Notes: generated from the sequence alone by a model not told the origin. A stretch of 64,000 bases of DNA from Rikenellaceae bacterium (GCA_031547885.1 JAVBRO010000002.1:29886-93885); one strand, 5' to 3'; counted from the first letter of the stretch, positions 1-64,000 are shown. A program made the numbers and translations.

Positions 1-1234
1 GGTATATGGCGTCGGAACCGATCGAAGGTTCTGTGTTTTCGGTGACATTACCCTGGATGCCCAGCGTAACCAAAGTTGTACTCGTGATATTCATGTCAAC
101 ATTGGTTCGGAAGTTGTACCTCTTATAATTAATATTTTCACCGAACTTTCCTATCCCCTCGGGGACCCAGTAGTATTTGCCGGGGTTGACCCTGTACTGG
201 CCGTTCTGGTTGTAGAATGAAAGGGCGGTGAAATAACGTGCAAAGCGGCCCCCGCCGGATATGTTGGCGCTCACCTTTTCCGAAATAGAGACTGGACTCA
301 TAAGAAGGTTCTGCCAGTCTACGTCGGGATATAATTCCGGGTCCGTTTGATTTCTCATAGCCGTTATTTGTTCAGCCGTATACTTATCGGCAGAAGTACC
401 GGTCGTACCGTCGACCGCCTCGTTAAACATCATCGAGCGGGTTGCAGCGTCGACAAAGGAGAGGCGCTTGCTCGCAAAAGAGAAACCCTGCTCATAGCGG
501 GCATCGATGCGTGCCGGGCCATCGAAACCGCGTCTGGTATTGACAATTATAACGCCGTTGGCTCCGCGTACCCCGAATACAGCTGTGGCGCTCGCGTCTT
601 TCAGCACGCTGAACGACTCTATTTCAAGAGGGTCCACGTCGTTAAGCGGACGTTCGACGCCGTCTACGATAATAAGCGGATCCACTCTACCCATAAAAGA
701 ACCTATACCGCGGATCCAGAACTGGGCATCGTCTTTACCTGGTTCACCGGACGACTGCAGAGAGATCACACCTGCGATGTTACCCGCAAGCGTCTGGCTC
801 AGCGAACGCACCGGGATCTGTAATGCCTGCGGTTTGACCGACGATATGGCGCCCACGACCGATGCCTTCTTCTGGCTGCCGAATCCCACCGCCACAATCT
901 CGACGGCTTCAAGTTCTGTAGCTTCTTCACGCGACAAATGAATCACTGTGTTTTGCCCTGCGATTACCGAAACCTGTCTCGGGGTGAAGCCCAGAAAGGA
1001 AACGTCCAGAATCGCGTTTGTTTCCGGCAATTTGATGGAAAATTCACCGTTTGGGGAACCAGATGAACTCCCAAGCTGGGTTCCTTTCACCAATATTGTC
1101 GCTCCGACAATAGGTTGTCCCTTCTCATCGACAACACGGCCGCGCAGCATGTTATCCTGTGCCGACACATTTACAGTCAGCAGCATGACAAAGCCCAGCA
1201 ACAGTGCTTTCAGTTGATTAGTAGATAGACTCAT
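1..1234 (-). CDS. SusC/RagA-family TonB-dependent outer membrane receptor, N-terminal part (C-terminal part lies before window start)
   Basis: Reverse-strand translation from ATG at 1234..1232 gives a signal peptide (MSLSTNQLKALLLGFVMLLTVNVSAQ), a carboxypeptidase-regulatory-like domain (GRVVDEKGQPIVGATILVKGT..GEFSI), then a TonB plug-like region (FGSQKK.S..GAISSV). The ORF runs off the window start. It is not in the supplied ORF track because it is truncated. Confidence 0.8.
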   Translation of the reverse strand, partial: MSLSTNQLKALLLGFVMLLTVNVSAQDNMLRGRVVDEKGQPIVGATILVKGTQLGSSSGSPNGEFSIKLPETNAILDVSFLGFTPRQVSVIAGQNTVIHLSREEATELEAVEIVAVGFGSQKKASVVGAISSVKPQALQIPVRSLSQTLAGNIAGVISLQSSGEPGKDDAQFWIRGIGSFMGRVDPLIIVDGVERPLNDVDPLEIESFSVLKDASATAVFGVRGANGVIIVNTRRGFDGPARIDARYEQGFSFASKRLSFVDAATRSMMFNEAVDGTTGTSADKYTAEQITAMRNQTDPELYPDVDWQNLLMSPVSISEKVSANISGGGRFARYFTALSFYNQNGQYRVNPGKYYWVPEGIGKFGENINYKRYNFRTNVDMNITSTTLVTLGIQGNVTENTEPSIGSDAIY

Positions 1235-1620
1235 ACATACAATAGTTTAGGTTAAAATAATTAAGTAGTGGTATCAGACACAAGAAAACCGGCTCTTTAT
1301 AGGGATGGAGCCACTTTTCGAAACCTAAAGTATATCATGTAAAGAGGATAAACGTCCGATAAAAAACAGCACCGGCCAACCTGTACGATTTTTGTACGCT
1401 TCGTACAATTTTTATATATTTTATTTTAGGATTGCTCCCAAATAATCATTCAAGCAGTAGAAATTCTGCTCCAGCCCGGCACGAAATTCCAGAATTGGAA
1501 ATTGCGGCTGGGCGTCGTCTTCGACGGCGATAATTTTGTGATGCCTTTTGTATCGGGTGAAAAAAAGTACTTCGACCTTGGCGGGAAAGAGATAAGCAGG
1601 TAATAGCCGACCCTCTACCT

Positions 1621-2718
1621 CTATTTGCAGGAGTAGAATCTCCCGAGCCTTTCAGTTTCGAGCTTGAAGAGTCCCTGGGTCTTTTGCGGCGTCTTTTCGA
1701 AAAAGAACAACCCGGTCTCGACGGCCCCTTTCTTCACCGACTTTTTCCATGAGCCGACTATCTCCCCGCCGAGCATCACGGTCGGAGAAAAGAGTCCGTT
1801 CTTAGTCATAACCTTGCCGTAATGGGTCTCGGAGATCATTTCCGAGCGATCCTTGTAACTGACCACGAATTCGTCGAATGACGGGAGCAGCAGGGCGGAA
1901 CCGCCATGCGCCACAGGAATTTCGATGTCGTTCATCATCAGGAAATCCCGACCGTTCAGCTTCACGGAGACGAGATCGCTCACGAGCATTGCGACGGCCC
2001 TGCGGCAGTCGGTGACCGTTAGCCCCGACCACCACGAGAAATCGTGCACTGTAGCCGGTCCGTGGCTGGTGAAGTACCGCCGCGCCAGACGTTCCAACGC
2101 CTCGTCCCTGCCTATCGTCTCTTTGCGCGGCGCCCACTCTTCGAGTAGGGTAAATGTCTGTTTATTCCCACGCAGACGACCGTTGCAGAGTATTCCCTCC
2201 ATCTCGGCCCGGCAGATGATCTGGTTCAGCAGGCTGCCGTCAGCCGTTATCCCGGCGGCATGCAGGGCGCCGCCGATCTCCTCTTTCGTAAGGTGCTTTC
2301 CGCCCGCCAGCGAATTTTCCACGACAGGCAGGGCGCGCAGGACCAGCGATTCGTCGGCACCGATCATCCGGCAATATGAGATATAGATGGGTTTTATCTG
2401 AGGATTGGAGAGGTCGAACATCCAGTGGATATCTTCGGCCGTCACGAAATGCCACGTCGGGCGCAGAATGTGGGTGCGGATGATCTTTCCCGTATTCAGG
2501 GCCTCTTCGACGGCTTTCACGGTTCCGTCCGCGAGCCGCACCCCTATCCCCCACTTCGCCTGGTCGAGCGCCTGCGCCTGCATCGCACCCATCCACGATA
2601 CGGCTTCGGCGGGTTCCGCAAAGCGTTGGCCCATGAGCCGCTGGTTTTGCAGGCGTATAGCGAGAAGCTCCGGAGTCGTCATGGCCGTATTACACATTCC
2701 GGCCCGCCCGGTAAGCAT
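1621..2718 (-). CDS. Winged-helix DNA-binding domain protein, YcaQ/DUF1006-like (true start probably the internal Met near 2682)
   Basis: 365-aa ORF with overall similarity to the YcaQ family by recall of that family's composition (RLQNQ.L, HDFSWWSGL). The maximal ORF overlaps the upstream gene's stop by 29 nt. The Met at residue 13 would leave a 7-nt gap. Confidence 0.55.
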   Translation of the reverse strand: MLTGRAGMCNTAMTTPELLAIRLQNQRLMGQRFAEPAEAVSWMGAMQAQALDQAKWGIGVRLADGTVKAVEEALNTGKIIRTHILRPTWHFVTAEDIHWMFDLSNPQIKPIYISYCRMIGADESLVLRALPVVENSLAGGKHLTKEEIGGALHAAGITADGSLLNQIICRAEMEGILCNGRLRGNKQTFTLLEEWAPRKETIGRDEALERLARRYFTSHGPATVHDFSWWSGLTVTDCRRAVAMLVSDLVSVKLNGRDFLMMNDIEIPVAHGGSALLLPSFDEFVVSYKDRSEMISETHYGKVMTKNGLFSPTVMLGGEIVGSWKKSVKKGAVETGLFFFEKTPQKTQGLFKLETERLGRFYSCK

Positions 2719-3223
2719 CCTCCACGGCCGGATTGCCGATGATCTCGCCCTTGTTCCACGCTCCGTAGCCGACTATGGTTCCGGCATGTTCGACGCCGTC
2801 GAGGCAGTCCATGAATCCCTGGAATGCGGCGAGCGTGCCGGCCATGGAAGCCTCTCCCCTGTCGGCCAAAGCCGCGATCAGGTATGCTTTCCCCTTGAGT
2901 TCGGTATAACGCGGAACGGTGCGGTCGATCAGGGTTTTCAGCTGCGCATCCATCGTGTAGAAATAGACCGGGGTCCCGAAGACAAGCACGTCGGCGGCGA
3001 CCATTTTGTCTAAAACGGCTGCCATATCGTCTTTCTGGACGCACTTGTGTGTCGTATTGCACGCCCCGCACCCCGTGCAGTAGTTTATCGTCATGTCGCG
3101 GAAGAATATCTTCTCCACGTCGTGTCCTGCATCCTGCGCACCGCGCATGAACTCGCCGCACAGATGGTCGGAGTTGCCTCCGCGGCGCGGACTGGCCGAA
3201 ATAATCAATACTTTTTTCTTCAT
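2690..3223 (-). CDS. Flavodoxin-like / NAD(P)H-dependent FMN reductase family flavoprotein (iron-sulfur flavoprotein type)
   Basis: 177 aa with MKKKVLIISASPRRGGNS (flavodoxin-like P-loop-type FMN site) and a CTGCGAC cysteine motif typical of Isf-type flavoproteins. Confidence 0.65.
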   Translation of the reverse strand: MKKKVLIISASPRRGGNSDHLCGEFMRGAQDAGHDVEKIFFRDMTINYCTGCGACNTTHKCVQKDDMAAVLDKMVAADVLVFGTPVYFYTMDAQLKTLIDRTVPRYTELKGKAYLIAALADRGEASMAGTLAAFQGFMDCLDGVEHAGTIVGYGAWNKGEIIGNPAVEDAYRAGRNV

Positions 3224-3241
3224 GGCTTTGCTTTATTATGG

Positions 3242-4213
3242 TCAGTCTATCGGCACCAGTTCGTAATTCGTTGTGCCGAGGCCTATCTGCTCGGCGTACT
3301 CGACCGTATGGATACCGTTGCGTGATTCCATGCGTTCGATCAGGTGGATTTTTCCGTGGTCTTCCGATGCGTAAACGAGGTCCACGCATGCCTTATCCAG
3401 CGCCACCGGATCGAGCGAGGCGAGTATGCCTATGTCGCCCATCTCGGGATCGGCAGGGTTATTATCGCAGTCGCAGTCAACGGAGAGGTTGTTCATCACG
3501 CTGATGTAGATGATGTTGTCGCCGCAGTGGTCGGCTATTGCTTTGGCAGCTTCGGCCATGGTTTCGAGGAAGTCGTCCTGCTTCGGATTACCCCATTCCG
3601 TGGTGCTTTGGCCCGCAGAATGGATCAGCACTTTGCCCGCGGATGAAGCGATGCCTATAGACATGTTCTTGATCGCACCCCCGAAACCGCCGCTGACGTG
3701 GCCCTTGAAATGCGAGAGGTTCACAACGAAGTCGTAGTCGGTGAAGTGCGACCCGACGATGTCGCGTGTAATGTGTTTGCCGCCCACGACGGGAAGGTCG
3801 ATCTCCCCTTCCGAGTCCAGGATGTCGACGGGCGCTATAGCCGTGAAGCCGTGGTCTTCAGCCGCCTTCATATGAAGTTCTGTCGTGGCGCGGTTGCCCC
3901 CGTAGGCTGTGTTGGCGTCGATGAAAGTCCCGTTCACGGACTTCACGAAATCCCCGATAAGTTCGGGTTTCAGGTAGTTGTGGCCGCCGGGTTCGCCCAT
4001 GCTCAATTTTATGGCGACTTTCCCCGTAGCCTCGCGCCCAAGAGCCTCGTATATCTTTTGCAGGCTCTCCGGCGAGATCTCTTTGGTAAAATAGACTGCG
4101 GCCTTTGCGTTTTTCATTTCGTTCTCTTTTTCACTGTTGTCGGTTTGCGTGCCGCTTGGGCATGATGCCATGCCGGTCATGACGGCGAGCGTTGTCAGGA
4201 TCATTTTTGTCAT
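3242..4213 (-). CDS. Lipoprotein, DUF362-like (function unknown)
   Basis: 323 aa with a lipoprotein signal (MTKMILTTLAVMTGMASC). Contains an HFKGHVSGGFGGAIKNMSIGIAS motif that I recall from DUF362-family proteins. Assignment is from memory only. Confidence 0.45.
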   Translation of the reverse strand: MTKMILTTLAVMTGMASCPSGTQTDNSEKENEMKNAKAAVYFTKEISPESLQKIYEALGREATGKVAIKLSMGEPGGHNYLKPELIGDFVKSVNGTFIDANTAYGGNRATTELHMKAAEDHGFTAIAPVDILDSEGEIDLPVVGGKHITRDIVGSHFTDYDFVVNLSHFKGHVSGGFGGAIKNMSIGIASSAGKVLIHSAGQSTTEWGNPKQDDFLETMAEAAKAIADHCGDNIIYISVMNNLSVDCDCDNNPADPEMGDIGILASLDPVALDKACVDLVYASEDHGKIHLIERMESRNGIHTVEYAEQIGLGTTNYELVPID

Positions 4214-4226
4214 AGTCGGTCGGTTT

Positions 4227-6128
4227 TTATAGTTTTAAGGATATTCCGCCGAACACCGTCGCTCCGGGCATCGGGTATCCGGCATACATCTCATATTTTT
4301 GGTCCAGCAGGTTCTCACCGCAAACGAACAGTGTGAGCCATTTGGCCGCCCTGAACGACGCGCGCGCGTTCCAGAGCAGGAAAGAGTCCTCTCCGCCGGG
4401 CGTGCCCGCTATCGGATCGGGCGCTTCGGTAACAAGGCCGTGCACATACTGCAGCCCGGTGGAGAACGTCCACTTTTTGAGCGTGTAGTCGGCTCCGGCG
4501 TACAGTTTATGTTCGGGCGCCGCAGCCACCTTATGCTCCATGTGCAGCCAGCTGTAATTGGCGTTGAGGCCGAGATTGCGGTTTATGCGCCAGTCGGCCG
4601 AGAATTCTGTCCCGTAATTTTCGATCTCCCCCGTGTTCTTGTACCTCCATCCGGGACGCGCGTCGGCATCCGGCGCCGCCACGATAGTGTTGTCTCCTTT
4701 AATATAATATAGATTGAACTCAAGTGCCAGCCTGCGGCCGAAGAGGTATTGGTTAAGCGCGGCCTCGTAGTTCATCAGGCTTTCGGGCTTCAGGCCGGGA
4801 TTGGCCGGGCCCCACATATACAGTTCGCGCATGGCCGGGTTGCGGTAGCCTTTGCTCACGATAGCTTTCACGGTCGTGTTACGTCCGGCGAACCAGCTCA
4901 ACCCGAACTGCGGCACCCATTCGTTACCCGCCACTGAGTGGTGGTCGAAGCGGATGCCCGCGTTTATCATCAGCCGATCCCAAAGCATCTGCTGGAGGTT
5001 GACGTATCCGGCATAGTCGTTCATGTACTCGGTGGAGATCGTGCTGTCGTCGTTTCCGTTCAGGTATGAGGTCCAGGCGTGCCCGCCGTAGCGCTGGAAG
5101 TCGAAACCGAAAGTGGCCTGGCAGCCTTTCCACACGGCGTAATTCTGGAACAGGGTGACCCCGAGCATCCAGTCGGTAGAATTGAAGCGGTCGCCCCTCG
5201 GCGTACCCCCTTCGGCATAGCCGTCGTCGATGAAATGGTCGCCGAAATTATAGAAGAGCTTCAGCGCTCCCGACGTCCGATCGTAACTGTTTGCAAGCGA
5301 AAATGAAGCGACGCCTCGTAGTATGTCCATATCGTTGTCGGTCATGGGGGCGTCGATCGCACCGGGATTGGAACTGTATGATTTGGAAAGATTCAGGTCC
5401 GCGAAAGTTTCCCAGTGCCGCGGGAAATCGTATCCGACCTTGGCGTAGCCGCTGAACTGTTCGAAATCCATGTTCGGGCGGTGGCCGTCGCTGCGGTTGT
5501 AGCCCGCCGAAAGGACGCTGTTGAACCCGCCTTTCCGCACCGCGCTGCTGAAGTCGGTAGACACAGTGTTGTATGAGCCATACATGGCGTTCAGGCGTAC
5601 ATTGGAGCCGTTCTCGCGCTGCTGTTTGGTGATAATATTCACCACCCCGCCCATAGCGTTGCCGCCGTAGAGCACCGATGCCGGGCCACGAACTATTTCC
5701 ACTCGTTCGGCCATCAGGGTCTGATAAGTGTCGGCCAGCGGATGGCTGAATATGCCCATGAACTGTGGATGTCCGTCGATCAGTACGAGTGTTCCGGGAC
5801 CGTTCCCGACCCCGCGGATCGTCATAGTCCCCGCCGCGCCGGTCGAGGCCCCGTAACCCATCACGCTGCGCGAGGTTATCATAAGGCTCGGCACGCGCTC
5901 CACCAGTATCGGCAGGACGGACTGCTCCATGCGGTTTCCCAACTCTCTTTCCGTGATGACGCTCACGCTCATCGGCAGGTTCTTCGCGGTCAGCGACGCA
6001 CGGCTTCCCGTTACGACGACCTGTTCGATGCGGACGGAATCTACTGCCTCTCTTTCCGGTACGGCAGGCGATGCCCAGGTGGCGGTTACCGTGGAAAGGC
6101 AGAGGATGATCGATATCTGTTTCTTCAT
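4227..6128 (-). CDS. TonB-dependent outer membrane receptor
   Basis: Signal peptide MKKQISIILCLSTVTATWA, plug-domain motifs (VVTGSRASLTAKNLPMSVSVI; IRG..SVLYG.NAMGGVVNIITK) and a beta-barrel C-terminus ending in an aromatic residue. Start chosen at MKK (6128); the maximal ORF extends to 6140. Confidence 0.85.
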   Translation of the reverse strand: MKKQISIILCLSTVTATWASPAVPEREAVDSVRIEQVVVTGSRASLTAKNLPMSVSVITERELGNRMEQSVLPILVERVPSLMITSRSVMGYGASTGAAGTMTIRGVGNGPGTLVLIDGHPQFMGIFSHPLADTYQTLMAERVEIVRGPASVLYGGNAMGGVVNIITKQQRENGSNVRLNAMYGSYNTVSTDFSSAVRKGGFNSVLSAGYNRSDGHRPNMDFEQFSGYAKVGYDFPRHWETFADLNLSKSYSSNPGAIDAPMTDNDMDILRGVASFSLANSYDRTSGALKLFYNFGDHFIDDGYAEGGTPRGDRFNSTDWMLGVTLFQNYAVWKGCQATFGFDFQRYGGHAWTSYLNGNDDSTISTEYMNDYAGYVNLQQMLWDRLMINAGIRFDHHSVAGNEWVPQFGLSWFAGRNTTVKAIVSKGYRNPAMRELYMWGPANPGLKPESLMNYEAALNQYLFGRRLALEFNLYYIKGDNTIVAAPDADARPGWRYKNTGEIENYGTEFSADWRINRNLGLNANYSWLHMEHKVAAAPEHKLYAGADYTLKKWTFSTGLQYVHGLVTEAPDPIAGTPGGEDSFLLWNARASFRAAKWLTLFVCGENLLDQKYEMYAGYPMPGATVFGGISLKL

Positions 6129-6305
6129 ATGTTCTTGCAAATATAGAATAAAAGCGGCCGGTGTGCTGCCTGTTATGCTCCATATCCGGCTAAAAAATGG
6201 CCGATTGTTCCGTTTTATTGTTCAAAAGCCGAACTGACGGGCTTCTGCGGCGGTGTTTTTGTTTCGATTGCGGAAATATTCTTACATTTGCACTAATATC
6301 CCCCG

Positions 6306-8531
6306 ATGAAAAAATTTCTGTACATATTATTGGCTGTGGTTCTTGCGGTTCCCGGTATCCTGTCTGCCCAAAAACCGGACAGCCTGGGGCGTAAGAAGGT
6401 TGCCGTCGTACTGAGCGGAGGAGGCGCCAAAGGGGTCGCACACATCGGCGCCCTGAGAGTCATCGAAGAGGCCGGCATACCCATCGACATGATAGTCGGT
6501 ACGAGCATGGGTTCGATCGTGGGGGGCCTCTACTGCATCGGTTACACTCCCGATCAACTCGACAGCATGGTGATGAGCCAGGACTGGGGCTTGCTGCTCA
6601 GCGACCGCACCGAACGCCGCTACCAGACTTTCTCGCAGAAGGAAACCGACTCAAAATACCTCGTTTCGCTGCAGTTCGGCAAGCGGATGGAAGGTTTCGG
6701 AGGGTATATCCGCGGCACCAACCTCGAAATGCTTTTCAACGACCTGATGGTGGGATACCACGACTCGATAAATTTCAGGCAGCTTCCCATTCCGTTCGCA
6801 TGCGTTGCGGCCGATATAGTCGACGGCAAACCCGTGGTGTTCCAGGATGGCGTGCTGCCGACCGCCATGAGGGCCAGCATGGCCATCCCGGGAGTCTTTT
6901 CACCTGTTTACACGGGCGACATGGTGTTGGTAGACGGAGGAATGATGAACAACTTCCCGACGAACGTCGCTATGGAGATGGGGGCCGATATAATAATAGG
7001 TGTCGATGTGCAGTCCGAGCTGAAGAGCAAGGATGAACTGACTGGAGCGCCGGCGATACTGACCCAGATCGTCGACCTGGTAATGCAGCAGCAGACCTAC
7101 CGCCGGAACGTAAGTCTGACGGATGTCTATATGAAAGTGAACGTCGAGGGATATTCGTCGGCGAGCTTCAACCTGCCGGCGCTGGACAGCCTTATCGACC
7201 GCGGCCGGGCGGCCGCAATTGCCCAGTGGGACGACCTTGTGGAACTGAAGCCGAAGATAGGCATCGCCGAAGATTTTGCTCCGCCGCCGCATGGACCTTA
7301 CCTCTCGCTTAACGAAAGGGGGAATTTTCATGTTTACGACGTCAGTTTCGACGAGCTTTCGCCGCGCGAAAGGAACTGGGTGATGCGGAAATGCAAGGTA
7401 AAGGAGAATACCGACATGAGCGTCGCCTCACTGAACCGCTGCATGTCGATACTGACGGCAACTTCGTCGTTCTCGAATATATATTACTCCCTGAGCGACA
7501 CGCTGGATGGATACAACCTCTATTTTCACCTGGATGAAAGAAGGGACAACTCGCTGAATATAGGCGTCAACGTCGACTCCGAAGAGATAGCTTCGGCGCT
7601 GGTCAACCGCACGTTCAGGCTCGGCAAAAAAGTCCCGATGCAGGCATCGCTCACCGGCCGCCTTGGACGGAGGATCATGGCCCAGGTCGATTACTCGTTC
7701 TACACCTCGCCGCTCAGCTATTTCAATTTCGACTACACGTTCAACCACAACGATATCAACATCTACGACAGTGGCAACAAATATTTCAACACGACCTACG
7801 ACCACAATTTCGTCAGCGCGAGTTTCAACGACATGAACTTCCTGCGGCAGAATCTCAAACTGGCTCTAGGATTAAGGTACGAATATTTTTCGTTCCGCCA
7901 CCTGCTGTTCGACCACGACGGAGACCCGATGCAGCTGGAATCGGAAGGAATGGTGAGTTATTACGGCCGGATGGAATACGAGACTCTCAACCACCCCTAT
8001 TTTGCACAGCGCGGGTCTGCGTTCTCCGTCGGCTACGATCTCTACACAGATAATTTCGTGCAGTATAACGGCCACGCCCCGTTCTCGGCGATCTCGTATT
8101 CGTGGATGACGGCGGTTCCGGTTACGAAGCGTTTCTCGCTTATCCCCAGCCTTTACGGACGCATCCTGGTGGGGGCCGACATACCGTTCCCCATGCTGAA
8201 CATGGTCGGGGGCAAATTTTTCGGGAGATATCTTCCGCAGCAGATGCCTTTCGACGGGATCGGCTACATGGAAGCCGTTCCGCACATATTCCTCTCAGCT
8301 AAACTGCAAGGCCGTCAGCGCATAGGTATGCGCCACTTCGTTTCGGCGTCGTTCAACTACGCCCTCACCAACAACGGGTTCTCGACCCTCTTCTCCGAAG
8401 GGAACAGTTATTTCGGGGCCGCGATAGACTACGGCTACAATTTCAGGCTTTTCCCCATCATGGCCTCTTTCAGCTGGTCAAACGTGACAAAGTCGCTGGG
8501 ATTCTACGTGCAGGCGGGATACATGTTCTAA
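6306..8531 (+). CDS. Patatin-like phospholipase fused to a C-terminal Omp85/surface-antigen-like beta-barrel (PlpD-like, type Vd secretion architecture)
   Basis: Signal peptide, then a patatin glycine-rich loop (VLSGGGAKG) and GTSMG nucleophile elbow with a DGG motif (VLVDGGMMNN). A ~400-aa C-terminal region rich in alternating aromatic/hydrophobic beta-strands ends in YMF. Confidence 0.8.
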   Translation: MKKFLYILLAVVLAVPGILSAQKPDSLGRKKVAVVLSGGGAKGVAHIGALRVIEEAGIPIDMIVGTSMGSIVGGLYCIGYTPDQLDSMVMSQDWGLLLSDRTERRYQTFSQKETDSKYLVSLQFGKRMEGFGGYIRGTNLEMLFNDLMVGYHDSINFRQLPIPFACVAADIVDGKPVVFQDGVLPTAMRASMAIPGVFSPVYTGDMVLVDGGMMNNFPTNVAMEMGADIIIGVDVQSELKSKDELTGAPAILTQIVDLVMQQQTYRRNVSLTDVYMKVNVEGYSSASFNLPALDSLIDRGRAAAIAQWDDLVELKPKIGIAEDFAPPPHGPYLSLNERGNFHVYDVSFDELSPRERNWVMRKCKVKENTDMSVASLNRCMSILTATSSFSNIYYSLSDTLDGYNLYFHLDERRDNSLNIGVNVDSEEIASALVNRTFRLGKKVPMQASLTGRLGRRIMAQVDYSFYTSPLSYFNFDYTFNHNDINIYDSGNKYFNTTYDHNFVSASFNDMNFLRQNLKLALGLRYEYFSFRHLLFDHDGDPMQLESEGMVSYYGRMEYETLNHPYFAQRGSAFSVGYDLYTDNFVQYNGHAPFSAISYSWMTAVPVTKRFSLIPSLYGRILVGADIPFPMLNMVGGKFFGRYLPQQMPFDGIGYMEAVPHIFLSAKLQGRQRIGMRHFVSASFNYALTNNGFSTLFSEGNSYFGAAIDYGYNFRLFPIMASFSWSNVTKSLGFYVQAGYMF

Positions 8532-8634
8532 ATTACGAATTTTAAATTACGAATTACGAATTGTTGTACTGCAAAAAAGCCTCCAAAGGAGGCTTTTCAT
8601 ATTGTATAGCGAGTGTATTTCGTAATTCGTAATT
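8531..8634. repeat. Inverted/direct ATTACGAATT repeat structure flanking a bidirectional terminator
   Basis: ATTACGAATT occurs three times (8532-8562, overlapping with a 7-nt period). Its reverse complement CGTAATTCGTAATT is at 8621-8634. Together they bracket the hairpin at 8573-8597. Confidence 0.5.
8573..8597. terminator. Bidirectional Rho-independent terminator between convergent patatin-Omp85 gene and rho
   Basis: AAAAAA-GCCTCC-AAA-GGAGGC-TTTT: a perfect 6-bp GC-rich stem with an A-run on one side and a T-run on the other. Confidence 0.7.
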
Positions 8635-8639
8635 GATTA

Positions 8640-10397
8640 TCAGGAGTTCATGGTGACGAGCAGTTCTTCGTTGTCGCGGGTGTTCTCCATGTGCTTTTTG
8701 ATCTCTTCCATGGCTTCCACCGAATTCATGTCCGAGAGATAGCGGCGCAGGATCCAGGTCTTCTGCAGAACGTCCTTGCTCAGCAGCAGGTCCTCGCGGC
8801 GGGTGCCCGAAGCGACGACATCCACGGCCGGGTAGACGCGCTTGTTGGCGAGTTTGCGGTCGAGTTGAAGCTCCATATTGCCCGTACCCTTAAACTCCTC
8901 GAAGATTACTTCGTCCATCTTCGAGCCGGTGTCGATGAGGGCCGTGGCGACGATCGTAAGCGAACCGCGCTCCTCGGTGTTTCGTGCGGCGCCGAAGAAC
9001 CTTTTGGGCTTGTGCAGCGCGTTTGCGTCCACACCACCCGAAAGCACCTTGCCGGATGCGGGCTGGACTGTGTTGTAGGCGCGTGCAAGGCGGGTTATAG
9101 AGTCGAGGAATATCACGACGTCCTGACCGCATTCAACCATTCGCTTGGCTTTATCGAGCACCATTTCGGCGACCTTCACATGACGCGAAGCCTGTTCGTC
9201 GAATGTAGAGGCGATTACTTCGGCCTTCACGTTTCGGGCCATTTCGGTCACTTCCTCGGGGCGTTCGTCGATCAGCAGGACGATCATATAGACCTCAGGG
9301 TGGTTGTCGGCGATGGCGTTGGCGATGTTCTGCAGCAGCACGGTCTTACCCGTTTTCGGCTGTGCGACGATCAGTCCGCGCTGGCCCTTGCCGATCGGCG
9401 AAAAGAGGTCCACTACGCGCGACGAAAGGTTGTTGTGCCCGTTGCCCGTGATGTTGAATTTTTCGTTGGGGAAGAGCGGCGTCATGAACTCGAACTGCAC
9501 GCGGTCGCGCACCAGGTCGGGATGCAAGCCGTTTATCATGTTGACCTTGACGAGCGGGAAATATTTTTCGCCTTCCTTCGGGGGGCGGATGACGCCCTGA
9601 ACGGTGTCGCCCGGTTTGAGGCTGAAAAGCTTTATCTGCGAGGGAGATACGTAGACGTCGTCGGGCGAATTGAGGTAGTTATAGTCGGCCGAGCGCAGGA
9701 ATCCGTAGCCGTCGGGCATCACTTCGAGGACGCCTTCCCCTTCCACGTTCCCGGTAAATTCGTCGCGCGCCTCGCCGTGCGAATGGCCGTTGTTGCCGTT
9801 CTTCTGCTGTTGCTGACGGCCTTTCTGGTTCTGTGGTTTATTGCGGTTCTCCTCTTTCTGCTGCGGCGCCTCTTTGATCTCTTCCGTCGGGGCTTCCGGG
9901 ATTTCCGGCATTTCTGCTGCAGGGGTTTCATCCTGCTGCCCTATGCGCTTGCGTCCGCGTTTCTTGGGCCCCTGTTGTTCTGCAGGCGCGGAAATTTCCG
10001 CTTCTGCGGCAGCCGGAATCTCTTCAACCGCCTGCTCTGCGACAGGAGCCGGTTCAAAGGGCAATTCCACGGCCGATGCCGTGTGAACGACAGCGGGATG
10101 GTCGACCGGTTCCGCGTGGCTGTAACCTATTTTCGGACGCCTGCCGCGGCGTTTGGGCTCTTCCTCTACGACGGCGGGGAGAGGGGCACTATATTCTTCC
10201 TCGATCGTTTCGCCGGTCTGCGGAGCCGTTTCGCCGTCTTCGCTGTGGCCGTTGCCACCGTTCCGACCGTTCCGGCTCTCTTCGATTATGCGGGCTATGA
10301 GTTCGTCTTTTTTGAACGCGCCTTTAATACCGAGGGCCTTGGCTATGATGCGCAATTCGGATAAACTTTTATCCTCCAGCATCTGAAAGTCTTGCAT
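8640..10397 (-). CDS. rho: Transcription termination factor Rho (with long Bacteroidota-type N-terminal insertion)
   Basis: N-terminal Rho_N ([27 protein letters not shown]), then an approximately 200-aa low-complexity E/P/A/Q-rich insertion, then the RNA-binding OB-fold and ATPase core (Walker [37 protein letters not shown]). Confidence 0.92.
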
Positions 10398-10423
10398 AGA
10401 TGTATGTAATGAGTATGTTTTTT

Positions 10424-10451
10424 GTGATAAAAAGCCGTGAGCATACGGCTT
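10424..10451 (-). terminator. Putative intrinsic terminator downstream of kdsB
   Basis: On the minus strand: AAGCCGT-ATGCTC-ACGGCTT followed by TTTTTATCAC. Lies between the kdsB stop (10526) and the rho start. Confidence 0.5.
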
Positions 10452-10525
10452 GCGAGGTGTATTTCCGTAGCAAATATATGATTATTTAGCTTTTCCGCCA
10501 AATAATTGCAAAAAAAACGCCTTGT

Positions 10526-11275
10526 CTATCGCTGCAGCATCGCGGCGGCGCGTTCCAGGTCTTCCGGAGTGTCCACTGCGACGGTTTCCGTAGCCACTAT
10601 CCCCGCACGTATGAGATAGCCGTTCTCGAGCCATCGGAGCTGTTCGAGCGATTCGGCCACCTCGAGCGGACTCTGCGGCAGGCGTGTTATTTCGCACAGT
10701 GTTTCGGTGCGGTAGGCGTAGAGCCCGATATGTTTATAATAGGTGTGCGCGGCGGCCCATTGTCCGGGTTCGGTCCCGCGCAGGTGGGGGATCACCGAGC
10801 GGCTGAAATACATGGCGTCGCCTGCGAGCGACAGAACCACTTTCGGAGTGTTGGGGTTCGAAATGTCCTCGCCTTCCGCGAAAGGCTTTACGAGCGTGCC
10901 GATCTGCACTTCAGGTGATTCGAACAGTGATTTAACGGCCGTGAGGTGTTCAGTGGCAATGAACGGCTCGTCGCCCTGGACGTTTATCACGACGTCGAAA
11001 CTTTGTCCTGTCTCGGCGGCTATCTTTTTGTATGCTTCGGCGCACCGGTCGGTCCCGCTGCGGTGTTCGGTGGATGTCATCACCACCCTGCCCCCGAATC
11101 CCCTGACGGCGTCGGCTATGCGTCGGTCGTCGGTGGCCACCCAGCAATCCTTCACAATGCCTGCGACGCGCTCGCAGACCCACTGTATCATGGGTTTGCC
11201 GCCCAGCATGGCGAGCGGTTTTCCGGGGAATCGTGACGATGCGTAGCGTGCGGGTATTATGGCGAGGAATTTCAT
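10526..11275 (-). CDS. kdsB: 3-deoxy-manno-octulosonate cytidylyltransferase (CMP-KDO synthetase)
   Basis: MKFLAIIPARYASSRFPGKPL...GKPMIQWV N-terminus and overall length (249 aa) typical of KdsB. Confidence 0.9.
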   Translation of the reverse strand: MKFLAIIPARYASSRFPGKPLAMLGGKPMIQWVCERVAGIVKDCWVATDDRRIADAVRGFGGRVVMTSTEHRSGTDRCAEAYKKIAAETGQSFDVVINVQGDEPFIATEHLTAVKSLFESPEVQIGTLVKPFAEGEDISNPNTPKVVLSLAGDAMYFSRSVIPHLRGTEPGQWAAAHTYYKHIGLYAYRTETLCEITRLPQSPLEVAESLEQLRWLENGYLIRAGIVATETVAVDTPEDLERAAAMLQR

Positions 11276-11602
11276 TGTCTGATAATTGTTTAAAACAAGT
11301 ATTTAAATTTCTCAAAACAGTTTTTTGCGCGTCTGGTCATCCCGAGCGAGCCGAAACCATAGTGGGTCTGTTGAATTGTCGGTCAACTTTCGGCGACGAG
11401 GGAACTACCTTATAATTAAACCCGCTTCAATCTATCAAATGTTACGTAGTTTCCTCGTCGTGCGATAGACTCCGATTATCCCGTGGAATGTTATTGGATC
11501 GCCCTCGCTCGGAATGACGACGAATGAAATTCGCTGAGACATCTATTGGTTTTTACGGATGTAAAAATACAAAAGTTTCGCGGAAACGGATAACTTTGCG
11601 TC

Positions 11603-12607
11603 ATGGTAGACGATTTTGTCAGCATATTCGGCGAGCTCGGGCGAAGCCTTGAACGGTTCGGGGACGATCCGCTGACCGATGCAGTGATGCGCCGGGCTGC
11701 GGACGAAAATCCGTGGTTCCAGCCCGCCGAGATCAGGCAGGCCGCGCGGAATATCGCTTCCCGGATGCTCTCTTACGGTTCGCTGGAAACGTGGCTTTCG
11801 GCCTACCCCGTCCTGCCCGTGTCCGAACCGAAAGATGTTCTGATCGTTATGGCCGGGAATATCCCTTTCGTCGGTTTCCAGGACCTGCTGTGCGTGCTCT
11901 GCGCCGGGCACCGGGCCGTCGTAAAACCGTCGTCGAAAGATGAGATATTGATGACATACATTCTGGATATGCTGCTCGACATAGCTCCAAAACTATCCAT
12001 TTCGTTCAGTTCCGGCAGGGGAACACCTGATGCGGTAATTGCGATGGGGGGAGACAATACTGTTATGGCGCTGCGCGAACGCTATGCGGGCATTCCGATG
12101 CTTCTGCGCGGAAGCAGGTATTCGCTGGCCGTTCTCGACGCGACCGAGACTCCGGAAGAGCTTGCGGGTCTGAGCAGCGACGTGATGTCATATTCAGGCC
12201 TCGGCTGCCGCAACGTGAGCCTTCTCTTCGTTCCCCGTGGTTACGATATCGAAATACTGAAAAACACCCTGTCCGCCCGGGCCTCGGGGGTGAATCCGAA
12301 ATACCTGAATAATTACAGGCAGGCCAGGGCCATGCTTCAATTGAACTGCCGCCCTTTCGTCGACTGCGGAGTCAACGTACTGGTCGAAGACCGGGAGTTT
12401 TCGCCCGCGGTAAGCCGCATCAATTACACGTTTTACGACAGTTCATCCGAGGTGAAGGATTGGATATCCGCACATGACGGGGAGATACAGTGCGTCGCCG
12501 GTAAAATAGATCATCCCCGCGCGGTAGGTTTCGGCGAAACCCAGCGCCCCGCCCTGACGGATTACCCCGACGGCCGCGATACGATGGTTTTTTTAATTGA
12601 CAATTGA
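11603..12607 (+). CDS. LuxC-like acyl-CoA reductase family protein
   Basis: 334 aa, aldehyde-dehydrogenase-like fold. Motifs resemble Bacteroidota LuxC-family proteins as I recall them (NIPFVGFQDLL, GGDNTV). Moderate confidence. Confidence 0.55.
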   Translation: MVDDFVSIFGELGRSLERFGDDPLTDAVMRRAADENPWFQPAEIRQAARNIASRMLSYGSLETWLSAYPVLPVSEPKDVLIVMAGNIPFVGFQDLLCVLCAGHRAVVKPSSKDEILMTYILDMLLDIAPKLSISFSSGRGTPDAVIAMGGDNTVMALRERYAGIPMLLRGSRYSLAVLDATETPEELAGLSSDVMSYSGLGCRNVSLLFVPRGYDIEILKNTLSARASGVNPKYLNNYRQARAMLQLNCRPFVDCGVNVLVEDREFSPAVSRINYTFYDSSSEVKDWISAHDGEIQCVAGKIDHPRAVGFGETQRPALTDYPDGRDTMVFLIDN

Positions 12608-12722
12608 CAATGGATAATTGACAATGAAAAGTTAAGAATTTGGAGAGTAATAATTCAAAAATAATTTTCAATTGTCGTTCCTGGAAATCATTATCAATTG
12701 TCCATTGTCAATTGTCAATTCA
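12594..12722. repeat. Large imperfect palindrome built from TTGACAATTG/CAATTGTCAA units spanning the convergent gene ends
   Basis: Left arm TTGACAATTGACAATGGATAATTGACAATG (12594-12628) and right arm CATTATCAATTGTCCATTGTCAATTGTCAATTC (12690-12722) are near-reverse-complements separated by about 65 nt. The TTGACAAT unit occurs at least 6 times. Confidence 0.5.
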
Positions 12723-13940
12723 TTTGAGCCAGTTGCTTCCGAAGACTATGTAGTAGCCCCAGTTGCCGTCGGCGCCGCCCGCGACGTCGAGGCCGATGCG
12801 CAGCTTAAACTTGCGGGCGATGAGGTAGCGGAATCCGGTGCCGTAGCTGTAAACCCACTCCGCAGGGCCGAATTCGCTCCATTTGTCGAACGCCTTGCCC
12901 GTGCCTCCGAAGCCCACGACGCTCCAGCGCGGTACGACGTCCCAGCGGATCTCGCCCTCGACGAGAATGTCGGCCATGCCCTGGTATTGGTTTGCGGGGA
13001 TACCGCGCAGGTCGATGAACGGCTTCATATAGAACGGCGGATCGCCGAAAGCCTGCTGGCCGTCGATACGGAGTCCGCCGATGATATTGAAGCGGAAAGG
13101 CTGGTACATGTAGGCGTAGTAATTAAGCCTCCAATAGTTGAAGTCGCTGCCGATCCAGGTTTTGCTCATTCCGCCATCGAGATGGAACTTGATGCCGCGG
13201 TCGGGCGTGAAAGTGTTGTCGCGTCCGTCGTACTCGACTATCATACCCAGCTGGCTGATTATCCGGTCATTGTCTATCTGGCTGAGGAATTCGTCGGGAA
13301 GCGGGTACGGCAACGGGTCGCCGGTGTATTTCAGTTTGCTGTAGAGGAAGAGGTATTCCAGTCCTGACTGCCATTTCGAGTAGCCGAGCCGCGTCATGAG
13401 CGCCGCGAACACCGGCACGCTCTTTATATTGAAGTCGAACTCAGTGTTGCCAAGGTCTGTGTCTCCTATCGTTATGTCGCGGTAGAACGACATGTTGATA
13501 TTCATGTATCCGCCGCCGGCCCTGTATGTGAAGCGTCCCTTGTCGAACGATCCGAAGCGTGCCGCCACGGCGCCCCAGCTATTATTTAGCGTCCAGAAAC
13601 CCCCGGCAGCCGTGATATCCGGCGACACCGGAATGACCAGGTGTTTCCCTTTTTTCGTATCCTTGACGATAGGCGGGCGTTTGTGCAGAAATATGGGCGC
13701 GGCGCCTATGCCGAAACCGCCCAGAGCCGGTTCCGATATGATGGTCACCATCGGGATAAAGCCGTTGGCTTCGATCAGGAATTCGCTCATATCGAATTTG
13801 TGGTCGAGCGAATCCTTGAAAGATATATCTTTGAAGCGCACGCGCTCCTTATTTTTTGAATGGTCTTTTTCCTGCGCAAACGCAAGGGTGCCTGCAAACG
13901 CGGCGCCCAAAAGCAAAACTATAAACAGAGGCCTTTTCAT
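12720..13940 (-). CDS. Omp85/surface-antigen(D15)-like outer membrane beta-barrel protein
   Basis: Signal peptide MKRPLFIVLLLGAAFAGTLAFA. C-terminal beta-barrel with GxDxxxG-type motifs (RIGLDVAGGADGNWGYYIVFGSNW). Confidence 0.6.
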   Translation of the reverse strand: MKRPLFIVLLLGAAFAGTLAFAQEKDHSKNKERVRFKDISFKDSLDHKFDMSEFLIEANGFIPMVTIISEPALGGFGIGAAPIFLHKRPPIVKDTKKGKHLVIPVSPDITAAGGFWTLNNSWGAVAARFGSFDKGRFTYRAGGGYMNINMSFYRDITIGDTDLGNTEFDFNIKSVPVFAALMTRLGYSKWQSGLEYLFLYSKLKYTGDPLPYPLPDEFLSQIDNDRIISQLGMIVEYDGRDNTFTPDRGIKFHLDGGMSKTWIGSDFNYWRLNYYAYMYQPFRFNIIGGLRIDGQQAFGDPPFYMKPFIDLRGIPANQYQGMADILVEGEIRWDVVPRWSVVGFGGTGKAFDKWSEFGPAEWVYSYGTGFRYLIARKFKLRIGLDVAGGADGNWGYYIVFGSNWLK

Positions 13941-13955
13941 ATCCGGCGTATTTTT

Positions 13956-15017
13956 TTAATGATTTTTATCGTATTTCGGTCTTACTATCCCGAAACGGTA
14001 GTTGGCCGAGAGCAGCAGCGAATTGCGTCCGCCCAGGAAACCCGCCTCGGTCCTGAAGACGAACCGGCGGTTGAGCTGGAACTGCGCCCCTGCATTAGCG
14101 GTGAATTTGTGCGTCGGGCTCTTCTTTAAAGAGTAGCTCACTATCGTCTTGTCGATCTGGTCGTTGATCTCCGGCAGATTGTTATAGAGGGTCTCGGCGG
14201 CCTGCTTCATCACCGCGTACTGCGCCGCGCTCATGTCCGGATAGTCGGCTTTCGTGCTGTTGATGATAGGCTCGAGCTGGTCTCCGGTGAAATCCGGAAC
14301 TATATCGCCCAGGTTTATGGTGCCCTGCGTCGTGCGGTTGATGAACATGTGTCCCCCGCCTATCCAGAACGACAGGCTCCGGTCGCGCTTGAACGGAATG
14401 GTGTAACCTGCCCTCAGTGATAGCAATTGCGCACTGACAGCCCCGTCTATCCCGTCGAAAAAGGACCAGGTGGCGTTCCAGTCGAGTGCGGCGAAGAACC
14501 GGTTGACTCCGCTGGCCAGCGTCGCCCCAACCCCGAAAATATAGCCGTCGAATTTTGCCGTGGTCGACATCTGTATCGGCGAGACTAGGTTTATGTCGGT
14601 CTGCGTCCACGTGGCTCCTCCCAGACCATATATGTTTAGGAACGGCAGTATCCAGAAGTCGAGCCTGACGTTTACGTTCTGTATATGGGCTTTGCTGTTG
14701 TTGAAAACGACTATGCTGTCGAGGTTGAACATCGGGCTGCCGTTGAAACCGACCTCAAGATCGGTTATGTTTATCGCCTGCGTGCCGATGAAAGTGTTCA
14801 CCATAACGCCGGACGGATACGGCAGTTTGAATCCCCGCGCCTGGGTCTTCTTGCCGAGGAACGGGAGCAAGTAAGGGTATTCCGTCTGTTTGAGGCTGTC
14901 GGCGTTCACGCTTTCGCTTTCGGGCGTTACCTTGACGCCCGATCCCACCTGCGCCGAAGCGGAGGCGGCATACACAAGCATGAACAGGATAATGGCCGGG
15001 CGTAGGAGTTTTATCAT
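13956..15017 (-). CDS. Outer-membrane beta-barrel protein, function unknown (start taken at the internal MIKLL Met)
   Basis: Signal peptide MIKLLRPAIILFMLVYAASASAQ. Amphipathic beta-strand pattern throughout, C-terminal YRFG. The maximal ORF (to 15062) would overlap the upstream gene. Confidence 0.55.
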   Translation of the reverse strand: MIKLLRPAIILFMLVYAASASAQVGSGVKVTPESESVNADSLKQTEYPYLLPFLGKKTQARGFKLPYPSGVMVNTFIGTQAINITDLEVGFNGSPMFNLDSIVVFNNSKAHIQNVNVRLDFWILPFLNIYGLGGATWTQTDINLVSPIQMSTTAKFDGYIFGVGATLASGVNRFFAALDWNATWSFFDGIDGAVSAQLLSLRAGYTIPFKRDRSLSFWIGGGHMFINRTTQGTINLGDIVPDFTGDQLEPIINSTKADYPDMSAAQYAVMKQAAETLYNNLPEINDQIDKTIVSYSLKKSPTHKFTANAGAQFQLNRRFVFRTEAGFLGGRNSLLLSANYRFGIVRPKYDKNH

Positions 15018-15024
15018 GGATGAT

Positions 15025-15786
15025 TTATTTTTCGTGGTGTTTCTTTTGTTTTGCAGGCGCATCTACATCAGCAGATGCCTTGCTGCTTTTGGTTATCGGA
15101 ATTCCCAGGCCCAGATGGAACGCCATGGGGCGTCCGCTCAGGCCGGTGCCTTTGCGGTACATATCCACGACCCCCTGTTCGAAGCGCAGATTGAGCTGCA
15201 GCCCGTTGCCTTTCATCAGGCGGCACTGAACGTCGAATGCGAACCCGAAGTCCACGGTGGTGAACTTTTTGATCATTTTCATCTTGTAGGAGAGGTCGCC
15301 GTCGCTCTCACTGGCGGAATAGATGTCGTTGCCAGCCAGCTTGAATCCCACGTAAGGCCCCACCCCCACCGACCAGGTGTGGGTAAAGCAATACCGCATC
15401 ACGGGCGTTATCTGGAAATAGGTGAGATTGCGCTCGATCATGGTCATGTTGTCGAGGATCTGCGGGTCGTCGGTCAGCGATTCGCTGGCGACGTCGAGTC
15501 CCGAGCCGCCTTTGGGCGCTTTGAAAACCAGGTAGTTCTGCAGGAGCCATTTATCGCTCTTGCCGATCTTTATATCCGTGTATGCGCCTACAGTGAAGGA
15601 GAGATTGGGTCTGAACGCTACGGTTTCCGCTCCTGTTATCATGCTGCCCTGCGCTCCGAGGAACAGCCCGAGTTTAAGTTTGTCGGATTCCAGTTTCTTG
15701 CCGAATACCAGGGCTATCAAAGCCTGGCTGTTTGCTGCGATGGGAGCCATGCCCATTATCAGTATCAGGAGTATTATCTTTTTCAT
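15025..15786 (-). CDS. Porin-family / OmpA-like small outer-membrane beta-barrel protein
   Basis: Signal peptide MKKIILLILIMGMAPIAANSQA; 8 to 10 amphipathic strands; basic C-terminal tail. Confidence 0.55.
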   Translation of the reverse strand: MKKIILLILIMGMAPIAANSQALIALVFGKKLESDKLKLGLFLGAQGSMITGAETVAFRPNLSFTVGAYTDIKIGKSDKWLLQNYLVFKAPKGGSGLDVASESLTDDPQILDNMTMIERNLTYFQITPVMRYCFTHTWSVGVGPYVGFKLAGNDIYSASESDGDLSYKMKMIKKFTTVDFGFAFDVQCRLMKGNGLQLNLRFEQGVVDMYRKGTGLSGRPMAFHLGLGIPITKSSKASADVDAPAKQKKHHEK

Positions 15787-15948
15787 GCGATTGAGTTGTT
15801 GAGCTAAGGCTTAATCAAACTCCGTGCCCTTTTAGCTTGCGCACGAAATTCGCCTCTGCACGATCTTGTGGCGCGGTATTTTTCGGCGGATGCAGAACAG
15901 GGGGATAACGTAAGGTTATTTTTCATATCTTTGTCATAACCCTAAAAA

Positions 15949-16470
15949 ATGGATATCGATATGTCGATGATTTTCAGATTCCGGATGCTGAGCGATGAGA
16001 ACGACTATTTCATCAGGGAATATGAAGTCCCCTATGACATGGGCCTCACCGATTTCAATGACTTCCTGTGCGGCGACCTGCGCTTCGACAAGGGCGGCAT
16101 AACCTCGTTCTTCACCTCGAACGCTCTTTGGGAAAAGGGGCGCGAATTCACCAGCGAAGATATGTGCTCGCCGGGCAGCTGTGACGGTGAAGCGCCGGTG
16201 CCGATGGCGGATGTGCTGCTCGGCCAGATCATACGGCAGAACCGCGACCGCCTGATATTCCTTTTCGACGTCTTCGGCGATAGAGGCCTTTTTTTGGAGC
16301 TCACGGAAGCCAAAAAGAGCGAAGAAGGGGTCGAATATCCGCGCGTGGCGCTTTCGAAAGCCGACGCCCCCAAGCAGTACGACGCCGGAAACGGTATGAT
16401 ATTCGACGACATGATGAGCGAGTTCGACTCTTTCGAAAGTTATGAAACCGACGACTCCGACGATTTCTGA
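15949..16470 (+). CDS. Small acidic cytoplasmic protein, possibly PRiA4_ORF3-like (hypothetical)
   Basis: 173 aa with a very acidic C-terminus (ESYETDDSDDF). An IFLFDVFGDRGLFLELT motif resembles the FxFDFGDxW core of pRiA4b ORF-3-like proteins. The 3' end overlaps the miaA start. Confidence 0.4.
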   Translation: MDIDMSMIFRFRMLSDENDYFIREYEVPYDMGLTDFNDFLCGDLRFDKGGITSFFTSNALWEKGREFTSEDMCSPGSCDGEAPVPMADVLLGQIIRQNRDRLIFLFDVFGDRGLFLELTEAKKSEEGVEYPRVALSKADAPKQYDAGNGMIFDDMMSEFDSFESYETDDSDDF

Positions 16471-17368
16471 TTCCACACTTATAGTTATTGCAGGCCCCAC
16501 CGGTTCCGGCAAGACCGACCTGAGCGTCGCTATTGCACGGCATTTTCATGCTCCAATAATATCCACCGATTCGCGGCAGGTCTACCGGGGAATGGCGGTC
16601 GGCTCGGCACAGCCTTCCGATGAACAGCTTGCCGCAGTTCCCCACTATTTCATAGCCGGCCGCGATGTTACGGAGCGTTTCACCTGCGCCGATTTCGAGC
16701 GCGAGGCGCTGGCGCTGCTCGACAGGCTGTTTGCCGAAAATAAATATGTAGTTGCGGTCGGAGGCTCGGGGCTTTACATAGATGCGCTGTGTGACGGTCT
16801 CGACGAACTTCCCGATGCAGACCCGGAATTGCGCAAGGAACTGTCGGACAGGCTTTCGGCGGAGGGGCTCGAAGCGCTGGCCGAAGAGTTGAAGCGGCTT
16901 GATCCCATCTATTATGAAACCGTCGACCGGCAGAATCCCGCACGTGTCCTGAGGGCATTGGAAGTGTGCCTGCAGACCGGAAAACCGTTTTCATCGTTCC
17001 GCACGGGCAGTAAAACCAAGCGACCTTTCCGGATAATCAAGATCGGCGTTACGATGGAGCGCACCGAACTCTACGCGCGCATCGACCGCCGCGTCGACGC
17101 CATGATGGAGCAGGGACTCGAGGCCGAGGCCCGCGCCCTCTACCCTTTCCGCGCGCTGCCGTCGCTGCAGACCGTCGGCTACCGTGAAATGTTCGCGCAT
17201 TTCGACGGCGAATACGGCCTTGGCCGCGCCGTGGAACTCATAAAACGCAATTCGCGCCGCTACGCCAAGCGCCAGCTGACCTGGTTCAACCGTGATCCCT
17301 CCATCCGCTGGTTCCATCCGTCCGAAACGGATGCAATAATAAGACATATTGTAAGCCCGGGCGTATAA
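16442..17368 (+). CDS. miaA: tRNA dimethylallyltransferase
   Basis: P-loop LIVIAGPTGSGKTDLSVAIA, followed by IISTDSRQVYRGM and the rest of the MiaA fold. Confidence 0.9.
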   Translation: MKPTTPTISDSTLIVIAGPTGSGKTDLSVAIARHFHAPIISTDSRQVYRGMAVGSAQPSDEQLAAVPHYFIAGRDVTERFTCADFEREALALLDRLFAENKYVVAVGGSGLYIDALCDGLDELPDADPELRKELSDRLSAEGLEALAEELKRLDPIYYETVDRQNPARVLRALEVCLQTGKPFSSFRTGSKTKRPFRIIKIGVTMERTELYARIDRRVDAMMEQGLEAEARALYPFRALPSLQTVGYREMFAHFDGEYGLGRAVELIKRNSRRYAKRQLTWFNRDPSIRWFHPSETDAIIRHIVSPGV

Positions 17369-17722
17369 TCTCCGCCTGAATTGTTGGGAGATTCAAAATA
17401 ATTGTTTAAGTTTGTCAGGTGTGCGTTGTGTGCGTGCACAGTTGCAGAATGAAACAGAATTCATCCATACGCGAACAATTCTCCAAGCAGGCCCTTCAGA
17501 CGCTCCACCGTTACCGGGCCGTGCAGTTCAGTCCCACACTCCTGTAACGGGACTGCCGTCTGACGACGATCCGTGCCCCTTCCGGCGCGGATAACCGACA
17601 TTTTACATATTACACTCCCGGTCCCCCTCGATGTCCGGTGCAGTTCCACCTATCATTTGCCGCATGCAGCCGTCATGCGGCCCCGGCAATCCATTGCATA
17701 AATATCACCTAAAACATATATC

Positions 17723-20700
17723 ATGAAAGGCAGTAACAATATATCCATCAACGAAGTACAGGAGTGGGTCATGAAGCTCTACAACGAGAGCGAAAAACGG
17801 ATCACTCCCGCCGAACGACGCGAACAGCACAAATACGCAACGCTCGTTCAGAACAAGGGCGACAAGATTTTCCTGTCGAAAATGCTCGACGAATCGTCGC
17901 AGATACGCGACGACAATAAGCTCGCAAGGCGCATCAAGAAGCTGATCGACCGCTACGGCGTGCCCGAATTCTTCAGCCCGTGGGACAAGTTCCTGCTGAA
18001 GATGTACCGTGCCGTGGGCTATCGGTTCGATTTCATTGCGATACCCATAATCAAGAACCGCCTGCGCAAAGAGACCGCTACGGTGGTGATCGACGAGGCC
18101 CGTCCGCGCCTCACCAAACATCTCGAACAGCGCCGCGACGAACGCATCGGCCAGAACGTCAACCTGCTGGGCGAAGTGGTCCTGGGCAACGAGGAGGCCG
18201 ACGGACGCTACCACCATTATTTAGAGGCTCTGGAATCGCCCGACATCAACTACATATCGGTCAAGATTTCGGGTATTTACGCCCAGACCCACGCTCTGAA
18301 CTTCGAGGAGAGTTTTCCAGAGCTGGTCGAACGCATGAGCGCACTCTACCGCAAGGCGATAGATTTCCCGTACAAGGATTTCGACGGCACGCTGCGCCCG
18401 AAATTCATCAACATGGACATGGAAGAGTACAAGGATTCCCACCTGACGATGCGCGTTTTCAAGGCCGCCCTGTCGAAGCCCGAATTCAAGGATTACCAGG
18501 CCGGAATAGTGATCCAGGCCTACCTGCGCGACGCATGGGAGTTCCAGACCGAACTGCTGGAATTCGCAAAACAGCGTGTTGCCAGCGGCGGTGCTCCCGT
18601 GAAGATGCGTCTGGTGAAGGGGGCCAACCTCGAAATGGAGAGTGTCGTCTCGTCGCTGCGCGGATGGCCAAACCCGGTGTACGGCAGTAAAACAGAGGTC
18701 GATGCAAGTTACCTGCATATCCTCGACCGCGCGCTGCTGCCAGAAAACACCGGCGCAGTGAAGGTCGGCGTAGCGTCGCACAACCTCTTTTCGATAGCCT
18801 ACGCATACCTTGCGTCCGCACACAACGGCACTCTCGACGACGTTTCGTTCGAAATGCTCGAAGGGATGGCCAACCACATCTGGCGCGCCCAGTCGGCAAT
18901 CGGCAACCGCGTGATCCTCTATACCCCCGTCGTGAAGAACGAGCATTTCCTGAACGCCATTTCGTACCTGGTGCGCCGCATGGATGAGAACACCGGGCCC
19001 GAAAATTTCCTCGCCTACTCGTTCAACTTGCAGCCAGGCACCGATGCCTGGAGTTTCCTCGAAAAGCAGTTTGTCGAAGCCTACGGACTGAAAGATTCCC
19101 TGGCGCACGGGCCCGTCCGCATTCAGGACCGCACGAAACCCTATGCCGGCGCCGCACCGGGCGAAGGTTTTCGCAACGAGCCCGACACCGATTTCGACCT
19201 CGCTGGGAACCAGCGCTGGGCCGAATCGATCGTGAAAAAGTGGAAGAAATCGGCAGACGACAAACCTTATGAGATACCCCTGCAGATTGGTGCGGAAGAG
19301 GTCGCCACCGCCGACAAAGCCGTTTACAAAGACCGCTGTCAGGACGACCGGGTGACCGTCTGCGAAATGTCGCGCGCCGGGGTCGAAGAGATAAAGAAGA
19401 TCGCGGCCATTGCGGGCGCAGACCCCGCAGGCTGGCGCAAGACCACCCTCGAACAGAGGCGCGGAATACTCTTCAAGGCGGCCGACAACCTTGCGGAACT
19501 GCGCGGCGACCTCATCGGATGCATGTGCGCCATCACCGGCAAGACCATCACCGAGGGCGACGTGGAGGTCTCCGAAGCGATCGACTTCACACGCTTCTAC
19601 CCCGTCTCAATGCAGGAATTCGAGGATCTGAAAGGCGTGGAGGTCGAACCGAAAGGCACTGTGCTGGTCATTTCTCCGTGGAATTTCCCATGTGCCATAC
19701 CGGTCGGCGGCGTCACCTCGGCGCTTTCGGGCGGCAACACGGTGATACTGAAACCGGCCACCGTCTCGGCTCCCGTCGCATGGACCTTTGCGAAGGCTTT
19801 TTGGGATGCCGGCGTGCCGAAAGAGGCTTTGCAGGTTGTCATCACAGACCGTAAGGCGCTGGAAGTGCTGAACACCGCGCCGGAGATCAAACACATCATC
19901 CTGACCGGCGGTACCGACACGGCGCAGATGATCGCCAAATCCAACCCGTCCACTCCCCTCTCGGCCGAGACGGGCGGCAAGAACGCCATAATCCTGACCG
20001 CTTCGGGCGACCGCGACCACGCCATACTGAACGTCGTTGCGTCGGCCTTCGGCAACGCCGGGCAAAAATGTTCGGCATGTTCGCTGCTGCTGGTCGAGGG
20101 GTCGGTGTACGACGATCCGATGTTCCGCAAAAAACTGCGCGACGCCACCGTCAGCCTGCAGAGCGGAAGCGTCTGGAAGATAGGCAACGTCGTAGGACCG
20201 ATGGTCACCAACCAGAACGACAAACTGCTGGAAGCGATCGCGAAACTCGAGCCGGGCGAAGAGTGGCTGGTCGAACCGTGTTTCCTCGACGAGAAGAAGT
20301 ACGCCCTCGCCCCGACCGTCAAATGGGGCGTGAGGCCCGAAAATTTTTCGTTCCGCAACGAATTGTTTGGACCTATGCTGAGCGTCGTCCGCGTAAAGAA
20401 CCTGCGCGAGGCGGTCGATCTGGTCAACGGACTCGACTACGGACTTACATCCGGCCTGCAGAGCCTCGACGAGGAAGAAATCGCATACTGGAAGGCCAAC
20501 CTCGAGGCGGGCAACCTCTATATCAACCGCGGCGTGACGGGCGCGATCGTCAACCGCCAGCCTTTCGGCGGGATGAAACTGTCGGCTTTCGGCGGCGGCA
20601 TCAAGGCCGGCGGCCCGAACTACACCTCGTGCTTCGTGAAATTCACCGACAAAAAAGGCTCTAAAGCCGATTTCCGCGCCAACTACGCGGCGGCCTGGGA

Positions 20701-21166
20701 AAAAGAGTTCGCCCACGCGCGCGACGTCAACAAACTCTACGGCGAACAGAACGTTTTCCGCTACCTGCCCCTGCGCGACATGATCCTGCGAGTACAGCCC
20801 GGCGACGCGGCCGAAGCCGTGCAGAAGATAGCTTTCGCCGCACAGCTTTGCGGGACCCCGCTCGATATCAGTGTCGATCCGGCCGATACGCGCGCCGAAG
20901 AGTTCAGGAAAGTGTGCCGCGCCCTCTTCGCCGAACCCGACGCCGGTTTCGCCGGACGCCTGCCGCAGTACGAACGCGCCAGGACGTGCTCGTCCGAAAT
21001 CCCTGCAGAATTCTACGAAGCGGCGGCCGTCAGCGACAAATACATCGCGACGGCGGCTCCATCGGCTGAAGGGCGCGTGGAACTGCTCCATTACATAAAA
21101 GAGCAGAGCATCGCGTGGGAATACCACCGCTACGGCAGCATCACCGAAATACCGGCAGCCGAGTAA
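17723..21166 (+). CDS. putA: Bifunctional proline dehydrogenase / L-glutamate-gamma-semialdehyde dehydrogenase
   Basis: 1147 aa with an N-terminal proline dehydrogenase domain and a C-terminal aldehyde dehydrogenase domain (catalytic Cys context GQKCSACS, Glu motif ETGGKNAIIL). Confidence 0.9.
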   Translation: MKGSNNISINEVQEWVMKLYNESEKRITPAERREQHKYATLVQNKGDKIFLSKMLDESSQIRDDNKLARRIKKLIDRYGVPEFFSPWDKFLLKMYRAVGYRFDFIAIPIIKNRLRKETATVVIDEARPRLTKHLEQRRDERIGQNVNLLGEVVLGNEEADGRYHHYLEALESPDINYISVKISGIYAQTHALNFEESFPELVERMSALYRKAIDFPYKDFDGTLRPKFINMDMEEYKDSHLTMRVFKAALSKPEFKDYQAGIVIQAYLRDAWEFQTELLEFAKQRVASGGAPVKMRLVKGANLEMESVVSSLRGWPNPVYGSKTEVDASYLHILDRALLPENTGAVKVGVASHNLFSIAYAYLASAHNGTLDDVSFEMLEGMANHIWRAQSAIGNRVILYTPVVKNEHFLNAISYLVRRMDENTGPENFLAYSFNLQPGTDAWSFLEKQFVEAYGLKDSLAHGPVRIQDRTKPYAGAAPGEGFRNEPDTDFDLAGNQRWAESIVKKWKKSADDKPYEIPLQIGAEEVATADKAVYKDRCQDDRVTVCEMSRAGVEEIKKIAAIAGADPAGWRKTTLEQRRGILFKAADNLAELRGDLIGCMCAITGKTITEGDVEVSEAIDFTRFYPVSMQEFEDLKGVEVEPKGTVLVISPWNFPCAIPVGGVTSALSGGNTVILKPATVSAPVAWTFAKAFWDAGVPKEALQVVITDRKALEVLNTAPEIKHIILTGGTDTAQMIAKSNPSTPLSAETGGKNAIILTASGDRDHAILNVVASAFGNAGQKCSACSLLLVEGSVYDDPMFRKKLRDATVSLQSGSVWKIGNVVGPMVTNQNDKLLEAIAKLEPGEEWLVEPCFLDEKKYALAPTVKWGVRPENFSFRNELFGPMLSVVRVKNLREAVDLVNGLDYGLTSGLQSLDEEEIAYWKANLEAGNLYINRGVTGAIVNRQPFGGMKLSAFGGGIKAGGPNYTSCFVKFTDKKGSKADFRANYAAAWEKEFAHARDVNKLYGEQNVFRYLPLRDMILRVQPGDAAEAVQKIAFAAQLCGTPLDISVDPADTRAEEFRKVCRALFAEPDAGFAGRLPQYERARTCSSEIPAEFYEAAAVSDKYIATAAPSAEGRVELLHYIKEQSIAWEYHRYGSITEIPAAE

Positions 21167-21186
21167 TCCACCTCCCTCTTTCGGTC

Positions 21187-21222
21187 GACGCCCGCATGTT
21201 TTTCATGTGGGCGTCGCGTTTT
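21187..21222 (+). terminator. Intrinsic terminator after putA
   Basis: GACGCCCGCATG-TTTTT-CATGTGGGCGTC, followed by GCGTTTT. Confidence 0.6.
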
Positions 21223-21312
21223 AGCCCGCACGTTAATTTAATGTTATCTTTGAGTGCGAAAATTGGCGGCAGAAAAGCGAAATCCATATATTTGCCTGTT
21301 AATATAACTTTT

Positions 21313-22611
21313 ATGGAGTGGAAAGAACAATACAAGGATAAGATCGTTTCCGCGGCTGAGGCGGCCGGCGCGATAAACAGCGGCAATTGGGTGGTCTGCT
21401 CGCATGCGGCGACGAATCCGCAGTTCATCATGCGCGAACTGATGGCCCAGAAAGAGCGCTTACACGGTGTGCACATCTTCCACGCGCTGCCGCTCGGATA
21501 CGGCGATTACCTGATGCCCGAAAATTCGGAATATTTCCGCCACATGACCATCTTTGCGGGGGGGGCTTCGCGCCAGGCGATCGCCGAGGGAAAAGCCGAT
21601 TTTCTGCCCACGTTCTTCAAGGATCTTCCCGGACTTATGGGAGACGCCATTCCGGTCGATGTTGCGATTGTAAACGTGTCGCCGCCCGACAGCGAAGGAT
21701 TCTGCAGTTTCGGGCTCGCCTGCGACTACTCGAAAGCTGCAACGGAGAAAGCCCGGATCATAATAGCGCAGGTGAACGAATGCATGCCGCATGTTCTGGG
21801 CGGGCAAAACCTGATACATCTTTCCAGATTCGACTATATAGTGCCGTGTGCCGACCCGGTGCCCGAAATACCACTACCCGAGGTATCTGACGTTGAGCGT
21901 GAAATAGGACGCCACTGCGCCTCGCTCGTCAAAGACGGCGACACGCTCCAATTGGGCATCGGTGCGCTTCCCGACGCGGTCATCATGTTCCTTAAAGACA
22001 AAAAAGACCTGGGACTGCACAGCGAAATGTTCTCCGACGGGGCCATGGGGCTGATGAAATCGGGCGTTATAAACGGCAGCCGCAAAACCCTGCATCCGGG
22101 TAAAGCAGTCGTGACTTTCCTGATCGGGACGCGCGCCCTGTATGATTTCGTAGATGGGAATCCCGGCGTGGAGATGATGCCGGTAAATTATGTGAACGAT
22201 CCCTGGGTTATCGGGCAGAATGACAATATGGTCTCGATAAATTCGTGTATCGAGGTCGATCTGACGGGACAGGTGAACGCCGAAAGCATAGGCCTGAAGC
22301 AGTTTAGCGGCGTCGGCGGGCAAGTGGATTACGTTCGCGGCGCAGCGCTTTCTAAAGGCGGAAGGTCTATTATCGCGATGCCTTCAACGGCGGCCCGCGG
22401 AAAAGCTTCGCGCATAGTGCCTCTGCTGTCGCAGGGGGCAGCTGTGACGACTTCTCGCAACGATGTGGATTACGTGGTGACCGAGTACGGAATTGCGAAA
22501 CTGAAAGGGAAGACGCTTATACAGCGCGCCCAGGCTTTGATCGCGATCGCCCACCCCGATTTCCGCGGCGAACTGACTGATGAATTCAACAGGCGGTTCG
22601 GTCAAAATTAA
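21313..22611 (+). CDS. Acetyl-CoA hydrolase/transferase family protein (4-hydroxybutyrate / succinate CoA-transferase-like)
   Basis: In-frame ATG at 21313 (MEWKEQYKDKIVSAAEAAG) is preceded by a TATATTTG -7-like box. Family motifs are present (GIGALPDAV, ...SGVGGQVDYVRGA). The supplied ORF began further upstream at a non-biological start. Confidence 0.8.
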   Translation: MEWKEQYKDKIVSAAEAAGAINSGNWVVCSHAATNPQFIMRELMAQKERLHGVHIFHALPLGYGDYLMPENSEYFRHMTIFAGGASRQAIAEGKADFLPTFFKDLPGLMGDAIPVDVAIVNVSPPDSEGFCSFGLACDYSKAATEKARIIIAQVNECMPHVLGGQNLIHLSRFDYIVPCADPVPEIPLPEVSDVEREIGRHCASLVKDGDTLQLGIGALPDAVIMFLKDKKDLGLHSEMFSDGAMGLMKSGVINGSRKTLHPGKAVVTFLIGTRALYDFVDGNPGVEMMPVNYVNDPWVIGQNDNMVSINSCIEVDLTGQVNAESIGLKQFSGVGGQVDYVRGAALSKGGRSIIAMPSTAARGKASRIVPLLSQGAAVTTSRNDVDYVVTEYGIAKLKGKTLIQRAQALIAIAHPDFRGELTDEFNRRFGQN

Positions 22612-22704
22612 CACGTCGCAGGTTTAGTTAAAAAATATTTAGTATTTTTGTGACCGCTTTAATGGAGTTTTGTTTGAGTTTTTATCCAAAACCCGTATCA
22701 GCGC

Positions 22705-22793
22705 GCCCGGATGGTGGAATCGGTAGACACGCCGGACTTAAAATCCTGTGGGCAGTAATGCCCGTGCCGGTTCGATCCCGGCTCCGGGTACCA
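22705..22793 (+). tRNA. tRNA-Leu (anticodon UAA)
   Basis: Acceptor stem GCCCGGA/TCCGGGT plus ACCA. D-arm TGGTGGAATCGGTAGACACG. Anticodon loop CTTAAAA (anticodon TAA). Long variable arm; T-arm GGTTCGATCCCGG. Confidence 0.85.
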
Positions 22794-22800
22794 TGAAAGC

Positions 22801-22836
22801 AAGGCGCCTTGAAGTCAAATGACTTCAAGGCGCCTT
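22801..22836. terminator. Perfect 16-bp hairpin after tRNA-Leu / before pilus-operon 3' end
   Basis: AAGGCGCCTTGAAGTC-AAAT-GACTTCAAGGCGCCTT, followed by ATTATT. Confidence 0.6.
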
Positions 22837-22877
22837 ATTATTCCACCGGCAAATCTGCGATGGCGAGAGAAGTATGG

Positions 22878-25800
22878 CTATTTAACCACCCCTTTATTGG
22901 CGCCCCAGACATCGTCCCACGGAGCCGGAATTGCCGAATTGTCTATCAGCATGTCAGTGAAGTGGCTTCCGTAGCGCGCCGCGTTGCCTACGTAGTAGAA
23001 CAGGTTGTCGCAGAAAACACTGCGGTTGCCGCTGGTTGCCGTATGGAACATCTCTCCTTCCCCGATATAGATCATCATGTTCGCAGGGTCGATGGCCATC
23101 ATTACCTGGTTCGAGTTATTTGTTTTCACTATTACCGGTACCGCCGTGTCAGGAATAACCGTAGCAACCGTATTGTCGCCGCCGCAATTGAACTCGGAGA
23201 TCGACGCGAGGGTAATAGATGTGCCCCCTTTGGTGGTCAGCAACTGCATGATCCTGGTGTCGGCCACAGCGGGGTTAGCTTTGCCGTTGGTACTGCCGCT
23301 CGGTGAGATAAAATTGTATCCGCGGCCCGAAAATCCATTGTTCATCGCGCTGACGCCGCCCCTGTCATCACCCACGAGCACGGTAATGGCGTCGGTGCTA
23401 CTCATAAATGTATTTACTTTTGACCAGTCGTATCCCGAACTCATATTACGATCACACACATGCATGTATGTAGTGTTCGAAGGGATCGTCGTCGGTGTAT
23501 TGGTGATGGAGAACCCGGGGATCTTCCTCACATTGGTCGCATAGTAATCGAACCAGTTGCCTGTGGCCGAGCCTATCGAGCCCCATCCCGTGCGCAGGTT
23601 GACCGCATATACCCCTTTCGAAGTGAGTGTATTCTGCGTCACGGTAAAGTTCTTCGTTATCTCCGTTCCGACCAGTTTGAGTGTAACCGTGGCCGTAACG
23701 GGGATTTCGCGGTTCGGGTAGTAGACCTTCGGGAAGACCACCTTGAACTTCTGCGACATAGGATACGGTGTGTTTTGGTCGATAGCCATTCCGTTTTCAT
23801 CCGTAAGATAAGCCTTATGGTTAACCAGCGAGTGTCCGTCGGAAGAGGTTGCGGTTCCCATAGCCATCGTTGCCGACCACTGCGTTCCGTCCGCTGTCAC
23901 GGTGATCAGTCCGGTCTCTCCTCCGATGACCGGGATCGGCAGGAATGAGTTCGGCGAGATGTCGATCGTCTGCGACTGTTGTACCAGCAGGATGTCGACG
24001 TATTTACCTTCGTTGCCGACAAGGAAGATGCGGAGTGTGGCCGAACGTACACGGTCGAGAGGATTGGCACCTGCAACGCCGACCGTAACGGAATTGCCGT
24101 TAATATTACCGCTTGTTGTCTTCGAGTATGTGAAGGCGGCGGTATCGTCATTGGCCCCGGACTGCATCAGCTTACAATCCCAAGGTATGACATTATCCCC
24201 GTCCGTCGGGTAAACATTGAACGCGGTGACGGAATTGTTGGCTACATCGGCCAAACCCGTGCCGTCCCCCTTGAAGGTCACGCGGCTCTGCGCGGGCGAT
24301 ATACTGATGCCTCCTGCCGCCCTCTGCGATACCATAACGACCGCGGAGTAGTTTTCGGGATCGCTGTCGAGCGTAACCACCACGAAACCTTCACGTGCGG
24401 CCGGCTCCGTATTGGTCGTATTTGTCCAGATACGGAACTTATTGTCGATCACCAGGCTGCTGCCGCTTGTGACGTTAGTCACGGCATTGGCGAGTCCCTG
24501 GGTAGAGTCGAACGAGAATCCCGGCATATATATCTTGGCCGACCACGGGCCCGAAGCCTCAACGCGGATGAGTCCGGAAGCTACGCCTGCGGTCGAAGCG
24601 AGAGGAAGCAGGCCGCCGTCGGGAAGGTGTACTTTCAGATATGTGTCGGCTTCGCCCGACTGGATTATCGTGACCGAGGCTTCGAGCCCGGCAAATGTGA
24701 GCATCACCACTCCGCGCCTTTCGGTTTCACCCAATCCCAGCGGCGTGGCCTGCACGTTGAGCGTATTCCCGTTGAGCGACGACTGGATGCTTCCGTCGGC
24801 GGGTTCGTATGTCTGGCTTTTTATAGCCAGGGGTGAGAACGACTGCAGGTTGGTGAACGTGTATATGGAGTAGGACGAACCTGTGGTACCGTCGCGCCCG
24901 ATCCTGATGGTCTTGGTCGGCAGGGCCATGATGCTGTTGCCGTCCTGGACGATCAGTCCGTTGTCGTCCAGATCCCAGTTGTTGATCGTGTAATCGAGCG
25001 TGTTGCCCATGCCGGTGTAGGCCAGCTCTTCGGTGGTTTCACCCGCCCCGTTCACGTTGTTTATGGTCACGCGGTAGGCGTTGTTGCGTTTAAGCGACTG
25101 CGCGCTGTTATCCGGGTTGATGTTGACGCGGTAATATGTCGGATCGCCGGTAGAGGCACGGTCCTTCAGTCCGATAATGAGGCAGGTGGTCTCCTTATCG
25201 TTGGTTTTAGGCGCTGCCGAACGGTTTTCAAAAGCATACAATCCTCCGACAACGTCTTTCAGAAAACTTTCCGCACTGCCGTCCGTATTGTCGGAGTTAT
25301 CTATACCGTAGAAACGGCGGATGCGGGATGCGGCGGCTGAATAGTCCTGCGAGCCTTCACCCCATATGGACGAAGTCGGATAGGCATTCCATAAAGAGAC
25401 GGAAACCAGGTCGTAGTTCGCCTTTTTGGTGTTGAGCACGTCGAAACGCGCCACGTTGCGAACCATTGTGAGCTTGATCGTGAACTCATCGGCCTTTTTG
25501 ACCGCCTGACCATTCATCAGAATCGCATCGGGAGTGATAGCTGTGTCGGCCTGCGTATAGGCAAGAGCTTCGGTCATAGCCTGGTATTGGGTCTTTCCCT
25601 GCCACTGCGAGATCCAATAGTTCACACTTTCCCCGAGGTAATCATCCGAAACATTGGCCATCGCCAGGATGTTATATGCGCCGGTGATGCTCAGTTGGGT
25701 CCCCCCAAGGTCGACAGCGAGATCGGAGTTCATGGCCAGCGGGCCGGTGATCTCCACGCCTTCGATGAACATTCCGCCATTGTAGGGATCGGCCTCGAAA

Positions 25801-26009
25801 AAGAGCAGGAAAAGATTACTCAACTGGTCCTCCCCCTCCTCCGGAGATACCGAGGCCCTGGTCCGGGTTTCGGTATCGATACCCTTCACACTTACCGACA
25901 CGCTCAGCGTGGTCGGAATATTCTTCCTGCCACCCGCAACAGGATCCTTTATACAAGATCCGAACAGCAGTCCTGCTGCCGCCGCGATTGTTATCAGAAT
26001 TCGTTTCAT
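22878..26009 (-). CDS. Large (1043 aa) lipoprotein, distal gene of type V pilus operon (putative tip/accessory adhesin)
   Basis: Lipoprotein signal MKRILITIAAAAGLLFGSC. Low-complexity S/T/N/G-rich beta-rich sequence. Last gene of the DUF3575-DUF3868-fimbrillin operon. Confidence 0.5.
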   Translation of the reverse strand: MKRILITIAAAAGLLFGSCIKDPVAGGRKNIPTTLSVSVSVKGIDTETRTRASVSPEEGEDQLSNLFLLFFEADPYNGGMFIEGVEITGPLAMNSDLAVDLGGTQLSITGAYNILAMANVSDDYLGESVNYWISQWQGKTQYQAMTEALAYTQADTAITPDAILMNGQAVKKADEFTIKLTMVRNVARFDVLNTKKANYDLVSVSLWNAYPTSSIWGEGSQDYSAAASRIRRFYGIDNSDNTDGSAESFLKDVVGGLYAFENRSAAPKTNDKETTCLIIGLKDRASTGDPTYYRVNINPDNSAQSLKRNNAYRVTINNVNGAGETTEELAYTGMGNTLDYTINNWDLDDNGLIVQDGNSIMALPTKTIRIGRDGTTGSSYSIYTFTNLQSFSPLAIKSQTYEPADGSIQSSLNGNTLNVQATPLGLGETERRGVVMLTFAGLEASVTIIQSGEADTYLKVHLPDGGLLPLASTAGVASGLIRVEASGPWSAKIYMPGFSFDSTQGLANAVTNVTSGSSLVIDNKFRIWTNTTNTEPAAREGFVVVTLDSDPENYSAVVMVSQRAAGGISISPAQSRVTFKGDGTGLADVANNSVTAFNVYPTDGDNVIPWDCKLMQSGANDDTAAFTYSKTTSGNINGNSVTVGVAGANPLDRVRSATLRIFLVGNEGKYVDILLVQQSQTIDISPNSFLPIPVIGGETGLITVTADGTQWSATMAMGTATSSDGHSLVNHKAYLTDENGMAIDQNTPYPMSQKFKVVFPKVYYPNREIPVTATVTLKLVGTEITKNFTVTQNTLTSKGVYAVNLRTGWGSIGSATGNWFDYYATNVRKIPGFSITNTPTTIPSNTTYMHVCDRNMSSGYDWSKVNTFMSSTDAITVLVGDDRGGVSAMNNGFSGRGYNFISPSGSTNGKANPAVADTRIMQLLTTKGGTSITLASISEFNCGGDNTVATVIPDTAVPVIVKTNNSNQVMMAIDPANMMIYIGEGEMFHTATSGNRSVFCDNLFYYVGNAARYGSHFTDMLIDNSAIPAPWDDVWGANKGVVK

Positions 26010-26037
26010 TTTTATATTGTTTTAATCTTAATATTCT

Positions 26038-27456
26038 CTACAAGTCTTTGATCAATCCGCCGCCGTCATCCCAATCATCCGGGGAATTAGACCTCTGGAT
26101 GATCGAGATATCGAAGCGGATCCGGCCTGCCGTTACGGTCAGTGTCGACGGGTTGCTGTCCAAGCCGTATGAAACGAGTGCGGTGAAATTGAAAAAGTTA
26201 TTACTGCCTTCGGTTTTGATCTCCGCTTTGAACCTGTCGTTGGCGATAGCCGTTTTGTCGGCCGGGTCGGGGAAATCTCCCCCGTTATCGAGCTCCATCG
26301 AGAATTGGTCCAACGGAATGTTTGTCCTGAACACGATCCTGTCGTCGGAACCCGCATCGCGGTAGACTACAGCCGTGCGGTCGTCGCGCCGTTCGTTGCG
26401 GTCGCGCCGGAGCATGACGTACTGCATGCCGTCGATAAAGATACCGCCGTCCATCTCTTCGTCCCACGGAACGACGTCGTAATCTATGTTGACAGGCTCC
26501 GCATTCTTCGCTTCGTCGAACGAAGGATAGCCGTCGCCGTTTACCTTGGTGATAACGACGATATATTTGTTATTGCGCACGACGGGGCTTTTAACCATTT
26601 CACCGTCGGCATTTTTGCTGCGCAGCGCTATAGGGTACCATGTCGGCTGCCCACTGCTTCCCGTATTGTTCCACTGTCCTTTAAGTACCAGTTTGGTCGA
26701 TCTGTTCAGACTCGCGGACGACGGGGCGTCGTTTTCGTACATGTAGAAAATGTCCTCCACACAGTTGTTGTCCGCGGGCAGAACGGTATGGGTCCAGTCT
26801 GCGGTCAGGTCGCTGTTCATGTTGTCGGGCACCTGCGGGATCCCGGCTCTGGAAGGATCGAACGGCAGAAATCCGCGGTCGGCGGCATAGCAGAGCGAAG
26901 CCTCCTGGAGTGTAAAATCATCGTCCTCTACCGTTATGTCTGTCGAAGCCACCGAACGAAGCAACGCGACTGTTCCCAGGTCGTTCACCGCCTTGTCTGC
27001 CACGGTGCATCCGCGGATGCTTCCCCACATGGGAAGCCCCATGGCACCGATATCTGCTCCCGGATCATTAAGCACCATCAGTTTTGCGGCATCGGCGTAT
27101 TCCTTCCCTTCAAGCGCGAGGTCTTTCAGGGTTTCATGCGCATTGACGGCAAAGTATATGTCGAGATTATCGCCTATCGCGAGGTTTGTGCGCCATCTTC
27201 CGTCGGAAACCTTCCACGCATAGCGCGTGTAGAGATAGACCGACTTGTCCGTCTCGGTCGGATATGCTGCCTGGCGTCGGAAGACGAGGACGTCCAGTTG
27301 GTTTATGGCGGTATCGTCCACAGCTCTTGTGGAGGATGAAACGTCGAAGCGGAATTCGACCTGTTTCCCGGCCTTTCCTCCGCCGATATCATTGTCCCGG
27401 GCGCATGAGGCTGCCAGGAACACGATACAGATTAACTGCAGAAGTATTTTGTTCAT
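26038..27456 (-). CDS. FimA/Mfa1-family fimbrillin-like lipoprotein
   Basis: Lipoprotein signal MNKILLQLICIVFLAASCA. LDVLVFRRQ and IYFAVNAHE motifs characteristic of Bacteroidales fimbrillins. Confidence 0.55.
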   Translation of the reverse strand: MNKILLQLICIVFLAASCARDNDIGGGKAGKQVEFRFDVSSSTRAVDDTAINQLDVLVFRRQAAYPTETDKSVYLYTRYAWKVSDGRWRTNLAIGDNLDIYFAVNAHETLKDLALEGKEYADAAKLMVLNDPGADIGAMGLPMWGSIRGCTVADKAVNDLGTVALLRSVASTDITVEDDDFTLQEASLCYAADRGFLPFDPSRAGIPQVPDNMNSDLTADWTHTVLPADNNCVEDIFYMYENDAPSSASLNRSTKLVLKGQWNNTGSSGQPTWYPIALRSKNADGEMVKSPVVRNNKYIVVITKVNGDGYPSFDEAKNAEPVNIDYDVVPWDEEMDGGIFIDGMQYVMLRRDRNERRDDRTAVVYRDAGSDDRIVFRTNIPLDQFSMELDNGGDFPDPADKTAIANDRFKAEIKTEGSNNFFNFTALVSYGLDSNPSTLTVTAGRIRFDISIIQRSNSPDDWDDGGGLIKDL

Positions 27457-27489
27457 GATCTTATTGGTTTAATTATTGCCCCGCAAGTC

Positions 27490-28401
27490 TTATATAGTAT
27501 TGTCAATGGAGATGTTCCGCCTCCATCCATCCACGATAACCGTGAAAAAATTATTGCCCATCACATATTCGAAGACTATGAGTCCTCCCGCCCATGCCCC
27601 CCGGGGAAGGTTGTCCTTCGGGACGGAGAGTGTTGCATAGACGTTTTGTATGGTCCTGACATCGACGCTGATGGTTTTATCGGCGGCGGAAGGCATGACG
27701 CCGAAACGGCCGGTGGCGTAATGCGTATGGTCGTCCGAAGTGTCGTTCAGTTGCGCGACCACATTGGCTTCTTCACCGAATCCCCGGAATTCCATATCCA
27801 TCTTCGACATCACTCCCTTCACAACGGCATAATTCTGCACCCCGGGTTCATAGATAATCTTTCCCCAGTCGATCACGTAAACTTCGACACGGCATGCGGC
27901 GTAGATCATTCCGATCCGGTGGTGCGACGATTGATTATACGATTCCGTAAAGGCCGACCGTCCCAGATAGAGTTCGTGGGGGACCGAACTGTAATAGCTG
28001 TTGTATTGGGTGGTGAGCTCTTCGGAGATCAGCTCTTCGTCGAGCATCTCGCCATACTCCCACTCAGGTATGTTCTCTTCTGGATTAGCGATCGGAACGG
28101 CCCATGCCACCAGGTCGATATCGCCGTTCATTTCCTGCGTTTTGCGCACCGTGCATGACTTACCGTTACTTATCTGTGAATAGGGGATCCGTATGCCTTT
28201 GATCAATTTTTTATCGCGGAACACATACAGTTGCACGTCGTTGCCGATCCTGGTGTCGTAGGTGCCCGGGACATATATGTCTTCGAGATAGAACGACAGT
28301 GTCATATCTGCGGGGCAGTCGTCCATGCCTTCGCGCAGACAGCCCCAGAGCCCAAGGCAGAGTGATACAGCCAGGTATATGATTGCTTTTTTCACGTTCA
28401 T
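27490..28401 (-). CDS. FimB/Mfa2-family fimbrial anchor-like lipoprotein
   Basis: 303 aa with a lipoprotein signal and LYVFRDKKLIKG. Size and position after the major subunit are typical of the Mfa2 anchor. Confidence 0.55.
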   Translation of the reverse strand: MNVKKAIIYLAVSLCLGLWGCLREGMDDCPADMTLSFYLEDIYVPGTYDTRIGNDVQLYVFRDKKLIKGIRIPYSQISNGKSCTVRKTQEMNGDIDLVAWAVPIANPEENIPEWEYGEMLDEELISEELTTQYNSYYSSVPHELYLGRSAFTESYNQSSHHRIGMIYAACRVEVYVIDWGKIIYEPGVQNYAVVKGVMSKMDMEFRGFGEEANVVAQLNDTSDDHTHYATGRFGVMPSAADKTISVDVRTIQNVYATLSVPKDNLPRGAWAGGLIVFEYVMGNNFFTVIVDGWRRNISIDNTI

Positions 28402-28496
28402 CTCGTTTAAGTCGTTTTTTTAAATACCGGGGCGGGAATCCTGGGGGGGGCCTCGCCCCGGCGGGAATTACTATAGAAAAAAACTTAGGCTTACAT

Positions 28497-29774
28497 TTAC
28501 ATTTCGTCCTGATAGAAGTTGATGCGCCACTTCTTGACGTTCAGCTCGATCGTGATGGCCGATTCGTCGACGCCGGGGATTATTTCGGGGGTGGTTTCGG
28601 CATCTTTCGGAGTGCCCTGGCCCGGAGTGGCGATAGCCGTGATGTTAATATGGTACGATGCGTTGCGCATGACGTGGTAGTTGTCGTCGCGGACTATGTC
28701 TACCCTCCAGTAACGGATCTTGTTCATATCGTTGGTGTTGGCGGTATCGCCGTCCACGACCAGTTCGCCTTTAATTATGAAGGCATACGTTGCGAGGGGA
28801 TCGAAACCTGTCTGTCCTTCGGGAGTGGTCTTCAGGAAAGGCTTGTTTTCATAGACATAGACGCGGTCCTGTGCGTTCGACGTATCGTTGAAGTTCAGGA
28901 AGAAGTCGCCGGCAGCGTCATAGCCCGAATAGTTGCTGGTATAATAGCCGTCAGCATCGAATTCGGAATTGAGATGCTGCCTTGCGCCGTCCGACCATTT
29001 GTCCCAGGGCACGTCCTTCGGGGTGGTGTCGTCTTCATCGTCGTTACCTGTAAAGAACAGGCCCGACAGGTCCATGCCGTTGACCACCACGTAGCCGAGC
29101 GGATTGAACGTGAGGTCGGCGTTGGTGATGTCGGTGTCTTCTCCCCACAGCTTCTGGATATGGCTGTCGCTGAGTTTCAGTTCGACGGGAGTGGTTTCGT
29201 CTTTCATGAAGGTCGGCGGGTTGATCTTGCTGACAAGGCGCAGGAGATCTATGGATACCGTATTGGCAGTGCTGTTGGCAATGACGATCGCCTCTTTTTC
29301 GCCCGACATTTCAAAGCCGTCGGCTCCCGGGGTCGTGCGGGAATTGGCTTTCGTGAAAGCCGAGTTCGACATTTTGGCTTTCAGTTCGTCGTAGCCTTCG
29401 CCCGATGCGAGCGGACCCATGTCCATGTTGGTGAGGGCCACGAACTGGCGGGCACCCGAACCCACGATCACCAGCTTCGAGAGCTGGCCGTCGGTGAACT
29501 TGATGTAGCCGTTCCCCGTGCCTACCAGCGGATCGATGTCGCCGTCGGCGTCGAATACATAGAATTCCACCATGTTCACGGCGTTTTCGGCGGGCTCGCC
29601 GTTCTCTTCAGTGTTGTCCAGGGCGCGGGTTCCGGCGTTGAATTTCAACGAAAGACGTACTTGAGTCGGAACGCTCGCCTCTTTCCCGTCTTTCGACTGT
29701 TTGTTGTCGTCCTTTGCACAGGCGCTTACGAGGCCGGCAAGTGCGATAACTAAAAAATACCTGTAAATTTTCAT
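28497..29774 (-). CDS. Mfa1/FimA-family major fimbrillin-like lipoprotein
   Basis: Lipoprotein signal MKIYRYFLVIALAGLVSAC. An Arg/Lys site follows the pro-region (NAGTR). MVEFYVFDADG motif. Confidence 0.55.
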   Translation of the reverse strand: MKIYRYFLVIALAGLVSACAKDDNKQSKDGKEASVPTQVRLSLKFNAGTRALDNTEENGEPAENAVNMVEFYVFDADGDIDPLVGTGNGYIKFTDGQLSKLVIVGSGARQFVALTNMDMGPLASGEGYDELKAKMSNSAFTKANSRTTPGADGFEMSGEKEAIVIANSTANTVSIDLLRLVSKINPPTFMKDETTPVELKLSDSHIQKLWGEDTDITNADLTFNPLGYVVVNGMDLSGLFFTGNDDEDDTTPKDVPWDKWSDGARQHLNSEFDADGYYTSNYSGYDAAGDFFLNFNDTSNAQDRVYVYENKPFLKTTPEGQTGFDPLATYAFIIKGELVVDGDTANTNDMNKIRYWRVDIVRDDNYHVMRNASYHINITAIATPGQGTPKDAETTPEIIPGVDESAITIELNVKKWRINFYQDEM

Positions 29775-29832
29775 AATCGTAAATTTTTAATGAATAGATA
29801 GAGTTGTTATTCGGTTATGGTTATAATGGTTT

Positions 29833-31251
29833 TTATTCTTCGACCAGCCGTACCATACGTGTTTGCTCGAGATTGACGACCGCATCGGTGTCGCCGTTCG
29901 CCGCGGCTTTTTTGAACCAGTTGTCCGCCTTGTCGTAATCGCCCTGCATCATGCAGCAGACGCCGAGGGCATTCCACGTGATAGGATCGTTGCTGTGGGG
30001 TTTGAGCAACTGAAGGGCTTCTCCGAACTTCCGTTCGCTCATCAGGTCTATCGAGCGGTTGATGTCCGTTACAGCGCGGTTTTCAGGCGAATCGGGATCT
30101 ATCCATGTGGTGCGCCCGCGGGAGTCCGTGACAGCCGTTGCGACGGTGGCCCTGCGGTCGATCTGGTAGTAGACCTGCACGTATCCGCCGCTGCGCAGTT
30201 CCGGGAAGAAATTATCGAGCATATATCTGTATGGTCCGCCGCCGGAATATTTCATAAGCCGCGTTTTGCGTATCTCCTGCTCCATCGTGTAGGAGTCGAT
30301 AATGGAGAGTATATCATTTTTTCCGCCTTCCGGTACGTCCGAGTTCACCACCATTTCGCGCAGCCCGTCCCAATCCTCGCGCCCGTTGTAGAGTTCGAAA
30401 ATATCGTCACCTCTGTTCACCAGCGGTCTGAGGTAATTCCTGACGGCTTCGGCGCGCTGCTGAGCCAGACGGGTGTTCAATGCAAGCGGCCCTTCCGGCG
30501 AGGCGTATCCGGCGATAACGATCTTTTTCAGGACGGCATTGGGATCGCTGCGAATCAGTTCCAGCGCCCGGACTATGGATTCAAGAACCTCACTATTGCC
30601 TTTGAATCCGGGGTCGATGACCGCGGAGCCGGCTTTGAAGGTCAGTTTCGACGTGCCTTTCCCACGTTCATTCGACAGAATGTCGTAACGTCGAGAATAA
30701 TCCTCAGCCGGGTGCAGGAACGGATTGTCAAGATCGTATTTCTCAAGTTCTGTAAGATTATAATCGAGTTTTTCACGCGAATACGCCGGTGTCGGATTGA
30801 AATACAGCAGTTTGTCTTCCACCGCGCGTGATTCGGAATCGTATCGGCAGCAGCAATCCTCGCCCGACTGGCGTACGGATAACGATACCGTCTGCATCCA
30901 ATCTTCGAACGGGATGACAGTCGCGTAAGCGACAAGTTCCCTGCCCCTTGAGACCTTGATATATCCATCCGTACCGAGGCCTTTACGCAGGTCCGACAGG
31001 CGCTTATTGCGTTTTGAGAGGGTTACCGGTTCGAGGGATTTCGAACGGCCGGCATCGTTGTAAAGCACCGGAATGAATTCTGCTTTATAATTTTTCGGAA
31101 AGCCCTGCGGGTCTATCGTGAAGTTCACGACCACCTGATCGCCCGATTTGCGTACCGCAGCGTCGCTTACAGCGGAACCGTATTGAGGTTTCGTCCCGAA
31201 CGCGCTCAGACAAAGCATCATAAGAGGCAGTATGAGATATATCTTTTTCAT
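29833..31251 (-). CDS. DUF3868-like N-terminal domain plus C-terminal OmpA-family peptidoglycan-binding domain protein
   Basis: OmpA motif IVIAGYASPEGPLALNTRLAQQRAEAVRNYL. Positioned after the DUF3575 gene, as in Bacteroides fimbrial loci. Confidence 0.7.
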   Translation of the reverse strand: MKKIYLILPLMMLCLSAFGTKPQYGSAVSDAAVRKSGDQVVVNFTIDPQGFPKNYKAEFIPVLYNDAGRSKSLEPVTLSKRNKRLSDLRKGLGTDGYIKVSRGRELVAYATVIPFEDWMQTVSLSVRQSGEDCCCRYDSESRAVEDKLLYFNPTPAYSREKLDYNLTELEKYDLDNPFLHPAEDYSRRYDILSNERGKGTSKLTFKAGSAVIDPGFKGNSEVLESIVRALELIRSDPNAVLKKIVIAGYASPEGPLALNTRLAQQRAEAVRNYLRPLVNRGDDIFELYNGREDWDGLREMVVNSDVPEGGKNDILSIIDSYTMEQEIRKTRLMKYSGGGPYRYMLDNFFPELRSGGYVQVYYQIDRRATVATAVTDSRGRTTWIDPDSPENRAVTDINRSIDLMSERKFGEALQLLKPHSNDPITWNALGVCCMMQGDYDKADNWFKKAAANGDTDAVVNLEQTRMVRLVEE

Positions 31252-31257
31252 GATGTA

Positions 31258-31998
31258 CTATTTGATAAGATAGACCAATGTTATTCCCGCGCTGGTGGGA
31301 CCGAAATAGTTGCGCTGCCGGCCTACGCCGGCGCTTTCGCCGCAGTGGGGACAGTCGTAGCGGTCGTAGCGCATGTAGCCGTATCCCACCCCGATGGTGA
31401 ATTCGATGTTCCATTTGCGGTTGAGCATCAGGCCGTAGCCGTAGGAGAAGCCCACCCCTGCCATCCAGCCGTCGTAGCGGTATTCTTTCGAGCCTTTGCC
31501 GAACATCAGCGGCATCTCATGTTCTGAAATGTTATACTTTGTGTAGAGCAGGTGCCCGCCTATGAAATGGCCGTTGAAACGTTCGCAGAACCAGTGACGG
31601 TATTCGCCCTGAACGAGCCAGTGGGCCAGTTTCCGGTTGTCCTCGGCACTCCCGTTAAGGTTCCAGCCGTTGTATCCGGCCCCAAGGGCGAGGGTGCTGC
31701 GGCGTCCTAGTCCCGCTTCGAGCCCGAGGTTGGGAGCTAAAGCCAGCCCGCCGTAAAGCAGGTTGGTCTTTATGGCGAACTTCATCGGGGTGCCGGTAAG
31801 AACAGCCTTGCTGCCTGATAAGGAATGTTGGAGATCGATTTGCGGCGAACTAACCGAACCTGCCGCTTCGCTTAGGGGTCGAGCGCTCATCCCCACATCT
31901 GTCTGTCCCCGCAGCCCCGATACTGGACACAGTATCAGCAACGACAGCAAGACTGTATATATGACTTTTGAATTCATGCCTCTGTTATTAATATTCAT
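31258..31998 (-). CDS. DUF3575-like outer membrane protein (first structural gene of type V pilus locus)
   Basis: 246 aa with a signal peptide and Gly/aromatic-rich beta-barrel-like sequence. The start overlaps the upstream small ORF's stop (ATGA). Confidence 0.6.
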   Translation of the reverse strand: MNINNRGMNSKVIYTVLLSLLILCPVSGLRGQTDVGMSARPLSEAAGSVSSPQIDLQHSLSGSKAVLTGTPMKFAIKTNLLYGGLALAPNLGLEAGLGRRSTLALGAGYNGWNLNGSAEDNRKLAHWLVQGEYRHWFCERFNGHFIGGHLLYTKYNISEHEMPLMFGKGSKEYRYDGWMAGVGFSYGYGLMLNRKWNIEFTIGVGYGYMRYDRYDCPHCGESAGVGRQRNYFGPTSAGITLVYLIK

Positions 31999-32270
31999 TC
32001 CTTTTGTTTCCTTCGCTCTTCAGCCAGTGTGGCGCGCACGCTTTCCAGTGAAAGATATTTCCCGAACGGATAGACATCCTCATATTTCGTAAAGCTGTCC
32101 CAAATCTTTTCAAGAGCTTTGGCAACATCCTCGCGCTCGCTGTTCCTTATCAGCCACCGTTGTACATCCTCGACTATATCTCCTGGCAGCGACCTCTTAG
32201 AGAAATAAGGGAACAGTATAATCTCTATAAAGCTCTCAGGTATTCCCGGTTTTAGTTCATTTTTTTTCAT
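31995..32270 (-). CDS. Small hypothetical protein leading the pilus operon (start uncertain)
   Basis: About 91 aa from MKKNELKP. Translationally coupled (ATGA overlap) to the DUF3575 gene. No recognisable motif. Confidence 0.35.
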   Translation of the reverse strand: MKKNELKPGIPESFIEIILFPYFSKRSLPGDIVEDVQRWLIRNSEREDVAKALEKIWDSFTKYEDVYPFGKYLSLESVRATLAEERRKQKE

Positions 32271-32324
32271 ACGCCCACCTCTGATCAGATTGCTAATCCG
32301 GCGATTGTTAGACTGACGGTGCAA

Positions 32325-32455
32325 AAATATGGGGGGGCGTTATAAAGATTTTATTAAAAGAGGGATATGTGATATAAAGATTTCATAAAAATGACATCCC
32401 CTTGTGTTATACATATATAAAAATGTCCTAATTTTGATTTGGTAAAAGGAGGCTA
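32325..32455. promoter_or_regulatory. AT-rich divergent promoter region between the pilus operon and the KdpD-like kinase gene
   Basis: TAATTTTG (-7-like, Bacteroidota consensus TAnnTTTG) about 25 nt upstream of the ATG at 32456. AT-rich on both sides. Confidence 0.35.
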
Positions 32456-34474
32456 ATGAAAACCCAAAGGAAAAACAAGAAAAAACCGGACGACGAGCCC
32501 GCCTTTCGAGAGCGTGCCGCACCAGTTGCGTCAGAGCATCCCAACGGGAATCGAGCCGCAGACAGCGAACATATTCTCGCAGTGCTGGTTCCGGGCATGA
32601 ATTGCCGGAAAGTGATACTGCGAGCGCAGAAGCTGGCTGCCGGAGGTTCGGGATGGAGCGTCATTTACACCAAGGATCCCTCTTCATGGAAGAACAACGT
32701 GCTGCTCGCGCAGGATCTGGAACTTGCACGGCGCCTCGGAGCCGACATAAAGGCTTTTCCCGGAAGCAGGCCGGTACAGGCATGTGCCGAAGCCGCCCGG
32801 AGAGAGAAGGCCGGCGTGATAGTGGTCGGACACAGAAAAGGGCTCATGCGCTACTTCGGCGACATCCGCCGCTTGCACAAACTTGCGACGTTGTGTCCTG
32901 AAACGGAGATATCCGTCGTGCCGGCAAATACATGGGATAAAGACCGGAAATGGCCCTCAGTTGAGCCCCTCCCGCAATACGTACGCAAACATGACCGCCT
33001 TCGGGTTTTTGCAACTATCGTGTTGTCCGCCATTGCAATAGCTGCACTCTGTACATTGATGCTGGGCCGCGAGGGCGCACAGTACGCTGCAACAGGCATC
33101 CTGTTGATTTTGCTCTATGTGATCGCGGCGACAGGAAGGGGAACCATATTATTCTTCGTGCTGCTTTCAGCTGTCGTTTTTACGGTCATGCTGATCTCCC
33201 CCTATTTTTCATTACAGTTGCATAATTTCAAAGAGGACCTCTTCTTTATTCTGTGCTTCTTCGCTATCGTCATTGCCAATGGACTGTTGGCACTCAGATA
33301 TCAAAAACATCGCAGGGAGATAGAGCGTCAAGCCCGCCACGCCAATGCGTTGTTCGAAACGGCGCGCAGGCTAGCTAATGCGACCGATATTGATTATGTG
33401 ATAAATGCAAGCATGCAGGAGATACATAAACACATCTCCCTGAATGTATTTTTCATCTTTCAGGACGGCAAGGGAAATCTGACCAACCGTAAATTTGTCC
33501 CTAAAGAATCAATTCTAACTGCGGATGACATGGAAGCCGCCCGCTGCGCTTTTAAACACAATCGCCAAACGGGGCGTTTTACTTCTCACTGCAGTTCGTC
33601 CCGCTATACATTCGACCCTCTCAATGCACCGACGCGTCGGTTGGGTGTTGTTGTAACGGAACTGAACCGGCAACCCGATGCGGATGCGGTTGTTTTCCGC
33701 GACGAAATGTTCGAGCAGATCGCTCGTACGCTGGAATTCCATCTCGTGCAACGTCAGGCGAGAGACGCCAAATTGCTGAAAGAGTCGGGAGAGCTTTACA
33801 AGACGCTGTTCAAATCCATTTCGCATGAACTGAGAAGTCCCCTGTCGGCAATTGTAGGGGCTTCGGATATCCTGCTTTCCAAGCCCCACGCCGATGCTAC
33901 CGACCGTGAACTTTGCGTGGTGATAATGAAGGCTTCGGAACGGCTCGATAAAGTGATCGAGAATCTGCTCAATATGTCGCGCCTCGAATCGGGACATATA
34001 GCGGCCGATCCCGTTCCGTGCGACGTCTATGACCTTTTGGCGAGTGTTGCCAACAATTTGTCCACGGAGCTCTCGGCTTTCGACTTCCATATTCGAATGC
34101 ACGCCCCGGTTCCTATTGTGGAACTCGACTTCGGATTGACGGAACAGGCGCTCTATAACCTCGTGTACAATTCCACTCAGCATGCGCCTGCGGGAACGGC
34201 GATCACCCTCGAAGCCTCGTATGCGGATGGTTGGATCGAACTTGTGGAAACCGACAGCGGGTCTGGTTTCGACGAAAGCTCCCTGACACATGTGTTCGAT
34301 AAGTTCTGGCGCAAAAAAAACAGCAAGCCCGGAGGCCTGGGACTCGGCCTGTCGATAGTAAAAGGCTTTGTAGAAGCCCAGGAAGGTACGGTTGCAGTCG
34401 CCAACAGAACGGAAGGCGGGGTACGCTTCACGATCAGGATCCCGGTTAAAACCGTAAATACACCCGAAGTATGA
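32456..34474 (+). CDS. Sensor histidine kinase, KdpD C-terminal-half type (Usp domain - 4 TM - GAF - HisKA - HATPase), lacking the KdpD N-terminal sensor domain
   Basis: Usp-like region (ILAVLVPGMNCRKVILRAQKLA...VIVVGHRKG), then 4 TM helices. H-box SHELRSPLSAI; N-box/G-boxes (DSGSGFDESSL, GGLGLGLSIVKG). Confidence 0.75.
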   Translation: MKTQRKNKKKPDDEPAFRERAAPVASEHPNGNRAADSEHILAVLVPGMNCRKVILRAQKLAAGGSGWSVIYTKDPSSWKNNVLLAQDLELARRLGADIKAFPGSRPVQACAEAARREKAGVIVVGHRKGLMRYFGDIRRLHKLATLCPETEISVVPANTWDKDRKWPSVEPLPQYVRKHDRLRVFATIVLSAIAIAALCTLMLGREGAQYAATGILLILLYVIAATGRGTILFFVLLSAVVFTVMLISPYFSLQLHNFKEDLFFILCFFAIVIANGLLALRYQKHRREIERQARHANALFETARRLANATDIDYVINASMQEIHKHISLNVFFIFQDGKGNLTNRKFVPKESILTADDMEAARCAFKHNRQTGRFTSHCSSSRYTFDPLNAPTRRLGVVVTELNRQPDADAVVFRDEMFEQIARTLEFHLVQRQARDAKLLKESGELYKTLFKSISHELRSPLSAIVGASDILLSKPHADATDRELCVVIMKASERLDKVIENLLNMSRLESGHIAADPVPCDVYDLLASVANNLSTELSAFDFHIRMHAPVPIVELDFGLTEQALYNLVYNSTQHAPAGTAITLEASYADGWIELVETDSGSGFDESSLTHVFDKFWRKKNSKPGGLGLGLSIVKGFVEAQEGTVAVANRTEGGVRFTIRIPVKTVNTPEV

Positions 34475-35154
34475 ATGACACACTGATACTCATCGTAGAC
34501 GATGAACCGGCCATCCGCCGGCTGCTTGTAATAGCCCTGCAGACGGAAGGATATAAGACAATAGAGGCTGCTACCGGAGAGGAGGCCCTGGCCATGACTG
34601 CGTCGTACAATCCGGCCATGGTCCTGCTCGACCTGGGGCTGCCGGGAATAGACGGCAAAGAAGTGCTGAACCGTCTGCGAGAATGGTATGCCCGGCCGAT
34701 AATGATCCTGTCTGTCCGCAATTCGGAAGAGGATATAGTGGTAGCCCTGGACAGCGGTGCAAACGACTATCTTACAAAGCCTTTCCGCGTCCGGGAACTG
34801 CAGGCGCGGATTCGGCTTTCACTACGGAAGCATGGAGAAACAGATTCAGACCCGGTGATCGATGTGGGTAATTTGAGCATTGACCTGGCTAACCGCATCG
34901 TCCGCAAGAGTGGCGAAATACTCCGCTTTACATCCACCGAATTTGCCATGCTGTCGCTGTTTGCCCGCAACCGCGGCCGCGTGCTTACACATCAATATAT
35001 CATAAGGGAGGTATGGGGCGATCTGGTTTATGCCGACCAGAGCCAGAATCTGCGTGTATTCATAGCTAGTCTGCGTAAAAAAATAGAGCCTGATCCGTCG
35101 GAGCCCACTCTGCTGCTTACCGAATCGAGGATCGGCTACCGGTTCGGGTTGTGA
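34471..35154 (+). CDS. OmpR-family response regulator, KdpE-like
   Basis: Receiver domain (LIVDDEP...LLDLGLPG.DG) plus a winged-helix trans_reg_C domain (LTHQYIIREVWG...LRVFIASLRKKIE). 4-nt overlap with the kinase gene. Confidence 0.85.
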   Translation: MNDTLILIVDDEPAIRRLLVIALQTEGYKTIEAATGEEALAMTASYNPAMVLLDLGLPGIDGKEVLNRLREWYARPIMILSVRNSEEDIVVALDSGANDYLTKPFRVRELQARIRLSLRKHGETDSDPVIDVGNLSIDLANRIVRKSGEILRFTSTEFAMLSLFARNRGRVLTHQYIIREVWGDLVYADQSQNLRVFIASLRKKIEPDPSEPTLLLTESRIGYRFGL

Positions 35155-35316
35155 ATACACTTTCTAATATCCGCTGCTCAAAGAATGGCACTTTCCGGTA
35201 AAAAGCAGACTACCTCACATTTATCTCCTTAAAACTCCAATCGGCAAAATATTTCGTTTCCACATCGCAGCCGTGTTTACTTTTCATTTAACATTGATTT
35301 CCGGGAAATTCCATTC

Positions 35317-36582
35317 TTAATAGAATTTTGAAGCTTCGCCGCTCATTTGCGTCCCTGAAGACAGCAAGCCGAGGATGCCGCCGTAGCCCGATTTTGTTTT
35401 GCCATCCGGAAGCGGCGAAACCCCACCGTGCGTGAGCGAAAAGCGGCGGGAAGAGAACGGCGGGAAGAAGAACAACTGCGTCTCCTTCCGTTCCTTGCCC
35501 GAACCCGTCAACGTCCATGCCTTCTTATAATCGGCGGGCATCATGCGCCATGTCTCGCCCGTATCCAGGTCTGTTACCGTGAGCGAGCCTTTCCACCCGC
35601 CCGAGTTGCGTGCGCCGCCGTACGGCACCCAGCGAGATGGGGTTTGCTTGCGGTCGCCCACCTCGGCCGGAGCGACACTCAGTTGTATGACGGTGCAGTC
35701 CGGTTCGTAGGCGACACCGACAAGGGTGATCTTGGTCCCATTATCCACCCATTCTTCGCCTTTCTTCACGGCTTTCGGGGTCATATACAAAATAGGCGCC
35801 TGGGTCCCGACCATTGTAAAGCGGTTCAGGGCGCTTTGTTTCAGGGTAAATTCCTTGTACTTCAAAATGTCGTATCCCTTAGGGTCCTTGCCGCCGCCTT
35901 TTTCTTCTATATCGTAAAAGTGTCCCATCAGGCGCTCGGTCTGGCGGTCTATGGTCTGCTCCCATGCGTCCACACCGTCGAGCCCTACGGAGAGGGCTAG
36001 CATCTCGCCTGCATCTTCGGGAAATGCGGCGAGTTCCACCCAACCGGTTTTGCCGTCGGCGGTCGTGATGTTGAATTCCCGCTCGTTGAATGAGATTCCG
36101 TTGACTGTTACCTTTTCATCGACGCGGAGTGATGACGCACCCCCCTTTTGGTTTCGCTTTTCGTAAAGTTTGGGTGCGGAGCCGTCTGGCAGGACCTGAA
36201 TATAGTCGCCGCAGTAGATCGAGGCAAACACACGGTTGCTGTTTTTATAATATGAGGTCGTGCCCTTCCATCCGAAAAAAACGATCGCCACGGCCGCCGC
36301 GATCGCAATGAGTTTCCGCCCGTGTCGTATCCGCCGGAAATTCCAGATGAACACCAATGCTGTGATCGCCGCAAGAATGACCAGCGGGTATAGCATGAAT
36401 GCCTTTGCCAGTATCCACGCGCCGCGTAATCCGGCGGCAAGTATCAGTATGATCACGGCGATAAATGCGCCCCCTATCGCGTATAAGATAATAGGGCCCA
36501 TTGAGCCCAACATAGCGCTGCCCATTGCCGTTGTTGCCGCGGCGGCTTTCTCCGCTGCTCTTCTTTGTTGTATGTCGTCCAT
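35317..36582 (-). CDS. Polytopic membrane protein with large C-terminal soluble domain (hypothetical)
   Basis: 3 to 4 N-terminal TM helices, then about 280 aa of soluble sequence. Last gene of the six-gene minus-strand operon. Confidence 0.5.
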   Translation of the reverse strand: MDDIQQRRAAEKAAAATTAMGSAMLGSMGPIILYAIGGAFIAVIILILAAGLRGAWILAKAFMLYPLVILAAITALVFIWNFRRIRHGRKLIAIAAAVAIVFFGWKGTTSYYKNSNRVFASIYCGDYIQVLPDGSAPKLYEKRNQKGGASSLRVDEKVTVNGISFNEREFNITTADGKTGWVELAAFPEDAGEMLALSVGLDGVDAWEQTIDRQTERLMGHFYDIEEKGGGKDPKGYDILKYKEFTLKQSALNRFTMVGTQAPILYMTPKAVKKGEEWVDNGTKITLVGVAYEPDCTVIQLSVAPAEVGDRKQTPSRWVPYGGARNSGGWKGSLTVTDLDTGETWRMMPADYKKAWTLTGSGKERKETQLFFFPPFSSRRFSLTHGGVSPLPDGKTKSGYGGILGLLSSGTQMSGEASKFY

Positions 36583-36671
36583 GATATTTTTATTTTACGT
36601 CCACTCTTTTGAGGACTTTAAATTTGAATCGTTAATTATTGGTTTATAAATAAAGCATGTCTTAGAACTCT

Positions 36672-38300
36672 CTACTGCGTGACTACAGGGATATAGCCGG
36701 TGTAGGTGCCGGTAAGTGTGTAGGGATTGCTGCTGGCATCCACCACGTTCAGGTTGAGCGTGATCGCATAAGTATCGCCGTCGAGGCCCACTGTTACCGA
36801 GCCGCTCTGGGGCGTCAGTTGGTGTCCGTTGAATATGCCGTACTGGAAGAAGCAGACATGGACCGTGCTCGCCCACATGGTGCTGAAGTTATACGTCCCG
36901 GCCAGCAGGCGGACATACGTGGCGGGCATGGTCAGCGTCAGGGGCACGGCGTCCGTAGCCACTCCGCCGGAATAGAACGTGAGCAGGGCCCTTCGGCCCG
37001 TGGCGTCGTTCGTAATAGTCTGCGTCGCGCCGTCAAGTACCAGCGAGTTGGAGAGTTTACTGAAGATGAAGTTCCCCGTTCCACCCGATGGCTGCTCGGC
37101 CGGGGGCGGCGTTCCGTCGGCCCTCACTGCCTTTTGTGTGATCTTTACCTCCTTGGTTTTTCCACCGCACGAGATGGCAACCCAGCCGGTGCGTTCCTCG
37201 CCCGTGCGGTTTACGTTGAGAGCGAAGGACATGCTGTGCTGCCCTGCCGCCGCGCCGGAAGCCGGACTCGGAGTGATCCAGTCGGGTATCACGGCCGATG
37301 TAATCCCGCGGATAGCCGACGTCCATGCGCCGGTTGTGGTGAACACCAGGTCGGTCGCGCATGTGTTGTCCGCGTAGACAGTCTGGACGAGATTGGCCTC
37401 GTCGCGTATCGTTATGGGGTCCGCGCCGGCGGGAGCAACGCCGCCCGTGACGTAACCCGTGTATTTGCCGGTTATGGTGCCCGTCACGCCGTCGTCGGAC
37501 GCGACTGTGATGTTGAGATCCAGAGTGTATGTGTTGCCGCTCAGGCTGACCGTCACCGTTCCTCCATTGGCGGTGTAACCCTTCGTTCCGATCGTGCCTT
37601 TGCCTGCAAAGAAACTGTTGTTCGTGGCGACGGGAGTGGGGCTGAAACGGTATGTGCCCGCAATAAGCCGCGAGGGCGCCTGCGCCATATGGAATTCGAG
37701 GTATAACGCATCGTCCTGCGCTACTCCGTTCTTATAGAAAGTCACTCTGGCCTTGTTCACGGCGGAGTTAACGGCGCTGATGCTCTGCCTCGCGCCGTCG
37801 ACCGGAAGCGACACGGTGGACCAGTTGTAGATAAAATTCCCTGAACCGCCGTACTCCGCCTCAACGGGCGTCGTTCCGTCGGCCTTGGTGCCTTTCTGGG
37901 TTATTGTGATGTCGATCTTCTCGCCGTCGCAGTCAATGGTGATCGTTGCCGCGCGGTCTTCGCCGGAGGTGTTGGGGTCGAGGGTTATCTCCACCTTATG
38001 TTTGCCCGCGCCCCCGCTGGCGGGAACGATGGTAACCCAAGACGTCGAGGGCAAATCGCTGACTGACGAACGAACCGCGCTCCCGGCGATGGAAGAGGTC
38101 CACGGAGCGGCGGTGGTGAAATCGACGCTGGCGGCCACCCCTTCGTTGTCGGCGAAAACGGTGGGCGTCAGGTTCTGGTTGCCGGGCACGGTTATCGTGG
38201 CGGGCGTTCCTTCTTCCGCTCCTTTGTCGCACGCCGTGAAGAGCATTGCGGCCGGAAGCAATAATGCGATGAATGAGAATGATTTTTTCATTTGTATCAT
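36672..38300 (-). CDS. Lipoprotein with two BACON-like domains and an internally duplicated ~250-aa module
   Basis: Lipoprotein signal MKKSFSFIALLLPAAMLFTAC. Two BACON-like cores (WVTIVPASGGAGKHKVEITLDPNTSGEDRAATITI.CDGEKIDITITQ and WITPSPASGAAAGQHSMSFALNVNRTGEERTGWVAISCGGKTKEVKITQ), each followed by a similar GTxADGTxP...GGxGNFI module. Confidence 0.55.
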   Translation of the reverse strand: MIQMKKSFSFIALLLPAAMLFTACDKGAEEGTPATITVPGNQNLTPTVFADNEGVAASVDFTTAAPWTSSIAGSAVRSSVSDLPSTSWVTIVPASGGAGKHKVEITLDPNTSGEDRAATITIDCDGEKIDITITQKGTKADGTTPVEAEYGGSGNFIYNWSTVSLPVDGARQSISAVNSAVNKARVTFYKNGVAQDDALYLEFHMAQAPSRLIAGTYRFSPTPVATNNSFFAGKGTIGTKGYTANGGTVTVSLSGNTYTLDLNITVASDDGVTGTITGKYTGYVTGGVAPAGADPITIRDEANLVQTVYADNTCATDLVFTTTGAWTSAIRGITSAVIPDWITPSPASGAAAGQHSMSFALNVNRTGEERTGWVAISCGGKTKEVKITQKAVRADGTPPPAEQPSGGTGNFIFSKLSNSLVLDGATQTITNDATGRRALLTFYSGGVATDAVPLTLTMPATYVRLLAGTYNFSTMWASTVHVCFFQYGIFNGHQLTPQSGSVTVGLDGDTYAITLNLNVVDASSNPYTLTGTYTGYIPVVTQ

Positions 38301-38302
38301 AT

Positions 38303-40102
38303 TTAATTGGTTTGCGTTCTATTTTTATATGCCGTCTGAAGCCTGCGCAGCGCCACGGCGAATTGCCGCACATCCGAGGTACAGGTGTTCGAAAAAGTTA
38401 TGTACGCAGGATCGTCGTCCTGATATTCGAATATGGGTTCTTCGGGGGCTTCTATCGTGATCTCCCCGAACGAGAGGTGTTTTCCGGTCAGCTTAACCCC
38501 TTTGATATCCGAATAGGAAATGGATTCTATGGTTCCCGCCTCGGGAGCATCCTCATACACGCGCCAATCGTTGGTTATGACCGATACGCTGTCGGCTTCC
38601 AGCAGCACGATCTTGTATTCCACCGCCGAATCGCCGTAATTCGGGCCGTCTTCCCTGTAGTCGAAAAAATCATTCAGGAAAAGCGTTTTGCCCCTCAGGT
38701 CGTTTTCGCTTTTGCCGTGCCGCGCGAGTTCCGTCTCCACTGCCGTCGACAGGAAACACTGTATGAACAATATTATCTGGGTGTCGGTCGGCTTGGTGCG
38801 ATAGAGTTCTTCCGCCAGGGCGTATGATTCCCATACACTGAGATTGTGGATGCTTGCAGCCCGTCTGCGTTCACGCAGCCTGACAAACGCGCTCATGGTA
38901 ATTATCAGCCACAACCACAGCGGCGAGCAGACGATGATAAACCAAATCGTGCCGCCCGCACTCTTTTTCAACCACAGGACGTTCTCAACCTGTTTTTTTC
39001 CATCCTTTTCCGACATAAGGCGGATATGCGTGGCGGCCATAAGGCTGTCCTGCCGCGCCGTGGAGATGGAATCCCTCGTCATTTGTCCGATGAGCGCTGC
39101 ACATTCTGCGGCCGTGAGTTTTTTCCCGGCCTCCGCCTCTTTGAGTTCGACGGTTCTTTCTACGGACATACGGTAAAGCGGATGTTCCGTCGTATCGAAG
39201 CCCCAGCCTGCCAGCAAGCAGACCGTGAAAAACGCCAATGCCAGCAACAGGTTGAGCGCAAATCTCCATGTGCGTTGCAGGGCCAGCACGAAATACGACC
39301 CCTTCGGCCGCAGCCTTGCCTCTTCTAGCACGTTTGAGCCATATTCGGGCTTACGGGGTTCGAAACGGTAGTCGTAGAAGTGCCTGCGCTGCGCTGCCGT
39401 CAGGTTGTATGCCGCCTCGCACTCTTTCATGCCCGGGCTTTCGACGCCCTGTATATCGAGGCCGCCCGTCCGTGCGTCGTCGAGGGTAGCTGCGCCGGTC
39501 AGTATATCCAGATTGAACCGCGTGTCCGTACTGCAGAGGATGCAATGCTCCGTTATCTCGTCCAGTTCATCGGGCGAGTAGTTCATAGCCTGTTCGAAAA
39601 GAGACCTGGGAGTATCACCCTGCACGACCAGTTGGTTCTGGATGTAATACTCCTGCTTGACCACAGCCAGCAACGCCAGATACTTGCACCTGGTTTCCAT
39701 TCGTATTGCCGTGCCAAGGTATTGCTCCGCACGCCCGACCTCCGACGCCGGCATCGTTTTGACGTTCTTCCCCGCCAACAGCGCAAGGGCGTAGTAATAA
39801 TAAACCTCTGCATCGAGCGGCGAGCGGTCTATGGCATCCCGCAGGCTATGGCGTGCCAACTCATAGTTCTTCAGGTTCAGGTATAGAAGCCCCATCGCGT
39901 AGAGCGAATCGACGTCTTTCGGGTTCTTCTTGGTTTTCTTTGCGTAGAAAGCGATATATTCATTGGCGACTTTCGGGGTTATTTTAAGAGGATTGCGTTT
40001 CGATTTGATGATATTTTTATTGCCGCAGTATTCGCACGCCAACGATCCGGGTACCAAGGGAGACCCACAGCCCGAACATTGTAATATTTCCAACTGCGCC
40101 AT
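38303..40102 (-). CDS. N-terminal zinc-ribbon (CxxC-x13-CxxC) / TPR-like / two-TM membrane protein (hypothetical)
   Basis: MAQLEILQCSGCGSPLVPGSLACEYCGNKN, followed by TPR-like helical repeats, TM segments (ALNLLLALAFFTVCLLAGWGF; TIWFIIVCSPLWLWLIITMSAFV) and a 200-aa C-terminal domain. Confidence 0.5.
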   Translation of the reverse strand: MAQLEILQCSGCGSPLVPGSLACEYCGNKNIIKSKRNPLKITPKVANEYIAFYAKKTKKNPKDVDSLYAMGLLYLNLKNYELARHSLRDAIDRSPLDAEVYYYYALALLAGKNVKTMPASEVGRAEQYLGTAIRMETRCKYLALLAVVKQEYYIQNQLVVQGDTPRSLFEQAMNYSPDELDEITEHCILCSTDTRFNLDILTGAATLDDARTGGLDIQGVESPGMKECEAAYNLTAAQRRHFYDYRFEPRKPEYGSNVLEEARLRPKGSYFVLALQRTWRFALNLLLALAFFTVCLLAGWGFDTTEHPLYRMSVERTVELKEAEAGKKLTAAECAALIGQMTRDSISTARQDSLMAATHIRLMSEKDGKKQVENVLWLKKSAGGTIWFIIVCSPLWLWLIITMSAFVRLRERRRAASIHNLSVWESYALAEELYRTKPTDTQIILFIQCFLSTAVETELARHGKSENDLRGKTLFLNDFFDYREDGPNYGDSAVEYKIVLLEADSVSVITNDWRVYEDAPEAGTIESISYSDIKGVKLTGKHLSFGEITIEAPEEPIFEYQDDDPAYITFSNTCTSDVRQFAVALRRLQTAYKNRTQTN

Positions 40103-40108
40103 GCCCGG

Positions 40109-40543
40109 TTACTCTTTTTTCATCAGTTTTCGGTTCTTCCCGCGGGTGATCTCCTCGTCCGCTTTATGCCGCGCGTCTGTCTCGGCGATCAACGCCCCCG
40201 CGATCAGCCATAACAGGGTCAGGATGACAAGGGCCGTGATGTAGACTTTCAGCGGCATAAGCGCCGAGAAAAGGATCAGTACCGCGCCGCTCGCAATATA
40301 ATACACCGCGCAGACGCCCATGATGGAATAGAACGCGCCCGTGAATTTCTTGCGTCCCGCGCGCACCACGGCGATAAACCCAAAGAAGATCAGTTCCAGC
40401 AGGATGCCGTAGCCGAGATTGACAAAAAAGAGGGTTTCCCTCGTTTCCGGCTTCGTCCAGACGAAAGCCAGGGCGACAGTCGCCGCGATCGTCAGGAGCG
40501 GCACGACCACGGCGGAAAATATGATTACGGATGATTTTGCCAT
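40109..40543 (-). CDS. Small 4-TM membrane protein (hypothetical; start at MAKSS)
   Basis: Four hydrophobic helices in about 144 aa with a basic C-terminal tail (KADEEITRGKNRKLMKKE). The maximal ORF extends upstream into the SPFH gene. Confidence 0.45.
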   Translation of the reverse strand: MAKSSVIIFSAVVVPLLTIAATVALAFVWTKPETRETLFFVNLGYGILLELIFFGFIAVVRAGRKKFTGAFYSIMGVCAVYYIASGAVLILFSALMPLKVYITALVILTLLWLIAGALIAETDARHKADEEITRGKNRKLMKKE

Positions 40544-40556
40544 GTCGGTTCGGTTT

Positions 40557-41711
40557 TTAGAGTGTCGGGGGCGCGCCGAAGAGCGGCTGCAACTCGGGAC
40601 AATCGACGGCCTTCGCCCACTCGCCCATGCCCGGCTTCCACACGTAGGTTTCTTTAGTGAGCTGCCCATTTTGCGCCATCTCAGAGAGAGTGGCCATGTC
40701 GAAAGGCCCCTGTTGTGCGTTGTTCACCAGAATATGGAACGATGCCGGGGGAGGCGGCGTTGTCGGGGCCGCTGCACCCATTTGCCCTGCCATGTCGCCC
40801 ATCTGGCCGCCGAACGCTCCACCCACGCCAACACCCATGCCGAGTCCCATCCCGGCGCCCATCACCTGACCTGCCGAGCCTTCGTTGCCGGCCGCGGTTT
40901 CCATCACGTCGAACGAGCGTTCCTGCTGATAAGTATAGCCCAGCCGCCGCTGGCGCGTAAGTTCACGCTGTATCTCGCGTGCGTCGGCCAGCTGTTCGTT
41001 CTCTATGGGCACGATGCGCTCCACATCGAACTGGACCACCTCGACGCCGTATTTGGCGAACTCGCCGGCGATCTGCCCGTGCACGAACTCCGAAGCCTCG
41101 TCGGTCTTGCCGGCCAGTTGCGTGAAATTTATATTATGTGCCGAAACGTACCCGTTGATCAGCGTACTTAGCTTGCGGTTGATCAGCGCCTTGAAATTAG
41201 TGAGGATATCATCGGTGGTCTGGATGGCGAGAGTGCCCACGATCTCGGTAATAAAAGTCACACTGTCGGCGATCCGCACACCGAACTCTCCCGCCACACC
41301 GATCTGGATTTCCAGTTGATAGAACGGGTCGAACACGGTGATTGGTGTCGCCGAACCCCACTTCAGCCCCCTCTTGGCCGTCTTGTTGACGAACCAAACC
41401 TCGGCCGAGAACGGCGTGTTGCCGCCGAAAGGCAGGTTCACCAACTTCTGTAACAGGGGAATGTTGTTGGCAGACAGCGTATGGGTTCCCGCAGTGAACA
41501 GGTCGCGGGCCATGCCGCCCTTGTAGAATACCGCATCCTGGCTCTGGTTGACGATAAGCTGCGCCCCGATGCTCAGGTTGTCGTACGGAAATTTCCACAC
41601 CAGTTCGTCCGCCTCACCGTTATATTTTATCCGGTCTATGAAACCCTGACGCTCATCGCCCTGCCCGTCATACGTCATGCCATCCGTCCGTTCTTTTTTG
41701 AATATGCCCAT
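40557..41711 (-). CDS. SPFH/Band-7-family protein (Band_7_1-like) with Gly/Met-rich linker and C-terminal small domain
   Basis: 384 aa with an SPFH-like core similar to YdjI/Band_7_1 proteins by recall. A GxGMG-rich low-complexity linker precedes a 50-aa C-terminal domain (DUF4339/GYF-like). Confidence 0.6.
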   Translation of the reverse strand: MGIFKKERTDGMTYDGQGDERQGFIDRIKYNGEADELVWKFPYDNLSIGAQLIVNQSQDAVFYKGGMARDLFTAGTHTLSANNIPLLQKLVNLPFGGNTPFSAEVWFVNKTAKRGLKWGSATPITVFDPFYQLEIQIGVAGEFGVRIADSVTFITEIVGTLAIQTTDDILTNFKALINRKLSTLINGYVSAHNINFTQLAGKTDEASEFVHGQIAGEFAKYGVEVVQFDVERIVPIENEQLADAREIQRELTRQRRLGYTYQQERSFDVMETAAGNEGSAGQVMGAGMGLGMGVGVGGAFGGQMGDMAGQMGAAAPTTPPPPASFHILVNNAQQGPFDMATLSEMAQNGQLTKETYVWKPGMGEWAKAVDCPELQPLFGAPPTL

Positions 41712-41720
41712 ATCTTTTTT

Positions 41721-42698
41721 CTATTTTCCCAAAGTATCCGACCACACGGTTTTATTCCGTCCGCCTATTCTCGTTGTAACCTGGAAGGTGGTTCCCGCGG
41801 CGAACAGTTTTTCCAGCACCGCTCCCGTGAACATGGCGCAGATCATCACTTCGATCACATCGAGGGCCATATATAGCACAGCCGTAAAACCGACCGCATA
41901 AGTGATCACGTAGATCAGCGCGATGAGCGGGGTGCGGATATAGTAGACGAAGAATATGATCACCTGAATAACCTGAGAGATGACCAGGCCCCAGAAAATG
42001 TACTTGTTGTATTCGGCCTCCTTATTCATAAGCCCCACGACAGCGAAGGCGGCGAATCCCAACGCCAAAACGACTATGGTAAGGAAGCAGCCTCCCTGTC
42101 CTTTTTCCGCCCCTTTGGGAGTCGATTCGGCGATCAGCTGCAGCGTCTGGAGCCATAGGAAGACCTGTACCCCGAGGAACAACACGAACGCCAGGAAATA
42201 GACCGTCGCCTTCCACCAGCTACCCAGAACGAACGGAGAATAGAACGTGAACTGGTAACCGTTTGCCAGGTACAGTATCTCGAGAACGCTGGCCAGCAGT
42301 ATCCCGGCCATCAATATGGGGATGCGTACTTTTCTTACCTTTATGGTTGCCAGCGACAGGATGAGTGTAGCCAATACGATGATGATCCCCCATGTGACCA
42401 TTTGGGTCTCTTTTTCGACCCGGTCATCGGCAAGGGCTTTCATTTTTTGCGCGGCATCGTCCAGCGGATCGAGTCGCTTGATCTTCATATAGCCGGTTTT
42501 CTCACCGGCGGTGATCGAACACCAGCCGTTATACTGTAGGTTATTGACACAAACCTCTTCGCCCTTGTCGACCGAACCCCTGGCAGGGGTCAGTGTCGAG
42601 GGCGAACCGTACAGGTTCACGTCGAAGTTGCAGACGAATTTCTGCGCCGAGACAAGCATCGGGCAGATTATCATGATAAGTAGCAAAAGTCTTTTCAT
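41721..42698 (-). CDS. Membrane protein with N-terminal extracytoplasmic SH3b-like domain and about 7 TM helices (hypothetical)
   Basis: Signal peptide MKRLLLLIMIICPMLVSA, an SH3-like stretch (GSVDKGEEVCVNNLQYNGWCSITAGEKTGYMKI), then multiple TM helices. Confidence 0.5.
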   Translation of the reverse strand: MKRLLLLIMIICPMLVSAQKFVCNFDVNLYGSPSTLTPARGSVDKGEEVCVNNLQYNGWCSITAGEKTGYMKIKRLDPLDDAAQKMKALADDRVEKETQMVTWGIIIVLATLILSLATIKVRKVRIPILMAGILLASVLEILYLANGYQFTFYSPFVLGSWWKATVYFLAFVLFLGVQVFLWLQTLQLIAESTPKGAEKGQGGCFLTIVVLALGFAAFAVVGLMNKEAEYNKYIFWGLVISQVIQVIIFFVYYIRTPLIALIYVITYAVGFTAVLYMALDVIEVMICAMFTGAVLEKLFAAGTTFQVTTRIGGRNKTVWSDTLGK

Positions 42699-42772
42699 AT
42701 ACACTGGTTATTAAGTACGGCCCAAACGTACTCCAGGGGCATATGAAAAACATAGACAAAAATAGATTTTAG

Positions 42773-44569
42773 TCAGATGATCATCCGGAACGGGTCTTCT
42801 TTCGGAAATTTTTTCCGGATGCGGTAGCGTACGGTTCGTACGCTCGCAGGCTCGACGTTGAATATAAGGCTGATGTCACGGACGTCAACGTCAGCGTTGA
42901 AGCAGATGATATATTTCATGTCCATGCCGGTGATCTTAACCTTCGAAGTGCGGTATGCCTGTCCGAGAGTACCGCTGTCGATCCGGGACAGCCGGTCGAG
43001 ATATCTCTTTTTATCCTCTTTTCCAATGGGCGAGTCGGATATCATTCGGGCCATTTTCGCAACGGCGCTTTCCACCGGATCGCCCTGTGCATCCTGTCCG
43101 TTGCCGGCCTGCATTTTGTCCAGCTCGTTCTGACGAAGTTCTGCGAGCAGGGCTGTTTCGTAAAGCCGTTGTTCTACGTTTTTTCGCTTCAGGCGGCCGC
43201 TCACGGCTACGAAAACAAGCGTCGTCAATAGCAACAGGAGTAATCCGATGGCCAGTGTCAGGATGATCCTGGCTGTCCTGTTCTCTTTGGTCAGGGTCTG
43301 GATCCGTATTTCCTTTTTTTCCGTTTCATATTTGGCCGACATATCGTTCATGGCCTGGACTTTCTCCTTTTCGTAACGCCTCGCCTCTGTGTCGAACAGC
43401 ATTTTATGATATTTAAGAGCTTCGCCGGGCTGTCCGGCTTTTTCGTAATATTCGACCATAAATTCATATGCGTCGTGTCGAAGTACGCTCAGATTCTCGT
43501 AATTATGCAGCTGGTCGAGCATCTCCAGGGCTTCGTTCATCGCGGCGAGGGACTCGCGCATCCGCCCTTCGCGCAGGAGCGCCTTAGCCCTCACTTCATT
43601 CATGTGGATTTTCAATTCGAGACGGGAGTTGTTTTCGTTATGCCGTCCCATACTTATTTCCAGTTCCATCATCTCCGCCGCTTTATCGAGGTTCGACAGG
43701 ATCGCGTCCGTCCGCTCGGGATAATAGTCGTTCAGCTCTCTGGCCAGAAAGTAATAGGCATACCCGTGCATCCAGGAGGCCGCCAGATCCGCGAAATTGT
43801 TTTCTACAAGTTCAATGTTCTTACGGACATACAGCAGACACAAATCTATAATTTCCTGATCGAACGGCTCGCCATTCTTTTTCTGGCTTTCGAGCAGCAG
43901 CCCGTAATAGCTGTGTTTGATGACGTTATACTGGTATTGCGACTGCGGGAAATTGTCCTTTTCGAGGTAATCCTCCATCTCTTTCAGAACCCTTTCCAGG
44001 GCATCTGTATCCTTGATGTCGAAAAAGCTGCCGGCAATGGTATAAAGCGCCGTCGACGACCATGTATACATCTCCATTTTGTCGAAATAGTGAATGGCCA
44101 GATAGAGGTATTCGTGTGCCTTTTCGGTTTTTCCGCGTTTGATCTCCCTGCCGGCATTCGCATAGCTCATGAGCGCACAGGCCTGGTCTTTCCCGGACTC
44201 TATGGCCGCTTCGAGGGCTTTTTCGCCGAATACGCGCTCCATTTCGTCATCGCCTTCGCCGGCTCGTTCGCGGTAGCAGAAACTTATCGATATGTATAGC
44301 TGGGAAAGGCCGGCCAACTGGGAGGACTTATCAGACCAGTTTTCCTGAACGAAAGGATACAGTACCGTGCGGCATAACTCCTCCGCCTCTTCCGGCGAGG
44401 AGTTGGAGCATACCATATTATATCCTGATTTGAAACGTGTTTCCACGTCGAGAGAGTCGTTATGCAGGATTGTCTGAAGGGAGTCCCTTACGTTGAATTG
44501 TTGTCCGTAAGCCACAGATGCAAAGAGCAGGCAAAGCAGGAATATCGGGTATAGTCGGGTTAGCTTCAT
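42773..44569 (-). CDS. Single-pass transmembrane regulator: periplasmic TPR-like domain - TM - cytoplasmic LuxR-type HTH
   Basis: Signal peptide from MKLTRLYPIFLLCLLFASVAYG (start 44569). Long helical TPR-like region. TM helice ILTLAIGLLLLLLTTLVFVAV. C-terminal DMKYIICFNADVDVRDISLIFNVEPASVRTVRYRIRKK resembling a LuxR/GerE HTH. Confidence 0.55.
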   Translation of the reverse strand: MKLTRLYPIFLLCLLFASVAYGQQFNVRDSLQTILHNDSLDVETRFKSGYNMVCSNSSPEEAEELCRTVLYPFVQENWSDKSSQLAGLSQLYISISFCYRERAGEGDDEMERVFGEKALEAAIESGKDQACALMSYANAGREIKRGKTEKAHEYLYLAIHYFDKMEMYTWSSTALYTIAGSFFDIKDTDALERVLKEMEDYLEKDNFPQSQYQYNVIKHSYYGLLLESQKKNGEPFDQEIIDLCLLYVRKNIELVENNFADLAASWMHGYAYYFLARELNDYYPERTDAILSNLDKAAEMMELEISMGRHNENNSRLELKIHMNEVRAKALLREGRMRESLAAMNEALEMLDQLHNYENLSVLRHDAYEFMVEYYEKAGQPGEALKYHKMLFDTEARRYEKEKVQAMNDMSAKYETEKKEIRIQTLTKENRTARIILTLAIGLLLLLLTTLVFVAVSGRLKRKNVEQRLYETALLAELRQNELDKMQAGNGQDAQGDPVESAVAKMARMISDSPIGKEDKKRYLDRLSRIDSGTLGQAYRTSKVKITGMDMKYIICFNADVDVRDISLIFNVEPASVRTVRYRIRKKFPKEDPFRMII

Positions 44570-45184
44570 ATCTGTAGTAGTAAGAGAATGGGTTTTTATT
44601 TCACACGAATATCGGAATAAATTCCGTGAATGCATCATATACGATTGCAAAATAAGCATTTATATTTAGAAAACGGTCACCGGATCGGTAACAATCATGG
44701 AACTGGTCAGAGCTGTCATCGGGATTAACTGCAATACTGTGTTCCCAAATTTCACCCATCCCGGTTTGACCACCTCAAAAAGGAGTGCCGAGAAAAACCG
44801 GTATAGGTAGATATTTATAAAACAAAAATCTTAACACCCGGCAATCAGGGTGCGAAGAGGCTTCAAGGGAGTATAATTTTGTGAAAAACACCGACTGCCG
44901 GAACCAAATGGATACTATATGGACAAACATCTGACGATCCCCCACCCTGTTTTAAATAATCTGTTGATTTTCATGTTGAAGCCGGTCTCTGTTGCCATCG
45001 AGAAAACCCTGCGTAAAAAAATCTTAATTTTTTCGTATAAAACACGTAAGAAATTTCATTTTTTTTTGGAATGAAAATAATAAAGTATTACTTTTGTTTT
45101 GAAATGAAAGATATTGTCTTCAAATCGAAACCTAAGCTATGTGAAAATTAAGCCTTAAGTATTAACAAACAACCCATCAACTGT
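44570..45184. promoter_or_regulatory. 615-bp divergent regulatory region containing G(A/G)AATGAAA direct repeats and a TACTTTTG -7 box
   Basis: GGAATGAAAATAATAAAG and GAAATGAAAGATATTG lie about 30 nt apart around a TACTTTTG -7-like motif, upstream of the phosphoesterase start at 45185. AAATTTCATTT palindrome. Confidence 0.4.
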
Positions 45185-47194
45185 ATGAAGCAACATTACT
45201 TGAAACTAATCCTTATTTTCACGTTTACATTCAGTCTTCTTAGTGTTTCTGTCGGCTGCAGCAAAGAACCTGCTGCAAAACCGGCAGACGACATCGCACT
45301 GAGTGTCAAACTACCGTCGGTATACACCCTGCCGCCGGGCGGAACCCTCGTCTTTCTTGGAGACGGCTTTTTAAAAGGCGACAAGATCCAATTGGTGGGC
45401 AGCGATGCCACACTGACCGTCAACATCTCGATTATGGAGAATGGAGCGGTGTCGTTCGTCCTGCCGGAAAATTTCGAATGGGGTTATTACAAATTCGTTC
45501 TCATAAGAGGAGATGCCAAAAAGACCCTGGGTTATTCGCATATCTCTTTCGGGATCAAGCTGGATGTTCCTGAAGTCGAAGGCATGAATCTCAGAGGCGC
45601 AGTAACGACGGCCGACGGAGCGGGCGTTCCCGGAGTTTCCGTTTCCGACGGTGTCGAAGTCGTACAGACGGATGCGAACGGGCTTTACTATATTGCGTCG
45701 AAGAAAGAGTCGGGATTTGTGTTTATTTCCGTGCCGGGCGACTACACGGTGGAAATGGATGCATCCACACCTGTTATGTACAAGCGCACGGCTTCGTACA
45801 GCAAAGATGTCTCGGAAAGGTTCGACTTTTACCTGGCCCCGGCCGACAACACCAAATATACGCTGATCGCAGCCACCGACTTTCACCTGGCCGACAGGAA
45901 TAATGACCTTGGGCAGTTCCGCCAGGGTTTTGCGTCTGAAATAACGGCGCTCGGCAGGACGAAGAACGTGCATTGCGTTACTATGGGCGACCTGACGTGG
46001 GACCTTTACTGGTACAGCCTGTCGTTCACGCTGAGTAAGTTCAGGACGGAGTTGAGTTCTATAAACGTTCCGATGTACCACACCATGGGCAACCATGACT
46101 ACGATATGAAGGGGCGCAAACTGACCAGTTCGGACATCACACCGCCTTATGTTTACAACTCGACATACGCCTACATGAACACCAGCGACTGGGTGTCTGC
46201 CGGCACATGGCGCACGGATATGGGGCCGACCTACTATTCGTTCAACATCGGCGAGGTGCATTACATCGTGGTCGACAATATGAACTGTACGAACGGCGGG
46301 ACTTCGGACACCCGGACCTACACCGGAATGATCGACGCGAACCAGATGGCATGGGTGGCGAACGACCTGAAGTTCGTGGACCCGTCCACCCCGATATTCG
46401 TGACGATGCACATACCGCACAAGGGACAGCCCAGCACCGCCAATGTCGCGTCTAACAACCTGACCAACTCCGCGGCGTTCAAGACACTGTTCAACGGCTA
46501 CAAGGAAGTGCATATCCTGACGGGCCACACCCACGTAGGTTATAACGTGGTTGAAGAATCGGGCGGCGACCTGTGGTACGAGCACAATACCCCCGCTGTT
46601 TGCGGAACATGGTGGTGGACCGGCAGACCGGGATACACCGACAACAACGTCGCTCCCGACGGCGCTCCGGGCGGTTATTGCGTTTACGAAATCGACGGAA
46701 AAAATATCACATGGAAGCAGAAAGGTGCGGGTAAAAGCATCGACTACCAGTTCCGTTCCTACGACCTTAACAAGACAGTGCTGCTTGCCAGCGAGTGGGT
46801 GCCCAACGCCACTGCGGCATTGAAATCTTCATGGGCTTCCAGTTCGTACGCAGGTTCATATCAGACGGCTAAAACCAATGCGATCCTTCTCAATATATGG
46901 AACTGGGATCCGGCATGGAAGATCAAGCTGACCGAAGGCGACGGCGCTTCGGCCAAAACCCTGACAGCAACCCGCGTACAGCGCAGGGACCCGCTTCAGA
47001 TGATCTCCTACACGGCTTTCAGCATGGACGGCGGAAGTTCTCCTACATTCGGCTCAAACAACTCGACGCACTTCTTCGAGGCGCAGGCGACCACCGCTAC
47101 CGAGACCATATATATAGAGGTAACCGACAGGTTCGGCAATGTCTATAAAGAAACCATGGCAAGGCCCAAAGCGGTTTCCCGTACTATGCAATAA
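45185..47194 (+). CDS. Lipoprotein calcineurin-like metallophosphoesterase with N-terminal carboxypeptidase-regulatory-like domain
   Basis: Lipoprotein signal (LLSVSVGCS). CarbopepD_reg-like stretch (GAVTTADGAGVPGVSVSDGVEVVQTDANGLYYI). MPP motifs (ATDFHL, GDLTWD, GNHDYD, MHIPH, GHTHVG). Confidence 0.8.
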   Translation: MKQHYLKLILIFTFTFSLLSVSVGCSKEPAAKPADDIALSVKLPSVYTLPPGGTLVFLGDGFLKGDKIQLVGSDATLTVNISIMENGAVSFVLPENFEWGYYKFVLIRGDAKKTLGYSHISFGIKLDVPEVEGMNLRGAVTTADGAGVPGVSVSDGVEVVQTDANGLYYIASKKESGFVFISVPGDYTVEMDASTPVMYKRTASYSKDVSERFDFYLAPADNTKYTLIAATDFHLADRNNDLGQFRQGFASEITALGRTKNVHCVTMGDLTWDLYWYSLSFTLSKFRTELSSINVPMYHTMGNHDYDMKGRKLTSSDITPPYVYNSTYAYMNTSDWVSAGTWRTDMGPTYYSFNIGEVHYIVVDNMNCTNGGTSDTRTYTGMIDANQMAWVANDLKFVDPSTPIFVTMHIPHKGQPSTANVASNNLTNSAAFKTLFNGYKEVHILTGHTHVGYNVVEESGGDLWYEHNTPAVCGTWWWTGRPGYTDNNVAPDGAPGGYCVYEIDGKNITWKQKGAGKSIDYQFRSYDLNKTVLLASEWVPNATAALKSSWASSSYAGSYQTAKTNAILLNIWNWDPAWKIKLTEGDGASAKTLTATRVQRRDPLQMISYTAFSMDGGSSPTFGSNNSTHFFEAQATTATETIYIEVTDRFGNVYKETMARPKAVSRTMQ

Positions 47195-47206
47195 TAAATT
47201 ATTATA

Positions 47207-50200
47207 ATGCAATCTATGAAATCCAATATAAGTATTCTGTTAAAAGCGGCTTTGTCCCTCTGTTTCACTTTCGCCTGCATTCAGGCTTGGGGACAGGCCA
47301 AAAGTGTTACCGGTACTGTTTATGAGTCCGACGGCAAAACTCCCATGGCAGGGGTAATGGTCCGTGTCGTCGATACAAATACGATCGAGGTTACAAGTGC
47401 AGAGGGTAAATTCAGCATCCGTGTACCGAATAACGAAGCCAGCCTCTCCTTCACCATGATGGGCTATGAAACCAAAACCATTCAGGTGGGTGTACAAAGC
47501 CTTGTCAATATGACGATGGAAGAGTCCACTACTCAGATCAGCGAAATCGTGGTTACCGCCCTCGGTATCACCCGCGAGGAAAAATCGCTGGGTTATGCCG
47601 TTACAAAAGTGGGCGAAGACGTGATTACCAGCACTGTTTCGAGCAACTGGCTCAACTCGCTTTCAGGAAAGGTGGCAGGTCTTAATTTCGACGGAGCATC
47701 GTCGGGCCCCAGCGGGTCGATGCGCGTAACGCTCCGCGGCGAGGGGTCGCTTAAGCACGATGCCAACGAAGCCCTTTTCGTGATAGACGGGATACCTATC
47801 GGCAACCCGAAAGTCACGTCCGGATCCTCTTCTTACGGCGATCTCGAGGCTCCTGTTGACTACGGTAACAACATCGGCGACCTTAACCCCGACGATATCG
47901 AATCCATTTCGGTGCTGAAAGGGCCTGCTGCAACGGCTCTGTACGGTTCGCGCGCAGGTAACGGCGCTATCGTGATAACCACCAAAAGCGGCCGCAAGAC
48001 AAAGGGTATCGGCATTACGGTGAACAGTTCAATAGTGTTCGAACAGGCCGGATTCTGGCCCGACCTGCAGTATGAATACGGTGCGGGTAACGGCTCGATG
48101 TCCGTAGAGGACGGTTTGCAGCAGTTCTACTACTCTTTCAAAAACATACCCAACCCGAGGGATACTTCAGACGGCGGCACCACTATCGGACGTAAACAGT
48201 CGCGTTATGCGTGGGGTCCGAAATACGAAGGACAGATGTTCTACCAGTACAACGGCTACGACTGGAATACAGGCCTCTGGAAAGCTACTCCCTGGCAGGC
48301 GAAGGACTGGTACACGGGATTCTTCAAAACCGGCGTCACATACGCCAACTCCATCTCCATAGACGGCAGTTCCGGCAAGGGCAATTCGTTCCGTCTTTCC
48401 GTCAAGGACCAGCGCAATACATGGATCATTCCCAACACCGGCTACAATTCGCAAACTGTAAGCTTCTCTTTCTCGAACGAAGCGAGCAAATACGTACGTG
48501 TAACTGCAAAAGCCACCTATCTGCGCAAGAACAGCGACAACCTCCCCCCTACAGGTTATTCACAGGCTTCGCCTCTTTACGCCATCATCTATAATGTTGC
48601 GAGCGAAGATATAAGCAAATACAAAGCCGAATATTTCGACGGCCGCATACAGTGGGCTCACAAGGGGATGGCCGACAATCCGAACAACATTGCCGCCTAC
48701 GGGGAACTTCTGATAAACAATGCGAGCGGGGCACGCTCCGAGAATGCCTACTGGCTGGCTTACGACAACACGAACAGCCTCGACCGCGACAGGGTTTACG
48801 GCAACGTACAGGCGGAGGCCGACATTACGAAGTGGCTCACCCTGCAGTTTCGTTCGGGGATCGATTTCAGCGACGACTTCCGCACCCAGCGCAAACCGCA
48901 ATACTCTTACGGCTATGCCTATGGCTGGTACAGGGAGCAGACCAACACCTTCTATGAGATGAACAACGACTTCCTGCTCACCTATAACGACAGGTTCGAC
49001 AAGATCGGCCTGACGGTCAACGCATCTTTCGGCGGCAATAACATGGTTGCCAACAACAGGTTTATAAGGGATACGGCCGAAGAACTCAAAGTCCCCAATA
49101 TCTATATGATCAGCAACGCCCGTACAAAGGCAACACCCATAAACGAGCGTTCGAACAAATCCGTCAACAGTCTCTACGGTGTTCTCTCGCTGGGATGGAA
49201 AGATATGGTCTATCTCGACGTTACGGGCCGTAACGACTGGTCGAGTACCCTCGCTCCCGAAAACTGGTCATTCTTCTATCCGTCGGTCAGCGCCAGCGTT
49301 TTGCTGGAAGAGGTGTTCAAGCTGAGGCAAAAAACCCCGTGGATCGACATGCTGAAACTCAGGGCGTCGTGGGCCAACGTAGGTAACGACACCGATCCTT
49401 ACGGCATCTATGCAAGTTACAGTAACAGTGTATTCTCCGGCGGGCAGAGGCTTGCCGACCAGATGCCGTACTATAACATATTGCCGGAAAATGTCGAAAG
49501 CCTCGAATTCGGTATGGAAGCGAAGTTCCTCAAGAACCGCATTTCGTTCGACCTTGCATGGTACCACTCAAAAACCACCAATCAGTCCATTCCGTTCCAG
49601 ACGGGATGGCTTACCGGGGCGGAATATCAGCTTGTCAATGCCGGCCGCGTCGACAACAGGGGCGTCGAAATATCCGGTCGTTTCCAGCCGATACGTACAA
49701 AAGATATCACATGGACTATAAGCGCCGCATGGGCCAAGAACTGGAATAAACTTGTCGCTCTGACCAGCCAGAGCGACATATGGCAGCTGAACTCCTCGAA
49801 CACGGTGAGCAACAGTATCTTCATCTACGCTTTCACCGGGCAGGAACTCGGCCGCATATATGGTTTCGGTTATGAAAGGGCACCGCAGGGCGCTTATTAT
49901 CTGGATGCACAAGGCAAAACGGTAGATTGTTCGGGGCAGACGATCCTGGATGCAAGCAGCGGCCAGCCTTACGTAGACACGAGCGATCTGAGAGACCTCG
50001 GCAGCATCTTCCCCGACTGGCAGGGAAGCATCAGTACGTCCTTCTCATGGAAAGACCTGTCGGTCAACGCTACCTTCACCGGTCAGATGGGCGGAAAGGC
50101 ATACTCCGTCACCAACCAGTCGCTTTCCATGCAGGGTAAAGTAAAATCGACCCTCGAAGGACGCTACGACGGCCTTATGCTCCAGGGTGTAAACCGCAAT

Positions 50201-50554
50201 TCAGACGGAACTTACTCCAACAACACAACCATCATATCCGATATCGTCGGTTATTACACCGACGCGGTATGGCTCAACAGGAATACAGAAAACAATATTC
50301 ACAGCACTTCGTTCCTCAAGTTCAAAGAGCTGCGCGTAGACTACTCGCTCCCGGCCCGCTGGATCACCCAAACGAAAATCTTTCAGGGTATTTCGGTCGG
50401 TTTCTTCGTCACCAACGTCTTCTGCTGGACCAAATTCCCGCAGTATGACCCGGAAGTGGCATCGCTCGACAACGGCTCTATAAGCCGCGGTATCGAGAGC
50501 GGTGCATACCCGATGACACGTACATACGGCATGAATTTTAAACTTACGTTCTAA
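47207..50554 (+). CDS. SusC/RagA-family TonB-linked outer membrane transporter
   Basis: Signal peptide, CarbopepD_reg-like N-domain (VTGTVYESDGKTPMAGVMVRV), TonB box region (EIVVTALGI) and plug (NPDDIESISVLKGPAATALYGSRAGNGAIVITTK). A 1115-aa barrel ending KLTF. Confidence 0.9.
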   Translation: MQSMKSNISILLKAALSLCFTFACIQAWGQAKSVTGTVYESDGKTPMAGVMVRVVDTNTIEVTSAEGKFSIRVPNNEASLSFTMMGYETKTIQVGVQSLVNMTMEESTTQISEIVVTALGITREEKSLGYAVTKVGEDVITSTVSSNWLNSLSGKVAGLNFDGASSGPSGSMRVTLRGEGSLKHDANEALFVIDGIPIGNPKVTSGSSSYGDLEAPVDYGNNIGDLNPDDIESISVLKGPAATALYGSRAGNGAIVITTKSGRKTKGIGITVNSSIVFEQAGFWPDLQYEYGAGNGSMSVEDGLQQFYYSFKNIPNPRDTSDGGTTIGRKQSRYAWGPKYEGQMFYQYNGYDWNTGLWKATPWQAKDWYTGFFKTGVTYANSISIDGSSGKGNSFRLSVKDQRNTWIIPNTGYNSQTVSFSFSNEASKYVRVTAKATYLRKNSDNLPPTGYSQASPLYAIIYNVASEDISKYKAEYFDGRIQWAHKGMADNPNNIAAYGELLINNASGARSENAYWLAYDNTNSLDRDRVYGNVQAEADITKWLTLQFRSGIDFSDDFRTQRKPQYSYGYAYGWYREQTNTFYEMNNDFLLTYNDRFDKIGLTVNASFGGNNMVANNRFIRDTAEELKVPNIYMISNARTKATPINERSNKSVNSLYGVLSLGWKDMVYLDVTGRNDWSSTLAPENWSFFYPSVSASVLLEEVFKLRQKTPWIDMLKLRASWANVGNDTDPYGIYASYSNSVFSGGQRLADQMPYYNILPENVESLEFGMEAKFLKNRISFDLAWYHSKTTNQSIPFQTGWLTGAEYQLVNAGRVDNRGVEISGRFQPIRTKDITWTISAAWAKNWNKLVALTSQSDIWQLNSSNTVSNSIFIYAFTGQELGRIYGFGYERAPQGAYYLDAQGKTVDCSGQTILDASSGQPYVDTSDLRDLGSIFPDWQGSISTSFSWKDLSVNATFTGQMGGKAYSVTNQSLSMQGKVKSTLEGRYDGLMLQGVNRNSDGTYSNNTTIISDIVGYYTDAVWLNRNTENNIHSTSFLKFKELRVDYSLPARWITQTKIFQGISVGFFVTNVFCWTKFPQYDPEVASLDNGSISRGIESGAYPMTRTYGMNFKLTF

Positions 50555-50575
50555 CCGCTAAAGATTGACAGAGAT

Positions 50576-52105
50576 ATGAAATCAATGAAACATATTATTA
50601 TTTTGGTGTCTGGAGCGGCGCTTATGCTTGGAGCCTGTACGCACAAGTTCGAAGAGTACAACACAGACCCGAACCATCTGCCCATATGGAGTATCGCTCC
50701 TTCGGCACTGTTGGAACAGACCCTGTATTCAGGAGCACAGGGCTACATGACACGCTTCCGCGACCTGACCGGCGAATTGATACAGTTCTCGGCTTCGGGG
50801 TTGGGAACCACGGCGGTACACCGCTATGCGATAACCGGTAACGCCGCAACCGGCACATGGGACCATTCTGCGGAATGGGCTGCCAATGCCGACCATATGT
50901 ACAAACTTGCAGTCAGGCAGAACGACGTCAATTTCCAGGCGATAGGACTTACCCTGAGGGCGTTGTTCATGTCCAACCTGACCGACGTTTTCGGCGATAT
51001 TCCGTTCAGCGAGGCGTTCACCATCTATAGTAATGAGGCTATCATCCTGATGAAGTTCGACGAGCAGAAGGATATATACACTCAGCTTTTCAAGGACCTT
51101 GAGGAGGCCAACCGCCTCTACAGTCCTTCCAAGGCAATGAGCGACCCCGCGGTGGACCTGCTCTACAAAGGCGACATTACAAAATGGAAGAAATTCACCA
51201 ACTCGCTTTATCTGCGCCTGCTGATGAGGCTCAGCAACCGCGACACTGAAATGAAAGTGAGCGAGAAAATAGCTGAGATCTTCGCCACTCCGGGTAAATA
51301 TCCCGTGTTTTCGAGCCGGGAAGACGGTGCGATACTCGAATACACCGGAATAACCCCATTCATAAATACCTACGGGAATACCGAAGTCACTTCATGGAAC
51401 GGCAAAACAGCTGCCCTGTACGGAATCAAGCTGCTCCAGGATTGGGGCGACCCGCGCATCAACCTCTATTACACTATGCGCGGAAACGATTGGAACGGTA
51501 TCGCCAGCGGGATGCCTGTTGCCGAAATAGATAATTCCGGCCTTGCCGTCTACCGGAAAAAGACGCTCGGAGAGTTCACATCCCCTTACGCATTCATGCG
51601 CTATGAAGAGGTCCTGTTCATTAAAGCCGAGGCCGCATTCTTCGGATGGGTGCCGGGCGGCCCGACTCTTGTAAAAGAACTCTACGACGAAGGAGCCGCC
51701 CAGTCCATCAGATTCTGGGACTGGCAGGCCGGCAACTTTATGGAGAACCGCGAGTTGTCCATAGATATGTACTTAAGGCGTGGAGATTACGCAAATACGA
51801 CTCAGGGAACCCCATATGACGGAACCTATGAAATGTTGATGACGCAGAAGTACATCTCGATGTTCTGGTGCGGTTTCGAGGCATGGCACGATTGGCGCCG
51901 CACCGAACTGCCCGTCCTTACGATAGGTACCGATACGGGGAACGGCGGGATACTTCCCAGAAGGTTCGAATACCCCATCGAGATCCGCAAATCGAACATG
52001 GACAATTACAATGCGGTCGTAGCCAGGTATATGTCGAAATACGGTTCGGGCGACAATATGCAGACCCCGGTCTGGTGGTCGCTCAACGCAGTGCAGAACA
52101 ATTAA
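50576..52105 (+). CDS. SusD/RagB-family nutrient-binding outer membrane lipoprotein
   Basis: Lipoprotein signal (AALMLGACT). TPR-like helical SusD fold features. Immediately downstream of SusC (21-nt gap). Confidence 0.8.
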   Translation: MKSMKHIIILVSGAALMLGACTHKFEEYNTDPNHLPIWSIAPSALLEQTLYSGAQGYMTRFRDLTGELIQFSASGLGTTAVHRYAITGNAATGTWDHSAEWAANADHMYKLAVRQNDVNFQAIGLTLRALFMSNLTDVFGDIPFSEAFTIYSNEAIILMKFDEQKDIYTQLFKDLEEANRLYSPSKAMSDPAVDLLYKGDITKWKKFTNSLYLRLLMRLSNRDTEMKVSEKIAEIFATPGKYPVFSSREDGAILEYTGITPFINTYGNTEVTSWNGKTAALYGIKLLQDWGDPRINLYYTMRGNDWNGIASGMPVAEIDNSGLAVYRKKTLGEFTSPYAFMRYEEVLFIKAEAAFFGWVPGGPTLVKELYDEGAAQSIRFWDWQAGNFMENRELSIDMYLRRGDYANTTQGTPYDGTYEMLMTQKYISMFWCGFEAWHDWRRTELPVLTIGTDTGNGGILPRRFEYPIEIRKSNMDNYNAVVARYMSKYGSGDNMQTPVWWSLNAVQNN

Positions 52106-52130
52106 CAGGATTACTAAAAAACTATCAATA

Positions 52131-54386
52131 ATGAAAGCTAATAAATATCTTTCAATCAAAGCAGTCCGGATATTGCCGATCGCGGTTCTCCTTGCGTTAG
52201 CCGTCGGTTTTACGGCGTGCCAGAAGGACGACCCTACAGTCGACACATACATAGACCTGGGTATTCCTGACGACAAACTGAAGATCGAAGCTCCGGTCGA
52301 AGGAATAGCAGATAAAGAATCAACCTCTGACCAGTCTTATTTAAAGAACAGGCTGTGGTACAATGTCCACACCGACTACCAGGCATGGCAGATAGAGGTG
52401 GAATACCTGTACGATGCCGACCTGGACTGGGTTACGGTGTGGCCAAAAAACGGTGAGGTCGACGGACGTTTCAGTGTCTCCGTTGCAAGGAACAAAACCA
52501 CTCCTTACCTGCGCGAAGCGCTCGTACATATCAAATCCGGCGGACAGACCCTCAAGACCATCAAAGTCAGTCAGGCTGCAGTGGCCCCTGTACTGGAACT
52601 CGGCATGGAGGGGCTGACCCGCATGACCTTTGCCAGCAAAGCCTCTGAGAAGACGGCCAAACTCAACACAAACGTCCTGTGGGTAGCAGAAATCACCACC
52701 CCGAACACAGACTGGCTGAGCCTTTCGGATTTCGAAGCGCAATCCGTGCTTCTGACCGTGAAAGCAAATCCAGGCAGCTCTCCGAGATCGGCCGTCGTGC
52801 GTTTCACGATGATAGGCGGCAGCGACGATCTGTTCGTAGATCTCAGTGTCGTTCAGAGGGACAAATCTACAGACCCCGAATATGCGACCCTCACCACGAT
52901 CGCGGATGTTCTCAACAAGGTCGGCCCCAATGGCGGCGAAATCGAAGAGAACGTTTACGTGGAAGCATGCGTGACCAGCGACCTCAGCCGCCGGAATTTC
53001 GACTCCAGGCGCCAGTGGCCGGGCACGGAATCCACTTCACAAACTTTCTACGCCGACTACATGTATGAAAAGAGATATATGTGGATACAGGACGAAAGCG
53101 AAAGAGGTTTGATGCTCGAATGGCTCTCTGCCGATTTCAACAATTATCCTCTCAACACCAAACTCAAAGTACACCTTGTCGGCGCTACGGTGGTAAAGGA
53201 CGCCTTTACCGGTGCGTTGAAGATAGGCAGCGTCGAACCCGACATGATATTCGGTTCCGAAGAATCGGACGGCATAGCGCCCGTGGAACTCGACTCGTTC
53301 GACAATATCGCCGACTATGTGAACACTCTGATCAAGGTCAACCCGGTTCAGTTTGCCCTACCCTACGGAACATACGTAAACATCGACGAGCGTTATTTCA
53401 ACCAGCAATACATGACCGACGTTACGACAAGTTCGGTACCATATTGCGAAACGTCGCGGCAGTACGGCCACTTCATAATGGACAAGCACGGGAACAGATA
53501 CCGTCTCGTTACCGAGTGTACGTTTACGGAACGATACATCCGCGCTATACCCAGCGGTTCCGGACCTCTGACCGCCATAGTCACTAAAAACTGGCTTGCC
53601 AACGAAAACCAGATCGTTCTGCGCCTGCGTATGGACAGCGACAATGAAGTTTCGGACGATGCTTCGACGCGCCTCACCAATGTCATCAGCCGCTTCGGCC
53701 CGTACACCTACAACTCTTCCGGTCTGCCTTCGATTCAGGCGGCTATTGGTAACGGCACCTTCAGAACAGGGGTTTTCACCAAGGTGACCCCGAGCGGCGA
53801 CGGCACCGGAATGTACTGGTCGCAGACTTATGCCCGCATGCCGAAATCATTGTCGGACATCACCATAGATGACGCCGGTGTACAGAGCACCGATGTTCCT
53901 CAGCCGTCCGATGCCAACGAGTTCATGTACCCCTGTATCAACGCCAACCAGATGTGGAATCCCAACCTGGCCTCTGTGATCCCCGATGCGAAAATAGGCG
54001 GCTGGATAATCACTCTGGATACCAGGGGCGTTACGGGCGACCTCTACCTTACGTTCGACTCGTCCTCTTCGCAGTCGGGTCCGGCCTGGATGAGGCTGCA
54101 GTGGAAGGAAATAGTGGTTCCCTCGGACTCATTTACAACCAAAGACACCTGGAACACTATAATAACCAGGTATGAAATTCCCAACTGGGATGTGAACTTC
54201 CATTGCCAGCAGTACTCCTACAAGCTGCCTGCTGAGATAAAAGGTAAAAAGGAAGTCATTATCAGGCATATTACCGACTTCGAAAGCGACGGTTCGGAAG
54301 CAAAGCGCGCAGCCCGCAACGGAGCTGTGGCCGGCAACGGCGGAACGAACCGTATGGGTGTCTGGTCGCTCGAAGAGTTAAAATAA
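52131..54386 (+). CDS. Surface lipoprotein with two N-terminal BACON-like domains and a large C-terminal domain of unknown function
   Basis: Lipoprotein signal (LAVGFTAC). BACON-like cores (DLDWVTVWPKNGEVDGRFSVSVARN...REALVHIKSGGQTLKTIKVSQ and TDWLSLSDFEAQSVLLTVKANPGSSPRSAVVRFTM). Confidence 0.55.
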   Translation: MKANKYLSIKAVRILPIAVLLALAVGFTACQKDDPTVDTYIDLGIPDDKLKIEAPVEGIADKESTSDQSYLKNRLWYNVHTDYQAWQIEVEYLYDADLDWVTVWPKNGEVDGRFSVSVARNKTTPYLREALVHIKSGGQTLKTIKVSQAAVAPVLELGMEGLTRMTFASKASEKTAKLNTNVLWVAEITTPNTDWLSLSDFEAQSVLLTVKANPGSSPRSAVVRFTMIGGSDDLFVDLSVVQRDKSTDPEYATLTTIADVLNKVGPNGGEIEENVYVEACVTSDLSRRNFDSRRQWPGTESTSQTFYADYMYEKRYMWIQDESERGLMLEWLSADFNNYPLNTKLKVHLVGATVVKDAFTGALKIGSVEPDMIFGSEESDGIAPVELDSFDNIADYVNTLIKVNPVQFALPYGTYVNIDERYFNQQYMTDVTTSSVPYCETSRQYGHFIMDKHGNRYRLVTECTFTERYIRAIPSGSGPLTAIVTKNWLANENQIVLRLRMDSDNEVSDDASTRLTNVISRFGPYTYNSSGLPSIQAAIGNGTFRTGVFTKVTPSGDGTGMYWSQTYARMPKSLSDITIDDAGVQSTDVPQPSDANEFMYPCINANQMWNPNLASVIPDAKIGGWIITLDTRGVTGDLYLTFDSSSSQSGPAWMRLQWKEIVVPSDSFTTKDTWNTIITRYEIPNWDVNFHCQQYSYKLPAEIKGKKEVIIRHITDFESDGSEAKRAARNGAVAGNGGTNRMGVWSLEELK

Positions 54387-54399
54387 AACCGGAATTATC

Positions 54400-57072
54400 A
54401 TGAAAACTTTTGAATTGATAAAAAAATCATTGCTGTTGATCGCAGTCGCCTCTGCCGTACTGCTCAACTCGTGCCAAAAGGATCCGAAAACCGAGGCGCA
54501 GCCTACCCTTTCGGTGCCTACGGCGGATCTCCTCGTGTCCAAACTGGGGCTCGACTACAAGGGAAGCATACCCTCTTTCGACATCGAGTCCAACACTTAC
54601 TGGACCATCAAGATGGAAGCGGTCCCTTCCTGGGAAGAGGGCGGACCGGAGTGGATATTACTCTCCAAACGCGGAGGAAACGGTAATTCGACCATATCGC
54701 TGTCTGTCGTTCCTAATTACACCGAAGACACCCGTACGGCAACCATAACCATCACTACGCAGTTCGGGCTGACGAAGACCATACATCTGCTTCAGATGGA
54801 TACCGATGAAACGGTCGCTTTCTATACCGACGATTTCGGTTCGTCGGCGAACAATGCGCCGGTCGACAGTTTTACCGGTTGGAATTATTCGGGCATAGGG
54901 GTCGATTCTTCGAAGGGCGGGCTTCCGTTCTCTTATGAAGGAACCGCTGTAGTTGACAAATCCGATCCTTCGACGGGTTACGACGGGGCGTCGGGCGGCA
55001 ACAACATCCTGCTGTCAGGCGCAGATGCCGGCATCGTCATGAAGCACATCAGGCCCCTCGGCATGGTGAAGATGGACGTCTCGTTCGGTTCGGCCTCTTC
55101 GGGAGCTTCTTTCGACTCCTCGGAACTGATCCTCGAGATCAGCAGCGACGGCGAGAACTGGTATGATATACCCTATGTCCGCGGCACCGGCGCCGAATGG
55201 GAATACTCGACATTCAGCCTGACCCTGGCCGAAGCCTATGCCTACATTTTCCTTCGTTTCCGCACGACCGACGGCGAATACAGGATCGATGATGTTGCGG
55301 TCACATACGGCGAAGGCGGCGATGTGTACGAGCTTGTCGTGATCCTTCCTCCCGAACCGGAACCTTACAAAGGCACGACATTCCCCGTGTTCTGGAAGAT
55401 GACGGCAGCCGAATACAACAACAAAGAGGGTATATGGTTCTCTACGTTCAGCTATGCGAACGAAAGCCTGTATATCCTGTCAAACCAGTACGGCAATGAG
55501 GAAAGCCTGATGGGCCCGGCCTCTATCAGCTATGTACTCGGCGAGAACAGGCCGACCGACGGAGAACCTTTCAAGGCGGAAATCGGCACTACGGGCCAGC
55601 CTTTTGTTTCGGGCGCATGGACCGACGACTACTGGCTCTTCACCACCCCGGTCGAGAACATCAACCCGGGAACGATTGTCAACATCTCGTTCCTCACCCG
55701 CAGCAGCGCTTCCGGTATGAAATACTTCGCGCTGGAGTATTATGCCGGCGGCCAGTGGCACGCGGCTTCGGAATTGCAGAATGCCACGGAAGATCCAAAC
55801 ATCAGGTATACCCATATCATGCCTGCCGATGCCTCGAATACGTTGGTGAACTGCAAATTCGTCATGCCCGACGCTATCGTCGAGGACGACATGCTGATCC
55901 GTTTCAGGTGCGCCGGAAATATCAGGTGCAGCAACGGGGCGGTCCTGCCCACGGTTAACGGCGGCACCCACCGCATCGCTGCGGACACGGGAGGTACGGG
56001 AACATGGGCTACGATAGACATTACGGATCCCAACGACAAGCCTGATGTGGTTACGTTCAAACTGACCAGCGTCACAGTCGACGGAAAGGGGTTAAGGTCT
56101 GTAAAGGTACCCGCGGCTCCGGCACCATATGTCTTTACTGTAACGGCCGACTGGGATTGGACCCTGTCGACCACAGACCTCGGTTGGGCTACGGTAACTC
56201 CGGACAACGGCAATAGGGGGGCAACTGTTTCAGTTACTATTCTGCCTGAAAACTATACCGGACTCAGCAGCCGTCAGGGTTGGATAACTCTGACCTCGGG
56301 CGACACGACGCTCGACATACTGGTTATCCAGGACAGGCCGGGAAGCAGCGAAGGCGCCCTTAAAGACGACGGGAAAGCGGTCGGATATGTCTATTTCGAA
56401 GACAATTTCGACTGGGTCGTACCTTTCGGCGGACCGGACGATGTGGGCAATATCAATACTTTTGCCGCAGGTGTAGCGCCTGACTATCCGTCGTCGGGCT
56501 ATCCTGTCGTTACCGGCACATTGAATATGTATTCAGCCGCACCTGCCGGTTATAGTGCAGGCGATCTTGCTCTTGCATTTGCCGATCATGGATACGAGGA
56601 CCTCTTCCCATACGCGCTGTCGTCATGGCGATGCATCTATTTCGGGGCACATTACCTGAAATTTGGCAAAACCGACCGTCAGACGGGTATTGTGAGAACC
56701 ATTCCAGGCATAGCCGAAGACAAGGGCACCAATATCAGCTTTACGTTCGAGGCCCTTCCGTGTATTACCGGAAGCGGCAACTACGACCAGGTCTCCCTGG
56801 TGGTGGAAATAATCGACGGTCCTGGTTCGGTGGGCATCAATGACGGAGTAACGACGATCAGCGAACCGATGAGCGTAACGCAGACCAACAAGACTTTCCC
56901 GTGGGCATGGCAGCCTAAGGAAGTGGTTCTCTACGGCGTAACTTCGGAAACCAAGGTAACGCTCAGAGTCCCCTACGGAGCGGCTCCTGCAGTAGCAGGG
57001 AACACAACGGGAACATTCCGTTACTATCTGGATAATTTGAAATTTACCAAGCACAGTTTGGTGACGCAATAA
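54400..57072 (+). CDS. Surface lipoprotein (890 aa) with N-terminal BACON-like domain; candidate substrate-binding protein of the PUL
   Basis: Lipoprotein signal (LLNSC). YWTIKMEAVPSWEEGGPEWILLSKRGGNGNSTISLSVVPNYTEDTRTATITITTQFGLTKTIHLLQ is BACON-like. A second similar module is near residue 580 (WATVTPDNGNRGATVSVTILPENYTGLSSRQGWITLTSGDTTLDILVIQ). Confidence 0.5.
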   Translation: MKTFELIKKSLLLIAVASAVLLNSCQKDPKTEAQPTLSVPTADLLVSKLGLDYKGSIPSFDIESNTYWTIKMEAVPSWEEGGPEWILLSKRGGNGNSTISLSVVPNYTEDTRTATITITTQFGLTKTIHLLQMDTDETVAFYTDDFGSSANNAPVDSFTGWNYSGIGVDSSKGGLPFSYEGTAVVDKSDPSTGYDGASGGNNILLSGADAGIVMKHIRPLGMVKMDVSFGSASSGASFDSSELILEISSDGENWYDIPYVRGTGAEWEYSTFSLTLAEAYAYIFLRFRTTDGEYRIDDVAVTYGEGGDVYELVVILPPEPEPYKGTTFPVFWKMTAAEYNNKEGIWFSTFSYANESLYILSNQYGNEESLMGPASISYVLGENRPTDGEPFKAEIGTTGQPFVSGAWTDDYWLFTTPVENINPGTIVNISFLTRSSASGMKYFALEYYAGGQWHAASELQNATEDPNIRYTHIMPADASNTLVNCKFVMPDAIVEDDMLIRFRCAGNIRCSNGAVLPTVNGGTHRIAADTGGTGTWATIDITDPNDKPDVVTFKLTSVTVDGKGLRSVKVPAAPAPYVFTVTADWDWTLSTTDLGWATVTPDNGNRGATVSVTILPENYTGLSSRQGWITLTSGDTTLDILVIQDRPGSSEGALKDDGKAVGYVYFEDNFDWVVPFGGPDDVGNINTFAAGVAPDYPSSGYPVVTGTLNMYSAAPAGYSAGDLALAFADHGYEDLFPYALSSWRCIYFGAHYLKFGKTDRQTGIVRTIPGIAEDKGTNISFTFEALPCITGSGNYDQVSLVVEIIDGPGSVGINDGVTTISEPMSVTQTNKTFPWAWQPKEVVLYGVTSETKVTLRVPYGAAPAVAGNTTGTFRYYLDNLKFTKHSLVTQ

Positions 57073-57116
57073 TCATCCCTGCATGACAGATTAAGAAACA
57101 CGTCTGTTCGGTAACT

Positions 57117-57169
57117 GCTGAGCGGTTTCACGCCTGAAATACTTAGGGCGGAAACCGCTCAGCTATTTT
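57117..57169 (+). terminator. Intrinsic terminator of the PUL
   Basis: 13-bp perfect stem GCTGAGCGGTTTC...GAAACCGCTCAGC with a 21-nt loop, followed by TATTTT. Confidence 0.65.
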
Positions 57170-57550
57170 GCACCATCGGACATCACCTACCTTACCGGAA
57201 CCATTCGATTAATCAGGAAGCTATCCTGTAAGAATGAAAGTTTAAAGAGTTGGATTGTATCAGGCGTTGGGGATTCGGAAATGGTTTCTTGAAACCACCG
57301 GTGTAAAAAGGCCTCTTTTACCGTTTGCCATTGATAGTGGAGTTTCCTGTTTTGCAGAGCTGCTTTAAGGAGATGTTCGCCAATTGATTTACTAATTTTC
57401 TATTATATTACTAGTAATCAAGTATATGCCATAAGCACAGAGGCAATGTCCATATAATCAATTAATTAGAATCAAAAACCACAAGTGTTAAGATTTTTGT
57501 TTTGCAACACGCATATTATCAGCGTATTGCAAATCGAGTGATAAGATGAA

Positions 57551-57575
57551 AAAGCCGGTGAAAGCCGGCTTTTTC
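57551..57575 (+). terminator. Terminator-like hairpin about 80 nt upstream of the pilin gene (inside a 36-codon uORF)
   Basis: AAAGCCGG-TGAAAG-CCGGCTTT, followed by TTCTCG. Confidence 0.4.
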
Positions 57576-57652
57576 TCGTTTACCGGAGTTAATTTTATTG
57601 TGTGGAAAATAGAACACTCTCCGGCCCGGAGAGAACATTTAACAATCACACT

Positions 57653-58063
57653 ATGAAAACACTGCTCCGGAAAAAGCTCCCGGCCTTTTCGCTGTCGGAA
57701 CTCCTCGTCGTCCTTGTAATAATAGGCATCCTCGTGCTGATCGCCCTGCCGAACCTGATGCCGCTCATCTCGAGAGCCAAGAGCACCGAGGCACAGCAGC
57801 AGCTCACCTTCCTGCACACTCTCCAGAAAAGCCATTTCTACACCCACTCGCGCTACTCGGAATCTCTCGAAGAGCTCGGTTTCGAGCAGCAGAGGCTCGT
57901 CACCGACGGAGGGTCGGCCAATTACCTTATAGAAATAGTCGAATCATCCGAGCGCGGTTTTGTGGCAACGGCGACGGCTGTGGTCGATTTCGACGGCAAC
58001 GGGGTATTCAACGTCTGGGAGATAAACCAGGACAAGGAGCTTCATGAAACCGTAAAAGACTGA
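57653..58063 (+). CDS. Type IV pilin / pseudopilin-like protein (prepilin-type N-terminal cleavage/methylation domain; Ala at -1)
   Basis: MKTLLRKKLPA-FSLSELLVVLVIIGILVLIALP: a class-III signal with conserved Glu at +5 and a hydrophobic alpha-1 helix. 137 aa. Confidence 0.6.
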   Translation: MKTLLRKKLPAFSLSELLVVLVIIGILVLIALPNLMPLISRAKSTEAQQQLTFLHTLQKSHFYTHSRYSESLEELGFEQQRLVTDGGSANYLIEIVESSERGFVATATAVVDFDGNGVFNVWEINQDKELHETVKD

Positions 58064-58083
58064 CACCGACTCATATATAACCG

Positions 58084-58557
58084 ATGGAATATCTGCCCTT
58101 ACTTATGCTCGCACCGTTATCACATCTCATTGTAAGCGACTTCCGCAGCCGGGAGGTGTCGGTCATGTGGCTGGGTATACTTGCCATAGGAACTGTGTGC
58201 ATACCGGTCATTCAGGACGGATGGCTGGATGTGCTGAAGCGTAGCGGACAGAACCTGCTGCTGATATTGTATATGTCGACCGGCATCGTCGTGTGGGGAT
58301 GGATAAAGGCACGGAAATTCGTCAACCCGATCAATGTATACATAGGGCTGGGCGACGCGCTGTTCTTCCTGATACTTATTCCGCTGTTCCCCGTGAAGCA
58401 TTATGCCTGGCTGCTGGTGGCGTGTATGATATTTTCGCTTGTGTGGTGGGGTGCCGCCGTCCTGTTAAAAAAGAAATCCCCGAAAAACATCCCTTTTATA
58501 GCGACCTCGGGGATCGTGCTGGCCGGGGCTATCATCTTTAAAGTCTTTTTCACATGA
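58084..58557 (+). CDS. Minimal prepilin peptidase (A24 family, peptidase domain only)
   Basis: 157 aa with multiple TM helices, a first catalytic Asp in the SDFRSR context and a second in the IGLGDALFF (GxGD) motif. 4-nt overlap with the downstream ATPase gene. Confidence 0.6.
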   Translation: MEYLPLLMLAPLSHLIVSDFRSREVSVMWLGILAIGTVCIPVIQDGWLDVLKRSGQNLLLILYMSTGIVVWGWIKARKFVNPINVYIGLGDALFFLILIPLFPVKHYAWLLVACMIFSLVWWGAAVLLKKKSPKNIPFIATSGIVLAGAIIFKVFFT

Positions 58558-59978
58558 CGATCCCCGACCACATACCCACCGAACTGATCCAGCGCTTCAC
58601 TTCTCAGCAGGCGTGGGAATATATGCTCGTGCCGTTCGAGGCGCAGGGCGGCGGGATAAAGTGCTTCGGGGAGGAGTCGCGCGATTATCTCGATCCGCTG
58701 CTCGAGATAGAGGTGATATACGGACTGACAGTCAGCGTCGAAAAGATATCGGCGGCGGAACTTCAGAAGCTGCTTCGGAAATATTACCGTTCTGAGGGGG
58801 AAACGAGGCCTGGGCGGACGCGTTCGATCTCGGAGATTAGCAGCGGGCAGGGATTCCTGATGGGGCTGATCGAGGAGGCTTTCGACACTTACTCGAGCGA
58901 CATCCATATCGAGGCTTACGAAGAGCGCTGCCGCGTGAGGTTCCGCATCGACGGCAAGCTGATCGAGAGGTATGTCATCGAAAAGGGTAATTACGCCTCG
59001 CTCGTCAACCAGATAAAGATCATCGCCAACCTCGATATCTCCGAGAAACGCCTGCCGCAGGACGGGCGCATTCTGTACAACCGCAACGGCAAAAAGTTCG
59101 ACGTGCGCGTGTCGTGCCTGCCGACCATCTACGGCGAAAAGATAGTGATGCGCCTTCTGACCCGCCATATCGAACTTCTGGAGCTGGCAAATCTCGGTTT
59201 CAGCGAGCGGCAGTTGGCTGATTACTGCAAGGCGATAGAGCGTCCGCACGGGATGATCCTGATCTGCGGCCCTACCGGTTCGGGGAAAAGCACGACGCTC
59301 TACGCGACCCTGCGCAGGCTGAACAAACAGACCGGGAATATCCTCACGATAGAAGACCCCGTGGAGTACACCCTCGAGGGGGTGAATCAGGTGCAGCTGA
59401 AAGAGGAGATCGGGCTGACATTTACCAGCGCCCTCCGCACTTTCCTGCGCCAGGACCCCGATATCATAATATTGGGCGAGATCCGCGACGCCGACACCGC
59501 TCAGATGGCTATACGTTCCTCGCTCACCGGTCATCTTATCTTTTCCACGATCCACACCAACACCGCGTGGGGAAGTATAGCCCGTCTGAGCGACATGGGT
59601 ATCCATCCTTATCTCGTTGCGAATACGCTTGTGATGTGCGTGGCGCAAAGGCTTGTGAGGCTGCTTTGTCCGCATTGCAAGTCGAAAGAGAAGGCAAACG
59701 GCGAACTCCGCACGGTATTGCCGGGAATAGACATCCGCCATCATTACAAGGCGGTGGGGTGCGACAAATGCTACTACACCGGTTATAGCGGGCGGCGCGC
59801 CATATACGAGGTTATTCCCGTCGACGACGAACTGGCCGCGGCGGCTCGTCACGAAGAGACGGACATCGACGATAAACTGCGGGAAAGGAACATCATTTCA
59901 CTCCGCGATGCCGGCATCGACCTCTTCCGGCGCGGCGACACCTCTCTGGAAGAAGTCATCCAACTACTAAAAAGCTAA
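58554..59978 (+). CDS. GspE/PilB-family secretion/pilus-assembly ATPase
   Basis: Walker A GPTGSGKSTT; Asp box; Walker B DPDIIILGEIRD; His box. Tetracysteine motif CPHC...CDKC. Confidence 0.9.
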   Translation: MTIPDHIPTELIQRFTSQQAWEYMLVPFEAQGGGIKCFGEESRDYLDPLLEIEVIYGLTVSVEKISAAELQKLLRKYYRSEGETRPGRTRSISEISSGQGFLMGLIEEAFDTYSSDIHIEAYEERCRVRFRIDGKLIERYVIEKGNYASLVNQIKIIANLDISEKRLPQDGRILYNRNGKKFDVRVSCLPTIYGEKIVMRLLTRHIELLELANLGFSERQLADYCKAIERPHGMILICGPTGSGKSTTLYATLRRLNKQTGNILTIEDPVEYTLEGVNQVQLKEEIGLTFTSALRTFLRQDPDIIILGEIRDADTAQMAIRSSLTGHLIFSTIHTNTAWGSIARLSDMGIHPYLVANTLVMCVAQRLVRLLCPHCKSKEKANGELRTVLPGIDIRHHYKAVGCDKCYYTGYSGRRAIYEVIPVDDELAAAARHEETDIDDKLRERNIISLRDAGIDLFRRGDTSLEEVIQLLKS

Positions 59979-59983
59979 ACCCG

Positions 59984-61903
59984 ATGAAGAACCCCATACT
60001 GCTAACCCTAACCCTTATTTTTCTTTCCGTACAACTTCTGTGCGGGCAGCGGATCGTCAATCCCAATGCAGAACAGGAGCGCCTTACGGAGGTGGGGCTG
60101 AAACTGACCAACCTGTCGGTCCTCGATCCGACTTATATCACAGAAGTCGATATCTCCGTGGGAAAAGTGCCTCTGTCGGAACTTCTGCGCAACGTCGCCA
60201 AAGCGGCAGAAGTCAACCTGAGCGTCAAAGGGGCCGAAAACATCCAGGTCACCTGCAACTTCAGTCGTGCGAAGATCACCGACCTCGTCTTTTTCCTCTG
60301 CAAAGAGTATAACCTCGATATAGACGTCGTGGGGAATATCGTGGCGATTTATCCGGTAGCCCCTCCCCCGCCGGAAGCCAAAATACTGGGCGTGACATAC
60401 AAAATAGCAGGCAACAGTCTCAGTTTCGACCTTTCGGGCGACCGGCTTGCCGACGTCGCCAAAAAGATAACCGACCTGACCGGAACCAATTTCTTCCTGC
60501 CTCAGACGCTTTCCGAGCAGAAACTGTCAGGGTATATCAAGGATATGCCTTTCGGCGAGGCGATCCGGAATATCGCGGCGATGAACGGCCTTGAAGCCGA
60601 ACGCGACGACAACCACGTGTGGACGTTCTATCCGGCCGAGCCGCCCGCACAGCAGCAGAACGGCCAGCCGGGTGCGGCTTCGGCTCCGCTCTACCAGCGC
60701 CGGACGCCTTTCTCCCCCACCGAGCTTTCGGTCGACAGCCTCGGGATGATAACGGCGCAGATAGGGCGCGGAAACGTGCAGGATATGATCGTCGACCTTT
60801 GTGAACAGCAGGATCTCAATTATTATTTTCTCTCGCCCGTGACGGGCCAGACAAGCATATATGTGCGAGAAGTGGATTTCGAGACGCTTTTAGACGTCCT
60901 TCTGCGGGGAAGCGATTTCTCTTATTACTTCGAAGACGGGATCTACATATTCGGGGCTGAAGCCACCGGGCAGAGTTCGCTCGTTGCGGTGGAGAAAGTG
61001 GCCATGCACAACCGTTCCGTGAACAAGGTCTCGGAAATCATCCCCGACGTGCTTAAAACCGGCATTCAGGTGCGGGAGTTCCACGACCTGAACAGCATCA
61101 TAGTTTCGGGGGAACGCAGGCAGGTGGCCCGCGTCAAATCGTTCCTGCGTTCTATCGACAAGCGGGTTCCGCTGGTCACCATCGAGATCATCATCGTTGA
61201 CGCCACCAAACAGCGGATCATGGAGATCGGCGTAGAGGCCGGGTTCGGCAAGAGCGGCGTGAAGTCGGGCGGAACACTTACCGGCGTCGACGTCATGCTC
61301 AACGCCAACTCGGTTAACAAACTGATAAACACTTTCAACGGCTTCGGGTCGGTCAACATGGGGAAGGTGAGCGAGGGATTCTATCTGGGTCTGCAGTTCC
61401 TCGAGGACAACGGCATCATCGAAATGCGCTCTACGCCCAAACTCTCGACCCTGAACGGCCATGAGGCCACACTGAAAAGCGGCGAAACGCAATACTACAA
61501 GGAGATCTCGAACAACTACTACGGCTCGCAGGTTCCTGTTTCGTACGAATCATACACCTGGAAAAGCATCGACGCCAACATGGAGATAAAGATAACCCCA
61601 TACGTGAGCGAGGACGAGCATATTACCCTCGACATCGAGATAGACCAGACCGAATTCACCGCCCGCGTGGAAGCCAATGCGCCGCCTGGAACCGCCACGC
61701 GCAGCTTCAAATCGCAGATCAGGGTGCAGAACGAGGAGATGGTCCTGCTCGGCGGCATAGACCAGAACACCAAGGAAAAGTCGAACAGGGGGCTGCCGTG
61801 GATATCGCGCGTGCCGGTCCTGAGATGGTTCTTCGGCAAAAGCAAGGACGACAAGACCGAGCACAAACTCAATGTTTTCATAAAGCCTACCCTCGTAGAA
61901 TAA
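59984..61903 (+). CDS. Secretin (GspD/PilQ family outer membrane channel)
   Basis: Signal peptide. N-domains; C-terminal secretin core (VPLVTIEIIIVDATKQ...EMVLLGGIDQNTKEKSNRGLPWISRVPVLRWFFG). Confidence 0.8.
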   Translation: MKNPILLTLTLIFLSVQLLCGQRIVNPNAEQERLTEVGLKLTNLSVLDPTYITEVDISVGKVPLSELLRNVAKAAEVNLSVKGAENIQVTCNFSRAKITDLVFFLCKEYNLDIDVVGNIVAIYPVAPPPPEAKILGVTYKIAGNSLSFDLSGDRLADVAKKITDLTGTNFFLPQTLSEQKLSGYIKDMPFGEAIRNIAAMNGLEAERDDNHVWTFYPAEPPAQQQNGQPGAASAPLYQRRTPFSPTELSVDSLGMITAQIGRGNVQDMIVDLCEQQDLNYYFLSPVTGQTSIYVREVDFETLLDVLLRGSDFSYYFEDGIYIFGAEATGQSSLVAVEKVAMHNRSVNKVSEIIPDVLKTGIQVREFHDLNSIIVSGERRQVARVKSFLRSIDKRVPLVTIEIIIVDATKQRIMEIGVEAGFGKSGVKSGGTLTGVDVMLNANSVNKLINTFNGFGSVNMGKVSEGFYLGLQFLEDNGIIEMRSTPKLSTLNGHEATLKSGETQYYKEISNNYYGSQVPVSYESYTWKSIDANMEIKITPYVSEDEHITLDIEIDQTEFTARVEANAPPGTATRSFKSQIRVQNEEMVLLGGIDQNTKEKSNRGLPWISRVPVLRWFFGKSKDDKTEHKLNVFIKPTLVE

Positions 61904-61915
61904 ACCCCCGACAGT

Positions 61916-62902
61916 ATGAAAGTCCTTTCCCGGATACTCAGGCACTTCAACGTGCTTCACATAAGGTTCGACAGCGAAAGAGAACCGGCTGTGGAACTGG
62001 TCCCGTGCCATGTATCGAAGGGAAAGATCGAAACCGGTGAAACAAGGACGCTCCCCTGTATCGAGGCGGAAGCCAAAAGACTGAACAAGGCACCACTGGT
62101 CATAGCCGTTTCCGGCAAGGGGATTATAACCAAGGATGCGTCGCCGGGCGGGATAGCCGACACAGTTACATCCAATCCCGAAACCTTTGTCTGGACAAAA
62201 TCTGCGGACGGAAGCATCTCTTTCGTCAGGCGCAGCCAGCTCTCGAAAATTACGGAAGAACTCGACGATGCGAGCGTTACGCCGCTATACACGGAGTGCC
62301 TGCCCGACAGCAGCGCGGAACAATTGGCCGCGGCTGTAGAAAGGTTTTACGCAGAGCGTCTGAACTGGAAGAGTGTACTGAAACCCACCGCCGAAGGGTC
62401 GCAACTGGCATCCCTGCTTGCAAAACACATCCAACTGCCTGTTTTGGGAGTCGTGCTGCTGGCGCTTATGGTGAATTTTCTGCTTTCGTCCGGTGTACGC
62501 GAAGATTTTCAGGCGGCGAACACCGAACTCGCCGCGCTCCGCAAGTCGGCATCGACGGCCACCGCAAGCAGCGACCGCAAACAGGCTGCCTTTGAACAAT
62601 TTTCCCGCACACTGCCTTACCGGTTCAGTTGGCTGTCGGACAGGATAGCGGCGGCAACTCCCGAAAAAATCACCCTGAACGAACTCTCCATCGCTCCCGT
62701 TACAAAAAACGTCGAGGCCGGGAAACCCATACAACAGAACGAACGCGCAGTCATGATCCGCGGAGAAACACCGTCGGCGGAATCCGTTGCGTCGTTCGTT
62801 GAATCGCTGGGCAGACTCAATGCCGGCACGGTCAGACTGTCATCCGTCGAGCAGGACCGCGAACGATCTCTTCTCATATTCAGGATCGAGATGGAATTAT
62901 GA
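61916..62902 (+). CDS. Hypothetical single-TM protein, possibly PilM/PilN-like assembly component
   Basis: Cytoplasmic N-terminal half, a TM helix (LPVLGVVLLALMVNFLLSS), then a coiled-coil-like periplasmic half. Position between secretin and next membrane gene suggests a PilN-like role. Weak. Confidence 0.35.
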   Translation: MKVLSRILRHFNVLHIRFDSEREPAVELVPCHVSKGKIETGETRTLPCIEAEAKRLNKAPLVIAVSGKGIITKDASPGGIADTVTSNPETFVWTKSADGSISFVRRSQLSKITEELDDASVTPLYTECLPDSSAEQLAAAVERFYAERLNWKSVLKPTAEGSQLASLLAKHIQLPVLGVVLLALMVNFLLSSGVREDFQAANTELAALRKSASTATASSDRKQAAFEQFSRTLPYRFSWLSDRIAAATPEKITLNELSIAPVTKNVEAGKPIQQNERAVMIRGETPSAESVASFVESLGRLNAGTVRLSSVEQDRERSLLIFRIEMEL

Positions 62903-63405
62903 AAGGGGTGGCGAAATATAAAGGTATTGCCTGGCTGGTGCTGGTGGTAGTGGTCGTTCCGCTGGTCGTCTACTGGTATGCTGTCAGCGGCACCGTGAAG
63001 CAGTGGCGCATGACCGGAAAGTACCGCCAACAAATAGAACAACTACGTAGCACTCAGTCCCGGACATCGGAGCCGCAAAGCGTGAACACAACCGATACCG
63101 AAATAATCCTGAGCGGGCTTGCGGTCGCCGAACTATTGCCATTCATCGAGTCCGAAAAGCTGCGGATCGAATACTTCTCGCCCTGCGTAACCTCAGACAA
63201 GGACGGGATAGTGCTGACCACCGGGCAGTTGTCCGTACAGGGGGCATTCATTTCCATAGTGAATCTGCTCGATAGGCTTGAACGCGATATGCCTTACTGC
63301 AAGATCATCGCCGCCCACTACCGGAGCACGAAACCGCGCAACCGCGGAAGCACTAAAACGCTCTCCTGCACCATATACATCCAACAGATAACGGAAGTTC
63401 GATGA
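62899..63405 (+). CDS. Hypothetical single-TM protein, possibly PilO-like
   Basis: N-terminal TM (IAWLVLVVVVVPLVVYWYAV), then a coiled-coil-like and small periplasmic domain. 4-nt overlap with the upstream gene. Confidence 0.3.
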   Translation: MKGVAKYKGIAWLVLVVVVVPLVVYWYAVSGTVKQWRMTGKYRQQIEQLRSTQSRTSEPQSVNTTDTEIILSGLAVAELLPFIESEKLRIEYFSPCVTSDKDGIVLTTGQLSVQGAFISIVNLLDRLERDMPYCKIIAAHYRSTKPRNRGSTKTLSCTIYIQQITEVR

Positions 63406-63593
63406 ATTCAAAAAGTATGAAGCGTATTTACAAAGGTCGTGGAGCTAACTCATCGAACTTCCGTTACGGGCATCTTCGATGCCCGGCGTTTAGACTCCAC
63501 CCCCTAAATCCCCCTAAAATCCAGGGGGACTTTGCAAAACCAAATAGGTTTTGCGGATGAGAGAGACCAAACCTTCGATTGATTAAATAATGG

Positions 63594-63899
63594 ATGATTA
63601 TGAAAAAACTACTGATTCTGCCCGTACTGTGCCTGATGTATGCCTGCAGCGATATTTTAGAGACGAAAATTTCCGGGAAAGAGGTGTCTGTGGTTGCGCC
63701 GCTGGACGGATCGGAAGTTGCGGAAGGTCCCGTTTCGTTCCTTTGGAACACTCTCGACGGAGCCGAACGGTACCGCGTGACCATCGTCTCCCCCTCGTTC
63801 GAAAGTGCGAGCATTGCCGTCCGGGACACTGTCATGTATCCCGATTCGCTCTCACTGAGCCGTAAGCGTTCGGTAAAGTGCGTATTGTTAGGTGATTGA
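63594..63899 (+). CDS. Small lipoprotein (hypothetical)
   Basis: MIMKKLLILPVLCLMYACS lipobox; 101 aa. Confidence 0.35.
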   Translation: MIMKKLLILPVLCLMYACSDILETKISGKEVSVVAPLDGSEVAEGPVSFLWNTLDGAERYRVTIVSPSFESASIAVRDTVMYPDSLSLSRKRSVKCVLLGD

Positions 63900-64000
63900 A
63901 AAGGATTTAGCTTTGCGGGGATAATCGGTTATATTGTTGTTTTACATAAATTGAATGACCGTTTAGTAACCGTAAAGTCTTAAAATATGGGGAGAAAATT

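Follow-up and report, generated by a model that had tools for sequence, protein, structure and literature searches.

The locus considered here raises the question of what kind of machine is encoded by a run of plus-strand genes for a prepilin, a 157-aa membrane protein, an ATPase, a secretin and two bitopic proteins, found in a 64-kb stretch of DNA (64,000 nucleotides, hereafter the window) from a Rikenellaceae bacterium. All of the genes listed in the initial annotation are present, on the plus strand and in the order claimed, and the four tight spacings that it reported (-4, 5, 12 and -4 nt) are right, as the recomputed junction distances are, in order, 20, -4, 5, 12, -4 and then 188 nt. The assignment to a type IV filament/T2SS-like cluster of a Bacteroidales (Rikenellaceae-like) genome is supported, and we think it probable that the region comprises seven genes, the last of them truncated, from the front of the Bacteroidota-type T2SS-like type IV filament operon known as the "Bacteroidetes T2SS", a secretion pseudopilus machine. 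Its features are as follows.

57484 to 57652, plus strand: conserved 5' untranslated or promoter-proximal region, predicted from DNA similarity to relatives
57653 to 58063, plus strand: major (pseudo)pilin, 136 aa, from N_methyl, TIGR02532 and orthologues
58084 to 58557, plus strand: A24 (GxGD) prepilin peptidase, 157 aa, peptidase core only
58554 to 59978, plus strand: GspE/PilB-clade assembly ATPase, 474 aa, with a zinc-type tetracysteine motif
59984 to 61903, plus strand: outer-membrane secretin, 639 aa, with Secretin, STN and Secretin_N
61916 to 62902, plus strand: GspL-like bitopic platform protein (PilM-PilN-fusion equivalent), 328 aa, TM at about 170-195
62899 to 63405, plus strand: GspM/PilO-like bitopic protein, 168 aa, N-terminal TM, named from position and topology
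63406 to 63593, no strand: hairpin-rich intergenic insert
63594 to 63899, plus strand: small lipoprotein gene, apparently truncated (phmmer to the lipoprotein of relative L005, E 1.9e-35)

The start of the cluster was first placed at 57546. The ATG at that position starts an ORF of 36 codons that lies in a different frame and is not conserved, and the pilin ORF begins at ATG 57653. At the DNA level the window resembles the Rikenellaceae MAG locus L005 (82% overall) from 57484 onwards, and the 5' blocks GTGTTAAGATTT..GTTTTGCAA and GAGTTAATTTTAT are common to the window, L005 and L002; a hairpin at 57549-57574 is not conserved. The pilin carries the class III signal MKTLLRKKLPA/FSLSE, and the reading of KKLPA/FSLSE with Ala at -1 and Ser at +4 is confirmed. 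With a leader that is short and basic, a small residue at -1, a hydrophobic helix and Glu5, it has the class III pilin signal of TFF systems, and it scores above the cut-offs of both Pfam N_methyl (26.4 bits, cut-off 21.2), the profile suggested for checking it, and TIGR02532 (19.8 bits, cut-off 16.3). The mature protein (125 aa) is free of cysteine and contains a conserved EF-hand-like loop, DFDGNGVFNVWE, at aa 112-123 (57986-58021). In GspG, calcium takes the place of a disulfide.

The Ala at -1 had been regarded as making this an unusual pilin. Among the motif-matched sequences from the 120 closest clusters, Ala occupies this position in 95 of 112 and Gly in the other 17, and Ala is also usual in the pilins of other Bacteroidota classes; being the majority state among orthologues and common beyond them, it is a family trait and not a local oddity. 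The same is true of the cluster's odd-looking traits in general, which are normal for the Bacteroidota family.

The description of the peptidase as a short A24 enzyme with GxGD and without a methyltransferase domain holds. It is a polytopic membrane protein of peptidase family A24 (PF01478) with about six hydrophobic helices, although its sequence has drifted below Pfam detection. The motifs D19-x3-R23 and GLGD (residues 88-91) are present, D19 and G88-L-G-D91 are invariant among 19 close and 104 distant homologues, and Asp19 and Asp91, the second of these in GxGD, are the two predicted catalytic aspartates. Members of the family are 145-180 aa long. There is no PF06750 match for the N-terminal methyltransferase/DiS_P_DiS domain of about 100 aa, and the protein opens directly with TM1; a bifunctional PilD/GspO enzyme (A24A with N-methyltransferase) is rejected, as 157 aa in total leave no room for that domain. 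The top structural match is FlaK, and TadV/CpaA of Tad systems and archaeal FlaK/PibD are likewise polytopic GxGD aspartic proteases of about 150 aa lacking a methyltransferase domain. Ala at -1 is tolerated in archaeal class III signals too. Unlike those enzymes, the window peptidase is coupled to a GspE/PilB-type ATPase, not TadA or FlaI (53 and 55 bits, respectively), and its pilin is of the T4a/GspG-like kind instead of Flp.

The ATPase matches PF00437 (T2SSE) at 415.6 bits and has the Walker A (239-246), Walker B and His box motifs of a GspE/PilB-family hexameric TFF assembly ATPase, together with the tetracysteine motif noted at the outset (CPHC...CDKC, 372-406). It scores 488.7 bits with GspE TIGR02533 and 455.5 bits with PilB TIGR02538, both below the equivalog cut-offs (630.25 and 675.65), 163 bits with PilT and 53.4 bits with TadA (cut-off 373). 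Among PDB sequences, EpsE/GspE gives 362 bits, PilF/PilB 330-341, BfpD 116 and PilT 111. Judged by these profile and PDB scores, its placement in the GspE/PilB assembly clade, not with PilT, TadA or VirB11, is supported, and kinship with unrelated secretion ATPases, which the initial annotation had named as grounds for doubt, is not favoured. A Tad/Flp pilus was rejected on the TadA score and on the T4a/GspG-like pilin of 125 aa. The secretin gene is borne out by PF00263 (122 bits), STN (38 bits, two stretches) and Secretin_N (28.6 bits), all above their cut-offs, as befits the secretin channel of diderm systems; scores are lower than required for the PilQ subfamily (140.3 bits, cut-off 284.35) and for GspD (126.5 bits, cut-off 351.35), and the PDB matches are GspD 5wln (66 bits) and PilQ 3jc8 (57 bits).

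The two proteins that follow do each have a single hydrophobic segment, as claimed, and their PilM/N/O-like label can be sharpened for one of them. The 328-aa protein has the GspL layout of a cytoplasmic actin-like domain, a TM and a periplasmic ferredoxin-like domain, and both domains of this GspL-type fusion are confirmed by structure, making it the equivalent of PilM joined to PilN. The 168-aa protein is GspM/PilO-like by position and topology: its match to NCBIfam GspM_XpsM (E 2e-4, 21 bits, cut-off 60) covers only the TM region, it has no PDB sequence match, and its alignment to the GspL-like family by hhalign is not significant. The gene is kept after the GspL-like gene in L002, L005, L007, L008 and L010.

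The cluster is "compact" only as far as the window reveals it, as the full operon in relatives has 12-13 genes and the window holds the first half. In Rikenellaceae and Alistipes loci the genes for the pilin, peptidase, ATPase and secretin come first, the GspL-like and GspM-like genes next, and then those for the lipoprotein, a TM protein, a large protein, a pair of minor pilins and T2SSF; loci from Flavobacteriales, Saprospiraceae and other Bacteroidota have the same order with local permutations. Four relatives have the downstream half, which runs from the lipoprotein gene (missing in Alistipes) and the TM protein through the large protein, which is GspK-like, and the two minor pilins to the T2SSF platform. 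The platform and minor pilins that the initial annotation proposed to seek downstream are thus found in relatives' operons. Its statement that no platform gene is visible stands for the window, where no T2SSF/platform homologue occurs anywhere in the 64 kb, but not for the operon: all relatives examined (L002/L003, L005 with 151 bits, L014, L008, L009, L012 and L013) have the platform gene another 3-5 kb downstream, and its absence here is probably a window-edge effect. The cluster is also intact in relatives, not the degraded remnant it might have been.

Operons of this kind are already known; they occur phylum-wide in Bacteroidota and have been described in Cytophaga. The system is not an unknown one: Wang et al. 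2017 (PMC5553014) described this cluster in Cytophaga hutchinsonii as the "Bacteroidetes T2SS" (CHU_3191-CHU_3201), made mutants in it and listed homologous clusters of Flavobacterium johnsoniae (Fjoh_0611-0622), Pedobacter heparinus and Odoribacter splanchnicus, and the system is also discussed in PMC6668835. With the downstream half of the relatives counted in, the common set comprises a major pilin and minor pilins, a short Peptidase_A24-only peptidase, a GspE-like ATPase, a secretin, a GspF platform and divergent proteins of the PilM/N/O- or GspL/M/C-like kind. The local order G-O-E-D-L-M is that of Odoribacter (Odosp_1529-1522, G-O-E-D-(C/L/M); PMC5553014), and that of F. johnsoniae (minor pilins-F-G-O-E-D-C-L-M; PMC5553014) equals the order in Flavobacteriaceae locus L009. 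The arrangement in Table 2 of PMC5553014, in which G-O-E-D is followed by divergent L/M/C-like genes and the locus also contains F and minor pilins, is found in the window taken together with the downstream half in L005, L014 and L002 and with loci from other classes. The window proteins recover orthologous loci in Flavobacteriales (pilin 61%, ATPase 55% identity) and other classes; in a comparison limited to the CHU_3198 termini from primers, the reverse primer encodes ...QETVKD* where the window pilin ends ...HETVKD*. The differences are these: the host is a gut-type Rikenellaceae and not a soil or aquatic glider, its GspL-like protein is about 80 aa shorter, its peptidase has drifted as noted above, the lipoprotein, of about 315 aa elsewhere, is reduced to 140-150 aa in Rikenellaceae relatives and, apparently by truncation, to 101 aa in the window, and the relatives' minor pilins have Gly at -1 where the major pilin has Ala.

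On the secretion pseudopilus reading, the short GxGD peptidase would use Asp19 and Asp91 to cut the 11-residue prepilin leader after Ala(-1); Phe1 would most likely not be N-methylated by it, because it has no methyltransferase domain. The ATPase may dock on the GspL-like protein at its cytoplasmic domain and, through the GspF/PilC platform encoded downstream, polymerise the pilin into a short periplasmic filament primed by the GspK-like protein and the two minor pilins, also encoded downstream. Beneath the secretin, this filament would push a putative periplasmic cargo, already folded, out to the cell surface, or influence in some other way how outer-membrane proteins are presented. In C. hutchinsonii, mutants in D, F and G lost cellulose use and had altered cellulose-bound outer-membrane proteins (PMC5553014).

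Resemblance to the proteobacterial T2SS (Gsp/Eps/Pul/Xcp) extends to a single-operon machine, one assembly ATPase with a tetracysteine motif, a fused GspL-type partner, a secretin, a small, highly conserved major pseudopilin without a disulfide and, in relatives, a large GspK-like minor pilin. Unlike it, the window system misses all Gsp equivalog HMM cut-offs (GspG at 30 bits against 88.85; GspE and GspD as above), has Ala for Gly at -1 and a peptidase without the methyltransferase domain of GspO/PilD, and contains no recognisable GspC, GspS or GspN. These missed GspG, GspE and GspD cut-offs, and a T4a pilin as the nearest solved relative of the pilin (Myxococcus xanthus PilA 8tj2, E 2.8e-12, against 0.007 for GspG), stand against our preferred explanation.

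An alternative that we regard as unlikely is that the genes build a true type IV pilus of the T4aP-like kind on the cell surface, by which the bacterium would adhere to particles, host mucus or other cells, its dedicated retraction ATPase lacking or encoded elsewhere in the genome. Bacteroidetes systems always cluster with T4aP and have been described as peculiar T4aP-derived systems outside the true T2SS (Denise et al., PMC6668835). The N-terminal half of the pilin is closest to M. xanthus PilA, its top NCBIfam match is typeIV_PilA_Myxo (E 3.6e-16, far below cut-off), and JGI names its orthologues PilE; the ATPase stands about as far from PilB as from GspE, the secretin scores highest on the PilQ subfamily HMM, and the periplasmic domains are PilN/PilO-like. 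The C. hutchinsonii mutants also adhered less to cellulose while their extracellular protein profile was unchanged, which fits a pilus or adhesin role as well. Unlike the type IVa pilus (PilA/PilB/PilC/PilD/PilMNOPQ), however, the genes form one operon with PilM and PilN fused and a peptidase that is not bifunctional, and the PilB and PilQ cut-offs are missed. PilT was not found within 10 kb on either side in 10 loci, each with one T2SSE ATPase, nor was a second T2SSE-family ORF found there or in the window, a search that covers the locus neighbourhoods and the 64-kb window; T4aP genes can be scattered. The small pilin lacks a disulfide-bonded D-region and, unlike exposed major pilins, shows extreme conservation, with 79-95% identity in the 120 closest clusters and 61% to another class. 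It is the most conserved gene of the cluster, with 93/89/61% identity to the L005/L002/L010 orthologues against 93/85/55% for the ATPase and a drop to 34% for the secretin. This ATPase-like conservation, the cysteine-free pilin with its EF-hand-like loop, the GspL-type partner and the lack of a second ATPase nearby favour a periplasmic pseudopilus.

A separate matter is whether the operon is whole in this genome, the platform and minor pilins being outside the window and its sequence breaking at 63861. Protein and DNA alignments of the lipoprotein with L005 and L014 end after ...PDSLSLS at nt 63861, inside the gene, and the window copy may thus be interrupted, split or inactive. That an insertion, rearrangement or assembly join after 63861 cuts the lipoprotein gene and parts the first six genes from the platform/minor-pilin half is improbable in our estimation. 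Homology to both close relatives ends exactly there, an unrelated 12-codon tail and AT-rich sequence follow, no downstream-half gene occurs anywhere in the window, and an independent, 100% identical Logan contig ends 28 nt beyond the junction. That contig is short, with a break at either end, and low coverage would account for its stopping there equally well; just 139 nt are visible past 63861, Alistipes UBA934 dispenses with the lipoprotein gene, and the six upstream genes are intact and frameshift-free, with 75-93% identity to L005.

A competence pseudopilus like ComG or the Campylobacter Cts T2SS-like system, taking DNA through the secretin for ComEC-dependent import, is very unlikely: the HofQ/PilQ-related secretin, the single ATPase with a short conserved pilin, the precomputed PF16732 matches of many pilin orthologues and sub-threshold pilin matches to ComGC, ComGE and ComP_DUS (23.8 bits, cut-off 27.3; 25.8 for the L005 orthologue) would fit it, but the ComP_DUS match spans the generic pilin helix and first strands, no com genes adjoin the cluster in any locus examined, a Riemerella transposon screen for transformation yielded ComEC, DprA, ComF and novel outer-membrane proteins and no pilin, ATPase or secretin genes, and P. 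gingivalis is naturally competent, yet a T2SS is reported as not identified there.

The insert that precedes the lipoprotein gene contains a 17-nt inverted repeat (63389-63405/63450-63466) and further hairpins, and gives only sub-threshold chance matches in Rfam. Its counterpart is a homologous 226-nt spacer in L014 and a gap of only 5 nt in L005.

The pilus-like cluster of the window is another member of a known, poorly characterized system. Wang et al. 2017 described the same cluster in Cytophaga hutchinsonii, with CHU_3195 as D, CHU_3196 as E, CHU_3197 as an O protein consisting of Peptidase_A24 only, CHU_3198 as G, CHU_3199 as F, CHU_3200 and CHU_3201 as minor pseudopilins, and CHU_3191, 3193 and 3194 as PilM/N/O/P-like proteins according to HHpred (PMC5553014). 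Homologues were tabulated in F. johnsoniae, P. heparinus, F. psychrophilum and the Bacteroidales species Odoribacter splanchnicus (PMC5553014). The O. splanchnicus locus tags, Odosp_1529 to 1522, read G-O-E-D-C/L/M, which is the order of the window (PMC5553014), and the F. johnsoniae order is reproduced by a Flavobacteriaceae locus, L009. The likeness extends to the end of the major pilin: the published reverse primer gives QETVKD before the stop codon of CHU_3198, compared with HETVKD in the window. The initial annotation had regarded such machines as poorly characterized in Bacteroidales; the Cytophaga and Odoribacter clusters provide the precedent (PMC5553014). A search for later literature on the Bacteroidota system, or on a link to competence in the phylum, returned nothing specific. 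The genetics of this machine so far come from one soil bacterium only, and the present cluster adds a gut Rikenellaceae example to a little-studied, phylum-wide machine.

Genes and elements of the cluster in the window
57653-63405, forward strand: six tightly packed ORFs (pilin, 157-aa peptidase, ATPase, secretin, GspL-like protein, GspM/PilO-like protein) with junctions of 20, -4, 5, 12 and -4 nt
57986-58021: EF-hand-like loop of the pilin, residues 112-123, DFDGNGVFNVWE
63406-63593: hairpin-rich spacer of 188 nt separating the GspM-like and lipoprotein genes
63594-63899: seventh small ORF, the lipoprotein gene, beyond the spacer

The pilin (leader MKTLLRKKLPA/FSLSE, the slash following position -1) scores 26.4 bits against Pfam N_methyl, for which the cut-off is 21.2, and also exceeds the cut-off of TIGR02532. 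Among solved structures, its closest relative is Myxococcus PilA (8tj2, E 2.8e-12); GspG is matched at only E 0.007. It is the most conserved gene of the operon, with 93, 89 and 61% identity to the orthologues at loci L005 (a Rikenellaceae MAG), L002 and L010, respectively, compared with 93, 85 and 55% for the ATPase and 92, 69 and 34% for the secretin. The protein is small and cysteine-free, and its C-terminal, 12-residue EF-hand-like loop, with the consensus D-F-[DN]-x-[DN]-G-x-[FYH]-N-[VI]-W-E among orthologues, recurs in nearly all of 120 close orthologues and, without exception, in the seven loci from other Bacteroidota classes. In the window, the loop matches the PROSITE PS00018 pattern except at one position, and we infer from its sequence that it may bind calcium. 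GspG employs calcium instead of a disulfide.

The Ala at position -1 of the pilin, initially regarded as unusual, is a trait of the family. In the 120 closest pilin clusters, which are 79-95% identical, F-S-L-x-E is preceded by Ala in 95 cases and by Gly in 17, and several others have A/YSLSE. Operons of other classes carry K-A/F-T-L-x-E in both major and minor pilins, with Ser occasionally; at the four such loci that yielded minor pilins (L008, L009, L012 and L013), the latter have Ala or Ser at -1 and the major pilins Ala. Relatives from Rikenellaceae and Alistipes combine a major pilin with Ala and minor pilins with Gly (LPG/STIIE and IPG/WTLSE). The co-occurrence of both pilin types in operons points to an A24 peptidase family that evidently accepts either Ala or Gly. 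Similar behavior is known from class III signals of archaea and from A24 enzymes that consist of the peptidase alone.

The candidate processing enzyme, the 157-aa protein, has no match in Pfam or NCBIfam, so that of the families anticipated for the cluster, T2SSE, Secretin and N_methyl are detected by HMM and Peptidase_A24 is not detected on this protein itself. Nor does its profile find a meaningful match among PDB sequences. However, D19, R23 and G88-x-G90-D91 are invariant across 19 close homologues, and in the operons of Flavobacteriales, Saprospiraceae and other Bacteroidota MAGs an orthologue stands at the corresponding place. These orthologues align to the family profile with an hhalign probability of 99.7% (E 4.6e-26), and all seven match PF01478 at E<0.01, the gathering score being exceeded by two. 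An exhaustive profile search gave 1,418 cluster representatives; PF01478 is matched by 72 of the 104 that were aligned, in which D19, G88, D91 and P137 are invariant. On the strength of the invariant residues, the operon position and the profile links to PF01478, the A24 label given at first is upheld, and the protein is, judged by its sequence, a divergent A24 peptidase comprising the membrane core only; with 157 aa and a TM helix right at the start, there is no room for the methyltransferase domain of PilD/GspO. Standard HMMs (Pfam Peptidase_A24, NCBIfam) overlook the Rikenellaceae enzyme, which is recovered by profile or structure comparison.

The ATPase (T2SSE, 415.6 bits; tetracysteine motif CPHC...CDKC) is placed by HMM and PDB scores in the GspE/PilB assembly clade rather than with unrelated secretion ATPases. 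It is approximately equidistant between GspE (TIGR02533, 488.7 bits; EpsE, 362) and PilB/PilF (455.5 and 330-341 bits), and distant from PilT (163/111 bits), BfpD (116), TadA (53) and VirB11; Tad, T4b and conjugative assignments are rejected by score. The secretin carries Secretin, Secretin_N and two STN stretches and falls short of the cut-offs of the PilQ and GspD HMMs alike. The leader, the GLGD motif of the peptidase, the tetracysteine motif and the single hydrophobic segments of the last two of the six proteins, all listed from sequence at the outset, are present.

Of these last two, the 328-aa protein (61916-62902) gave an AlphaFold model (pLDDT 78.6) that matches GspL in both halves, and the model identifies it as GspL-type, corresponding to PilM and PilN fused into one protein. 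Rikenellaceae versions are 319-328 aa long, compared with ~410 aa for the other-class orthologues at L008-L011, some 80 residues of whose cytoplasmic domain they lack. The 168-aa protein has a weak match confined to its TM region, no PDB sequence match and no significant hhalign alignment to the GspL-like family; it is GspM/PilO-like by position, topology and that TM-only match, the label being positional only.

The cluster had been described as compact and lacking a platform gene, and no platform homologue is indeed present in the whole 64-kb window. The window shows half of an operon. The closest genome locus, L005, shares 82% DNA identity over 57484-63391 and continues into a downstream half, which is also present at L014, the locus with the closest GspL-like gene, and at L002, L003 and L006 (Alistipes UBA934 / termite-gut loci).

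Downstream half of the operon in relatives
L005, in order after the GspM-like gene: 140-aa lipoprotein, 155-aa TM protein, ~400-aa GspK-like protein, two minor pilins (LPG/STIIE, IPG/WTLSE), T2SSF platform (151 bits), 192-aa protein
L005 16067-17431 and L008 17838-19094: the large ~400-aa protein, with a prepilin-like hydrophobic N-terminus lacking Glu5
L005 17383-18286 and L002 14483-15365: the pair of minor pilins with Gly at -1

The ~400-aa protein would be GspK-like by its N-terminus; its sole Pfam match is weak and of the bactofilin type (beta-helix). A phmmer survey of 13 operon proteins against the ten longest fetched loci found the gene set kept across Bacteroidota classes, with local permutations alone and one T2SSE ATPase per locus, so that the cluster is intact in related genomes rather than degraded. 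As relatives carry the platform downstream, its absence here is probably a window-edge effect, and possibly a consequence of a break at 63861. Homology to L005 and L014 ends exactly after this position, in the middle of the lipoprotein gene, where the window protein ends PDSLSLS followed by RKRSVKCVLLGD and a stop and the relatives continue PDSLSLSLGFRVKLAEGRYQW. The last 139 nt (63862-64000) are AT-rich, unrelated to the L005 and L014 operons and without a match in the metagenome, viral and plasmid collections scanned. The sole match in exact-protein look-ups for six window proteins, a 2.3-kb Logan contig, is 100% identical and ends 28 nt past 63861; being short and broken at both ends, it is not decisive. 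A mobile-element insertion, a rearrangement or an assembly join could each account for the break. The observation made from the sequence is confirmed and its interpretation supported in part: the flagged oddities are norms of a family already published, and the missing platform is probably accounted for by the window edge.

As to how the machine may work, we favor a periplasmic pseudopilus operating in the manner of a T2SS. Conservation within the operon peaks at the major pilin, as is usual for GspG-type pseudopilins and unusual for exposed pilins; this pilin is small and cysteine-free, with a conserved EF-hand-like loop; the partner of the ATPase is a fused GspL; no second ATPase is found nearby; and a single operon holds all of the genes, the GspK-like protein included. 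The points against this reading are substantial. The pilin helix is T4a-like, the cargo is not known, and the 'so-called T2SS of Bacteroidetes' always groups with T4aP in the phylogeny of Denise et al. 2019, who suggested that it may be an independently derived secretion system (PMC6668835). Furthermore, C. hutchinsonii D, F and G mutants grow poorly on cellulose, adhere less and lose cellulose-bound outer-membrane proteins, with soluble secretome and gliding unaltered (PMC5553014), a phenotype of adhesion and outer-membrane-protein presentation rather than of secreted-protein loss. A surface adhesive pilus would accommodate the adhesion defect, but the extreme conservation of the pilin makes it unlikely. 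Equally doubtful is a joint proposal in which the system would form a class of its own, a T4aP-derived envelope nanomachine that is neither T2SS nor T4aP. Its hallmarks would be a minimal A24 peptidase that does not methylate and has co-evolved with pilins bearing Ala(-1), a cysteine-free, ultra-conserved pilin whose EF-hand-like loop binds calcium, and a platform of the fused GspL type; in gut Rikenellaceae it would serve a role so far attributed to no type IV filament of the phylum, for example the export of one specific class of cargo or the uptake of DNA. Because Denise et al. already raised an independent secretion system, the novelty would be confined to the biochemical definition and the role in the gut. 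A pseudopilus dedicated to DNA uptake is very improbable: similarity to ComP_DUS, ComGC and ComGE is only sub-threshold, and among the genes recovered by a transposon screen in Riemerella there was no pilin, ATPase or secretin gene. For learning what the machine may export in abundant gut Bacteroidales (Alistipes, Odoribacter), these operons would be the targets. The family signatures, namely Ala(-1), the peptidase-only A24 enzyme and the conserved EF-hand-like pilin loop, could sharpen detection models for the Bacteroidota, e.g. PilFind and MacSyFinder.

Upstream of the operon, the start first given for the cluster, 57546, is an out-of-frame ATG; the ATG of the pilin gene, at 57653, matches that of the L005 orthologue.

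Sequences upstream of the pilin
45185-57072: PUL-like block upstream of the pilus operon, comprising a calcineurin-like metallophosphoesterase, SusC (Plug/CarboxypepD_reg), SusD and two BACON-domain lipoproteins (one with DUF5689)
57546-57656: 36-codon ORF, the TGA of which overlaps the pilin ATG (ATGA)
57549-57574: terminator-like hairpin AAAAAGCCGG-TGAA-CCGGCTTTTT inside this ORF

The 36-codon ORF and the hairpin both lack conservation in L005 and L002, and the idea of a leader or attenuator was dropped because relatives do not share the terminator-like hairpins. The PUL-like block adjoins the pilus operon in no relative examined, and a functional link was rejected for this lack of synteny.

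An Rfam scan of 57000-64000 gave nothing but sub-threshold chance hits, with no match above threshold for the 188-nt spacer. An inverted repeat (63389-63405 / 63450-63466) lies at the spacer, which has a 226-nt homologue in L014, the gap in L005 being 5 nt; a small repeat may have been inserted here, or the spacer may act as a regulatory RNA. The lipoprotein beyond it is 140-150 aa in Rikenellaceae, is missing from the Alistipes loci (UBA934; L002/L006 13031 region) and reaches ~315 aa, with weak Ig/PKD-like matches, in Flavobacteriales and other non-Bacteroidales loci (L007-L013), a variation wide enough that it looks accessory.
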